Shown: piece by piece, positions 1 through 32,000 of the stretch | Position numbering within the stretch: the stretch's first letter is position 1 | Layout of the letters: every line of letters begins with the position of its first letter | DNA from: Candidatus Nanoarchaeia archaeon | GTDB taxonomy: Archaea > Nanobdellota > Nanobdellia > Woesearchaeales > JANQNC01 | Assembly: GCA_028279745.1 (NCBI GenBank) | Contig: JANQNC010000001.1 | Span: 600,001 to 632,000 of the forward strand | DNA: 32,000 nt | Direction of reading: 5' to 3' | The notes under the pieces: model-generated | Told to the model about the DNA's origin: nothing | The model's database searches: none | Seen by the model: the letters and a program-made list of their open reading frames with translations, nothing else | Position numbers and translations under genes: made by a program

Positions 1-458
1 TTTCAGTGATCGGACGAGCAATAGGAACTGTGTTGATTCCAGTTGTATCTGAAATGTGGGCAAAAAAGAAATACAAAGAAGTCAATAGAGGAGTAAAACT
101 AATCAATTATTATCTATCATTACTACTTGCACCTTTAGTTATAATATTCTTCATATTCTCAAAACAGATAATCACAATACTCTTTGGTGAACAGTTTGCA
201 ATAGGACATATAGCTTTCAGAATACTCATAATAGGGGCGGCATTCCATTCACTGTTCTCAATTAATGGGAACTCAATAACCGCAAGAGGTAAGCCTCAAA
301 CCGTGACAAAAATAGTTTTATTTTTAGCAGTTGTTAATATAATAGTAAACTTACTGCTAATTCCAAAATACGGGATGGTGGGTGCAGCAATAGCAACCTC
401 TTTGAGTTATTTCTTGGGATTCTTACTGATAATAAGAAAATCAAGGTCACCTAAGTAA
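1..458 (+). CDS. 3' end of a Wzx/MOP-superfamily oligosaccharide or polysaccharide flippase (partial; starts upstream of the window)
   Basis: The frame is open from the window edge to the stop at 456-458. The product is all hydrophobic helices, and the C-terminal segment GMVGAAIATSLSYFLGFLL is typical of the polysaccharide-biosynthesis (Wzx/MurJ-like) C-terminal domain. It sits next to a glycosyltransferase operon. The GTG at position 6 in the ORF track is probably not the real start. Confidence 0.6.
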   Translation, partial: SVIGRAIGTVLIPVVSEMWAKKKYKEVNRGVKLINYYLSLLLAPLVIIFFIFSKQIITILFGEQFAIGHIAFRILIIGAAFHSLFSINGNSITARGKPQTVTKIVLFLAVVNIIVNLLLIPKYGMVGAAIATSLSYFLGFLLIIRKSRSPK

Positions 459-1514
459 AGGTAAGAACCTTTTTAGGAAAGTTTCTGGGCTGTGTTCTTT
501 AAGGACTTTTGTTTTAGCATTCTTGCCAAAAAAAATCAGTTTCTTGAAATTTATCTTTCCGCCAGATATGAATGACTCAATCGAGTTCGATAAAGACTCT
601 AGACTGTCTTTTTTGAATATAAACCCGTCTTTTCCGTGAGAGGTGTAACACTTAGTCCCATTATCAGAAGATAATATTACAGGAATCCCATAAGACATCG
701 CTTCTAGATTTGAATAAGAAGCAGGTTCGTTATTGCTTGGAACAATGTAAAGATCTGATTTTAGGAATAGTTTTTCCATATCTTTGTGAGCCACATTTTT
801 ATGGATCTTTATATCTATTTTTGCGGAGTTGATCTTCTTCATGACCGCATCATAATAAGCGTTTTTGTAAGAAAGAGCGCCTGCAATAGAGAGATTAAAC
901 TTTATCTTTGGGTATTTTTCTTGAAGCTGGTTTAATGCTTCAATCAGCAAGATATGATTTTTTCTCTTTTCGTTAAACTTCCCAATGCATAAAATGTTAA
1001 GTGTGCTGCTTGTTTTGAAACTTTTAGTTTTTGAGGATTCAATAGGGCAAGGTATGTAGTGAACATTCTTTAATTCCTTCTTTCCAGTTATGTAACCTTC
1101 TTTCACACTTGCATAGATCATTGTTCTTTTTGGGATAAGCAAGAATTTTACAATAGGGTAAGCTAGTTGATATAATGGGTTCTTAAGGTGCTTAATCTTC
1201 TGAACGTTAACAATGAACTTTAGGCCTTTTAATTTGCAAAAAAACATAGCTAGAAAAGTTGACGGCACATTTATCTCTTTGAGTACAACAAAATCGTAAT
1301 TCTTCTTGATATTCTTCCACAACTGGAAAATGTTTGGAAAAAATAGGCTGTTAATTATTCTTGATTTGATCTTTATAGACTTAAATTCAGCTGGAACCTT
1401 TCTTTGTCCTATAGATAGAAGAGTTACGTCTGCAACTTTGGACAATGATTTCAAAGTATGGTAAACATTAGGGTGGTAGTTCTGGATAAAAAGTATCTTC
1501 TTTTTGGAATTCAT
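447..1514 (-). CDS. GT4-family (GT-B fold) glycosyltransferase
   Basis: C-terminal donor-binding signature EPASYSNLEAMSYGIPVILSSDNG (E-x7-E type). Length is 355 aa. The ATG at 1514 overlaps the upstream TGA (ATGA). Confidence 0.75.
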   Translation of the reverse strand: MNSKKKILFIQNYHPNVYHTLKSLSKVADVTLLSIGQRKVPAEFKSIKIKSRIINSLFFPNIFQLWKNIKKNYDFVVLKEINVPSTFLAMFFCKLKGLKFIVNVQKIKHLKNPLYQLAYPIVKFLLIPKRTMIYASVKEGYITGKKELKNVHYIPCPIESSKTKSFKTSSTLNILCIGKFNEKRKNHILLIEALNQLQEKYPKIKFNLSIAGALSYKNAYYDAVMKKINSAKIDIKIHKNVAHKDMEKLFLKSDLYIVPSNNEPASYSNLEAMSYGIPVILSSDNGTKCYTSHGKDGFIFKKDSLESLSNSIESFISGGKINFKKLIFFGKNAKTKVLKEHSPETFLKRFLPLLR

Positions 1515-2128
1515 TTTTTCTTAAGTATGAAAAGCAGTTGAGGAGCATAAACTTTTCTAAAGAATGAAAAGAAACGTTCAACAAAGTACTGCCAGTTTGT
1601 TTTAGGATCAAAGTAGTAATATACTGAAAGAATTTTTAGGTCAAATCTCTCAGCCAACTGTTTTAAAGTGTAATAATCATAATAACAAGAATGGTTCTTA
1701 TTTGGTATAATTTTACCGAATAAAAGATTTCTTAAAACAGTTCTGATTCCAAAAGCGTTAGGTGTAGATAATGCAATCTTCCCATCTGTTTTTAGGTGTT
1801 TTTTGATGTTTTCAATAAAAAGGCCGGCATTTGAAACATGCTCAATGAGTTCACCTGCAACGATAACATCAAATTTCTTGTTTAGCTTAAAGGTTTCAGC
1901 GTTGCCTGCAACTATATTATAGCCTTTACTGCTTAGTTTCTTTACCTCTTCCTTAGCCATATCAACACCCGTGACTTCTTTTGCGACTGATTGGATCAAT
2001 TTATGCAACCAGAAAGGATTTTTTTCAGTAAGGGCTTTATGATCAACACAACCAATATCTAGAACTACCTTATTCCTGCAAAGAGCCATTATCTTTTCTT
2101 CTCTTCTTCTTATTATTGTTGGTTTCAC
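1511..2128 (-). CDS. Class I SAM-dependent methyltransferase (possible glycan-modifying enzyme, AglP-like role)
   Basis: Motif I-like VLDIGCVDH and post-motif DVIVAGELIEHV. The GTG start at 2128 overlaps the upstream TGA (GTGA). An internal ATG at 2089 is an alternative start. Confidence 0.7.
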   Translation of the reverse strand: MKPTIIRRREEKIMALCRNKVVLDIGCVDHKALTEKNPFWLHKLIQSVAKEVTGVDMAKEEVKKLSSKGYNIVAGNAETFKLNKKFDVIVAGELIEHVSNAGLFIENIKKHLKTDGKIALSTPNAFGIRTVLRNLLFGKIIPNKNHSCYYDYYTLKQLAERFDLKILSVYYYFDPKTNWQYFVERFFSFFRKVYAPQLLFILKKK

Positions 2129-3231
2129 TTTCTACAAATATCCACATATAACTTTTCAGTTTTTGAGACTGTGTGTTTTATATCAAAATATTCTTTAACT
2201 CGCTTATAAGCATTGTTGCCTAGTTTAGATGCAAGCTTCTTGTTTTTTATAAGTCTTATTATTGAATTAGCGGTTTTTTTAGGGGAACTTACTGGGACAA
2301 GCGATGCCTCCTTCCCGTTTCTTGCGACTTCAGCATTTTCAGGAATGTCGGTTGTAATTATTGCTTTTTTCATGGCCATCGCTTCAATCAGACTATTGGA
2401 TTGGCCTTCTGTAAGTGTTGCGCTTATCCAAATATCAGATATGGAAAGAAGATTGGGAATGTCGCCTCTATAACCTAGGAATCTTACGTTCTTAACATTC
2501 AACCTTTTAACCAAACTCTTTATCTTTTTTGTTTCATCTTCATAATCTGTGCCCCCACCAACTACGAGGAAGTTTAAGTCTGTCTCTTTTTGAGCGATCT
2601 TCACAGATTTGATCAATGTTGGATAATCTTTTTCTTTTCTTAAGTTTGCAACAGAGATTAGGGTAGGGATGTTTTTCAGATTAAGTGCTCGTTTAATGGT
2701 TGAAGCTTTCTTTGTTGGTTTTAACTTTCGTAAATTAACACCATTATAGATCAATTTTATCTTATTCTCCTTAATCCCATACCCCTTAACAAATCTCTTA
2801 AGATTTAGTGAGTTCACAGTATGAACATCTACCAGGTGCTGAGTGAACCCATCAACAAGCCTCTGGAAGGCATTAACTAACTTACCTCTGACTGATGAGA
2901 TTATTTTGCAATTCGTTCCTTTAGCGGCAAGTCTGCCCACAATATTAGCATGATACATGAAACAGTGCAGTATGTCTGGTTTTTTTGTTGTGATTAATCT
3001 TCTTAACTTCTTGATTGCTTTGAAGAACTCAAAAGGAGTTTTAACATTAAGGGTGTAGACAGATATGCCTTTATTTTTCAGATTTGATGCAATCTTGCCA
3101 CCTTTAATCATGCTACAGACAGAAACATCAAACTTTTTCTTGTCTATACTGTTAACTAATTTCTCAAGCATGCGTTCTGCTCCACCTACTTGGAGGTCGG
3201 TTATGAAATAAAGAATTTTTTTCTTTTTCAT
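2125..3231 (-). CDS. GT4-family glycosyltransferase
   Basis: N-terminal ILYFITDLQVGGAERML and C-terminal EGQSNSLIEAMAMKKAIITTD signatures of GT-B/GT4 enzymes. ATGA overlap at 3228-3231. Confidence 0.8.
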   Translation of the reverse strand: MKKKKILYFITDLQVGGAERMLEKLVNSIDKKKFDVSVCSMIKGGKIASNLKNKGISVYTLNVKTPFEFFKAIKKLRRLITTKKPDILHCFMYHANIVGRLAAKGTNCKIISSVRGKLVNAFQRLVDGFTQHLVDVHTVNSLNLKRFVKGYGIKENKIKLIYNGVNLRKLKPTKKASTIKRALNLKNIPTLISVANLRKEKDYPTLIKSVKIAQKETDLNFLVVGGGTDYEDETKKIKSLVKRLNVKNVRFLGYRGDIPNLLSISDIWISATLTEGQSNSLIEAMAMKKAIITTDIPENAEVARNGKEASLVPVSSPKKTANSIIRLIKNKKLASKLGNNAYKRVKEYFDIKHTVSKTEKLYVDICRK

Positions 3232-4343
3232 TTTAGTAAGCCCATAAATTTCTTAACACTTAGCTCCCAGTCAAAATCTTTCACACTTTTCTTTATGCAT
3301 GTTGATAAGGATTTTCTTAGTTTTTGATCTTTGAGTAAATTTATTATGTTTTTTCTTAGTGTTGAAGAGTTATTGGGAGTTATGAGGATCCCTTTTCCTT
3401 TGTCGCTTAATATTTCTCTTGTTCCACCCACATTAGTAGCAATTATGGGCTTGCCAACAGCTGCTGCTTCTAAAACAGATGTTGGAAGGCCTTCTGCGTA
3501 AGAAGGGTTGACAAATATATCTGTAATGTTTAACACGTTGATTATCTCTTTTTCTGTATTTTCACCCATGAAAAGAATTTCTTTTCTGTTTTTTGCAAGC
3601 TGTTTTAGTTTGGATTCATAAGGACCTTTTCCAACTATCAAGATTTTTATGTTATCTATATTTTCTGTTGCTTTTAGCAAGTCTTGGACACCTTTTGCAT
3701 GAATCAATCTTCCTATAAATGTTATTATCTTTGTATCTTTTGGGATCTTTAGCTTGGTTTTTAAGTTAGTCTTCACTTTCCTGAATTTTTTAGTGTCAAC
3801 ACCATTATGTATCAGTTTTATGCTCTTAGCACCCATCTTTTTAGAAAAATTACAGCACGCTTTGCTTATACCTACAACTTTCCAAGCGTTGCTTATCACT
3901 TTCTTTCCGAGAGTCATATCGTATAAAAATGAGAATAGCTCTACTAGCTTATTAGGATGGTTTACAAATGAATTCCCATGTTCTATATGGATGAGCTTCA
4001 AATTATGCTTTTTAGCAAACTTCAAACCCATATTAGAAGTGTAGAAAAACCTTGTTTGGGTGATGACGCAGTTGTATTTGTTGTTTTCTATCTCTTTCAT
4101 AAGTTTTTGGAACTGGTTGTTCTTTTTTGGAACTGCATAAGTGCCTTTCAGAATATACTTTGAAGGCAATCTGTAAATGTTTATGCCTTTGTACTTTTCT
4201 TTTGATTTCTTCTTTTCAGTGTTTAAGGTTACAACATCTATTTTTATCTTTTTTTTAGCAAGTCTTGTTGTTAATTCAATAAGGTACTTCTCTAGACCTC
4301 CCTGAAAAGGGTAAAAATGCGTAGAAAAAAACAAAAGTCTCAT
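3228..4343 (-). CDS. GT4-family glycosyltransferase
   Basis: EGLPTSVLEAAAVGKPIIATNVGGTREI (E-x7-E donor-binding motif). N-terminal FFSTHFYPFQGGLEKY. ATGA overlap at 4340-4343. Confidence 0.8.
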   Translation of the reverse strand: MRLLFFSTHFYPFQGGLEKYLIELTTRLAKKKIKIDVVTLNTEKKKSKEKYKGINIYRLPSKYILKGTYAVPKKNNQFQKLMKEIENNKYNCVITQTRFFYTSNMGLKFAKKHNLKLIHIEHGNSFVNHPNKLVELFSFLYDMTLGKKVISNAWKVVGISKACCNFSKKMGAKSIKLIHNGVDTKKFRKVKTNLKTKLKIPKDTKIITFIGRLIHAKGVQDLLKATENIDNIKILIVGKGPYESKLKQLAKNRKEILFMGENTEKEIINVLNITDIFVNPSYAEGLPTSVLEAAAVGKPIIATNVGGTREILSDKGKGILITPNNSSTLRKNIINLLKDQKLRKSLSTCIKKSVKDFDWELSVKKFMGLLK

Positions 4344-4663
4344 TTTTTCAGTGCAACTTTCCTGACAATCGTCTCTACTCGCTTCTCTGTCTTTCTCACA
4401 CTCTTATAAAGGTAGAATATTATTATCGTAAAGAACATAAATCCACCAATAACAAAAAAGTCAACTGTTCTTTGGATCTCAAGACTTTCCATAATGCCAT
4501 AAACCACTTTTGGGAAGATGGTTATGAACAAGAAAAAAAGCCAAACCAATATCCACAATGAAAAATCTTTAACATCGTAGTCTTTCTTTCTAAAACTTAG
4601 AAAAGTCAAATAGATCATAATCAACCCAAACAAAATACCTAATATCTGAACTCCTGGAATCAT
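4340..4663 (-). CDS. Small polytopic membrane protein associated with GT2 genes (DUF2304-like from memory)
   Basis: About 107 aa with three or four hydrophobic helices. I place the start at ATG 4663 because it forms an ATGA overlap with the upstream TGA (4660-4662), like the other junctions in this operon. The track used a TTG at 4681. Confidence 0.45.
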   Translation of the reverse strand: MIPGVQILGILFGLIMIYLTFLSFRKKDYDVKDFSLWILVWLFFLFITIFPKVVYGIMESLEIQRTVDFFVIGGFMFFTIIIFYLYKSVRKTEKRVETIVRKVALKK

Positions 4664-5313
4664 TTTACAAACCTCCACCAAATCATACTAAACACTATCT
4701 TTATACCATCAAAAATTGTTGTTCCTTTATACTTATCAGAATATATCGTTTTTATAAATATTTCTTTACATTTAAGCTTATTCTTGCCTGCCAAAGCAAT
4801 CATTTCAGACTCAACACTATAGCTGCTTGAAGTCCATCTAATCTTCTTATATGCATCAGCAGTCATAGCACGATATCCTGACTGAGTATCATGAATGTTA
4901 ATGTTAAATAAAATCTTGCTCATAAAACTGATAAACCAGTTTCCGAATTTGTAAACTATTGGCATGGTTCTTGTTCTTCTCCTGGATCCGAAGATGATAT
5001 CTCTCCCTTTAAGCACGTTCAAAAATCTTGGAATTTCGTGAGGGTCGTGCTGATTATCAGCATCTAGAAAAACTATGTTGTCTGCTTTATTCCTCACTGC
5101 AAATTCTGCACCAGTTTTCATCGCTGCACCTTTACCCAAGTTGATAATGTGCCTGATAACTTTAACCTTCTCTTCTTTAGCCACTTTGGAAGTGTTGTCT
5201 TGACTTCCATCATCCACCACAACGATGTCTTTTGAATATTTCTTAACTTTCTTAATTACCTTAGTGATGTTTTTTTCCTCATTATGGGCAGGAATTATTA
5301 CAAAAGTTTTCAT
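4660..5313 (-). CDS. GT2-family glycosyltransferase, dolichyl-phosphate hexose synthase-like (AglD/AglJ/DPM1-type)
   Basis: [23 protein letters not shown] and LDADNQHDP (DxD) motifs of GT-A/GT2 enzymes. Preferred start is ATG 5313 (MKTFVII) rather than the track's TTG at 5325. Confidence 0.75.
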   Translation of the reverse strand: MKTFVIIPAHNEEKNITKVIKKVKKYSKDIVVVDDGSQDNTSKVAKEEKVKVIRHIINLGKGAAMKTGAEFAVRNKADNIVFLDADNQHDPHEIPRFLNVLKGRDIIFGSRRRTRTMPIVYKFGNWFISFMSKILFNINIHDTQSGYRAMTADAYKKIRWTSSSYSVESEMIALAGKNKLKCKEIFIKTIYSDKYKGTTIFDGIKIVFSMIWWRFVK

Positions 5314-5314
5314 C

Positions 5315-6010
5315 TTAATCAACAAATCTGTACTTTACCAGATACCAAATAGCTAAAACACCATCTGTCCATCTGATCTTTTTACCTTCTTTAAAATCTC
5401 TGCACTTGTAATAAACAGGGACTTCTATGATCTTGTGATGTTTCTTTAGAAGTTTAGCCGTCACTTCGGGCTCAAAATCAAATCGTTTAGATCTTAGTTT
5501 TATGTTTTTGATTATTTCAGATTTGAAAACTTTATAACAAGTCTCCATATCAGTTATCTTACTGAAAAATAAAAGATTTGTTATGAAAGTAAGAAGCCTG
5601 TTGCCAAGATAATATGAGAAATACCTTGCACTGTGTTTTTTCATAAACCTGGAACCAAAAACAACATCAGTTTTTCCGTCAACAATAGGTTTCAGAAGTT
5701 TTGGGTATTCAAAAGGATCATATTCAAGATCTGCATCCTGGATAAGAACGATATCTCCTGTTGCTTCCTTAATTCCTCTTCGTAAAGCAGCACCTTTACC
5801 TTTGTTTTTTGGTTGAAGTATCAGTCTAGTGTAAAGTTTTCCCTTGTATGGCTTAAGAAGCTCCACAGTATTGTCTTGACTACCATCATCAACTATAACA
5901 ATCTCTTTTTTTAGTTTAAGTTTAGATAAGTCTACTTTGTTAACTGTTTTCAAGACTGTTAAAATGTGCTTCTCTTCATTATAGGTTGGAATTATTATGC
6001 TTAGTTTCAT
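5315..6010 (-). CDS. GT2-family glycosyltransferase, dolichyl-phosphate hexose synthase-like
   Basis: [24 protein letters not shown] and QDADLEYDP motifs. It is a paralog of the adjacent GT2. ATGA overlap at 6007-6010. Confidence 0.75.
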
Positions 6011-7779
6011 TTTTCGTATACTGTATAATCTGTGAAGTCTCTCTTTATAAATCCATAGCTTGATAATGCTTCATCTATCTTTGCAGGCGTTTCTATCTCT
6101 CTACCTTTATTTGCTATGAAAACAAATACTTTAGCTTGAGAAGATATTTCAACCAATCCAGGCAGATCATTAGCCAAGAAAGGATTAAGATATGCTCCAG
6201 GAATAAACCTAGAGTAAGTTCTTACCTTCTTAGGTTCAGATTCCTCTTCAAGAATGAAAGTATTAAACATAAACGAATCGGGACTGTACTGGAACTGAGG
6301 TCTTGAAGGATCAAACTTGATGTAACTTACTGAATACCTGTTTTCCTCAAGTTTGGCTTTCTTGTATTGTTTTAGTTCTGCTGCTGTGTTAAAAATAGGC
6401 ATGCTATCTTTATTTTCACCTTTCATCTTTGCAATTAAAGATTTTGTCAGAGAGATTGCTGCAATCTGAGGTTTTTCGTGAATAAAGTCTCCGCTATCAT
6501 AACAACATTCTAGATTAACAAGGAAAATAGGGCCTGCGGCAGTTGAAACATATTCAAATGCATCCCTGTTAATGTCTCCTTTTGCATGTTTGATCACAGA
6601 GGTAAAACCTATGTTAAGCAATAGCAAAAATATTGTGATTAATATAAAAAATATCATAAACAAACTCTTCAGATTAATCTTTTTACCAAGCCAAGAAAAG
6701 AAAATGTGCATTCCTTTAACCGTAAATAGGGCAACAAAAGGTATAACATGCATTATGTATCTTAGCTGTCTGTTTGAAATCAAGAAAGTTGAAAGTATAA
6801 TTATGGTTAGGACAAGGAAAACCATCTCTTTATTTTCTGATATGAAACTGTCTTTCTTCTTGAAGAACAGTATGAAAGGAATCAAAGCGAATAGTGCCAG
6901 GAAGAATGTTTCAAAAGTTAGCTGTATTGGGAAGTGGAAAAGCCAAGCAAGACCAGAACCTCTCCCTTCAGATACCCCCTGCCAAAGAAGCTGCTTGTAA
7001 GTCTCGAACTTGATAAGACTAAACCAGACCCAAGGCAAAGTGATTATGAAAGTAATTACTAATTGAATTATGAACTCTTTTATCAGCTTAAATGGTTGGT
7101 GTTTCCTAATGAATAAGAATATTGCATATGCTAAAATGAATGCAGCTGCAAAAATAATTGATTGATACCTTATTAGGAAGGCCAGTGCTAAGAATATCCC
7201 TCCGATGAATATTGAAATGCTTCCCAGGCTTACTTTTTTGTTGTTTATGTTGATTGCAATCCTTTTTGAGCCTTTAATAAATGTGAAATAAAACCACCCC
7301 AAGAAGATGTAACTTACTGATGTATCAACCATAGAATCTCTGTTGAATAAGAAGATGTAAGGAATCAAACTGCATAGGATGACTGTGCAGTAAGCTAGAA
7401 GTTTATTGTTGAAAACTTTTTTTGATATAAGATAAAGGAATATTGAACCTATAACGAAAAAGAACATCGAAGGCAGTTTTGAAGCGTATTCATTGGGGCC
7501 TGCTATAAGGAAGAAAAAAGATTGTGCTATTGCGTGTAAAGGAGGATCATGTAATACATAAAAACCTATAGCTTGCTTTTCATTATATGCTTCCATAAAA
7601 GATTCAACACCCATAAAATTACCTTGGAGTATGTTTGAAAAATACTTATAGAAGAAAACACCTTGGTTTGCGTGTCTTGACTGATCATAACCAAGATTAG
7701 AACTTATATTAATATGAAAAAGACCCACAAAAATAACTAAAATAAAAAATAAAACTAAAAATTCTTTTTTAATCTTCAT
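6007..7779 (-). CDS. GT-C fold polytopic membrane glycosyltransferase (ArnT/PMT/AglS-like, Dol-P-sugar dependent) with a C-terminal soluble domain
   Basis: 590 aa. About a dozen hydrophobic helices are followed by a soluble domain of roughly 190 aa. It lies immediately downstream of aglB and upstream of two Dol-P-sugar-synthase-like GT2 genes. The start ATG shares one nt with the aglB stop (TAATG). Confidence 0.55.
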
Positions 7780-10700
7780 TACCTTTTACCCTCGACCAAA
7801 ATCAGGTGATATCCGAATTGAGTCTTGACTGGCTGTGAAATTTCTCCCACCTCTAAGTTAAATGCTGCCTGTTCAAAAGGAGCAACCATCATACCTTTAC
7901 CGAACCAACCAAGGTCTCCTCCTCTCACTGATGAAGGCCCTTCAGAATATTCTGTTGCAAGTTCTGCAAAATTCTCTTCAGTTGCATTTTCTCTTATCTC
8001 GTTGATAAGGCTTAATGCTTCCTCTTCAGTTCGGTTGTCTAAGTTGATAAGTATGTGTCTTGCTTTTATCTCATTCTTTAACACTTCGTTATATGCTGTG
8101 CCGTCCCACTTAACCTTGTAGATGTAGATTCCTCGTGCTTTATGGAACAGTTGGAAATATTTAGAGAATCTGCCTTCAAAGAAGTAAAGGTGTGTGAAAA
8201 CTGACTCAGTCAGAGCAGGATCAGACACAAGAACTCTTTCGTTTTCCATATCGAATAGAACATCATAAGGAATTCCTGAATCGTTGTACTCTTCTTTAAG
8301 AATTCCTTCTTCAAAGAACATCGTTCCATTCTCCGCAGACACGCCATTAAACCCTATTTTAGCAAAACCTGCAGGTCTTAAAGAAGAACCGCCAACTACT
8401 GCGCCAGTATCTGAGTTTTGAGTAACTAGGTTGAATGTAGCAGACTCATTGATTATAGAGACTGAGTCAAGAACCAAATTATTAACTCCTTGTCTTCCAA
8501 GGCCAATAGATAATCTGCAATCGTAACCTTCTTGGGTCTGTGAACAACTTTTCCATCCCCCACTTATGTAAGAAGGCCAAGGACTTATCCACTGATCTGC
8601 ATTAGTATTTTTTATGTCAAAGTAAACTTTATTTGCGGTATTCTCATCTAACCCATATCTGTCTTTCAAAAGCTGTATGCCTTCACCAACTTTTAATTTT
8701 CTTACTTGGTTGTGCATCTCTGCTTTTGTGAAATTCCATGAACCAAAGTGCGCCCAAACACCTGACTTACCAATCATATCGCTTGAAACAATATAGTAAT
8801 TTTCCCAAGGCTCGCAATGTGTACTTTCGATTATAGATGAGGTTTGTTGTGATGTGAAACCTTCATCAGATAACAGCTGTGCTGCTTCATCTTCATCTAG
8901 AAGAATCAGTTGGTTAAGTATTTCTATAGATTTTACAGTATCGTTAGCTGTGAAGCTTTCTAGTTTTACTGAAGCATTATTTTGGTCACAGTTAAGCATC
9001 CTAAGTATTGCTGCAGATTCTTCTTCTGAATTAGTCAGTAATGATTTACCAACCCAATGAATCCTTTTTCCTTGGTCACCACCATCGAAAGTTACTGGTC
9101 GTTCAGCAATTGCTTTAAACCAATGACCAAAGTCCCACCAGCTTGTTATAATTGCATTGTCAACAGTTGAATCTTCCTTGATCGTTATTAAAGAACTGTA
9201 CCAACCATCATTCATACTTGGTGTTTCTGAAACTGCAACTTGATATCCTCTAACTGTAGGGAATAACACAATGAAGAAAATTATTATTACAATCAAAGAG
9301 GTCATAACCCACGAAGGCATGTCAAGTTCTTTTTTGGTCCATCTTCTAAGCGGTTCGTATATTGTTCCAATAAGAACGCCTATAGCTAAAGCGAACCCAG
9401 GAACTAAAATTGCACTAAACCTTATACTTTTGATAGCAGCATAAGTTCCTGAAACAAACCAGACTGCAAGTAAAATTGCACTAACCATGTAAAAACTCCA
9501 AAGTTTGTCTTTCTTTACAAGTTTTAGGATTGCAACAGTGAACAAAGCTACAACTCCCCCAATAGCTACAAAGAATAATAAGCCTCCCATAGAGTTCATA
9601 ACACCTGATATGCTTGAAGGATTAAGCTCTGCAACTGTCGTTAAAACGTTAGGCCATAAATTAACTTCAGCAACTGCCTTAAGATTTATGAACCATAAAG
9701 GTTTTCCTAATGCGCCAACAACACTTGTGAACCCTTCAGAGAATTTTCTTCCAGATACTAAGAAGATAAGTGAACTGAATATTGCAGTACTTAGGAATAT
9801 TGTGATCAGTCCTGATAAAGGTGTTGTTATTGAAGATAGTGATTTCTTAATGTGTTTTCTGTTCTTGATCAGTTGGATAACTAACATGGCTCCTGCAGCA
9901 GTCAGTAGGAAAACAAAGTTATACCACCAACCACTCCATAAAGAGTTGTGTAAAGCTATAATAAATCCTGAACCTGCAAACAGAGCTATCTTTTTCTTAA
10001 GATCTTTTGAAGTGTAAGCTTCTAAGAACAGCCAGATTGCCGTTACAGGAAGCAAGAAGTGATAAGCGTCAGTGTCTGCAAAACCTGCTGTAGTTCTAGT
10101 CATCAATGCAGGATGGACTGCTGCCAAAGTTGCTGAAATGAACCCTCCAACATTGCCTGCAATCTTTCTTCCCAAAAAGAAAAGAGGGATAACCCCTAAA
10201 GTACAGATCAATAACGGAGATAGGAATGCTGCCTGCATAACGGTGTAGTCTTTGTTGAATATACTCATTATTCGATATATCCAAGATTCAAATAGAGGGT
10301 GGAAGTTACCTTCTTGTTCAACCTGCCATCTTCCTTTTTTTAGGATGTCATAACTTTTTCCGTCAATCTCTATCTCTCCAATGTGGCCATTGTTAACATA
10401 GTTTAAAGCGTGTTTGTACCAAAGATAGGGATCTATAGCTAAAAGATATGTGTTGCCATTTTCATCCTGATAGAAAGACCTTAAACTATTGGCTTGGTCT
10501 TTGATGGCTTGCTCTATAGCATCACCTTGTTCAGCCTTAACCTGCTCAAATTTTTTCAAAGCTTCAGCTCGTTTTTCTGCAGCAGGAAGGAAAGGGTATT
10601 GAGATTCAATCTCAGATTCATAGCTAGATATCAAATTATTATAAAGCTGATCTCTTACTCTATCTTCAAAACCAGACAGGTAAATTGGTTGAGCTCTTAG

Positions 10701-11048
10701 AAAGATACTCAAAAATATTGGGATAAGTATCAGTAATATTAAACCAGATTTTTTGAAAAAGCTGGTTACTCCTTTAAGGTCAACAGAAACTTCTTCATCT
10801 TCAGACTTAGTTTCAACTTTATGTTCTGGTTTTTGTTCTTTGTGCTTTTTAGATTTTCCTTTGAAAATTTTCTTGAAATCTATAGTGATCTCTTCCTCAT
10901 CAGAATCAACTTTTTTATCTTCTTTATGCTTTTCGCTAGCTTCAGAATGCTTTTTATGCTCTTCAGTACTCAATGTATGACACCCCCAATATTTAGCTAA
11001 AATATCGACACTGCATTTATAAAGGTTATGATTGGCATATATAAACAA
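7779..11048 (-). CDS. aglB: Archaeal oligosaccharyltransferase AglB (STT3 family) fused to a C-terminal parvulin-type peptidyl-prolyl isomerase domain
   Basis: WWDFGHW (WWDYG catalytic motif) is encoded at 9120-9140. The first-loop [10 protein letters not shown] and GFADTDAYH acidic motifs are present, with many TM helices. The last ~99 aa (about 7782-8078) read KARHILI...[21 protein letters not shown]...[22 protein letters not shown], a PpiC/parvulin rotamase signature. The start is uncertain: ATG 11048 leaves only 35 bp to the divergent gene, and a TTG near 10970 is possible. Confidence 0.85.
7782..8078 (-). other. Parvulin (PpiC-type) PPIase domain forming the C-terminus of AglB
   Basis: See the aglB entry. 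The domain is in frame and contiguous with the STT3 C-terminal domain, with no stop between them. Confidence 0.8.
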
Positions 11049-11053
11049 TTAGC

Positions 11054-11061
11054 TTTAAATA
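11054..11061 (+). promoter_or_regulatory. TATA-box-like element (TTTAAATA) for the 11084 gene
   Basis: Centred about 26-27 bp upstream of ATG 11084, consistent with a leaderless archaeal transcript. Confidence 0.45.
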
Positions 11062-11083
11062 TTAGCTAAAGAGCGTCAATAAT

Positions 11084-11668
11084 ATGAGACGAAGAAACAA
11101 ACCAAAATTCGGATGGGTCATGCCAATGTTTATAGTAGTAATCATGGTAGGAAGCACATTTGGAATAATGCTTGGAGGGGACTCTGGAGTCAGCACATAC
11201 TATAATGATCACAAAATAAAACCTCTAGAAGAAGGTTATGAAATTAAAGCAGGCGATCTAAAGATATATTCTTCGTTTCATCCGGAACAAGTTGAAAGCA
11301 TACCTTCACCCGCAATAAATAGTTTTGATTTTATAGGGAAACAAGCAGTCATTGCATTTGATCCAGAACAAGAAAATCCAATGTATGGAGATTATGCAAG
11401 ATTCCAGCTTGGAAAATTTTTGAACAGCTTACAAATTCCAGTTGGTGCTGGAGCAACAAAAGAAGGGAATCATACACTACCTATTGTGAGTTGTGAGAAT
11501 GCAACAGAAAACACCGTAGTGATTGTCTTTAAAGAAGGAGAGATTACAAAAATAGTACAAGAAGATCTTTCATGTTATGTTCTAGAAGCAGCAACACCAC
11601 AAGATATGATAATGGTGCAGGACAGGTTTAAGTTAACACTTGCGGGCGTTATGGAAGGATCAAACTAA
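11084..11668 (+). CDS. Hypothetical membrane-anchored protein (N-terminal TM helix, extracytoplasmic domain)
   Basis: MRRRNKPKFGWVMPMFIVVIMVGSTFGIML is a basic N-terminus followed by a single TM helix. I recognised no family. It overlaps the convergent kinase gene by 9 nt. Confidence 0.6.
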   Translation: MRRRNKPKFGWVMPMFIVVIMVGSTFGIMLGGDSGVSTYYNDHKIKPLEEGYEIKAGDLKIYSSFHPEQVESIPSPAINSFDFIGKQAVIAFDPEQENPMYGDYARFQLGKFLNSLQIPVGAGATKEGNHTLPIVSCENATENTVVIVFKEGEITKIVQEDLSCYVLEAATPQDMIMVQDRFKLTLAGVMEGSN

Positions 11669-12142
11669 ATTAATCTTTATTTCTTTTATCAATTCGTTAG
11701 GAGACCTAGTAGTTGTATCTACAGTTATTATTGTGTTGTGTTTTAACTCTCTAGCTTCATTCAAGCAAATGTCAAATATTTCTGCATCCAGATTTTCTCT
11801 TACTTTTTCTTCATGATACTCTCTGCTCTTTAGTCTTTTTTCCAGTTCTTTTAGACCACATTTTGTTACGATACACAAATCTACCTTGTCTTTTGGTAAA
11901 TTATGAGAAAGATGAGAGTCAATAACTGCATCTTTGTTCTTGTCTATTATTTTTATTAGCTCTTCATTTAGCTTTTCTGTGTCAATAATATCACACTTTC
12001 TCTCATTGTCGTAACCTTCAGAAAGATTCTTTTCTTTGATAAGTTCTGAGACATCAACGTACGTTAATTTATGTTGTTTTGCCAAAGCTTTAGCTAATGA
12101 AGTTTTGCCGGTGCAAGGTGTGCCTGTAACTATTATTATCAT
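11660..12142 (-). CDS. Fap7/AK6-type putative adenylate kinase (small-subunit rRNA maturation NTPase)
   Basis: P-loop GTPCTGKTS at the N-terminus. Length is 160 aa. The DSHLSH...DLCIVTKCGLKELEKRLKSREY...KVRENLDAEIF layout is typical of archaeal AK6/Fap7 homologs. Confidence 0.75.
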   Translation of the reverse strand: MIIIVTGTPCTGKTSLAKALAKQHKLTYVDVSELIKEKNLSEGYDNERKCDIIDTEKLNEELIKIIDKNKDAVIDSHLSHNLPKDKVDLCIVTKCGLKELEKRLKSREYHEEKVRENLDAEIFDICLNEARELKHNTIITVDTTTRSPNELIKEIKINLV

Positions 12143-12164
12143 GTGGTTAAGTATTAAGAATTAG

Positions 12165-12172
12165 TATAAAAA
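12165..12172 (-). promoter_or_regulatory. TATA-box-like element (TTTTTATA on the minus strand) for the AK6-like gene
   Basis: Centred about 26 bp upstream of ATG 12142. Confidence 0.45.
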
Positions 12173-12184
12173 TGTAGGTGAAAA

Positions 12185-14311
12185 TCAGTCTTTTTTCTCT
12201 TTTCCTTCTTCATTATCTTCTTTCTTATGCTCTTTCTTTTTATCTTTCTTCTTCATATCTTCTGCAAGCTCAAGACCTTCTTTCTCTGGCTTCTTTTTCT
12301 TCTTTTTAGAATCCTTCTCTTCATTCTTTCTTCTTTTGAACAAGCCCAACAGACCTTTCTTCTTCTTAGGCTGATCTTTTAATCGTTCAATAAGCTCTTT
12401 TCTAGTCTTAATCTTAGCAAGCTCTCTTGAAAGAACACTGTTCTTAAGAACATACTTAGCCCAGTTAGCAAAATCATTCTTATCTCTGTTTGAGTAACGC
12501 CTAAATGTCTTATCATCCATGTACTCCAAAGCTTCAACCATATCCTTAAGGCTCTTGATTACCGAACCATCATCAAGCTTAAAGTACTGTCCTGGTTTGA
12601 TAGCATCAAATGCAGAAGATAACTTTCTTTCCAGCTTTTCTTTATCTCTGTTTCTTACAGCTTTAGCCGCGTGAAGGTGCAAGAATCTTAACTTCATAAC
12701 CTGCTGAAGCAAAAGCATCAATATGAAAACTCCCGCAGCATAAGCTAATAATATGTAAATCTCATTTGAGAGAGTGTAAAGATCAATTCCAAACAACATT
12801 GACTTCTTGATAAGCGCTTCACCCATCACAAACGGATTAAAGTCTGCTATCTGCTTAATGTAATCAGGCATGCTTTCCAAAGGCAAGATAAGATTTGATA
12901 GGAATAATAAAACTGAACTAACAGACACTGCAGCAAGCATAGCTGTCTCTTCCTTATTGAAAACCGTTCCAATAAGCATCCCAAGGAATATGAAAAGAAT
13001 GACAAGAATTGCAACTATCAATAAAGTAACACCGAAATTGTTTAAGATATTAATGTTGAATCCCCAATAAGCGACTGAAAGTATTATTGCAAGCTGAAGA
13101 ACCAAGATAAATAAAGAAGATATGAAGTTTCCAGTCACAAAAGTTATATTCTTAACAGGCGCTGTAAAGTTCCTAAAGAAAGCGTTGCTTGTCTTTTCTC
13201 TGATCACAATACTGCAAGAAAGCATAACTGAAACAAACATGACTAAAAGTACGAGCAAAGCAGGAAGTAAGTAGTTCAGATGAGTTGATTCTGTTGTGAT
13301 GGGTTCCACTTTAGTCTTGATAGGGCTTACAATACTTGAAGCAGAAGTGACACCAATACTCTCAATGCTGTTGTTAAGCTCTGTGTTTGCATCCTGCATG
13401 GAATTCAAAAGATCAATTGAAGATGATATATCTGAAGAGATAGATGAAGACTTTGATATAATATTGCTTTGAGAGTTGCTTATCTTACTGACTAAAGAGT
13501 CCATATCTGAAACGTCCAAAGCGTCAATGTCTGTTTTCATAGTCTCGAGCTTAGTTGTTGCAGCAGTAAGAAGATTTTTGATTTCTGTTTCTTGGGAAGA
13601 TGCCTCAGATGGAAGACTATTTGCTTTTGAAGTAACATCATCAATCAACTTATCAAAAGTCTCTGCTAAATCATCTGCAATGTCTTTTAGTGAGGTGACA
13701 TCTTCAGCTAAAGCATCAAGGTCATTTGAACTAAAAGAGTTCGCGCTTGACCTTATAGCGGACGTAGTGGATGTAAGCTGATCAGCTTTAGATAAAAGAT
13801 CGTTAACATCTTCACTCTGGTTTGAGAGATGCCCCCTAGTCAAATCAATCCTACTCAGCAAAACATTAGTCATATCAAGACTAAGCTCTGAAGATTTGCC
13901 AACCGCAATGTCTGAAACGCTCTTACTAACCATCCATGCTAAGTTAACATTGGACTCATCAAGATGGAAAACTATCTCATTCGAGACATCATTGATAATC
14001 TCCATATTTGCCGGAAAAACAACACAGGCATGAATAGTCCTGTGCTTTACGTCAGCAACACACCTTTCAAAATTATCATAAGTGATCGTGTTAAATTCTT
14101 CATCCAGCTCAGAAACAAATAAGTTAGAAGTTTCACTGAATGAATCTGAGTAAACCCCCACATTAATATTGTATGAGCTTGCGTTATTAAATGCAAGACC
14201 AACAAGAAGCATAATAATCAAAGGACCAATTATAACTATGAAAGCGCTCCTTTTAGATCTAAGCAAAAGCTTCAAATTCTTGCTTACAATCTTCAAAAAC
14301 TTATTACTCAT
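12185..14311 (-). CDS. ABC-2 type permease with a large extracytoplasmic coiled-coil domain (YhgE/Pip-like architecture) and a long cytoplasmic C-terminal extension
   Basis: An N-terminal TM helix is followed by ~330 aa of Ser/Asp/Leu-rich coiled-coil-like sequence and a block of about five TM helices. A ~170 aa tail follows, containing FKLDDGSVIKSLKDMVEALEYMDDKTFRRYSNRDKNDFANWAKYV and a Lys/Glu-rich end. It overlaps the upstream ATPase gene by 8 nt. Confidence 0.65.
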   Translation of the reverse strand: MSNKFLKIVSKNLKLLLRSKRSAFIVIIGPLIIMLLVGLAFNNASSYNINVGVYSDSFSETSNLFVSELDEEFNTITYDNFERCVADVKHRTIHACVVFPANMEIINDVSNEIVFHLDESNVNLAWMVSKSVSDIAVGKSSELSLDMTNVLLSRIDLTRGHLSNQSEDVNDLLSKADQLTSTTSAIRSSANSFSSNDLDALAEDVTSLKDIADDLAETFDKLIDDVTSKANSLPSEASSQETEIKNLLTAATTKLETMKTDIDALDVSDMDSLVSKISNSQSNIISKSSSISSDISSSIDLLNSMQDANTELNNSIESIGVTSASSIVSPIKTKVEPITTESTHLNYLLPALLVLLVMFVSVMLSCSIVIREKTSNAFFRNFTAPVKNITFVTGNFISSLFILVLQLAIILSVAYWGFNINILNNFGVTLLIVAILVILFIFLGMLIGTVFNKEETAMLAAVSVSSVLLFLSNLILPLESMPDYIKQIADFNPFVMGEALIKKSMLFGIDLYTLSNEIYILLAYAAGVFILMLLLQQVMKLRFLHLHAAKAVRNRDKEKLERKLSSAFDAIKPGQYFKLDDGSVIKSLKDMVEALEYMDDKTFRRYSNRDKNDFANWAKYVLKNSVLSRELAKIKTRKELIERLKDQPKKKKGLLGLFKRRKNEEKDSKKKKKKPEKEGLELAEDMKKKDKKKEHKKEDNEEGKEKKD

Positions 14312-15287
14312 TCTCCTTCCTCACCAAATAGTTAAATGCTTCCCTAAGAGACGGCTCGTTAACCCTAATATCTCTAAGTGTCTCATCAGAGTGTTTCATT
14401 GCTTTCATAAGATCTGAAAGAACCTCGTAAGGTTTTTCTGTATGAATCGTTAACCTGCCATGTTCCTCAACAGACTTGTTAAGATCTTTTTTGTTCAAGC
14501 TTTCCAGGAGTTTTTTGTAATTTCCTGGTTCTGATAATAATATAATCTCAGTATCTTTAGAGAACCTTCTCTTAATGTTACGTGGAGTGTCTATGTTGCA
14601 TATTCTTCCTTCAAACAGAAGACCCACTCTGTCGCACAATATTTCCAGTTCATCTAAAAAGTGAGATGAGATGATAATTGTTGTTCCTTTATTGTTTATT
14701 TCACTTATAATATCCCACATCTGCTCTCTCAAAACAGGATCTAAATCAGCAGTCGGCTCGTCCATGATCAAAACTTTAGGGTCATGGATTAAAGCACAAC
14801 CAATATCAAGACGCTTTTGCATGCCTCCTGACAAATTTTTAGCTAATGTTTTCTTTGCAGATTCCAAATCCAAGAACTTCAATAATGCTCTAATGTTGGA
14901 AGTCCTAGCCTCTTTAGAAATATTATGCAAACATCCAAAATAATCAAGGTTTTCGTAAACTGTCAATCCCGGATAGAAAGAAGGTGTTTGAGAAGCAAAC
15001 CCCACGATTTTCTTAACATCCATAACATTACCATAAACTGACCTAAAAGTAGTCTCTTTATCAGAGAGCTGTAAAAGATGATCCATCCTGAAACTTATGT
15101 CTCCTTCATCAGGCCTTATGAAACCAACCGTTGAGTTAAGCAAAGTAGTTTTACCTGAACCACTCATACCAATAATTCCAAAAATCTCGCCAGAACGAAT
15201 ATCAAGGTCTATCCCATCTAAAACTATATGGTTGCCAAAACTCTTAACAACCCCCTCAATCTTAATAACTGTATTATGACCCGTCAT
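14304..15287 (-). CDS. ABC transporter ATP-binding protein
   Basis: Walker A GMSGSGKTT, ABC signature LSGGMQKRL, Walker B VLIMDEPTADLD and H-loop SSHFLDE. Confidence 0.9.
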   Translation of the reverse strand: MTGHNTVIKIEGVVKSFGNHIVLDGIDLDIRSGEIFGIIGMSGSGKTTLLNSTVGFIRPDEGDISFRMDHLLQLSDKETTFRSVYGNVMDVKKIVGFASQTPSFYPGLTVYENLDYFGCLHNISKEARTSNIRALLKFLDLESAKKTLAKNLSGGMQKRLDIGCALIHDPKVLIMDEPTADLDPVLREQMWDIISEINNKGTTIIISSHFLDELEILCDRVGLLFEGRICNIDTPRNIKRRFSKDTEIILLSEPGNYKKLLESLNKKDLNKSVEEHGRLTIHTEKPYEVLSDLMKAMKHSDETLRDIRVNEPSLREAFNYLVRKENE

Positions 15288-15339
15288 CCTAATAATAAAT
15301 AGTATAAAGCATTTTTAAATGTAATGTTTTTTGAAAAGA

Positions 15340-15347
15340 TTTAAAAA
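15340..15347 (+). promoter_or_regulatory. TATA-box-like element (TTTAAAAA) for mbf1
   Basis: Centred about 29 bp upstream of ATG 15373, in the divergent intergenic region shared with the ABC operon. Confidence 0.45.
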
Positions 15348-15372
15348 TTATCTAAAAGATACTGTCTGTAAT

Positions 15373-15831
15373 ATGAGATGCGAAATGTGCGGAAAAGAAG
15401 CAACACTAGTCCGAGCTAAAATAGAGATGGCAGAGATGGACGTATGTGAAAAGTGCGCAAAACACGGTGTTGTGTTGAGAAGACTTGATGTTCCTTCCGC
15501 TAAAAAGAAAGAAAGAAGAGAGATAAAACCACAAAAAGAGATCATAGAAGAAGTTGTGGAAGATTACGCGCAAATAGTAAGAAAAAGCAGAGAAGACAAA
15601 GGGATGAGTCAAGAAGATTTTGCAAAAAAACTAAACGAGAAAGAAAGCGTGATACACAAAATAGAAACTGGCGGCCTGATTCCAAGTTTGAAGCTGGCTA
15701 GAAAGCTAGAAAGGTTATTACACATCAGATTAATCGAGATTGTTGAAGAACATCACAATGCTGCTCCAAGTTCAAGCAAGAAAGGAAGTGAGTTGACACT
15801 TGGCGACCTAATAAAAATAAAGAAAAAATAA
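15373..15831 (+). CDS. mbf1: Archaeal multiprotein bridging factor 1 (zinc ribbon plus HTH cro/C1 domain)
   Basis: N-terminal CEMCG...CEKC zinc ribbon and C-terminal HTH MSQEDFAKKLNEKESVIHKIETG. I prefer ATG 15373 (MRCEMCG) over the track's TTG at 15331. Confidence 0.8.
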   Translation: MRCEMCGKEATLVRAKIEMAEMDVCEKCAKHGVVLRRLDVPSAKKKERREIKPQKEIIEEVVEDYAQIVRKSREDKGMSQEDFAKKLNEKESVIHKIETGGLIPSLKLARKLERLLHIRLIEIVEEHHNAAPSSSKKGSELTLGDLIKIKKK

Positions 15832-17241
15832 CTATTTCTTAAACACTGCAAAGTATTCAAAAACACTTGAAGTGTTGTATAATAATTCTGAGCTGTCTGA
15901 AAGACGATTGAACTCTTCTCTTTTCATCACTTCACATTCTTCATCCACACAAGGGAAAGTGGAGCTGGAGAAAACAAAAAGATTATAGGAACTAGATTCG
16001 TTAAGGAACAGGTCTACGCTTGTAGGCAGATCAAAATATCTCCCATAAAACTTTTGATCTGTGCAAGGCACAACAATGGCAGTTGTTGAGAAAAGAGAAT
16101 ACTCTTCATCGTAACTGCTGAAAAAACTGCAAAGGTTTGTGTGAGCAGTATCCATCTTTCCAAGGAAACCATACCCTAAAATAAATGAGTTAACCAGTAT
16201 AAATACAACTACTGCGAAGACCAGCAGGTTGCTTATCCACTTAGACTTCCTTTTTATGAAAAACATGAGCTCATCCAAAGAGTGAGCAACCATTATCGTA
16301 ATGAAAGGAAGGAACAATAAACCATACCTAAACTCTTTATGAGACAGCCAAGAAAAGTAGACTGTCAAAAATATTGCCGCAGTGACAAACAAATCAAAAG
16401 AAAAATCTTCGTGGAGCTTATTTTTGAAATAAAAGAAAACAAAAGCGATAAGAAGAATAAAAATCCAGTTATTAAGGAAAAACTGAACAAAGTAATAATA
16501 AAACGGCTGGGAATAGATTGCAATATTGTACCTGGTTATGTCTGCGTTAGCTATTATAAACGGCCTTATCATTGAGTCAAAGAAGTTTGCAGTCACATCT
16601 CTGTAAAAGAAAATATTGAAAATGAAAAATAGTGAAGCAGGAATTGAGTAAAAGATTATGAATTTTATTATCTTTCTTATCTTAGCTACTTTGAAGATCA
16701 TGAAAATTAACAAAGGTATCAACATCAAACCTGACGGAAACCTAATCATAAAAGCCAATCCTGCAAACAAGCCACACAATCCATACTTTTCTTCCTTAAA
16801 GAAGTAAATCGACGTAAGTAAAAGAAAAACTGCAGGTATCCCAGTAAGAAGCCTATGAGAAAAAGCAAAGAATAGAGGGAATGAAGCCAACAGTAAAACA
16901 GACCAGATTGCCGTATTTTTGTTAAAAAACTTCTTTGATAACATATAAGTCATCGATAATGCACCAATCGCAAATGTAAGAGCTATCATTCTTCCAAATA
17001 AAACTATGGGAATATTTAGTTTCCAACCAACACCCAACAGCAGAGGGAATAGTATAGGCCTCATCTCAGAATAAAAACCCGTCTGACCTAAAGAGTATAT
17101 GAATTTAGCAATACCTATGTATTCATATTCATCGAAAAATAAAGAGTTGTAGGTTGTAAGAAGGATAATTTTTGCAGTAAGAAAAACAGCTAAAATAGCT
17201 ACAAAAATCCAGTTTTCCTTGAACCAATTATTCTTCTTCAT
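15832..17241 (-). CDS. GT-C fold polytopic membrane glycosyltransferase (PMT_2/GT22/GT39/GT83-like)
   Basis: 469 aa with more than ten hydrophobic helices. The first-loop acidic motif FFDEYEYIGIAKF is characteristic of Dol-P/undecaprenyl-P-sugar-dependent GT-C enzymes. It is the last gene of the 21981-15832 operon. Confidence 0.6.
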   Translation of the reverse strand: MKKNNWFKENWIFVAILAVFLTAKIILLTTYNSLFFDEYEYIGIAKFIYSLGQTGFYSEMRPILFPLLLGVGWKLNIPIVLFGRMIALTFAIGALSMTYMLSKKFFNKNTAIWSVLLLASFPLFFAFSHRLLTGIPAVFLLLTSIYFFKEEKYGLCGLFAGLAFMIRFPSGLMLIPLLIFMIFKVAKIRKIIKFIIFYSIPASLFFIFNIFFYRDVTANFFDSMIRPFIIANADITRYNIAIYSQPFYYYFVQFFLNNWIFILLIAFVFFYFKNKLHEDFSFDLFVTAAIFLTVYFSWLSHKEFRYGLLFLPFITIMVAHSLDELMFFIKRKSKWISNLLVFAVVVFILVNSFILGYGFLGKMDTAHTNLCSFFSSYDEEYSLFSTTAIVVPCTDQKFYGRYFDLPTSVDLFLNESSSYNLFVFSSSTFPCVDEECEVMKREEFNRLSDSSELLYNTSSVFEYFAVFKK

Positions 17242-17947
17242 TTTCTACTTCACAAAAATCAGGCTTTTCAACATAATCATGACAGATTATATTAGCAAAA
17301 TTTTTCTTGCTTATCACGCCTTGATAAACTTTATCATTAATCACAAGAGACGGCACAGAAGTTATGTTATATCTTGCTTTCAAGACCAATAAAGATCTTT
17401 CCTCTTCTTCATTGTTTAAATCGAGTGGGAAGATAAGCAACTGCTTATCCAACTGTTTCTTGTAAAAAGTCAGAATAGTCCCTTGAATATTACACTCAGT
17501 GCATTTATCATCAAAGAAGTAAAGCACAGTAACTATATCCAAACCACAATCTTTCTTAGCCTGCTCAGCGAACAACCAATATCTTAAATTATCCAACGTG
17601 TACTGTCTTGATAAAAGATCAAACTTGTCTTTATTAAAATCAGACTCCTCGTTATATGCTTCGATATCTGCCAAACTCTCACTCAAATCTTTAATTATAT
17701 TTTCAAGTGTTGACTCAAGAACTATACAAGCTTCTGCACTGCTATTAAGAGTGTTCATAAAAAGGTACTGGAACTGCATGCTATCATAATCAAGATTCTG
17801 CATCTTGTTCTGGTTTTCTATGGATCTTACACGCTCGTTATCAACAACCAACCCAACTGAAAGACCCAACGCAAAAACTAACGAAGTGATAAAAAAAGCC
17901 ACAATATACTTCTTATTGCTTCTTGCTCTAAATGAATTCTTTACCAT
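17228..17947 (-). CDS. Membrane-anchored thioredoxin-fold protein with a CxxC motif (putative extracytoplasmic thiol-disulfide oxidoreductase)
   Basis: N-terminal TM anchor (YIVAFFITSLVFALGLSVGLVV). VTVLYFFDDKCTECNIQG contains CTEC, and a downstream ITSVPSLVI matches the cis-Pro loop of a thioredoxin fold. Confidence 0.55.
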   Translation of the reverse strand: MVKNSFRARSNKKYIVAFFITSLVFALGLSVGLVVDNERVRSIENQNKMQNLDYDSMQFQYLFMNTLNSSAEACIVLESTLENIIKDLSESLADIEAYNEESDFNKDKFDLLSRQYTLDNLRYWLFAEQAKKDCGLDIVTVLYFFDDKCTECNIQGTILTFYKKQLDKQLLIFPLDLNNEEEERSLLVLKARYNITSVPSLVINDKVYQGVISKKNFANIICHDYVEKPDFCEVENEEE

Positions 17948-19188
17948 TTCTGTTTAACCCCCAACACCAACTCAAACAATGAGATAAAGCATATGAAACT
18001 TATAAATATATTGTAAAAAAACAGATAAGCTAATAAGCTGAAAGAACCGTGCTTAAATAGCTTCTCCTCTGCATTCTTGTGAGAGAATAAAAGCATAGCG
18101 ACCACCAAAAGGAATGCAAAATAAAGGATCACTATCGCGCCAAAACGAATATCTAAAATGTTAAATGAAAAAGACAAAGTAGACATGAAATGGAATATGT
18201 TAAAATTCAGTGCGGCAAGATTTGAGAACAGATGATACAGTGGTTTGAACGTAAAATATGCTGTGAAGAAAATAACTGAAAATGTAAGCATAAATGAGAA
18301 AACATTAAATGGTAGCTGAAGAAGACCAAAATCACCATATTTCTTATTAAGAACCAACCCCCTATTCTTTAGGACAGTCAAAAATCCTCCCTTAAACCAT
18401 CTTCTTCTCTGCTTAATAAGACCTTTAGGTGTGTCAGGAGAAACAGTGTAAACATATCCATTAAAACATTGCTTTATCTGATAATGTTTGCTTTGAAGCC
18501 TGTAAACAATCTCTTGGTCCTCAGTCAAGCTTTTAGTGTCAAAACCGCCAACTTTCTGTATAACATCTGTCCTATAGATACTGAAAGGGCCAGGAGCAAC
18601 AAACAACATATTAAGCCTGGACATCATCCTAGCAAAAAACATAACTGTGATGTACTCAAGCCTTTGCATCTTCTGAATAAGTGTTTTTGGTTTAAAGACC
18701 TTCATTGCAGGAGTTATGATCGCAACTTTCTTATTGTTTAACTGTTGGTATAAAGAGATCTGCTTCTTTAATGTTAAAGGATCAACAAAAGAATCCGCAT
18801 CCAAATTTGCAAAAAACTCGGTTTTAAGAGTGCTAAGAACTTTATTAATAGATGCAGCTTTACCCATATTCTCATGATGGATAACCTTCATGTTTCTGTC
18901 TTTGTATTTTGTTGCTGCTTTTTTCATAACAGCTAAAGTGTTATCTGAGCTGCCATCATCAACAGCGTACACTGAAAGTTTTTCTTTTGGGTATTCTAGC
19001 TTCATAATCGAGTCTATAGTCTTTCGTATTGTAGAACCCTCGTTAAATGCAGGGACAATAACTGCGACTGTGGGGAAATACTTTAACTTTGTAGATATTT
19101 TCTCCTTCTTGAAAATGTGCTCTTTATCTAAGAAGGTCAGCATCCAAAATACAAAAAAGTAAAGCGAAACAAACTGCAAACTCCACAT
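17941..19188 (-). CDS. Processive membrane GT2 beta-glycosyltransferase/polysaccharide synthase (NodC/IcaA/PgaC/chitin- or hyaluronan-synthase-like)
   Basis: VAVIVPAFNEGSTI, VDDGSSDNT, LDADS, TEDQE and QRRRW (QxxRW) motifs, with flanking TM helices on both sides of the catalytic domain. Confidence 0.8.
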   Translation of the reverse strand: MWSLQFVSLYFFVFWMLTFLDKEHIFKKEKISTKLKYFPTVAVIVPAFNEGSTIRKTIDSIMKLEYPKEKLSVYAVDDGSSDNTLAVMKKAATKYKDRNMKVIHHENMGKAASINKVLSTLKTEFFANLDADSFVDPLTLKKQISLYQQLNNKKVAIITPAMKVFKPKTLIQKMQRLEYITVMFFARMMSRLNMLFVAPGPFSIYRTDVIQKVGGFDTKSLTEDQEIVYRLQSKHYQIKQCFNGYVYTVSPDTPKGLIKQRRRWFKGGFLTVLKNRGLVLNKKYGDFGLLQLPFNVFSFMLTFSVIFFTAYFTFKPLYHLFSNLAALNFNIFHFMSTLSFSFNILDIRFGAIVILYFAFLLVVAMLLFSHKNAEEKLFKHGSFSLLAYLFFYNIFISFICFISLFELVLGVKQKW

Positions 19189-19207
19189 CAGAATCTTTAG
19201 CGCTATG

Positions 19208-20533
19208 TTAATTTGAATTCACCCCCCTAACTGCCCAGATCTCATTTTTACTGTCAGAGTAAGCAAGCTTAAACTTGTCACTCTTTTTCAATAAAAATAA
19301 AAGCCCTTCTTCATCTCTACTCCAGATAAGACCTTGCTTCATATCTTCAGTTATCCAGATATACTTTATGCTATTATCTTTTAGAATGTCTAAAGTCTGG
19401 TCTAAGTTTCTATTACTGAACATATTGCTTGAAACCGACTCCATCTTGTTGTTATCATCTGAAAAAGGTTTATTGGATGTATGATATGAAATCCAGAACC
19501 CATAGCTGTGGTGAGTCAAGATTGTGTTATTATCTGAGTTCTTGTTTAGCCAATCCAGTGATTCTAGGGCTTCTTTTGATGGTTCAGAAAAGGAGGTTCT
19601 GTGTATGTAAGAAAGTGATGAAAAAAGCAAACCAAAAATAACTGCAAGCATAGTCAAAGATTTAATCAAGTCTACAATATACTTTCTTTTCATTATTGAA
19701 GAGAACGCATAAGTAGAAAAGACGATTATGAAAATGTTAACAAATATAAAAACCCAGCTTGCAAAAAATAAAGCTGTGAGTGCAAGAATAAGCAAACAAA
19801 CATACGCAGGGTATAACTTAAGCTTGTGTTTACTTGCGATAAAAATACCTATTATGAACAACAATACAGTAAATATGCTGAACCCCAACCAAGAACCTAG
19901 GTCAGTTATCACTTCTGAAAGTATCAGTGAAAATGAAGACAGGTTATTTGTTGAGGGGATTGTGAAAGATTTAACAAGTGATGCAACAATCATGAAGATT
20001 ATCGAAGGAATTAAAATCTTTGAAAGCTTTCTATTGTAAAAAATAAGTGAAATTAGACATATTAAAATTATCAGGGTTTCTAAAGTTCCAAATAACGAAG
20101 AGGTTATGAGCAATAAAACAGACATGATGTTTAGCAGTTTGTTTTTTGATTGCAGCAACAATGTAGAAAGTAAAAACAAGAATAAAAGCATAGAGTGCGG
20201 TGTTGGAAATACTACACAATAAATCAATGCAGGGGATATTGCGAAAAATAAAGATGCAAGTAGTGAAAACTTAACATTTGCCTTGAACTTGATGAGTAAA
20301 CGGTAAAATATTATAACTGATAAGAATGTGAATATGAACGATAAGATGAAGGGGTTGATGAGTTGTGTTAAGAAAATGAAGGGGTTGTTAATATTGTAAA
20401 TGAGATGATAATAAGGATCTGAACCAGGGAACGACCCTTTAAAGATAATCGTTCTAATCATAACAGGGAATAACAAGATTATGAGTGAGATGGGTGTTAG
20501 TGCAAGTAATGCTTTTGAATTAGTCCACTTCAT
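19208..20533 (-). CDS. STT3/AglB-like GT-C membrane protein with a degenerate WWDYG motif (paralog A)
   Basis: The first-loop GSDPYYHLIYNI matches the AglB DPYYH motif. The C-terminal EALESLDWLNKNSDNNTILTHHSYGFWISYHTSNKP aligns with the AglB segment [19 protein letters not shown], but reads HHSYG where AglB has WWDFG. ATG 20533 forms an ATGA overlap with the upstream stop. The track used GTG at 20542. Confidence 0.55.
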   Translation of the reverse strand: MKWTNSKALLALTPISLIILLFPVMIRTIIFKGSFPGSDPYYHLIYNINNPFIFLTQLINPFILSFIFTFLSVIIFYRLLIKFKANVKFSLLASLFFAISPALIYCVVFPTPHSMLLFLFLLSTLLLQSKNKLLNIMSVLLLITSSLFGTLETLIILICLISLIFYNRKLSKILIPSIIFMIVASLVKSFTIPSTNNLSSFSLILSEVITDLGSWLGFSIFTVLLFIIGIFIASKHKLKLYPAYVCLLILALTALFFASWVFIFVNIFIIVFSTYAFSSIMKRKYIVDLIKSLTMLAVIFGLLFSSLSYIHRTSFSEPSKEALESLDWLNKNSDNNTILTHHSYGFWISYHTSNKPFSDDNNKMESVSSNMFSNRNLDQTLDILKDNSIKYIWITEDMKQGLIWSRDEEGLLFLLKKSDKFKLAYSDSKNEIWAVRGVNSN

Positions 20534-21981
20534 CCATAACACCCCACTTCGTAAATTAACACATTCTTATTGTAAACTTTTTCAAAACATTCAGAGTTAA
20601 GGTAATCTGGAGGCGTATCTTCCAGATATATGTAATCCACATCGTACTTAGCCAATAAATCTAAAGCTATTGTTTGGAACTTAGCATTGTATACTGTGTT
20701 GACATCATCTAATCTTATTTCTGCATCAGGTATGTTTAAAAAATTAGTATCAATAACATTTTTTCTATCTGCAATTGACGTGATAAGATGGCCTTTATGC
20801 ACATCAGCCAGAACTGTTGTGTTTTCTTCTGTGTTTTCACTTATCCATTCTAGCGCTTCAATAGTATCATCAGAAACAGAACTCTTAATGTTAAGATCCG
20901 AATAAACAAAAGATGGAATAACTGAATTGAATACAAAAATTATGAATATCAATATAGCAAATAAAGGGATCCTATTTGAAAACTTAGTCTTTGCAACATA
21001 TTTGAAAATAAAATTAAGACAAGGGCTTAATAATACTACTAGCGTGACTCCTAAAAATACTGCACCCAGTTCTGGTGTGAGCAGTTTGAAAAATAAAAGA
21101 AGGAAAATAGTTATTGCTAAAGATGTAAAAATGTAAACAGGTCTGCTTTTTTCCACAAAAAAGTATCTATATACTGAGTAAACTCCGCAAACAAAAGGGA
21201 TAATACCAATAAGAAGCATCAACTCTATCACATTTGCTGATGTGAAATACTGATTCAGGAGTAATTCAGGAATGTTTCTCCAGATTATTGATGCTCCACT
21301 TGCAAGGAACGCATCCTTGAAGAAAATGATGTATGCCCAAACAGATATGAAAATGAAGAACAGTATCGATTCTAATCTTGCTTCCTCAATCTTGACATCT
21401 TCAACTTTCGCCAGTATAAGATATATCCCTAAAGCTAAAGCAAGAATAGATGCAACAGGACTTATTAGTGCTAAGATAAAACAACCTATAACAAAAAAAG
21501 TTGAGTGCTTATTTATTTCTAAAAGCAGATAGACAAGCAAGAAGAAAAAAGGGATTAAGAGTGAAAGGGTTGAAACTTTGTTAATTGTTTCGGTGAGGTA
21601 GATTGGGATAAAAATAGATACAAAAGATGTGAAAAGAGATATGTTTTTGCTGTTCGTAATCCTTTTTGATAAAAGAAAAATTACTAAGACTAAGCTTGAA
21701 GCCAGGATGTTTGGAATTATCTTTCCAACTAACGTTATCGGCAAGAAAAGATTAAAGATGGCTAACAAGTAGTGGAATATAGGTAGGAACGATAAAGTCC
21801 TTCCCCCATAGCTCAAAGGGTCATCGTACAATGGGATAAAGTTTTCTTTTATGTTTTCTACCTGTCTTAAGTTAAAGTAAGCTTCATCCCCTGTGAATGA
21901 AGGAGTTTGGAAAGCAAAAAATAACCTAAAAGACAGAGCTATAACGAAGAAAAGAATCAACCATTTATACTCGGATTTCAT
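20530..21981 (-). CDS. STT3/AglB-like GT-C membrane protein with a degenerate WWDYG motif (paralog B)
   Basis: The N-terminal FTGDEAYFNLRQVENIKENFIPLYDDPLSYGGRTLSFLPIFHYLLAIF follows the AglB first-loop pattern. The C-terminal IEALEWISENTEENTTVLADVHKGHLITSIADRKNVIDTNF aligns with the WWDYG region but reads DVHKG. The C-terminal domain is clearly homologous to paralog A (LLAKYDVDYIYLEDT versus ILKDNSIKYIWITEDM). Confidence 0.55.
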   Translation of the reverse strand: MKSEYKWLILFFVIALSFRLFFAFQTPSFTGDEAYFNLRQVENIKENFIPLYDDPLSYGGRTLSFLPIFHYLLAIFNLFLPITLVGKIIPNILASSLVLVIFLLSKRITNSKNISLFTSFVSIFIPIYLTETINKVSTLSLLIPFFFLLVYLLLEINKHSTFFVIGCFILALISPVASILALALGIYLILAKVEDVKIEEARLESILFFIFISVWAYIIFFKDAFLASGASIIWRNIPELLLNQYFTSANVIELMLLIGIIPFVCGVYSVYRYFFVEKSRPVYIFTSLAITIFLLLFFKLLTPELGAVFLGVTLVVLLSPCLNFIFKYVAKTKFSNRIPLFAILIFIIFVFNSVIPSFVYSDLNIKSSVSDDTIEALEWISENTEENTTVLADVHKGHLITSIADRKNVIDTNFLNIPDAEIRLDDVNTVYNAKFQTIALDLLAKYDVDYIYLEDTPPDYLNSECFEKVYNKNVLIYEVGCYG

Positions 21982-22003
21982 ACTGGTTTGAGTTTCAGAA
22001 TCA

Positions 22004-22011
22004 TATATAAA
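22004..22011 (-). promoter_or_regulatory. TATA-box-like element (TTTATATA on the minus strand) for the 21981-15832 operon
   Basis: Centred about 26-27 bp upstream of ATG 21981. Confidence 0.45.
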
Positions 22012-22068
22012 TAGTGCGGAAACGGTTTATAAAACTTATAAATAGCTTCGGGAAGTGCTAAGATAAGC

Positions 22069-22076
22069 ATATAAAT
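22069..22076 (+). promoter_or_regulatory. TATA-box-like element (ATATAAAT) for radB
   Basis: Centred about 25-26 bp upstream of ATG 22098. Confidence 0.45.
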
Positions 22077-22097
22077 GAGTTAGAACACCTTATAATT

Positions 22098-22799
22098 ATG
22101 AAAGTAAGCTCAGGAAATGAAGCAATTGATAGATTATTGGAAGGGGGGGTTGAGACAGATGTGATAACTACTGTCTATGGGCCTGCTGGTTCAGGTAAGA
22201 CAAATATTGCTTTGATAATGGCAGTCAAAGCTGTTTCATCTGGCAAAAAAGTTGTGTTCATCGATACAGAAGGTGGTTTTTCTATTGAAAGGTTAAAACA
22301 GGTCTGCCATGACTATAAGAAAGTACTTGATCAGGTGTTGTTTTTCAAACCGACTTCATTCAAAGAACAAAATAATGCGATCGATAAGTTGAAAGGGATA
22401 CTTAATAATAAGATTGGGTTAGTAATAGTTGACTCAATTGCTCATCTGTATAGGATCGAGATGGCTGAAAAAGAAGCAATCTATTCTGTAAACAAAGCGA
22501 TGGGGAAGTCGATTGGGATATTGACTGAAGTTGCCAGACTGAATAAAGTTCCAGTTTTAGTTACAAATCAAGTTTATTCTGCATTTGATGAAAGAGAGAA
22601 AGTAAATATGGTGGGTGGAGATTTACTTAAGTATGGAAGCAAATGTTTAGTTGAGTTACAGAAAACACCTGAGGGCAATAGAAGGGCTGTTCTTAAGAAA
22701 CATCGGAGTCTTGCTGAAGAGAAAGACATCGTGTTTAGGATAGTCAATGATGGGATAAAGGTTACAAAAGAAGGTAAAGGTTTTGGTTTGTTTAAGTAG
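22098..22799 (+). CDS. radB: DNA repair and recombination protein RadB (RadA/RecA-family paralog without an N-terminal HhH domain)
   Basis: 233 aa. IDRLLEGGVETDVITTVYGPAGSGKTN contains Walker A, and LVIVDSI is Walker B. The short RecA-core-only size is typical of RadB. Confidence 0.8.
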   Translation: MKVSSGNEAIDRLLEGGVETDVITTVYGPAGSGKTNIALIMAVKAVSSGKKVVFIDTEGGFSIERLKQVCHDYKKVLDQVLFFKPTSFKEQNNAIDKLKGILNNKIGLVIVDSIAHLYRIEMAEKEAIYSVNKAMGKSIGILTEVARLNKVPVLVTNQVYSAFDEREKVNMVGGDLLKYGSKCLVELQKTPEGNRRAVLKKHRSLAEEKDIVFRIVNDGIKVTKEGKGFGLFK

Positions 22800-22808
22800 A
22801 GTTTGGGA

Positions 22809-23708
22809 TTATTTTGTTTTCGAATAACTGTTCTCGGATGTAATGTCTCTCCCCTTGTCTACGTGAGGTGTGAATTTGATATCAATCCATTTAGACTTAA
22901 CATTAATGGAACCATCAGGCATGTGTTTCACATAAGAATCTTTAGGAACGAACTGATTATCAAGATGGAATACTCCCCCTGTTGAATCTAAATACTGCTT
23001 CATATCATCAGTGAATTTATAACGAGTAACACCATGTTCAGAACAAATACCTGAACTGAAATCAACGCTGGAGTCTGCCTTCCTAACACGATTTAAGTTG
23101 ATTATTCCAGAAACCATGTCAACAACAGATACCCTTGCAGTATGTTTGCCTTTGAAAATAGAATGCATAACTTCAGAAGTCTCTTTTTGAGAATTATCAT
23201 GGTATGCCTCTCTAGCTTTTGTTTCAGGCATTTTAGATGCCTCCTGTTCAAATACCTCAGGATCGCAATGAATATGCCAACCTTCAACCCTTTTATTGCC
23301 CTTAGCTAACTTTGCCAGATAGTCTCTATCCACTAACACTTCAGCTCTTATAAAACTAGAGTGGTTGTACAATTTTTCACGATATCCAGTTTCATGCCAT
23401 TCTTTTTTGTCAGGCAAGTAGACCCAGTTTTCTTCAAGAGGCTGATTTAATAAAGTACGCATGTCTTGTATCCCTTCATCCATGCCTTTATTAACAACCT
23501 GCCGCGTTTTATTTTCAGTGTTTAACGCCAGCTTATCTACTAATTCATTATCACGTTTTGGGATTCTATACTCATAATATTTTATATAATTGTAAAGTTC
23601 TTTATGGGGAATTGGAACATTAGGAAATAACTTTTCTACTGCCATTGAGGCTCCAAAGTAATAAGATGCCACAACCCATGTCCAAAATAATTTCTTTTTG
23701 AATCCCAT
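22809..23708 (-). CDS. Hypothetical membrane-anchored protein of unknown function (299 aa)
   Basis: The N-terminal MGFKKKLFWTWVVASYYFGASMAV is a signal anchor. The rest is hydrophilic and His/Asp/Glu-rich (for example VEGWHIHCDPEVF). I place the start at ATG 23708, one nt after the stop of the upstream RHH gene. The track start at 23738 would overlap that gene. Confidence 0.55.
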   Translation of the reverse strand: MGFKKKLFWTWVVASYYFGASMAVEKLFPNVPIPHKELYNYIKYYEYRIPKRDNELVDKLALNTENKTRQVVNKGMDEGIQDMRTLLNQPLEENWVYLPDKKEWHETGYREKLYNHSSFIRAEVLVDRDYLAKLAKGNKRVEGWHIHCDPEVFEQEASKMPETKAREAYHDNSQKETSEVMHSIFKGKHTARVSVVDMVSGIINLNRVRKADSSVDFSSGICSEHGVTRYKFTDDMKQYLDSTGGVFHLDNQFVPKDSYVKHMPDGSINVKSKWIDIKFTPHVDKGRDITSENSYSKTK

Positions 23709-23709
23709 A

Positions 23710-23841
23710 TTATACTCCCAAAATCTCATTAACTGCAAATTCGATAGCGTGAGATTTATTTCTAAATACTCCTTTGCTGACTTGCTCTTTAATTCTAAAA
23801 AGGGTTTCAGTATCTATTGAAACGCATATTTTTTCCTTCAT
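23710..23841 (-). CDS. Ribbon-helix-helix (CopG/Arc/MetJ-type) DNA-binding protein, 43 aa; not in the supplied ORF track
   Basis: Hand translation gives MKEKICVSIDTETLFRIKEQVSKGVFRNKSHAIEFAVNEILGV. The pattern is a beta-strand (ICVSID), helix (ETLFRIKEQV), G-x turn, then helix (NKSHAIEFAVNEIL), as expected for an RHH fold. The stop TAA at 23712-23710 lies 1 nt from the ATG of the next gene. Confidence 0.6.
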   Translation of the reverse strand: MKEKICVSIDTETLFRIKEQVSKGVFRNKSHAIEFAVNEILGV

Positions 23842-23851
23842 ACAGGTATGA
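23838..23851. promoter_or_regulatory. Inverted repeat TCATAC-AG-GTATGA overlapping the RHH start codon (candidate auto-operator)
   Basis: 6-2-6 inverted repeat read directly from the sequence. It spans the ATG (23841-23839) and the expected leaderless transcription start. Confidence 0.3.
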
Positions 23852-23866
23852 CTAAGTATAACCTAT

Positions 23867-23874
23867 ATTTAAAT
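23867..23874 (-). promoter_or_regulatory. TATA-box-like element (ATTTAAAT, palindromic) for the RHH operon
   Basis: Centred about 29-30 bp upstream of ATG 23841. Confidence 0.4.
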
Positions 23875-23900
23875 CTTTTGTTTTTTAGCCACTTGCGAGT

Positions 23901-23938
23901 AGTAACATATAACTAGTTACTGCTGTTTATTACGTAAT
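23901..23938. repeat. Inverted repeat AGTAAC-N9-GTTACT (23901-23921) followed by the perfect 10-bp palindrome ATTACGTAAT (23929-23938)
   Basis: Read directly from the sequence in the divergent intergenic region. Function unknown; it could be an operator or a hairpin. Confidence 0.4.
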
Positions 23939-24139
23939 TCTATTCCCATTTAGGCACCAGATGTGTACCTATTATGTAGGTATTTTTACTTACAATTTGA
24001 GTTATTTTACTTACTAATTAAGTATATTTACTTATTTTGTAGGTTTTTTACCTACTTAGTAGGTTTAATTACTTACATAGTAGGACAAATACTTACATGG
24101 TAAGTCTTTTTTACTTACATAGTAAGTACAATAGAAAGT

Positions 24140-24147
24140 TTTATAAA
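24140..24147 (+). promoter_or_regulatory. TATA-box-like element (TTTATAAA), distal candidate promoter of the HTH/surface-protein operon
   Basis: It lies in the only 42-bp gap of the iteron array, 7 bp upstream of iteron 9. Confidence 0.35.
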
Positions 24148-24171
24148 GGATTAAACTTACAATGTAAGTTA

Positions 24172-24179
24172 TTATAAAT
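24172..24179 (+). promoter_or_regulatory. TATA-box-like element (TTATAAAT), proximal candidate promoter of the HTH/surface-protein operon
   Basis: It lies 8 bp upstream of iteron 10 and about 35 bp upstream of ATG 24211. Confidence 0.4.
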
Positions 24180-24210
24180 AAATAACAACTTACATAGTGA
24201 GTATTAAAAC

Positions 24211-24429
24211 ATGATGGATGAGTATGGGAACGAAATAGAGACTTCTAAAATATTTATACCTATCTCGATCTTCGAAGATAGAAGACTTTCTGCATTAGAA
24301 TCAATCGTTGAATATCTCAAAGAAAAAAGACATCTAACACTACACCAAATTGGAGTCATGCTCAACAGAGATGACAGAACAATCTGGACAACATACAACA
24401 GAGCAAAACAGAAGAGGAAGAAAAGATGA
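24211..24429 (+). CDS. Small helix-turn-helix DNA-binding protein (sigma-70 region 4/LuxR-like HTH), 72 aa
   Basis: LSALESIVEYLKEKRHLTLHQIGVMLNRDDRTIWTTYNRAKQKRKKR has the pattern helix, then HTH (LTLHQIGVMLNRDDRTIWT), then a basic tail. Its TGA overlaps the ATG of the next gene (ATGA at 24426-24429). Confidence 0.6.
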   Translation: MMDEYGNEIETSKIFIPISIFEDRRLSALESIVEYLKEKRHLTLHQIGVMLNRDDRTIWTTYNRAKQKRKKR

Positions 24430-26822
24430 AACATCACATAAATAACGCAGTCGCACTAATGTCGGTCATCCTAATACTTACAAGTTCAGTCTTAGTATAC
24501 AATAGTGCAGAAAACATGCTAACAGGCTATTCAATCTATGATCCTGATGCAGAAATCTGCCACCAAAATATTGATTCATGTATTGACTTAGATGGAGATG
24601 GAATGGTCGGATCCGGAAGTAATGACGAAACAATATTCTCCTGTTTAATTGATGAAAATGGACTGGGTTGTCCTGCAAACGATGCTGAATGGATTACTTT
24701 ATTTGGAAACAGCAAAGAAAACTTCACAATACTAGCAGACTTTGACAATGATGGAGGAGTTAGCCAGTTAATAGACTTCCAAAGATGTTACGTGACAATG
24801 AGAGACAGAGCGATAGATGAAGGCACTTCCTATAATGTAACATGTAACCTACCACAAGACGCAGTTAATGATGAAGTCTGCAGGTTTGGATGTCCAGACC
24901 TAAACGGAGATGGATTTGTAGACAAGTATGACTTAGCAATCTTAACCTCAGACTCAGTATGGAAAAATGATAGTTTCAACCAAACATATCCTATGGCAGA
25001 CATGACAAATGATTCTGTTGTAGATTGGGCAGATAGAAACTGTATGAGCCTGTACTCAAATGAGTATGCACTATGCAACTTACCAAGACACTTCGAACAT
25101 GAAAATGTGTATGTGTGTCCTGACTTAGAAAATATTACAACAGACTTAGACAATGATGGATTTGTAGGAGTGAATGATAAAGCGTTGTTTGACTCTTACT
25201 TCGATGATGGTTTGTCAGTTGTTGACTTCACAGGAGAAGGAGACATCAACTGGAAAGACAGATGGGTCTTTGATGAATATTACAACTACAAAGCAGGAAG
25301 CGAATTCAATCAAAGCGTATTGAAAGTTGTAGGATGTAATTTGTACCATGCAGCATGGCACACAGGAGGGTTGGATCAGAACATTTCATGGGGGTTCACA
25401 GGAAGTGGAGGAATGCCGCAATCGATAAACTTCACCGTATTCGACAGTCCTGCAGATAATTTCGACTCGATGGGCACAACATATGGATGGCTAACAAAAG
25501 CAAGAATAAGAATAGAAGGAAACCCTGCAAATACCAAACCAATAAATGTAACGCTAATAGAACCTTCAACAGGCAAGACATTAGCAAGAACAGAAATACC
25601 TCCATTCGGAGATACAAGATGGGCTACAGCATACTTTGCATTACCACCTTACACAAATCCAAGACTAACCAATGGAAGTAATTACACTTTGGTCCTTGAT
25701 AGTCCTGTAACTGAGTTCTATGAAATACAAGGAGGACACAACTTCCAGACCTGGATGACAACAGCACATGGAGACTTGAATGGAGATGGAATAGTTGATA
25801 GTTTAGATGATCTAATCATATCTGCAATAAACGATAATCTGCAGTTTAATGGGACAAGTAACTGGAGTTCAGATTACGATCTTAATAACGATTCAATAAT
25901 AGACAATCTAGATCTGCAAATATTTGTTGATGCTGTTGGAAGCCCACCAATATCTTCACAATCAACAATAAGTGTAGGAAGCTATTCACAAACTTTGCTG
26001 AATGGAGGAGGAATAATTCCAAACGGAGGCTTTAGTACATCTAACGGCACGGGTTGGCCACACAAATGGGTGGATAACCAACCAGATGTGGATGTTCCAA
26101 CTGACATAAGTGTTGTTTCAGGAGAACTAAACATAACTGTAAACAATAACACAGGCAGTTTTACAGGTGTAAGAAGTAAAAAACTAAAACTAAAACCAAA
26201 CACAAAATACAACGTAACTGCAAAAATAAAAATCCCAACCTCGATAACACAATTAGATGGAACTTGGGAGCTACACCGACATGCACACAATGGGTTCTGT
26301 TCAGGAACGCCCGCTTGTCACGATTACACCTTATTAGGCGGGGACTACAGCTGGGATAATAGTACTTCTAGAGGGGTATGGCACGACAAATGGTGGACAA
26401 TTGAAACCGGCGAGAATGTCAAAATAGGCTATGTGTTTGTTATAACAGATGTAAATGGTGGAAACGGAACAATACTTGTTGATGATGTAAGCCTCCACGA
26501 AGTTCCAGGATACGAATGGTTCGGCGGAGCTATAAAACTAAGACAGAAGTTTACAGCAAACACAGACTCACCAATAAAAGTTGTTCAGCTAAATCTTGCG
26601 ATGGATAAAGGAAATGATGATGACATCACTGTCAAGATCCTAGATGAAACGTTCACCCCAGTAGGAAGCACAGTAATACCTGCACTACACAACAGTACAC
26701 CAACAATCTACAACGCAACGTTCACTCCTGCAGTTGCAGTTACACAAGACCTAGATTATTACATTGAAGTAAGTTCGCCAGGAGAATATACAGATTACAG
26801 ATGGTTCGCAAACTATGACTAA
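24426..26822 (+). CDS. Secreted or membrane-anchored surface protein with dockerin-like calcium-binding repeats and a CBM4/9-like jelly-roll domain
   Basis: N-terminal hydrophobic anchor or signal (AVALMSVILILTSSVLV). There are eight D-x-[DN]-x-D-G-type loops: DLDGDGMVG, DFDNDGGVSQLIDF, DLNGDGFVDKYDLAIL, DMTNDSVVDWADRN, DLDNDGFVGVNDKALF, DFTGEGDINWKDRW, DLNGDGIVDSLDDLIISAI and DLNNDSIIDNLDLQIFVDAV. The segment NGGFSTSNGTGWPHKW...GTILVDDVSLHEV resembles a CBM_4_9 domain. I counted roughly two dozen N-X-S/T sequons by hand. Confidence 0.7.
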   Translation: MKHHINNAVALMSVILILTSSVLVYNSAENMLTGYSIYDPDAEICHQNIDSCIDLDGDGMVGSGSNDETIFSCLIDENGLGCPANDAEWITLFGNSKENFTILADFDNDGGVSQLIDFQRCYVTMRDRAIDEGTSYNVTCNLPQDAVNDEVCRFGCPDLNGDGFVDKYDLAILTSDSVWKNDSFNQTYPMADMTNDSVVDWADRNCMSLYSNEYALCNLPRHFEHENVYVCPDLENITTDLDNDGFVGVNDKALFDSYFDDGLSVVDFTGEGDINWKDRWVFDEYYNYKAGSEFNQSVLKVVGCNLYHAAWHTGGLDQNISWGFTGSGGMPQSINFTVFDSPADNFDSMGTTYGWLTKARIRIEGNPANTKPINVTLIEPSTGKTLARTEIPPFGDTRWATAYFALPPYTNPRLTNGSNYTLVLDSPVTEFYEIQGGHNFQTWMTTAHGDLNGDGIVDSLDDLIISAINDNLQFNGTSNWSSDYDLNNDSIIDNLDLQIFVDAVGSPPISSQSTISVGSYSQTLLNGGGIIPNGGFSTSNGTGWPHKWVDNQPDVDVPTDISVVSGELNITVNNNTGSFTGVRSKKLKLKPNTKYNVTAKIKIPTSITQLDGTWELHRHAHNGFCSGTPACHDYTLLGGDYSWDNSTSRGVWHDKWWTIETGENVKIGYVFVITDVNGGNGTILVDDVSLHEVPGYEWFGGAIKLRQKFTANTDSPIKVVQLNLAMDKGNDDDITVKILDETFTPVGSTVIPALHNSTPTIYNATFTPAVAVTQDLDYYIEVSSPGEYTDYRWFANYD

Positions 26823-29800
26823 AAAAACACAAAATAAAAACATGTTGATGCTTTTGATAGTTGCAACACTATTTGCAATAACCTCTGTAGATGCTGTCCT
26901 AAACTGTACTTCGACAGATCCTTGTGAAATTCCTTTTACAGGCGGACACCCACCAGGATTCCCCGCGCCACTAGAAAATTTACAATGTGGAGAGACGTTC
27001 TATTATGAATTTGAACTTCCAAGAAACCATAACTGCCAAGCCACAGTAATATTTGATGTGACTGATGGAGCAAACACCTCAAATAAAATAACATTCGGAG
27101 GCGATGATTTATTACAGAACTGTCAGAGAGTAATAACTTCAGCAGACTCACAACAATGTGAAAACGTAAACATAAATGTGCCCATGGGAATAGATGAACT
27201 ATTCACAGTAACTGCAAGCAGACCTGTAGAAGGGACTGAATGTAATAGCAGTGTAGAGATAGATTACACCTTAGCATATTATGCAACCTGCGCAACTACA
27301 AAAGACGGGTGGGGAAAGAATGGAAGTTTTGTAAACACAACTGGTGGAGAATTTTATTTTGAAACACTAATAGGTGAGGGTGGTAACTTCTCAGGACTGT
27401 CTATCTTTGATGTTAACAGCGATAATGTAATAAATGATACAGACTACTATGACATACTTTCAAGAGATGGTGAGCGAGACGGAACATTCTGGACCCCACT
27501 TATAGACTTTAACGCACAGTTTGGGGTATATGAAGTACTGCTTGATTATACGCTGGGATTCAGAGCATACTTAGGAAAAATAGTAAATGGAGCGATGCCA
27601 ATAAGGTGGTTTATAACACAGGAAAATGATGGACGATGCTCATACGATGAAGATAACACAAGCACAGACTGCCACTATTGTAACAACGATGGGTTCTGCG
27701 CAATAAACGAATATGAATACTTAGGAGAATCATGCCAAGACTGTAACGGGACATTCCCACTAGAACCACAGATGACAGAGTTTGATTCTTGTAGCGAAAC
27801 AACAGACATGGCAGACGTATTAGATATAGAACACGCAGAAAACTTCACAATAGAAGGAGAAGAACCAGGATGTAATGACGGAAACATCATGTTCACTCAA
27901 GAAATTAATCTAACAAATTCAGGATCAGGATACATACCATTAGACATTAACACTTCAATAGACATAATTGACAATTACATAAGCGTAAATACAATAGAAG
28001 CACCACAGTTAGAGAAAGAAGCACAGCTGACAATCTACAACAGAACATGGTGCCACCCAGGAATATTAAAGAATGGTGCAGAATGTGTTGATTGTCCAGT
28101 ACAAGAGTATGGAGATAAAATAAAATCATTAAACGCAACAGGAATAGCTGATGCAGACTTACTAACTAATGTAACAGGGCAAAGCTTTACACTAGAACTA
28201 CAAGCAGAAAACTACACATTTGGGAAATTAACACAAAATAATGTTTACACACAGCAACAAGTCGGACAGGATAGCCCAATAAGTGTTGAGATAGTATCGG
28301 GGGCATTAACAACCAACGCAAGAATAAATATAACAGGAATAAACAAAATAATCTACCTGCCAAAGATGAACTTGGGAGGAGGACCATCTAAAGTTTATGT
28401 TGCAGAAGATGGAAGCACTTACACAGGTGCGGCACTTACAACAATATCAAAATCTGCAGCAGATCCAATAAAAGTAACTTCACTTAGTGCAGTGAACACT
28501 TCAGGACCTCATGGAAAATCATTCTTCTGGTTCTATGCAGGAGAAACACCTACACTATTCGCAACAATAAATAATGATGGGATCTTCAATGCGACAGGCA
28601 CAACAACAGTTCCAACACAGGTAAAAATTGTGTATACTGCAGAGTATCCTGTTAATATCACTCTAGACGGACACCATCTATTCCTACCTTCAACATTCCC
28701 CATATCTAATGCTGCATATCCTGCAACAAACAACATAACATACAAAGAAAGAGATTTAGTGAATGTTAAAAGAACTCCTGAAAAAGATCTAAGCATAGTA
28801 GATAAAGATCCAACTAACTTAACATTTACAGTTCCAGCATTCGGATCAGAACTAATAACAGTATACGAATCAGAAGACCTAGTCCCAAGCTACAGTAACT
28901 TCAACGGAAGCACAACAAACTTCTGTTATGCAAAAGATGAAACGACAACACGAGAACTATCAATATTTAGAGCAGTCATTGAAGATACATCAAATGCAAA
29001 ACTAGGATTAGTAAGTTATGCAAACTTTACAAAACTAGACCTTAATAATGAAATCATCATGGGTGGAAGCAACAAGACAAAAATAATCTGGATAAACGGA
29101 AGCACAAGCGATGAGTTTGAAGGAAAAGCTGCAATAATAACATTCCACAGAATGGATATAGTGCACCCACAAATAATGGGAACTGTAACAAATGTAGTTC
29201 CAATAAGACATTACGTGCCTCCAGGAGAAACACTATCAGAATTCATATTCTATGCGGAACTAACTGGTAGTTCACCAATAAACATAACAATAGTAGACGC
29301 AGATAATCCAACAGAATTCCTAAGTGATATAGATAATATCACAATAAGAAATGGAACACAAGAAGTAAGAATTAATGTAAGTGATCACTTCAGTGATGAC
29401 GATGTTAATGTGACTGACTTAGAGTATGGGGTTGCGAACCAAACAGGAAGCATCAAAGTAACATTTGAGAAAGCAGCAAACGTAGTGACAGCAATAATAA
29501 GACCATTAACAAGGTTCTTCAATCCGTTCAGTTTCCAGTTCTTCGTTTATGAACCTGGAGTAATTGATGGAGAGTCTGCATTCTCTAATTTCCTATTTGG
29601 AAACATACTGCCAGACAGACCACCAATACAAACACAAACAATACTAGACATAGTGTTCAATGAAGATGAAAACGGAACAATAGACTTATCTGACTACTTC
29701 GAAGATCCTGACAACCATCCATTACATTATACTTGGACACCGATAGATGCTGGCGGAAATATAACAATACACAAACAAGGAATGGCACAAAGCTTATGGT

Positions 29801-32000
29801 GGAACATAACTAATGCAACTTACACAGGGAATAACAGCATGACATTCCTACAAGAAGTTATTGCATTAGTTCAAACAAATACAACCGAACTACTTGCATC
29901 TCCAGGAACTTACGGATACATAGTGGCAGCAGGTTATGCAGACCAGACAGCTGAAGAAGGAACAGACCTACTTAGAATAAACTTCTGGAACACAACAGGA
30001 AATGGAATGTCATTCCCAGAAGGAAACATAAGCATAACATATGACAACGGAAAAGATCTGAAGATATACATACCTGAAGTTACCTATACTGATAGGAATA
30101 ACTTCTCACTATTCGTATCAAAAGACGGATCAACATACTATGATGAAGGACTAACACAGATTGCAAAAGTCTCACCTAACCCTATAGTTGTTCCTAGCTT
30201 AGTAATAGAACCAGATAGTGATTGGCACGGCAAGAGAACAATAGTCTTCATAGCAAACGACACAATACACAAGAAAACAAGCAACAACGTAGACATAATT
30301 GTTCATAACCTAAACGATGCACCAAGGAAACACAAAGACATTGATGATATAGTAATGCTAGAGGGAACTGTTGAGTTTGTTGTAAATGTAACACCCGACT
30401 ACTTATTCGATATAGACATACCTACAGACACCGAGTTTGAAGCAGATGATGAACTAACATTAACATATTCAAAACAGGGCGGCGGTGATGCTGAGTTTAT
30501 CAACTTAACATTCAGCAATAACGGAGTTTATAGCGTTACAGAAGATAAACCAGTTAATATAACAGTTAAAGCACTGGATTTCCCATACTGGAACGGGTAT
30601 GAAGCACTAACAGTAAAAGCAACAGACTCATACGGTAAGAGTGTTGAGACAAACTTCACAGTATACATAATAGAAGTACCAACAGATCTTAACAGAACAA
30701 TACTTCCAGCATACATCCCAATGGTTGAAGATGAAACTTATCCATTTGAACTGAACAACAACTGGTTTGTGGATGTGGAAGGAGATGCAACCTACAGATA
30801 CTTCGGATTAAATTCAACAAACATAACAATAGAACTGAATATCGATAGTGGAAATGGAACAATCAGAGCAGATCCAGACTGGTTTGGTGTAGCTGTAGTT
30901 AATTTCTCAGCATCAGACGCGACAAGCAACGTATCAGATATGTTTGTGATAAATGTAACACCAGTAAATGACGCGCCAAGATTATATGGAGACATAGAAG
31001 TAAAACCATGGCCAAAAGATGAAAGTTATCTGGTTAATTTATCAGACCACTTCTACGAAGCATACGGAGAAGACACAAACAGTCTAGTGTTCTCAGACAT
31101 AGACATAATACCAACACTAAGCACAACCTATCATGAACTAATCGCAAACAGCTATACTAGTGAGACTGCAAACATGACCCCTGACACAGGATGGTACGGA
31201 TCAGGATGGATAACCTTCTGCGCAGACGATGGTCAGTATCAGACGTGCAGCAACATAGTAAGACTAAACATAACATCTGACAAACCGCCACAGTTAATAT
31301 CACCATTCAATAGTCCGGAAATATGGCCAGAAGATAATGTTAACTACATCAACCTAGAAGAACACTTCTGGGATGAAGAATTAGGAAGTGAGTTAGATTT
31401 CACACCATCACTAATAGGACCATTTGATGGATTCAACATAACACCATACGGGGAGTTGATTAACAGTAATGTATTACTTAACTTAAGCAACGTAAGAAAA
31501 GCAGCATACAACTTAACACTGGGAGGAGGATTCACATTCATAGCAGCAGACAACAGTGGAAGATACTTAACAACCGCATATGGAACAAACGGAACACAGA
31601 CACCAATCTTCCTATTAAGCCCACTACAACACAATGCAAAACCAATCAAGATATACAAGACAAGCATGAAAGATCCAAGCTTTGAACTACCTGAAGAGAC
31701 TTATAATTTAACAGGAAACGCAAACATTAGTGTAAGTTACACAGCTTATGAAGGAGATAAGTCAAGGAGAGTAGAAAGAAACATCGGAACAGGAATAACA
31801 GGAATAACAACAATAGATCCTATACCTGTAGTCAGTAACCAACAGTACACAGTATCAGCAGTAATAACAACAGAGAACATAAGAGATCCTGGTGAGTCTG
31901 TAACAGTGGCAATAGAATGTGATGGCATAGCAACTGAAGTAGCAATACCAGGAATGACAACACAAAAACAAGGACTGACAGATTGGGAGGATTGGGACAC
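26815..32000 (+). CDS. Giant secreted surface protein/adhesin, 5' part only (more than 1,700 codons, open at the window end); Cys-rich N-terminal region plus cadherin-like/tandem-95-like repeats with VNDAP motifs
   Basis: I translated frame +1 by hand from ATG 26815 to 32000 and found no stop. The N-terminus MTKKTQNKNMLMLLIVATLFAITSVDA looks like a signal peptide; an alternative ATG lies at 26842. Repeat ends IIVHNLNDAPRKHKDIDD and INVTPVNDAPRLYGDIEV, plus repeat starts such as PDRPPIQTQTILDIVFNEDENGTIDLSDYFEDPDNHPLHY, match large bacterial and archaeal adhesin repeats. The start overlaps the stop of the preceding gene by 8 nt. The ORF is absent from the track because it has no in-window stop. 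Confidence 0.8.
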   Translation, partial: MTKKTQNKNMLMLLIVATLFAITSVDAVLNCTSTDPCEIPFTGGHPPGFPAPLENLQCGETFYYEFELPRNHNCQATVIFDVTDGANTSNKITFGGDDLLQNCQRVITSADSQQCENVNINVPMGIDELFTVTASRPVEGTECNSSVEIDYTLAYYATCATTKDGWGKNGSFVNTTGGEFYFETLIGEGGNFSGLSIFDVNSDNVINDTDYYDILSRDGERDGTFWTPLIDFNAQFGVYEVLLDYTLGFRAYLGKIVNGAMPIRWFITQENDGRCSYDEDNTSTDCHYCNNDGFCAINEYEYLGESCQDCNGTFPLEPQMTEFDSCSETTDMADVLDIEHAENFTIEGEEPGCNDGNIMFTQEINLTNSGSGYIPLDINTSIDIIDNYISVNTIEAPQLEKEAQLTIYNRTWCHPGILKNGAECVDCPVQEYGDKIKSLNATGIADADLLTNVTGQSFTLELQAENYTFGKLTQNNVYTQQQVGQDSPISVEIVSGALTTNARINITGINKIIYLPKMNLGGGPSKVYVAEDGSTYTGAALTTISKSAADPIKVTSLSAVNTSGPHGKSFFWFYAGETPTLFATINNDGIFNATGTTTVPTQVKIVYTAEYPVNITLDGHHLFLPSTFPISNAAYPATNNITYKERDLVNVKRTPEKDLSIVDKDPTNLTFTVPAFGSELITVYESEDLVPSYSNFNGSTTNFCYAKDETTTRELSIFRAVIEDTSNAKLGLVSYANFTKLDLNNEIIMGGSNKTKIIWINGSTSDEFEGKAAIITFHRMDIVHPQIMGTVTNVVPIRHYVPPGETLSEFIFYAELTGSSPINITIVDADNPTEFLSDIDNITIRNGTQEVRINVSDHFSDDDVNVTDLEYGVANQTGSIKVTFEKAANVVTAIIRPLTRFFNPFSFQFFVYEPGVIDGESAFSNFLFGNILPDRPPIQTQTILDIVFNEDENGTIDLSDYFEDPDNHPLHYTWTPIDAGGNITIHKQGMAQSLWWNITNATYTGNNSMTFLQEVIALVQTNTTELLASPGTYGYIVAAGYADQTAEEGTDLLRINFWNTTGNGMSFPEGNISITYDNGKDLKIYIPEVTYTDRNNFSLFVSKDGSTYYDEGLTQIAKVSPNPIVVPSLVIEPDSDWHGKRTIVFIANDTIHKKTSNNVDIIVHNLNDAPRKHKDIDDIVMLEGTVEFVVNVTPDYLFDIDIPTDTEFEADDELTLTYSKQGGGDAEFINLTFSNNGVYSVTEDKPVNITVKALDFPYWNGYEALTVKATDSYGKSVETNFTVYIIEVPTDLNRTILPAYIPMVEDETYPFELNNNWFVDVEGDATYRYFGLNSTNITIELNIDSGNGTIRADPDWFGVAVVNFSASDATSNVSDMFVINVTPVNDAPRLYGDIEVKPWPKDESYLVNLSDHFYEAYGEDTNSLVFSDIDIIPTLSTTYHELIANSYTSETANMTPDTGWYGSGWITFCADDGQYQTCSNIVRLNITSDKPPQLISPFNSPEIWPEDNVNYINLEEHFWDEELGSELDFTPSLIGPFDGFNITPYGELINSNVLLNLSNVRKAAYNLTLGGGFTFIAADNSGRYLTTAYGTNGTQTPIFLLSPLQHNAKPIKIYKTSMKDPSFELPEETYNLTGNANISVSYTAYEGDKSRRVERNIGTGITGITTIDPIPVVSNQQYTVSAVITTENIRDPGESVTVAIECDGIATEVAIPGMTTQKQGLTDWEDWD

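Follow-up and report, generated by a model that had tools for sequence, protein, structure and literature searches.

The aglB locus

The window (the whole stretch of DNA analysed, 32,000 nucleotides) carries on its reverse strand an open reading frame (ORF) of 1089 aa, without internal stop or frameshift, in which an oligosaccharyltransferase (OST) of the AglB/STT3 type runs into a C-terminal parvulin. An earlier note on this DNA had described the two as one uninterrupted gene, and the frame is indeed open over all 1089 codons; the WWDFGHW motif lies where that note had placed it, at 9120-9140 (residues 637-643), and its position for the parvulin agrees with ours (residues 990/991-1089, nt 7782-8081). 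The features are as follows, with the basis of each in brackets.

7779..11048 (-): full ORF of the AglB-parvulin fusion protein, 1089 codons plus the stop at 7779-7781
10971..10973 (-): TTG at codon 26, taken as the probable start (from sequence)
10779..10973 (-): cytoplasmic, disordered N-terminal tail rich in Lys, Glu and His (sequence, model)
9228..10778 (-): GT-C transmembrane domain, residues 91-607, with TM1 at 91-118 and the last helix at ~579-607 (Pfam, model, structure comparison)
10476..10691 (-): clade-specific helical hairpin of external loop 1, residues 120-191, ~70 residues with a conserved QYPxLP (alignment, model)
10416..10433 (-): D206-PYLWY of external loop 1, with the first of the catalytic acidic residues (D206 invariant)
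10068..10076 (-): D325-T-D327, DxD motif (aligns to C. lari PglB D154-T-D156)
9627..9638 (-): T471-V-A-E474, TIXE motif, external loop 5 (residues invariant)
9120..9140 (-): W637-WDFGHW643, WWDYG motif (aligns to PglB W457-WDYG, 457-461)
8766..8780 (-): D757-M-I-G-K761, followed by S-G-V-W765, DK/MI-type motif in hybrid form (alignment)
8106..9227 (-): extracytoplasmic globular domain, residues 608-981, with a conserved end ...FTHLYFFEG...YIYKVKW (alignment, model)
8070..8105 (-): short linker, residues 982-993 (model, alignment)
7782..8081 (-): parvulin (PpiC-type) peptidyl-prolyl isomerase (PPIase) domain, residues 990-1089 (Pfam, model, structure comparison)
447..7779 (-): downstream co-directional genes with overlapping stops and starts (Pfam, locus comparison)

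The TTG at 11048, which gives the longest ORF, is unlikely to be the start. It would leave only 35 nt before the divergent gene at 11084, whereas the in-frame TTG at 10973 (codon 26) is preceded by a Shine-Dalgarno-like GGGGGTG (10981-10987) and a TATA-like tttataaat, and for these reasons we favour the latter. The Lys/Glu/His-rich N-terminal extension noticed earlier spans residues 1-89, is disordered in the AlphaFold2 model and bears a repeat typical of the family, [DE][DE]E-I/V-x-I/V-D-F/L-x-K...FFKK, represented here by one stretch of 13 residues and another of 15. The insert of about 90 aa ahead of DPYLWY, pointed out in the same place, measures ~88 residues from TM1 to D206 and is modelled as a hairpin of two helices (126-150 and 156-191). 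Both the extension and the insert are found family-wide and are no peculiarity of this gene.

Downstream, the gene order is a PMT_2-type GT-C glycosyltransferase, GT2, GT2, DUF2304, GT4, GT4, a methyltransferase and GT4. The order AglB > GT2 > DUF2304 is conserved among relatives, with GT2 present in 66/80 loci and DUF2304 in 57/80, and the cluster is a probable N-glycan assembly operon with aglB at its head. Two signal-peptide proteins in the window have 2.9-3.6 sequons per 100 aa, compared with 0-1.2 in cytosolic proteins, and are candidate clients of the fusion protein.

The oligosaccharyltransferase core

The AglB/STT3 identity proposed in the earlier note is borne out by Pfam, motif conservation, and profile and structure matches alike. 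Pfam STT3 (PF02516) matches residues 183-568 (E 2.5e-42, 146.3 bits against a cut-off of 24.5) and STT3-PglB_core matches residues 634-732; all Pfam matches of the protein, those of the parvulin domain included, exceed the curated cut-offs. The family profile matches PglB, STT3A and A. fulgidus AglB at E 1e-17 to 1e-20, and Foldseek with the body of the protein finds PglB, AglB and STT3 at E 1e-20 to 1e-13, PglB with a TMt of 0.69. Scores against the NCBIfam models are far under their cut-offs (archaeo_STT3, 72.9 against an equivalog cut-off of 450; PglB, 49.7 against 1300), which places the protein in a distinct, uncharacterised clade.

Across 106 relatives D206, D325/D327, T471..E474, the WWDFG of residues 637-641 and R543 are all invariant; R543 aligns to PglB R375 and the WWD to PglB W457-W-D459. 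The motif of external loop 5 is TIXE in archaea and eukarya and SVSE in bacteria, and T471-V-A-E474 sits in the modelled loop between helices 436-454 and 490-511. The motif that shapes the Ser/Thr pocket takes either a DK (DxxKxxxM/I) or an MI (MxxIxxxI/V/W) form; here D757, M758, K761 and W765 are invariant in the 106 sequences with a hybrid spacing, D-M-x-x-K-x-x-x-W, which matches neither form exactly. The globular domain adds four invariant Cys (687, 745, 835, 844) and six N-x-S/T sequons. From these conserved catalytic residues the gene is read as encoding a single-subunit archaeal OST (AglB) of a Woesearchaeales clade, predicted to be functional, and the glycosyltransferase operon together with the nearby sequon-rich secreted proteins supports the predicted transfer of a lipid-linked glycan to Asn in N-x-S/T.

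The parvulin domain

Pfam Rotamase_3 (PF13616) covers residues 990-1088 (E 2.6e-28, 99.3 bits against 22.5) and Rotamase (PF00639) residues 998-1086 (E 1.3e-24, 87.4 bits against 21.7), and in Foldseek the tail matches PrsA, NmPin and Par14 at TMt 0.76-0.84 and an rmsd of ~2.3 Å. The nearest solved relatives are the extracellular PrsA foldases and the archaeal NmPin, in keeping with the PrsA-like character suggested earlier. With columns mapped to Pin1 and NmPin positions through reference sequences, both catalytic His (Pin1 H59 and H157) are present, as H998 in 71/71 fused domains and H1081 in 67/71, and so is the proline pocket (Pin1 L122, M130 and F134), as L1046 in 70/71, M1054 in 66/71 and F1058 in 69/71. 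The domain lacks the basic phosphate-binding loop of Pin1 (K63, R68, R69), a deletion that it shares with Par10 and PrsA, and a phospho-specific parvulin of the Pin1 type was rejected. By its sequence the domain is a non-phospho-specific parvulin of the Par10/PrsA/NmPin type, for which PPIase activity is predicted.

How much of the role of the domain is catalysis needs some consideration. The position of Pin1 C113 and NmPin D42, which is Asp in 38/71 fused domains, Gly in 26/71 and Cys in 7/71, is G1037 in the window's protein, with E1036 beside it; with neither Cys nor Asp at this catalytic position, the efficiency of this copy is uncertain, though a Glu adjoins. The second His is replaced by Glu in 3/71 fused domains, a few fused parvulins have lost a catalytic His (e.g., L041 on the closed chromosome OY970338.1), a sign that in some lineages the role is non-catalytic, and one relative (P0362) carries a degenerate parvulin-like tail. 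Perhaps, then, the domain acts as a holdase or regulator: it would bind unfolded segments so that they stay competent for glycosylation, or control access to the active site, with isomerase activity secondary or absent. The essential function of PrsA in B. subtilis is independent of its PPIase activity. A holdase or regulator of this kind would have its likeness at the eukaryotic OST in the thioredoxin subunits Ost3/6/TUSC3/MagT1 or in FKBP11-CCDC134; for FKBP11 at OST-A, an adaptor role with a buried catalytic site has been proposed (PMC12804085). Against this reading stand the two His and the Leu/Met/Phe pocket, conserved in nearly all fused parvulins, the active-site residues conserved in the FKBP-fused AglB proteins described below, and the CxxC kept in the thioredoxin-like fusion. 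These suggest that selection has acted on catalysis, or if not on that then on the groove for the substrate, and we consider a predominantly non-catalytic role improbable.

Junction and topology

The linker from AglB to the parvulin is ~14 residues in the window's protein, and linkers are short and uniform among relatives, with median lengths of 17 (terminal motif to first parvulin strand) and 10 residues. The AlphaFold2 model has a pLDDT of 88.7 and a pTM of 0.83, with the parvulin folded at residues 994-1088. An assembly chimera or a gene-calling artefact, in which aglB and a separate gene for a parvulin had been run together, is a risk that metagenome assembly carries in general, and nothing more specific speaks for it here. 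The same junction recurs in more than 70 independent proteins or assemblies, including a closed chromosome, the model is confident across it, parvulin and core distances covary (Mantel test, r 0.36, p ~0.002), and a search of 80 loci for split AglB and PPIase gene pairs within 6 kb returned none; we regard the chance of such an artefact as negligible.

That the C-terminus lies outside the cell, as the earlier note had it, is the location we also infer. The C-terminal domain of AglB has its homologue in the periplasmic domain of PglB, and the parvulin follows this extracytoplasmic globular domain with no membrane helix C-terminal to the last one (~579-607), by hydrophobicity and the AlphaFold2 model; on these two grounds the parvulin is placed outside. 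All eight sequons of the protein fall in residues 608-1089. In a relative the junction is occupied by a VKOR-type thioredoxin domain, which is of an extracytoplasmic type, and we count this too in support. That the fusion is real and faces the exterior we hold to be nearly certain.

Recurrence and replacement of the fused domain

The parvulin fusion occurs in 39/120 top homologues, in 19/150 of the best 50%-identity representatives, an unbiased set, and in 32/80 of the best GTDB species genomes, the closed chromosome OY970338.1 among them; it is seen in dozens of independent Woesearchaeota/Nanoarchaeota assemblies. The gene at 7779-11048 is thus one example of an architecture that is widespread and uncharacterised, and that automatic annotation labels 'peptidylprolyl isomerase' or 'STT3 domain-containing protein'. 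The earlier note knew of no characterised AglB with this fusion, and a literature search for an AglB-parvulin fusion found no paper. MAGs of uncultivated Woesearchaeota commonly have it, which takes away part of the novelty, as that note had allowed.

At the same junction, 16/150 representatives carry an FKBP-type isomerase (FKBP_C) and one lineage carries the VKOR-type thioredoxin domain (E 5e-21 to PDB 3kp8), the thioredoxin-like fusion being found in three independent sources. The fusion can be dispensed with: most close relatives have no fused domain, and this counts against the functional reading given below. The core tree requires 23-28 parsimony changes, and all three states are found at ~67% core identity. 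In our reading, the C-terminus of AglB in this clade is a modular site at which external folding catalysts of the parvulin, FKBP or thioredoxin-like kind are often gained, lost and swapped, and the presence of FKBP and thioredoxin-like domains at the junction strengthens the reading of the earlier note.

Could the PPIase serve AglB itself, aiding its folding or stability or working an internal prolyl switch, rather than acting on clients? Several prolines of the AglB core are nearly invariant in the alignment of relatives, and the short linker and the high pTM imply a packed arrangement. Relatives with 65-67% identical cores nevertheless function without a fused domain, and that FKBP or thioredoxin can replace the parvulin is hard to square with a specific prolyl switch; such an intramolecular role is very improbable.

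A different possibility is that AglB is merely a convenient membrane anchor for a general foldase of the secretome, with no mechanistic link to glycosylation. Fused parvulin domains have a mean net charge of -6.1, against -1.2 in the closest free parvulins (p ~1e-9); being markedly acidic, they lack a basic membrane patch like that of NmPin, which a covalent tether could replace. The frequent loss of the fusion is as expected of a non-essential convenience, and economy is a tendency of the small DPANN genomes. Yet three unrelated families of folding catalysts have come to one junction of one protein, and the linkers suggest a fixed geometry, not a loose tether. The nearest relatives of the parvulin domain are single-domain parvulins, and among its closest relatives no other membrane-protein architecture was seen. 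We therefore consider this explanation unlikely, if worth keeping in mind.

A proposed folding catalyst at the site of N-glycosylation

We lean toward the view that the fused domain is a built-in external foldase or chaperone for surface glycoproteins, working where they are N-glycosylated. The parvulin would extend the outward globular domain of AglB via the short linker and would sit on the outer face of the cytoplasmic membrane near the peptide-binding region of the enzyme. There it might bind newly translocated, unfolded surface proteins and isomerise their prolyl bonds at the place where they receive their glycans, with covalent fusion to AglB serving as the anchor in place of the lipid anchor of PrsA in Firmicutes or the lysine patch of NmPin in Nitrosopumilus. 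The continuity of the ORF, the identities of the domains, the conservation of the motifs, the recurrence of the fusion at a shared junction and the confident fold are observations; an outside location, PPIase or chaperone activity, particular clients and a kinetic coupling to glycosylation are what these observations would lead us to expect. That relatives have two further sorts of folding helper in precisely this position suggests a physical coupling of glycosylation to folding outside the cell.

Comparison with known systems

With AglB, PglB and STT3 (A. fulgidus AglB-L, 3WAJ/5GMY/7E9S; C. lari PglB, 3RCE/5OGL) the window's protein shares the GT-C membrane domain and the extracytoplasmic globular domain, the catalytic Asp, DxD, TIXE, WWD(Y/F)G and the Arg aligned to PglB R375, and a place at the head of a glycosyltransferase cluster. 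To these it adds the C-terminal PPIase, the loop-1 hairpin and the repeat-bearing cytoplasmic N-tail.

The eukaryotic OST also has folding domains beside STT3 on its lumenal side: the thioredoxin-like Ost3/Ost6/TUSC3/MagT1, and FKBP11 at the OST-A translocon (PDB 9n9j). Each of these is a subunit in its own right, anchored by TM segments of its own, whereas in the archaeal clade the FKBP and thioredoxin domains are covalent fusions; we draw the parallel as an analogy, implying no evolutionary continuity. FKBP11 is the one structurally documented eukaryotic parallel, and the argument that it is an adaptor rather than an isomerase, its catalytic site being buried (PMC12804085), counts against the isomerase reading of the fusion.

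Two other parvulins work at membranes in a comparable way. E. coli PpiD places a parvulin-fold module at the membrane where secreted chains emerge from SecYEG; unlike the parvulin here, which is fused to the OST, it has its own N-terminal TM anchor, an inactive parvulin and the translocon as partner. PpiD is also mentioned in the paper that reports NmPin as an active archaeal parvulin on the outer side of the membrane, beneath the S-layer, whose proteins are its proposed clients (PMC4922055); NmPin is thereby a precedent for our reading. NmPin/CsPinA are likewise archaeal non-phospho-specific parvulins (44% identity, TMt 0.76). NmPin is free, 91 residues long, held to the membrane by a lysine patch and has Asp at the position of Gly1037 in the present copy, whereas the fused domains are acidic and covalently tethered.

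The closest likeness is to PrsA of Bacillus, Listeria and Staphylococcus, also a parvulin that is tethered to the membrane on its trans side and acts there on secreted proteins, and the top match of the domain in both sequence and structure (4wo7, E 4.6e-19; 6xd8, 46% identity, TMt 0.84, rmsd 2.3 Å). PrsA is a dimeric lipoprotein with an N/C chaperone domain into which the parvulin is inserted; the window's protein has no lipobox and no NC domain, and uses an OST as its anchor. Membership of the PrsA family was rejected, as the NCBIfam PrsA models align to residues 988-1088 only, at 65-68 bits against cut-offs of 343-361. Judged by its sequence, the AglB-parvulin protein is not a PrsA, its upstream part being the globular domain of AglB; it resembles PrsA in the work that we propose for it.

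Results

One reading frame joining an oligosaccharyltransferase to a parvulin

The window ORF at 7779-11048 (-) runs through 1089 codons without a break, and the earlier note's claim that AglB continues without interruption into a parvulin was borne out: domains of both families were matched, and the positions given for WWDFGHW (residues 637-643, nt 9120-9140) hold, as do those for the parvulin (residues ~990-1089, nt 7782-8081). Two in-frame starts come into consideration:

11048 (-): TTG giving the maximal ORF, probably too far upstream
10973 (-): alternative TTG at codon 26, preceded by GGGGGTG (10981-10987) and the TATA-like tttataaat

Because of the two elements ahead of the second TTG, and because with a start at 11048 the divergent gene at 11084 would be only 35 nt away, translation probably begins at 10973 and gives a product of ~1064 aa. 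Residues are numbered here from 11048.

Pfam domains of the fusion protein, all above the curated cut-off
Residues 183-568: STT3, E 2.5e-42
Residues 634-732: STT3/PglB/AglB core domain
Residues 990-1088: Rotamase_3, E 2.6e-28
Residues 998-1086: Rotamase, E 1.3e-24

In A1, our alignment of 106 AglB relatives, the following are invariant: D206 of the DPY(L)WY loop, D325, D327 and R543; T470-T471-V-A-E474 (TIXE) and W637-W-D-F-G-H-W643; D757, M758 and K761, within a DK/MI region of the hybrid form D-M-x-x-K-x-x-x-W; and four Cys (C687, C745, C835, C844). When the fusion protein is aligned directly to the crystal sequence of C. lari PglB (3rce, E 1.1e-7), D325-T-D327 pairs with D154-T-D156, R543 with R375, and WWDFG with WWDYG 457-461. 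The family profile matches PglB, human STT3A and A. fulgidus AglB (E 1e-17 to 1e-20). The full protein as a single-sequence PDB query returned parvulins alone and no oligosaccharyltransferase (OST), PglB and AglB being matched there only via the family profile or a shortened query. On the features tested, the protein classes as an AglB/STT3 family member with a parvulin-family domain, and its AglB can be assigned to a distinct, uncharacterised clade because it scores far under the cut-offs of both the NCBIfam archaeo_STT3 and PglB models.

The parvulin domain and its active site

The nearest solved sequences to the parvulin part are B. subtilis PrsA (4wo7, E 4.6e-19), NmPin (2m08) and CsPinA. 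Across 71 fused parvulins the catalytic His are kept (H998 in 71/71, H1081 in 67/71), the residues of the proline pocket are likewise conserved (L1046 in 70, M1054 in 66 and F1058 in 69), and the Pin1 phosphate-binding loop is absent. At the position of Pin1-C113/NmPin-D42, 38 of the domains have Asp, 26 Gly and 7 Cys; the window protein has G1037 there, with E1036 just before it, which makes its catalytic efficiency uncertain. The same glycine favours a rival reading in which the domain is a non-catalytic holdase or regulator, for which FKBP11 offers a precedent, an adaptor role having been proposed for it by the authors (PMC12804085); we regard this reading as improbable. In some lineages a non-catalytic role is suggested by the few fused parvulins that have lost one catalytic His, among them that of locus L041 (OY970338.1), a closed 1.84 Mb Woesearchaeota chromosome whose AglB carries a parvulin with a degenerate active site (SYGYEIV replaces GYH, and CSPGWFGRG replaces GGDLGWFG).

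The closest non-fused relatives of the domain are PpiC/Par10-type parvulins of ~93 residues at 50-60% identity, some from Woesearchaeota; among these closest relatives no other membrane architecture bearing a related parvulin was seen. The fused parvulins are far more acidic than the closest free ones (net charge -6.1 vs -1.2, p ~1e-9).

Different catalysts at one junction across the clade

The best 120 homologues of the fusion protein are all from Woesearchaeota/Nanoarchaeota. A scan of GTDB species genomes gave at least 551 relatives, and an exhaustive search gave 1,074 representatives at E<=1e-30, from which a set of 150, free of word-index bias, was drawn.

Domain found after the AglB core in three sets of relatives
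Best 120 homologues: parvulin 39, FKBP_C 13, no fused domain 68
Best 80 GTDB loci, each a different genome: parvulin 32, FKBP_C 6, unfused 42
Best 150 of 1,074 representatives (50% identity): parvulin 19, FKBP_C 16, unfused 115

As the AglB-parvulin fusion recurs across many homologues in these sets, an assembly chimera is excluded, and a gene-calling artefact effectively so. The window's gene is thus one member of a widespread architecture, ordinary in its clade; automatic annotation already names such fusions, e.g. 'peptidylprolyl isomerase [Nanoarchaeota archaeon]'. The notable result is the clade-wide pattern.

Among the best 120 homologues, the parvulin always stands directly after the terminal motif of the globular AglB domain (...FTRLFFxxG...VWKVxW), at the junction (~residue 981 in the window protein), and each of the 68 unfused proteins extends to the end of that motif. 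In the FKBP-fused proteins the FKBP12 active site is largely retained: Y26, F36, D37 and Y82 in 19/19, H87 and F99 in 18/19, V55 and I56 in 16/19, with W59 replaced by Phe. One relative, P0350, bears a tail that is sub-threshold in Pfam and was accepted as thioredoxin-like only on its match (E 5e-21) to that domain of the Synechococcus VKOR homologue (3kp8/3kp9); its active site, YGAxWCxHCQxQK (WCSHC), is intact. The identical protein turns up on contigs of three independent sources, ENA, Logan and JGI (L081 268-3414; L082 157-3303), and its loci keep the usual synteny AglB > GT2 > ... > GT2 > DUF2304. In the alignment the four states (stop, parvulin, FKBP, thioredoxin) part right after a shared ...KV(K/D)W motif. 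The tail of another relative, P0362, considered as a degenerate parvulin, was not counted (E 0.08).

Folding catalysts of three unrelated kinds thus share a single attachment point on the same protein, which would favour a specific tie to glycosylation over a random anchor; the rival view of AglB as an anchor of convenience we regard as unlikely.

Within 6 kb of aglB in the 80 loci, no unfused AglB stands beside a separate PPIase gene. The sole separate PPIase gene in these intervals is a free 244-aa FKBP-like ORF (L015 4305-5036 (-)) just upstream of a parvulin-fused aglB. Many clearly Woesearchaeota-type AglB loci (L001, L005, L006 and others) sit in GTDB records titled 'uncultured Methanosarcinales archaeon', and the Woesearchaeota-type locus L042 is on a 3.4 kb contig filed as 'Candidatus Aminicenantes bacterium'; placeholder labelling or contaminated bins probably account for these titles.

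Structure and topology

AlphaFold2, run on A1, gave a confident model of the fusion protein (mean pLDDT 88.7, pTM 0.83).

Segments of the fusion protein in the AlphaFold2 model
Residues 1-89: N-terminal tail, disordered
Residues 91-118: TM1
Residues 126-150 and 156-191: helical hairpin of external loop 1, before D206
Residues 579-607: last membrane helix
Residues 608-981: globular alpha/beta domain
Residues 994-1088: parvulin strand-helix pattern

With Foldseek, the body of the model matches PglB (TMt 0.69), AglB and STT3, and its tail PrsA (6xd8, TMt 0.84, 46% identity), NmPin and Par14. From hydropathy, DSSP of the model and homology, we infer that the fused parvulin lies outside the cell, since hydropathy of the fusion protein gives no hydrophobic segment beyond ~599 and, to our knowledge, the WWDYG domain of solved OSTs is always non-cytoplasmic with no membrane crossing after it. 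The location is further supported by the eight N-x-S/T sequons of the protein, all within residues 608-1089, by the four invariant Cys, and by the VKOR-type thioredoxin domain, which is of an extracytoplasmic type, at the junction of P0350.

The external-loop-1 insert (~88 residues) and the N-tail, also remarked on in the earlier note, were rejected as peculiarities of the window's gene, both being clade-wide. The tail (window 10779-10973 (-); also P0005, P0010, P0033 and other relatives) is disordered and cytoplasmic, with an acidic-then-basic repeat, [DE][DE]E-I/V-x-I/V-D-F-x-K-I/V-K..FFKK, in 1-4 copies in 83/120 relatives; as speculation, it might contact the ribosome, the translocon or the membrane.

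Evolution of the fusion

A neighbour-joining tree built from the AglB core only (831 columns) requires 26 parsimony changes for the three architectures (23-28 over bootstraps), compared with 44 +/- 2.3 when the labels are shuffled, so that the fusion state behaves as inherited but labile; counts of gains and losses are approximate because neighbour-joining is crude here. Core and parvulin distances are correlated (Mantel r 0.36, p ~0.002), which would fit an old fusion travelling with the core, followed by repeated loss or replacement. Parvulin, FKBP and unfused forms are all found at ~67% core identity, FKBP-bearing P0033 being equally near parvulin-bearing P0007 and unfused P0055 and P0030. 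Linkers are short and uniform (median 17 residues for parvulin, 10 for FKBP).

Genomic neighbourhood

The aglB gene heads a tight co-directional cluster of a PMT_2-type GT-C, two GT2, DUF2304, two GT4, a methyltransferase and a third GT4. The order AglB > GT2 > DUF2304 (> GT4) is kept across the 80 loci.

Neighbouring genes in the window
6007-7779 (-): PMT_2-type GT-C directly downstream of aglB, its start overlapping the aglB stop
15832-17241: second GT-C, beyond the aglB cluster
17228-17947 (-): thioredoxin-fold CxxC protein, 239 aa, between GT-C and GT2 with overlapping stops/starts
17941-19188: further GT2, beyond the aglB cluster
19208-20542 (-): multi-span membrane protein, 444 aa, no Pfam match; its GSDPYYHL resembles the catalytic AglB external-loop-1 motif
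20530-21981 (-): multi-span membrane protein, 483 aa, no Pfam match
24426-26822 (+): signal-peptide protein, 798 aa, 23 sequons (2.9 per 100 aa), weak dockerin and DUF4082 matches
26773-31998 (+), running off the window: signal-peptide protein, at least 1742 aa, 62 sequons (3.6 per 100 aa), no Pfam match

The PMT_2 gene seems to have entered the operon by a lineage-specific insertion: it has homologues in only 2/80 loci, whereas the GT2 and DUF2304 genes that follow it are found in 57-66/80. The 17228-17947 protein starts with a TM anchor, continues as a long helical stalk and ends in a thioredoxin fold with invariant C149-x-x-C152; it is sub-threshold in Pfam, some of its 37 Woesearchaeal family members reach thioredoxin families, and its AF2 model (pLDDT 82) has Foldseek thioredoxin matches at TMt 0.65-0.8. 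Homologues stand within 6 kb of aglB in 8/80 loci, and the protein is possibly an external oxidoreductase, free-standing, that acts beside the glycosylation machinery. The two multi-span proteins may be uncharacterised GT-C-like enzymes. At 2.9-3.6 sequons per 100 aa, vs 0-1.2 in cytosolic neighbours, both signal-peptide proteins are likely heavily glycosylated surface proteins and plausible AglB clients. An Rfam scan of the whole window found nothing, neither rRNA nor tRNA, and the taxonomic placement was drawn from homologues alone.

Discussion

N-glycosylation needs unfolded or flexible segments and so competes with folding. Eukaryotes handle this competition via the thioredoxin-like OST subunits Ost3/6/TUSC3/MagT1 and, as recognised recently, also translocon-bound FKBP11; we know of no such coupling in prokaryotes, and our literature search found no published description of an AglB-PPIase or AglB-thioredoxin fusion. 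The reading that we find best supported, and fairly probable, is that the fused domain would give the OST a foldase or chaperone of its own outside the cell, serving newly translocated surface glycoproteins; an intramolecular role of the fused PPIase appears very improbable. Beyond the external foldase, we tentatively raise the possibility, short of an even chance, that the Woesearchaeal AglB C-terminus is a dedicated modular slot for parvulin, FKBP or VKOR-type thioredoxin, giving single-polypeptide 'glycosylate-and-fold' machines in which the catalyst would tune sequon choice or later folding rate. If this is true, the competition of folding and N-glycosylation becomes testable within one recombinant protein.

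Natural fusions of three unrelated catalyst classes at one outward-facing end of the catalytic OST subunit amount to 'Rosetta-stone' evidence for an external glycosylation-folding link in archaea. The single-chain plus, minus and swapped natural variants at ~67% core identity could be used to probe site occupancy and folding, and bear on the effect of a prolyl isomerase or oxidoreductase beside the OST active site. DPANN archaeal surfaces mediate host attachment, and the fusions hint how these genome-reduced archaea mature heavily glycosylated surface proteins.

As to known systems, the slot enzymes, if such they are, would be a minimal and probably convergent prokaryotic counterpart of eukaryotic OST with Ost3/6 and translocon-bound FKBP11, a likeness that is an analogy and not a demonstrated homology of association. 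The fusion protein does not belong to the PrsA family, since it has neither lipobox nor NC domain and scores far under the cut-offs; in its proposed role, however, AglB-parvulin would resemble PrsA functionally, and especially NmPin, an archaeal parvulin that is active and is reported to sit below the S-layer, at the outer face of the membrane (PMC4922055).

Follow-up and report, generated by a model that had tools for sequence, protein, structure and literature searches.

The window, i.e., the whole 32-kb stretch of archaeal DNA analysed here (G+C ~35%), carries in its upstream 22 kb a protein-glycosylation island (STT3/AglB, GT1/GT2/GT4, PMT_2, and an ABC-2 transporter) that ends beside a putative surface-protein operon. 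Within the island, an STT3/AglB oligosaccharyltransferase encoded on the minus strand (7779-11048) is fused to a C-terminal PPIC-type peptidyl-prolyl isomerase domain. Beyond radB (22098-22799; TIGR02237, E = 6e-70), the minus strand carries a 309-aa ORF and a 43-aa, ribbon-helix-helix (RHH)-like ORF (23710-23841), the pair lying within 22809-23841. The RHH gene is 125 bp from an array of ten palindromic sites (23967-24202), and directly downstream of the array is the gene for a 72-aa helix-turn-helix (HTH) protein with a predicted sigma-70 region 4-like fold (24211-24429, plus strand). The HTH stop codon overlaps the next start codon (ATGA), that of a 798-aa protein gene (24426-26822, plus strand), and since the two genes overlap, the HTH gene and the genes downstream of it are predicted to constitute an operon, with the HTH gene as its first. 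The 798-aa protein has an N-terminal signal/anchor sequence and weak dockerin-like and DUF4082 matches. Its ORF is overlapped in turn by a giant, signal-peptide-encoding ORF (26815-32000, plus strand) that exceeds 1728 aa and runs past the end of the window. In the orthologous locus L081, the counterpart of the 798-aa gene likewise follows the HTH gene and that of the giant ORF encodes 2954 aa. The chromosomal order radB, HTH gene, giant gene is conserved in the orthologous loci.

Reading of the window and a pattern search for ACTTAC-N3-GTAAGT placed the ten sites at 23967, 23988, 24009, 24030, 24050, 24071, 24091, 24113, 24155, and 24188 (starts), with 3, 2, 1, 2, 2, 2, 0, 0, 0, and 1 mismatches to the pattern, respectively; by this count, site 1 (23967) is the weakest. 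The whole window contains 10 matches with at most two mismatches, compared to 1.5 expected, and 9 of the 10 sit inside 236 bp. When the AT-rich 236 bp alone were shuffled 5000 times with dinucleotide composition preserved, the number of such matches averaged 0.13 and never exceeded 3, as opposed to the 9 observed. Therefore, the array is not a low-complexity artefact of AT-rich sequence, and the ten-copy palindrome array described in an earlier note on this DNA was confirmed. In full, the motif is a 17-bp palindrome, T-ACTTACA-N-TGTAAGT-A, as judged from a logo of independent sites at other loci. With a 17-bp weight matrix built exclusively from the sites of other species, the ten sites scored 10.0-25.5 bits, while the best position elsewhere in the 32-kb window scored 4.4 bits. 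Scores for sites 1-8 were 11.0, 12.4, 12.3, 10.0, 14.7, 12.7, 16.2, and 25.5 bits, i.e., the distal sites 1-7 are degenerate (~10-16 bits). A pattern match at 24476 was rejected as an array member and attributed to chance, as it scored below 4.4 bits with the same matrix.

Start-to-start spacings from site 1 to site 10 are 21, 21, 21, 20, 21, 20, 22, 42, and 33 bp. The first eight sites thus form a distal block (23967-24127) with steps of 20-22 bp and a mean of 20.86 bp, equal to two helical turns. The earlier note had recognized this two-turn phasing for eight copies; in fact, all ten sites share one helical phase, from which they deviate by -2 to +0.5 bp (best-fit period 10.45 bp, R = 0.91). 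Tandem Repeats Finder reported the block with periods of 20, 21, and 41 bp. The hallmark of a CRISPR array is identical repeats separated by unique spacers of ~30 bp, and this identity was rejected given the 21-bp period, 5-7 bp spacers, and degenerate copies at our locus. Two mechanically called ORFs, one of 46 aa across the array (23963-24103, plus strand) and one of 77 aa antisense to the HTH gene (24204-24437, minus strand), were dismissed as artefacts of repeats and AT-rich sequence. Curvature driven by T-tracts was discarded as well, since the T-rich spacers are not kept in orthologues. Likewise, a role at the RNA level is unlikely: the long hairpin into which the array folds (z = -8) follows trivially from tandem palindromes, and sites 1-8 are upstream of the predicted promoter. 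A search of Rfam with the array gave no match.

The 72-aa protein encoded next to the array was modelled by AF2 as a small, helical HTH domain (pLDDT 87.5), a helical bundle in which the last two helices form the HTH, as in the sigma-70 region 4/LuxR-type fold. The best Foldseek matches in the PDB were region 4 of SigR, SigW, SigE, and SigD (TM to target 0.6-0.8, rmsd 0.8-1.3 A), with superpositions covering 45-50 residues of the model; the DNA-binding domain of RcsB was also matched. At the sequence level, the protein fell below the curated Pfam/NCBIfam thresholds (HTH_11, E = 0.018; nothing relevant in NCBIfam), and its homologues carry weak precomputed matches to PF08281. The predicted fold is shared with sigma-70 region 4 and LuxR/GerE HTHs. 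However, the archaeal 72-aa protein is a stand-alone domain without sigma regions 2 or 3, and in place of the C-terminal dimerisation helix of LuxR-type proteins it has its own conserved N-terminal IPxSIF strand. It contains no sensor domain. The family comprises ~2,226 clusters at 50% identity, occurs in Woesearchaeota and Nanoarchaeota assemblies, and has a nearly invariant recognition helix (R-DD-RTIWT-Y-RAKKK). Also unlike the sigma and LuxR HTHs, its domain occurs in 1, 2, 3, or 4 tandem copies per protein. A natural two-domain relative was modelled as a compact structure (pLDDT 91.5, pTM 0.84) with both conserved N-terminal (I/V)P strands as beta, and no chain in the PDB had its arrangement (TM 0.35 or less). 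Several proteins of 1.4-5.9 kaa (P0054, P0059, P0062, and P0070) have four HTH stretches at the C-terminus and are either true giant-protein fusions or products of missed stop codons. A literature search, with most subscription journals outside its reach, found no description of the family or of the motif.

To compare this arrangement with that of other genomes, we used 80 loci with HTH homologues from different GTDB species. Sites with at most two mismatches numbered 148 in the 30.6 kb upstream of HTH genes and 25 in the remaining 529 kb, an enrichment of ~100-fold directly upstream of these genes. Indeed, every one of the 124 sites with 0-1 mismatches was within 600 bp upstream of an HTH gene, and outside these 600-bp zones there were just 19 two-mismatch matches, mostly inside ORFs. 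The positions left free by the search pattern (0, 7, 9, and 16) were 82-92% conserved among the sites of the other loci. At least one site was found in 50 of the 80 loci and at least three in 27; in the loci devoid of sites, the HTH gene largely follows a giant ORF directly, without an intergenic region. Very large genes are regular neighbours: a member of one very-large-protein cluster adjoins the HTH gene in 71 of the 80 loci, the next gene is 700 aa or longer, or truncated by the locus end, in 37, and a giant ORF directly precedes the HTH gene in 12. The giant proteins of the family's loci contain Laminin_G_3, cadherin-like, subtilase, DUF285, and beta-helix domains, which are typical of cell-surface or secreted proteins. 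The HTH proteins are a putative, previously undescribed regulator family of DPANN archaea, and the module of protein, motif, and giant gene recurs in dozens of related genomes and is conserved among DPANN archaea of the Woesearchaeota type. Many of the records L001-L080 are TPA entries titled "uncultured Methanosarcinales archaeon"; because of the gene content and low G+C of the loci, this title looks like a placeholder or mislabelled taxonomy.

The three gene-proximal sites of the window are embedded in the predicted promoter of the HTH gene itself. Site 8 (ACTTACATAGTAAGT, 24113-24127), the strongest at 25.5 bits, is directly upstream of a predicted core promoter, P1 (24133-24147, plus strand), in which the BRE-like, purine-rich AGAAAG precedes the TATA box TTTTATAAA. 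Site 9 (ACTTACAATGTAAGT, 24155-24169; 20.9 bits) falls between this TATA box and a transcription start site (TSS) predicted at ~24170. Site 10 (ACTTACATAGTGAGT, 24188-24202; 18.7 bits) begins 33 bp past site 9 and ends 8 nt before the HTH start codon, and sites 8, 9, and 10 thereby flank the BRE/TATA element. Between sites 9 and 10 there is a second TATA-like stretch, TTATAAATAAATA (24172-24184, plus strand), possibly a second promoter; its function is doubtful, since it is not conserved in L081, L083, and L084. When the loci were aligned on the site nearest the gene, the same layout emerged across the family, i.e., site, BRE/TATA, site, then start, with gene starts in the related loci being crude calls. 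A purine-rich BRE plus TATA element, gAAAnnTTTAWATA, is followed 5-9 bp later by a palindrome, and recurs at this position in the orthologues and in the majority of the family's loci. The site between the TATA box and the start is the most conserved of the family and often the sole one; in several leaderless-type loci the start codon abuts the palindrome, and the site fills the whole TATA-to-start interval. Commonly there is a second site as well, located 41-46 bp from the proximal one and immediately before the BRE. The association of the array with a giant surface-protein operon, suggested by the earlier note, thus held up, as the array sits in the promoter of the operon encoding giant secreted proteins.

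Further evidence on the binder came from loci in which operator and protein have changed together. Thirteen loci were classed as encoding one polypeptide in which a divergent HTH domain at the N-terminus (recognition helix NRNEIALAVTYRNAKKK) is joined to a canonical one at the C-terminus; on inspection, the two domains of one of these (L062) turned out to be similar and its sites symmetric, and two loci (L046 and L048) had no recognizable sites. In the remaining fusion loci, the operator retains only the ACTTACA half-site, always on the strand of the gene, and the other half is altered: T (92%) gives way to A (78%) at position 9, and G (97%) to A (62%) at position 10. Where the protein has a single domain, or two similar ones, the palindromes are symmetric, and a four-domain relative (P0053) is accompanied by two abutting palindromes right after the TATA box. 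This protein-DNA correspondence is the strongest computational support for the proposal that each HTH domain reads one half-site. Co-varying half-sites in homologous loci, which the earlier note had proposed looking for, were thereby borne out in the form of asymmetric operators accompanying divergent-domain fusions. Family-wide, moreover, the nearly invariant recognition helix is matched by an invariant motif.

The earlier note had left open which of the two flanking proteins binds the array. Motif co-occurrence and co-variation both point to the HTH protein, which is the likely binder, and against the RHH protein. The 80 HTH loci contain no homologue of either the RHH protein or the 309-aa ORF, and orthologous loci with HTH proteins 73% to over 90% identical to that of the window keep the array without the RHH gene. 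Searches of Pfam, NCBIfam, and PADLOC returned nothing for the two ORFs beyond a weak, CdrS-like RHH match. The array had also been described as lying between two divergently transcribed DNA-binding genes; the HTH gene is directly downstream of the array and is not divergent from it, and the RHH gene is adjacent but unrelated. Different small two-gene cassettes occupy the slot separating radB from the HTH gene, the RHH and 309-aa pair of the window being one of them, and this slot looks like a hotspot of toxin-antitoxin-like modules. The same slot is empty in L081, is occupied by nucleotidyltransferase and 151-aa genes in L083 (1109-2099), and holds a PIN gene and a 55-aa gene in L234 (2105-2743).

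The geometry of the array is conserved among orthologues. Arrays of L081, L083, and L084 align site by site with that of the window, and among these four sequences pairwise identity is 0.785 at core positions of the sites and 0.76 at the BRE/TATA element as opposed to 0.468 in the spacers. The block series 21, 21, 21, 20, 21, 20, 22 is identical in the window, L081, and L084, and six orthologous lineages share the series 21, 20, 21, 20, 22, then 42-43 bp, then exactly 33 bp. Similarly phased arrays, which the earlier note had proposed looking for in homologous loci, are present in all six lineages. The L083 array has one extra unit and one destroyed site: the palindrome at L083 2212-2226 is wholly lost (-25 bits), with the 21-bp register intact on both sides. 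Since the register survives the loss of this palindrome, spacing appears to be more constrained than any single distal site. The arrays of L234-L236 have two fewer units, and that of L237 is cut by the end of its contig; distal sites number 6 in L234, 8 in the window, L081, and L084, and 9 in L083. Lengths outside the array vary freely among the orthologues, and no indel was found inside the block. Because spacing is kept while spacers diverge and flank lengths vary, the array geometry, beyond the sites alone, is under purifying selection, with changes in the number of distal units (6-9). Over the whole family, helical phasing is not significant (Rayleigh p = 0.36), and the tight 20-22 bp phasing is a trait of particular lineages; outside them the spacing is irregular, yet 21-bp steps recur (L068, L070, and L080).

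These observations suggest that the array is probably a cooperative, autoregulatory operator of the 72-aa HTH protein, which would repress the giant surface-protein operon. Binding itself, the number of HTH molecules per site, their cooperation, the TSS, and the direction of regulation are all inferred, as follows. Each 17-bp palindrome, TACTTACA-N-TGTAAGTA, would be bound by one HTH dimer, formed probably via the conserved N-terminal IPxSIF strand. The strong sites 8 and 9 would place dimers on either side of the BRE/TATA element, with site 10 located 33 bp beyond site 9, and the seven more upstream sites at two-turn steps would align further dimers on one face of the helix, where they could touch their neighbours. 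Cooperative filling would then hold the repressor over the region of RNA polymerase recruitment, and a filled array would shut off the HTH gene (negative autoregulation) together with two very large secreted or surface proteins, giving a steep response to HTH concentration. In archaea, a protein that occupies the DNA from the TATA box to the TSS prevents polymerase from being recruited, and repression is proposed here because the proximal site sits between the TATA box and the predicted TSS; negative autoregulation is proposed because the operon begins with the HTH gene. The one-face geometry also fits the suggestion of the earlier note that the array serves a cooperative nucleoprotein assembly.

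Several considerations count against this model. The 72-aa protein lacks a sensor domain through which repression might be relieved, the distal sites are degenerate and vary in number among orthologues, and tight packing is confined to some lineages. Negative autoregulation of an operon with very large structural proteins is not an obvious design, and the site next to the BRE on its upstream side is in the classical position of an archaeal activator (e.g., Ptr2), so the protein may instead activate, or act in both ways. With the same binder and array, the HTH protein at site 8 and upstream could recruit TBP/TFB and activate its own operon, with positive feedback and cooperativity yielding a bistable ON/OFF switch in which sites 9 and 10 repress only at high concentration. 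The strongest site of the array abuts the upstream side of the BRE, a BRE-upstream site at 41-46 bp spacing is widespread in the family, and a bistable switch would be biologically sensible for costly giant surface proteins. Nevertheless, the TATA-to-start site that is the family's most conserved, and often its sole, site is in a repressor position, and we regard such an activating or dual role as unlikely. It is very unlikely that only sites 8, 9, and 10 function and that sites 1-7 are decaying relics, without a role, of a 21-bp tandem duplication by slippage. Such an origin would agree with the 20/21/41-bp tandem periodicity, with the lower scores of the distal sites, and with their differing copy number among orthologues. 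However, the distal sites have been retained position for position, with core identity of 0.79 against nearly saturated spacers (0.47), the block is free of indels despite variable flank lengths, and every distal site scores well above the rest of the window.

Two further readings are far less credible. A plasmid or virus partition centromere, or iterons, bound by the RHH protein and left by an integrated replicon would account for the RHH gene 125 bp away and for a superficial likeness to parC of plasmid R1, in which ten repeats surround a promoter and the binder is an RHH protein. But the RHH protein and its 309-aa partner lack homologues in the 80 motif-screened loci, and orthologues keep the array with nothing, a PIN cassette, or a nucleotidyltransferase cassette in the RHH slot. 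No ParA/ParM/TubZ or Rep gene was found in the 32-kb window. Iterons are direct repeats beside a Rep initiator gene, and were rejected given the palindromic repeats of the array and a window devoid of such a gene. Among 2.9 million viral contigs, 72,556 plasmids, and 50,697 phage records, none matched the HTH family, and the motif 17-mer was found in 29 viral contigs, singly in each. The centromere, iteron, or mobile-replicon interpretation raised in the earlier note was thus not upheld, there being no partition ATPase or Rep gene and a conserved chromosomal context, and we consider it extremely improbable. The same holds for a chromosomal replication origin with ORB-like repeats in AT-rich DNA at a switch in gene orientation. 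Gene orientation and GC skew do switch near 20-24 kb, in a region that is repeat-rich and AT-rich; however, orc1/cdc6 is absent from the 32-kb window, the motif is always found in promoter geometry, and it accompanies the HTH gene on two or more contigs of a single assembly (L038 and L043; L064 and L072).

For the repressive operator that we favour, the nearest described analogue cited here is Ss-LrpB of Sulfolobus solfataricus, which binds its own control region at three similar palindromic boxes of 15 bp set at regular intervals; for Lrp-type proteins, cooperative binding to such arrays of degenerate sites is usual (PMC1802622). Both cases involve an archaeal regulator, its own control region, and regularly spaced palindromes. 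They differ in that Ss-LrpB, a member of the Lrp/AsnC family with a ligand and oligomerisation domain, has three boxes, while the array in the window has ten sites at two-turn spacing and a predicted 72-aa, sigma-region-4-like binder without an effector domain. Archaeal repressors of the MDR1, Phr, LrpA, and TrmB types have operators between the TATA box and the TSS, the position also held by site 9, but they are from other protein families, use one to three sites, and sense a ligand or stress; no signal is evident at the array. ParR-parC (plasmid R1) and the heptad arrays of the omega repressor (pSM19035) involve RHH binders on direct repeats that are also centromeres for a partition NTPase. 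These systems resemble the array in having about ten packed repeats around a promoter and a small, dimeric, cooperative autoregulator (predicted for the array), and differ from it in that the window has palindromes, an HTH protein, no partition gene, and a chromosomal location.

DPANN archaea, which are uncultured and have tiny genomes, presumably attach to their hosts by means of giant surface proteins; to our knowledge, very little has been established on how the genes for these proteins are controlled. What the present analysis adds is a putative regulator family, its candidate DNA motif, a conserved promoter architecture, and a link to giant surface-protein operons. For an archaeon, the ten-site, in-phase array is an unusually large and well-conserved predicted cooperative operator, and could serve as a natural model for a steep response from a minimal HTH protein without a sensor. 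In metagenome-assembled genomes of DPANN archaea, the motif may further help to annotate promoters and regulons. A more speculative and quite unlikely extension is that the family is the master switch of a shared-operator network, in which each giant operon is headed by a copy of a regulator of the same specificity and the operons cross-regulate one another. If so, array size and strength would rank the host-attachment proteins in a hierarchy, or make their expression variable and mutually exclusive, much as in antigenic variation, in these episymbiotic DPANN archaea, and the fusions of 1-4 domains would be hard-wired versions of the cooperative oligomer.

The DNA word itself is not diagnostic. 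A scan for paired sites 19-24 bp apart found ACTTAC-N3-GTAAGT twice in the divergent promoter between genes for a TetR-family regulator and a zinc-type quinone oxidoreductase (L091 4046-4082; also L085-L164), a double palindrome present in at least 80 soil-metagenome contigs, most with a G+C of 0.55-0.73. This double operator of high-GC soil bacteria shares with the array its DNA word and a location within a promoter. However, it has only two sites, and its protein, domain of life, and gene context are unrelated to those of the array; the likeness is coincidental.

Follow-up and report, generated by a model that had tools for sequence, protein, structure and literature searches.

Results

Three overlapping genes downstream of a palindrome array

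In the window (the 32,000-nucleotide stretch of an archaeal contig analysed here), three co-directional plus-strand genes lie in an overlapping series. ORF1 (24211–24429) encodes a 72-aa HTH protein of the sigma-70-region-4/LuxR-like type, presumed to be an operator-binding autoregulator; ORF2 (24426–26822) encodes a predicted signal-anchored, dockerin-bearing surface protein of 798 aa; and the 5′ part of ORF3 (26815–32000), a giant gene, runs for 1,728 codons and is still open at the end of the window. The first-pass annotation had described an ATGA start-stop overlap between ORF1 and ORF2, an 8-nt overlap between ORF2 and ORF3, and a third frame open for more than 1,700 codons, and all three were reproduced: the 4-nt ATGA overlap is at 24426–24429, and in the 8-nt overlap, ATGACTAA, the ATG of ORF3 at 26815 precedes the ORF2 stop codon TAA at 26820–26822. 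ORF3 is missing from the ORF list only because the listing tool skips frames that extend past the source's last nucleotide. The source had been taken for a small AT-rich archaeon, in agreement with a contig of 1.30 Mb with ~35% GC that encodes RadB and AglB.

A 4-nt ATGA overlap is commonplace in prokaryotic operons; the one between ORF1 and ORF2 gains its weight because it is conserved in relatives. The order of HTH gene, dockerin-protein gene and giant gene, for which a synteny check had been proposed, is kept in four related contigs, and the entire series of array, HTH gene, dockerin-protein gene and giant gene between radB and rps2 is kept in the related loci L001, L003 and L005. Runs of five or more T were absent from the sense strand across 7.8 kb; dinucleotide shuffles would give 4.3 (7 of 500 shuffles were equally low), and the other genes of the window carry 4.4 per kb. 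The sense strand is poor in T, which accounts for most of this depletion. The absence of such runs would fit a single long transcript.

A small HTH protein with a sigma-region-4-like fold

The 72-aa protein had been annotated as an HTH protein, and structure prediction bears this out. The AF2 model of ORF1 is a confident three-helix HTH (pLDDT 87.5) with helices at residues 28–38, 44–51 and 55–70, and the NRDDRTIWTxY segment at residues 52–62 reaches into the start of the last helix. The best matches in a Foldseek search against the PDB were region 4 of SigR, SigW, SigE and SigD, together with RcsB (probability 0.96–1.0, rmsd 0.8–1.2 Å, ~45 aa; 29–33% identity for RcsB), and they include sigma region 4 bound to −35 DNA; the E-values were weak because the domain is small. 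The best Pfam HTH score of ORF1 itself was 15.4 bits (HTH_11; cut-off 25), and a family member with four HTH copies, P0062, passed the cut-offs of both Sigma70_r4_2 (47.7 vs 25.7 bits) and HTH_38 (45.9 vs 27). As judged from the model, ORF1 has a sigma-70-region-4/LuxR-type HTH fold. An ECF sigma factor was considered and rejected, because the protein is 72 aa long, has one HTH domain and lacks a sigma-2 (region 2) domain.

The fold class of ORF1 is shared with LuxR/GerE-type response regulators such as RcsB and NarL, and proteins of the LuxR/GerE type bind inverted repeats as dimers. Unlike RcsB and NarL, ORF1 is a stand-alone protein without a receiver or ligand domain, and it belongs to an archaeal family with a signature of its own, IPxSIFxDRxLSxLE...NRDDRTIWT. 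ORF1 is 88% identical to its orthologue in L001, whereas the identity is only 45–46% for ORF2 and ORF3, which fits a conserved regulator accompanied by fast-evolving exposed cargo.

Phased operators and conserved promoter geometry

The upstream region had been described as an unusually elaborate operator array, and the array is real. The pattern TACTTACWWWGTARG, with up to two mismatches, gave 17 strand-matches, all of them in 23966–24203, against 1.5 expected, and 17 matches were reached in 0 of 100 shuffles. The strand-matches correspond to ten 17-bp palindromes with the consensus TACTTAC-N3-GTAAGTA and start-to-start spacings of 21, 21, 21, 20, 21, 20, 22, 42 and 33 bp. Eight palindromes form an upstream array with 20–22 bp phasing (23966–24128; starts at 23966, 23987, 24008, 24029, 24049, 24070, 24090 and 24112). 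This array is followed on the plus strand by a BRE/TATA-like element read from the sequence, AGAAAG-TTTTATAAA (24133–24147; TATA at 24140–24147). The promoter-proximal palindrome, AACTTACAATGTAAGTT (24154–24170), lies 7 nt downstream of the TATA and over the predicted polymerase-recruitment/start-site region; if the start is taken to be ~24 nt downstream of an archaeal TATA, transcription would begin near 24170. A second proximal palindrome, AACTTACATAGTGAGTA (24187–24203), ends 8 nt before the ORF1 ATG.

This geometry is conserved. L001, L003 and L005 have the array ahead of the orthologous gene, it is also kept in the distant relatives L006, L009, L010 and L021, and a GAAAG(A/T)TTTATAAA block is found at the same place in L001, L003, L005, L006 and L009. 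The position of the promoter-proximal palindrome is also occupied in these five loci and in L010, and the second proximal palindrome is also present in L001, L003 and L005. L021 has three palindromes, each with its own TATA-like box in front.

An RHH gene (23710–23841, minus strand) diverges from the array, and the region is AT-rich, highly repetitive and located at a switch in gene orientation, as might be seen if the palindromes were not operators of ORF1 at all and formed an origin- or iteron-like element, a mobile-element site or a target of the RHH protein. However, the array accompanies the HTH gene even where no RHH gene is present (L005 and L001), it is found at several HTH copies of one contig, 203 of 252 motif matches lie directly upstream of HTH genes, and the geometry is fixed relative to the TATA box. 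The HTH family also has no member in IMG/VR and no match in PHROGs, on which grounds a viral or mobile origin of the family was rejected as well. We regard a non-operator array as highly improbable. A replication origin built of ORB repeats was rejected, since no Orc1/Cdc6 was found among the window ORFs scanned and the motif recurs upstream of multiple HTH genes.

Dockerin modules in ORF2

ORF2 matched Pfam Dockerin_1 in two stretches with 23.1 bits (cut-off 22.9), and its orthologues P0054 and P0055 scored 61.8 and 54.2 bits (7e-17 and 1.7e-14). The protein has eight DxDxDG-type Ca-loop motifs in dockerin-like pairs, 34–35 residues apart, and aa 447–505 matched a dockerin in the PDB (E = 0.01). 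These matches argue that ORF2 carries type-I dockerin modules, as the first-pass annotation had recognised. Its additional label of CBM-like has little support, as CBM_4_9_1 reached E = 0.079 and DUF4082 stayed under its cut-off; beta-sandwich regions weakly matching DUF4082 are located at aa 705–788 of ORF2 and aa 341–460 of P0054. The AF2 model of ORF2, made with three sequences in the alignment, had a mean pLDDT of 41 and was confident for the C-terminal beta domain only.

An apparatus built through dockerin-type interactions had also been suggested. Dockerin–cohesin assembly is unsupported because profile searches found no cohesin in ORF3 (E ≤ 1) or in the full-length homologues P0049, P0050 and the L005 giant (E ≤ 0.1). 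ORF2 and its orthologues resemble the non-cellulosomal dockerin proteins of archaea and bacteria in their type-I duplicated Ca-binding segments, but no cohesin partner was found in the operon or in the homologues of the giant and there is no glycoside hydrolase context. BLAST found no internal repeats in ORF2 or in ORF3, and no similarity between the two.

The giant protein ORF3

ORF3 starts with a signal-peptide-like segment, MTKKTQNKNMLMLLIVATLFAITSVDA, and a Cys-rich head that holds 19 of 23 Cys within residues 1–460, both of which had been noticed earlier. The head is followed by weak tandem-95/Big_9/cadherin-like repeats with NDAP boundaries; the reported NDAP motifs are present at residues 1167 and 1385, and SDKP is found at 1488. 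The homologues of ORF3 are 1,606–2,954 aa long and have cadherin-like/Big_9 matches, and in the full-length ones a signal peptide is combined with a C-terminal TM helix and with a ~170–190-aa cytoplasmic tail composed of helical repeats. As inferred from colinear homologues, the full-length ORF3 is probably ~2,800–2,900 aa, of which the window holds the N-terminal ~60%. The earlier description of a giant adhesin-like surface protein agrees with these findings, which support a giant type-I membrane protein with cadherin-like/tandem-95-like repeats; the term adhesin is drawn from weak repeat matches.

The tandem-95 model, NF012211, which had been named among the profiles to search with, fell short: the 1,728 codons gave 41.2 bits in two stretches, aa 1318–1389 and nearby, at a cut-off of 90. 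Outside its own clade, the sole matches of ORF3 were tandem-95 proteins of Rhodobacterales, and most of the protein matches nothing. A PDB sequence search gave no match, and a scan of the genome collection with the last 499 aa as query gave no relative. Like tandem-95/bacterial cadherin-like adhesins (NF012211; Cadherin_5, Big_9), ORF3 has repeats of ~95–100 aa ending in VNDAP, but just two or three of these are recognisable, and its homologues have an archaeal type-I anchor and a cytoplasmic helical-repeat tail.

Both ORF2 and ORF3 have an N-terminal hydrophobic segment and many N-glycosylation sequons (23 in ORF2, or 2.9 per 100 aa, and 62 in ORF3, or 3.6 per 100 aa, as compared with 0–1.2 per 100 aa in 20 other window proteins). 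An AglB/STT3 gene (7779–11048) surrounded by GT2, GT4 and PMT_2 genes forms a glycosylation island adjoining the ORF2/ORF3 locus. With the anchor or signal, the sequon enrichment and AglB taken together, ORF2 and ORF3 are predicted to be archaeal N-glycosylated surface proteins, and an attachment role is plausible.

Regulator and palindromes recur before giant genes

The HTH family of ORF1 comprises ~2,200 cluster representatives, and 222 matches were confirmed in GTDB species genomes. The best 80 of the 222 are labelled Woesearchaeota, Nanoarchaeota or Nanoarchaeia, save some labelled 'uncultured Methanosarcinales' or plain 'archaeon'. In the loci compared, which were selected on the recognition-helix motif of the family, DPANN HTH genes typically stand ahead of ORFs that range from 1,000 to >3,300 aa and differ in their extracellular domains, and the ATGA overlap is frequent (a −4 overlap with the next ORF in 38 HTH copies). 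Among 55 copies with at least 6 kb downstream, a co-directional ORF of at least 1,000 aa was found in at least 39 and one of at least 2,000 aa in at least 25, counts that are lower bounds because many are truncated; the corresponding numbers in the upstream control were 16 of 66 and 3 of 66.

Palindrome density was 2.43 per kb upstream of HTH genes and 0.042 per kb elsewhere, a 58-fold enrichment, and the HTH and the palindrome co-occur across 85 loci. Family-wide, palindrome spacings peak at 20–22 and 41–43 bp, and a TATA-like 8-mer is followed 5–8 nt later by a palindrome in 47 cases. The canonical palindrome (up to two mismatches) was absent from 32 of 93 upstream regions in relatives. Several cassettes can occur on one contig, sometimes with the palindrome upstream of two HTH genes. 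The cargo behind the HTH family is heterogeneous and includes LamG, beta-helix, subtilase, Ig-like, cadherin-like and DUF285 domains.

Heterogeneous cargo and several cassettes per contig do not fit a single structural envelope protein. This bears on another explanation, in which ORF2 and ORF3 are ordinary S-layer-type envelope proteins and the cassette simply regulates envelope synthesis, as their sequon-rich sequences beside the N-glycosylation island and the conserved chromosomal position from radB to rps2 might suggest. Profile searches with ORF2 and ORF3 gave no match to S-layer families, and the repeats belong to the cadherin-like/tandem-95 type known from adhesins. We therefore consider the S-layer explanation unlikely.

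Gene order and motif content indicate that the ORF1-type regulator and the palindrome are a recurrent cassette before giant surface-protein genes across many DPANN archaea. The first-pass annotation had called the arrangement unfamiliar; its description of the locus stands, but the locus is not a one-off. The regulator–palindrome cassette is apparently undescribed: a literature search, whose coverage was incomplete and which is thus no proof of absence, found no description of it.

HTH copies fused to giant proteins

HTH family members also occur as stand-alone proteins or with 2–4 tandem copies, and the top 150 family representatives include at least 11 proteins of 1,252–5,919 aa with HTH repeats near the C-terminus. 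Six of the fused giants, independent of one another, were read, and in each the four HTH copies are directly preceded by a segment that is hydrophobic and a stretch that is polybasic. Two arrangements are therefore seen, with four HTH copies fused to the cytoplasmic tail of the giant in some lineages and a free first cistron in others, the window included.

The fused giants open the possibility that the HTH is sequestered at, or fused to, the cytoplasmic tail of the giant, and that the surface protein, through its folding, export or host contact, governs how much free regulator gets to the operators; an ECF sigma/anti-sigma pair or a membrane-tethered transcription factor would be the nearest parallel. 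The TM helix and helical-repeat tail of the full-length ORF3 homologues would suit this arrangement, and the overlap of a small sigma-4-like gene with a membrane-protein gene recalls the gene order of ECF sigma/anti-sigma operons. However, hhalign detected no relationship between the tail repeats and the HTH (probability 0.2%), so that the idea of degenerate HTH copies was rejected, and ORF2, the gene that overlaps ORF1, has almost no cytoplasmic segment. In 80 loci the tail repeat had two weak extra ORF matches only, and it was rejected as a general trait of HTH-linked giants. Coupling of the regulator to the tail seems doubtful on this evidence.

Discussion

We propose, with a probability of about 0.68, that the locus is a dedicated self-regulating expression cassette for costly, fast-evolving giant surface proteins. 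A single long transcript would encode ORF1, as a translationally coupled first cistron, together with ORF2 and ORF3. A dimer of ORF1 would bind the 17-bp palindromes, whose 7-3-7 structure places the half-site centres one helical turn apart, and an occupied site between the TATA and the start site would block recruitment of the polymerase. Because ORF1 would be made in step with the giant proteins, this promoter-proximal occupancy would provide negative feedback. At the eight upstream sites, the two-helical-turn phasing may allow dimers to load cooperatively on one face of the DNA, with a sharper response, or activation while occupancy is low, as a possible outcome. The co-occurrence of HTH and palindrome and the fixed TATA geometry lend indirect support to an autoregulated operon.

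Repression by ORF1 is suggested by the position of the operators, and the eight sites upstream of the BRE/TATA would equally fit activation. ORF1 could mainly be an activator or promoter-specificity factor, with dimers on the array recruiting or stabilising TBP/TFB at a weak promoter; positive autoregulation, and possibly bistable, phase-variable expression, would follow. Eight of the ten sites lie where archaeal activators such as Ptr2, SurR and TrmBL1 bind, that is, upstream of the BRE/TATA, the three palindromes of L021 each follow their own TATA-like box, the fold of ORF1 is sigma-region-4-like, and a first-cistron position would give feed-forward production. On the other hand, the most constant feature of the family is the palindrome 5–8 nt downstream of the TATA, and operators just downstream of the TATA are repressive in characterised archaeal systems; moreover, sigma factors have no part in transcription by archaeal RNA polymerase. 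We take activation as the main role to be possible, though clearly less probable than the self-regulating cassette proposed above.

Known archaeal repressors that bind between the TATA and the start site of their own operon include MDR1, LrpA, Phr and the SurR/TrmB family, and some proteins of these types have a dual regulatory role that is set by the location of the site, upstream or downstream of the TATA. The present locus is like them in having an operator just downstream of the TATA and a regulator predicted to act on its own operon, but the fold and family are different, up to 8–12 sites are phased at ~21 bp, and the genes that the cassette is dedicated to are those of giant surface proteins. 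Bacterial ECF sigma/anti-sigma operons are similar in that a small region-4-fold protein comes first, with an ATGA overlap with a membrane-protein gene having a large extracytoplasmic part and with a self-regulated promoter (here predicted). Unlike in these operons, the first protein here has the region-4-like domain only, with no sigma-2, the sites are phased palindrome arrays and not a −35 element, and the partner genes encode giant surface proteins and not anti-sigma factors.

A host-attached life is generally assumed for DPANN archaea, and the giant surface proteins that they make are foremost candidates for the contact. Such proteins of DPANN and other ultra-small symbionts, small-genome episymbionts, are secreted or anchored, evolve fast and are thought to mediate host contact; the SPEARE proteins of Nanohaloarchaeum antarcticus are giant surface proteins of an ultra-small symbiont. 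ORF3 resembles SPEARE-type giants in general character, as a very large, fast-evolving predicted surface protein, and no dedicated regulator/operator cassette was found described for these giants in the literature. To our knowledge, almost nothing is known about the control of giant surface-protein genes in DPANN archaea, because these organisms are mostly uncultured.

The locus offers a defined, testable regulatory unit in which a 72-aa protein is paired with a 17-bp operator in a fixed arrangement with the promoter; this unit recurs before giant genes. The HTH and the palindromes may serve as a sequence handle for host-interaction genes in new genomes, and the protein with ~250 bp of DNA would make a simple in vitro system for phased-operator control of archaeal transcription. 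The fusion proteins lead to a concrete hypothesis of signalling between the cell surface and the chromosome: together, the mini-HTH and the giant may signal from surface to genome, as a device that only DPANN archaea have. The HTH could be held at the membrane or released from it by the state of the adhesin, for example upon host contact, and several cassettes that share one operator sequence in a genome could cross-regulate. We consider such a device unlikely on present evidence. If it does exist, operator-sharing cassettes could lead to switch-like or mutually exclusive expression of alternative giants, and such expression would mean surface variation without DNA rearrangement.

Three overlapping genes behind a palindrome array

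Three plus-strand genes are joined by start-stop overlaps. ORF1 (24211-24429, 72 aa) and ORF2 (24426-26822, 798 aa) share an ATGA, read directly in the sequence, and the ATG of ORF3 at 26815 lies eight bases ahead of the end of ORF2 (junction sequence ATGACTAA). ORF3 then continues for 1,728 codons without a stop to the window edge, and it is absent from the ORF list because that list omits ORFs running off the end of the source. Its N-terminal segment resembles a signal peptide, the first 460 residues contain 19 of its 23 cysteines, and NDAP motifs are found at residues 1167 and 1385. The first-pass annotation had described these overlaps, a reading frame open beyond 1,700 codons and overlooked by the ORF track, the signal peptide, Cys-rich region and NDAP repeats, and an elaborate operator array upstream; the surface module it observed is real and its structural description was right.

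The three genes probably share one transcript. The usual archaeal termination signal is a run of at least five T, and none was found on the sense strand across the 7.8 kb of the operon. A dinucleotide shuffle predicts 4.3 such runs (7/500 shuffles were as low as observed) and a synonymous-codon shuffle predicts 3.4 in ORF3 (4/500 as low), and elsewhere in the window the genes have 4.4 per kb, this scarcity being largely due to the low T content of the operon's sense strand.

Upstream of ORF1, ten 17-bp palindromes (TACTTAC-N3-GTAAGTA) occupy 23966-24203, and the pattern gave 17 strand-matches, all in this interval, against 1.5 expected by chance. Eight of them are spaced by 20-22 bp, which corresponds to two helical turns. 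Downstream of this eight-palindrome array is a BRE/TATA-like element, AGAAAG-TTTTATAAA (24133-24147), followed 7 nt after the TATA box by a proximal palindrome (24154-24170); the last palindrome ends 8 nt ahead of the ORF1 ATG. Archaeal transcription usually starts about 24 nt after the TATA box, and if this is the case here, the TATA-proximal palindrome would span about -17 to the start site.

Conservation in close relatives

The array, the 72-aa gene, the dockerin protein and the giant gene recur in the same order in four metagenomic contigs, and the upstream regions of the close relatives retain the array, a GAAAG(A/T)TTTATAAA block and both proximal palindromes. In two related loci, L003 and L005, the operon is flanked by radB upstream and rps2 downstream. 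Identity to the orthologue in a third related locus (L001) is 88% for ORF1 and 45-46% for ORF2 and ORF3; judged from these alignments, the regulator appears to be conserved and its cargo fast-evolving. The ORF2 orthologue of L003 is split into ORFs of 264 and 309 aa (L003 3669-5577), a split that a pseudogene, a faulty assembly or a true rearrangement could each explain.

Diverging from the array on the minus strand are a 43-aa ribbon-helix-helix (RHH)-like ORF (23710-23841) and an overlapping 309-aa ORF that lacks family matches and has a hydrophobic segment at its N-terminus (two-gene region, 22809-23841). Both genes are missing in L005 and are replaced in L003 by a PIN pair, and therefore the array belongs to the HTH operon and not to the RHH gene. 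The distribution of the array likewise contradicts its being an origin, an iteron, a mobile-element site or an RHH operator. With a PIN gene and a 55-aa partner in this slot in L003, and the slot empty in L005, the region resembles a variable islet and is possibly of toxin-antitoxin type. The PIN-pair region of L003 contains a run of N (3054-3063). A separate inverted repeat, AGTAAC-N9-GTTACT (23901-23921), may be the RHH protein's own operator.

ORF1 is predicted to be a helix-turn-helix protein

ORF1 matches Pfam weakly (HTH_11, E=0.018) but belongs to a sharply conserved family with the consensus IPxSIFxDRxLSVLExxVEYLKEKxxLxYHEIAxLLNRDDRTIWTVYxRAKKKR. An AlphaFold model computed with the family alignment as input is a confident three-helix HTH (pLDDT 87.5), and among solved structures it best matches sigma-70 region 4 domains (DNA-bound SigW and SigE among them) and the LuxR-type domain of RcsB. 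A four-copy member of the family exceeds the Pfam cut-offs for Sigma70_r4_2 and HTH_38. The model thus agrees with the earlier assignment of the 72-aa protein as DNA-binding, and its predicted fold is common to sigma-70 region 4 and LuxR-type domains. ORF1 itself was ruled out as a sigma factor, as it lacks region 2, and the operon layout resembles that of ECF sigma/anti-sigma pairs. The sole annotation found for the family is the generic NCBI name "sigma factor-like helix-turn-helix DNA-binding protein".

The two large surface proteins

ORF2 has a hydrophobic anchor at its N-terminus, and its eight calcium loops of the DxDxDG type are paired in a dockerin-like way. Its Dockerin_1 score is just at the cut-off and its orthologues score E=7e-17 and 1.7e-14; ORF2 is a genuine dockerin-bearing protein, as had been proposed. 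The beta-sandwich regions match DUF4082 weakly; a match to a carbohydrate-binding module was not significant in the family profile search, so that the label "CBM-like" was not borne out. The defining partner of cohesin-dockerin systems, cohesin, was not found by family search of ORF3 and its full-length homologues, leaving the suggested dockerin-type assembly unsupported. The hydrophobic helix at ORF2 residues ~8-38 (24447-24539) is followed by NMLTGYSIYD, and many HTH-linked surface proteins (loci L009-L088) carry a similar helix followed by a short (I/L)TG(F/L/Y)(A/S)V-type motif, with variants such as ITGFAV, LTGFAV and ITGLAT elsewhere. This motif may act as a signal for processing or sorting that is specific to the lineage.

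ORF3 gave weak matches to tandem-95, Big_9 and cadherin-like repeats, so the adhesin-like character noted at first holds to this extent; the likeness to tandem-95/cadherin-like adhesins is confined to one short stretch and stays below the tandem-95 family cut-off. ORF3 is colinear with a 2,954-aa homologue (46% identity; residues 107-1727 align to 219/222-1841), and its full length is therefore probably ~2,800-2,900 aa. All three homologues (2,954, 2,646 and 1,606 aa) have a signal peptide and a single TM helix ~135-215 residues from the C-terminus, and their cytoplasmic tails carry two or three helical "HGFT...KGW" repeats matching RecX_HTH1. These repeats, of ~55 aa each in the last ~200 residues of the homologues P0049, P0050 and the L005 giant (L005:11793-16610), follow the consensus LEKSIxSVxxHGFTxEDVKxxLxxKGWPxxxVDEA. 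This Pfam match accounts for the JGI name "SOS response regulatory protein OraA/RecX" on the 2,954-aa surface protein, a name that is misleading.

N-glycosylation sequons are dense in both proteins (2.9 per 100 aa in ORF2 and 3.6 in ORF3, vs 0-1.2 in the other 20 proteins of the window), and the 22 kb to the left of the operon form a glycosylation island with GT4, GT2 and PMT_2-type enzymes, an ABC-2 exporter and an AglB/STT3 oligosaccharyltransferase. In this island (447-21981) nearly all large ORFs are on the minus strand, interrupted by two small plus-strand genes (11084-11668 and 15331-15831). It encodes three GT4, a methyltransferase, three GT2, three PMT_2/GT22-like membrane enzymes and the exporter, as well as two 9-10-TM proteins without family matches (19208-21981) that are kept beside radB in L005. 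The AglB/STT3 protein (7779-11048, minus strand, 1,089 aa) ends in a PPIC-type peptidyl-prolyl isomerase (rotamase) domain (aa 990-1088), so that glycosylation and folding functions are fused in one protein, which is unusual.

The arrangement recurs as a cassette

The combination of HTH gene and giant gene, which the first-pass annotation did not recognise from elsewhere, is not unique to this genome: we confirmed 222 copies of the HTH family in GTDB species genomes. The best 80 of these 222 loci are titled Woesearchaeota, Nanoarchaeota or Nanoarchaeia, with some MAG sets nominally labelled "uncultured Methanosarcinales" or "archaeon". In two more distant loci, L006 and L009, HTH genes about 60-65% identical to ORF1 overlap by ATGA ORFs of at least 1,845 and 2,907 aa, and these genes too are preceded by the same palindromes, including one at the TATA-proximal position.

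Downstream of 55 HTH copies with at least 6 kb of flank, an ORF of at least 1,000 aa was found in 39, of at least 1,500 aa in 32 and of at least 2,000 aa in 25, all lower bounds, as many ORFs are cut by the 10-kb flank; the upstream control on either strand, inflated by neighbouring cassettes, gave 16, 7 and 3 of 66. The HTH gene overlaps the next ORF by -4 in 38 copies. Of the 252 palindrome matches counted in 1.25 Mb of loci, 203 fell in the 6.7% of sequence directly upstream of HTH genes (2.43 per kb vs 0.042 per kb elsewhere), and the distances between sites peak at 20-22 bp and again at 41-43 bp. In 47 cases a palindrome was found 5-8 nt after a TATA-like box, in agreement with inspection by eye of loci L010 and L021. 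In L021, a putative tRNA-like gene (9640-9712, minus strand) lies ~150 nt upstream of the cassette's palindrome/TATA units.

The cargo is generally sequon-rich with an N-terminal membrane segment, and its domains are heterogeneous (LamG, beta-helix/NosD, subtilase, Ig-like, cadherin-like, DUF285; mostly nothing known). Five loci (L047, L060, L062, L081, L083) contain tandem clusters of two or three giant ORFs on one strand, from 1,300 to >3,200 aa, with an HTH gene between them; such cassettes thus take up tens of kilobases in some genomes. The cargo could have an S-layer role, although its heterogeneity and the multiple cassettes fit poorly with this.

In an exhaustive profile search the HTH family comprised 2,226 cluster representatives, many of them with two or four tandem HTH domains. 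No member of the family was found in IMG/VR or PHROGs. At least 11 of the top 150 representatives are proteins of 1,252-5,919 aa with HTH repeats near the C-terminus, and in the six that we read, four HTH copies directly follow a hydrophobic segment and a polybasic stretch. These six (P0063, P0068, P0078, P0083, P0086, P0171) share one architecture: at the N-terminus a cytoplasmic coiled-coil/SHOCT-like segment and a TM helix, then a huge extracellular part, and after it another hydrophobic segment, the polybasic stretch and four alternating ORF1-family HTH domains. Such fusions suggest that the HTH protein could be physically coupled to the tail of the giant, a plausible reading, although the tail repeats of the ORF3 homologues are unrelated to the HTH.

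A candidate autoregulatory mechanism

With the overlapping cistrons, the HTH fold, the fixed operator-TATA geometry and the strong, conserved association with giant proteins that are secreted or anchored established, we propose that dimers of ORF1 recognise the 7-3-7 palindromes, in which one helical turn separates the two half-site centres. Archaeal repressors bound between the TATA box and the start site block polymerase recruitment; the operator position resembles that of MDR1, LrpA and Phr, and an occupied site here would act in the same way. Because ORF1 is translated from the same message, its level would track operon output, and a product that is very costly to make would be kept under negative feedback. 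Dimers may load cooperatively on the upstream array, whose sites are phased along a single face of the DNA; HTH proteins with two domains would span a single site, and those with four a pair of neighbouring sites. Cooperative loading could make the switch sharper or, at low occupancy, bring about activation, and activation rather than repression of the giant operon by the HTH protein is a serious alternative.

In a literature search of incomplete coverage we found no paper on the HTH family, the palindrome or the link to giant genes, and the cassette is apparently undescribed. Autoregulation through operator arrays is mechanistically a variant of a familiar kind of operon. The comparative evidence points to a regulatory cassette that is widespread in DPANN archaea and serves giant surface proteins, and its novelty lies in the HTH family and its dedicated giant-gene system, with the intriguing fusion forms.
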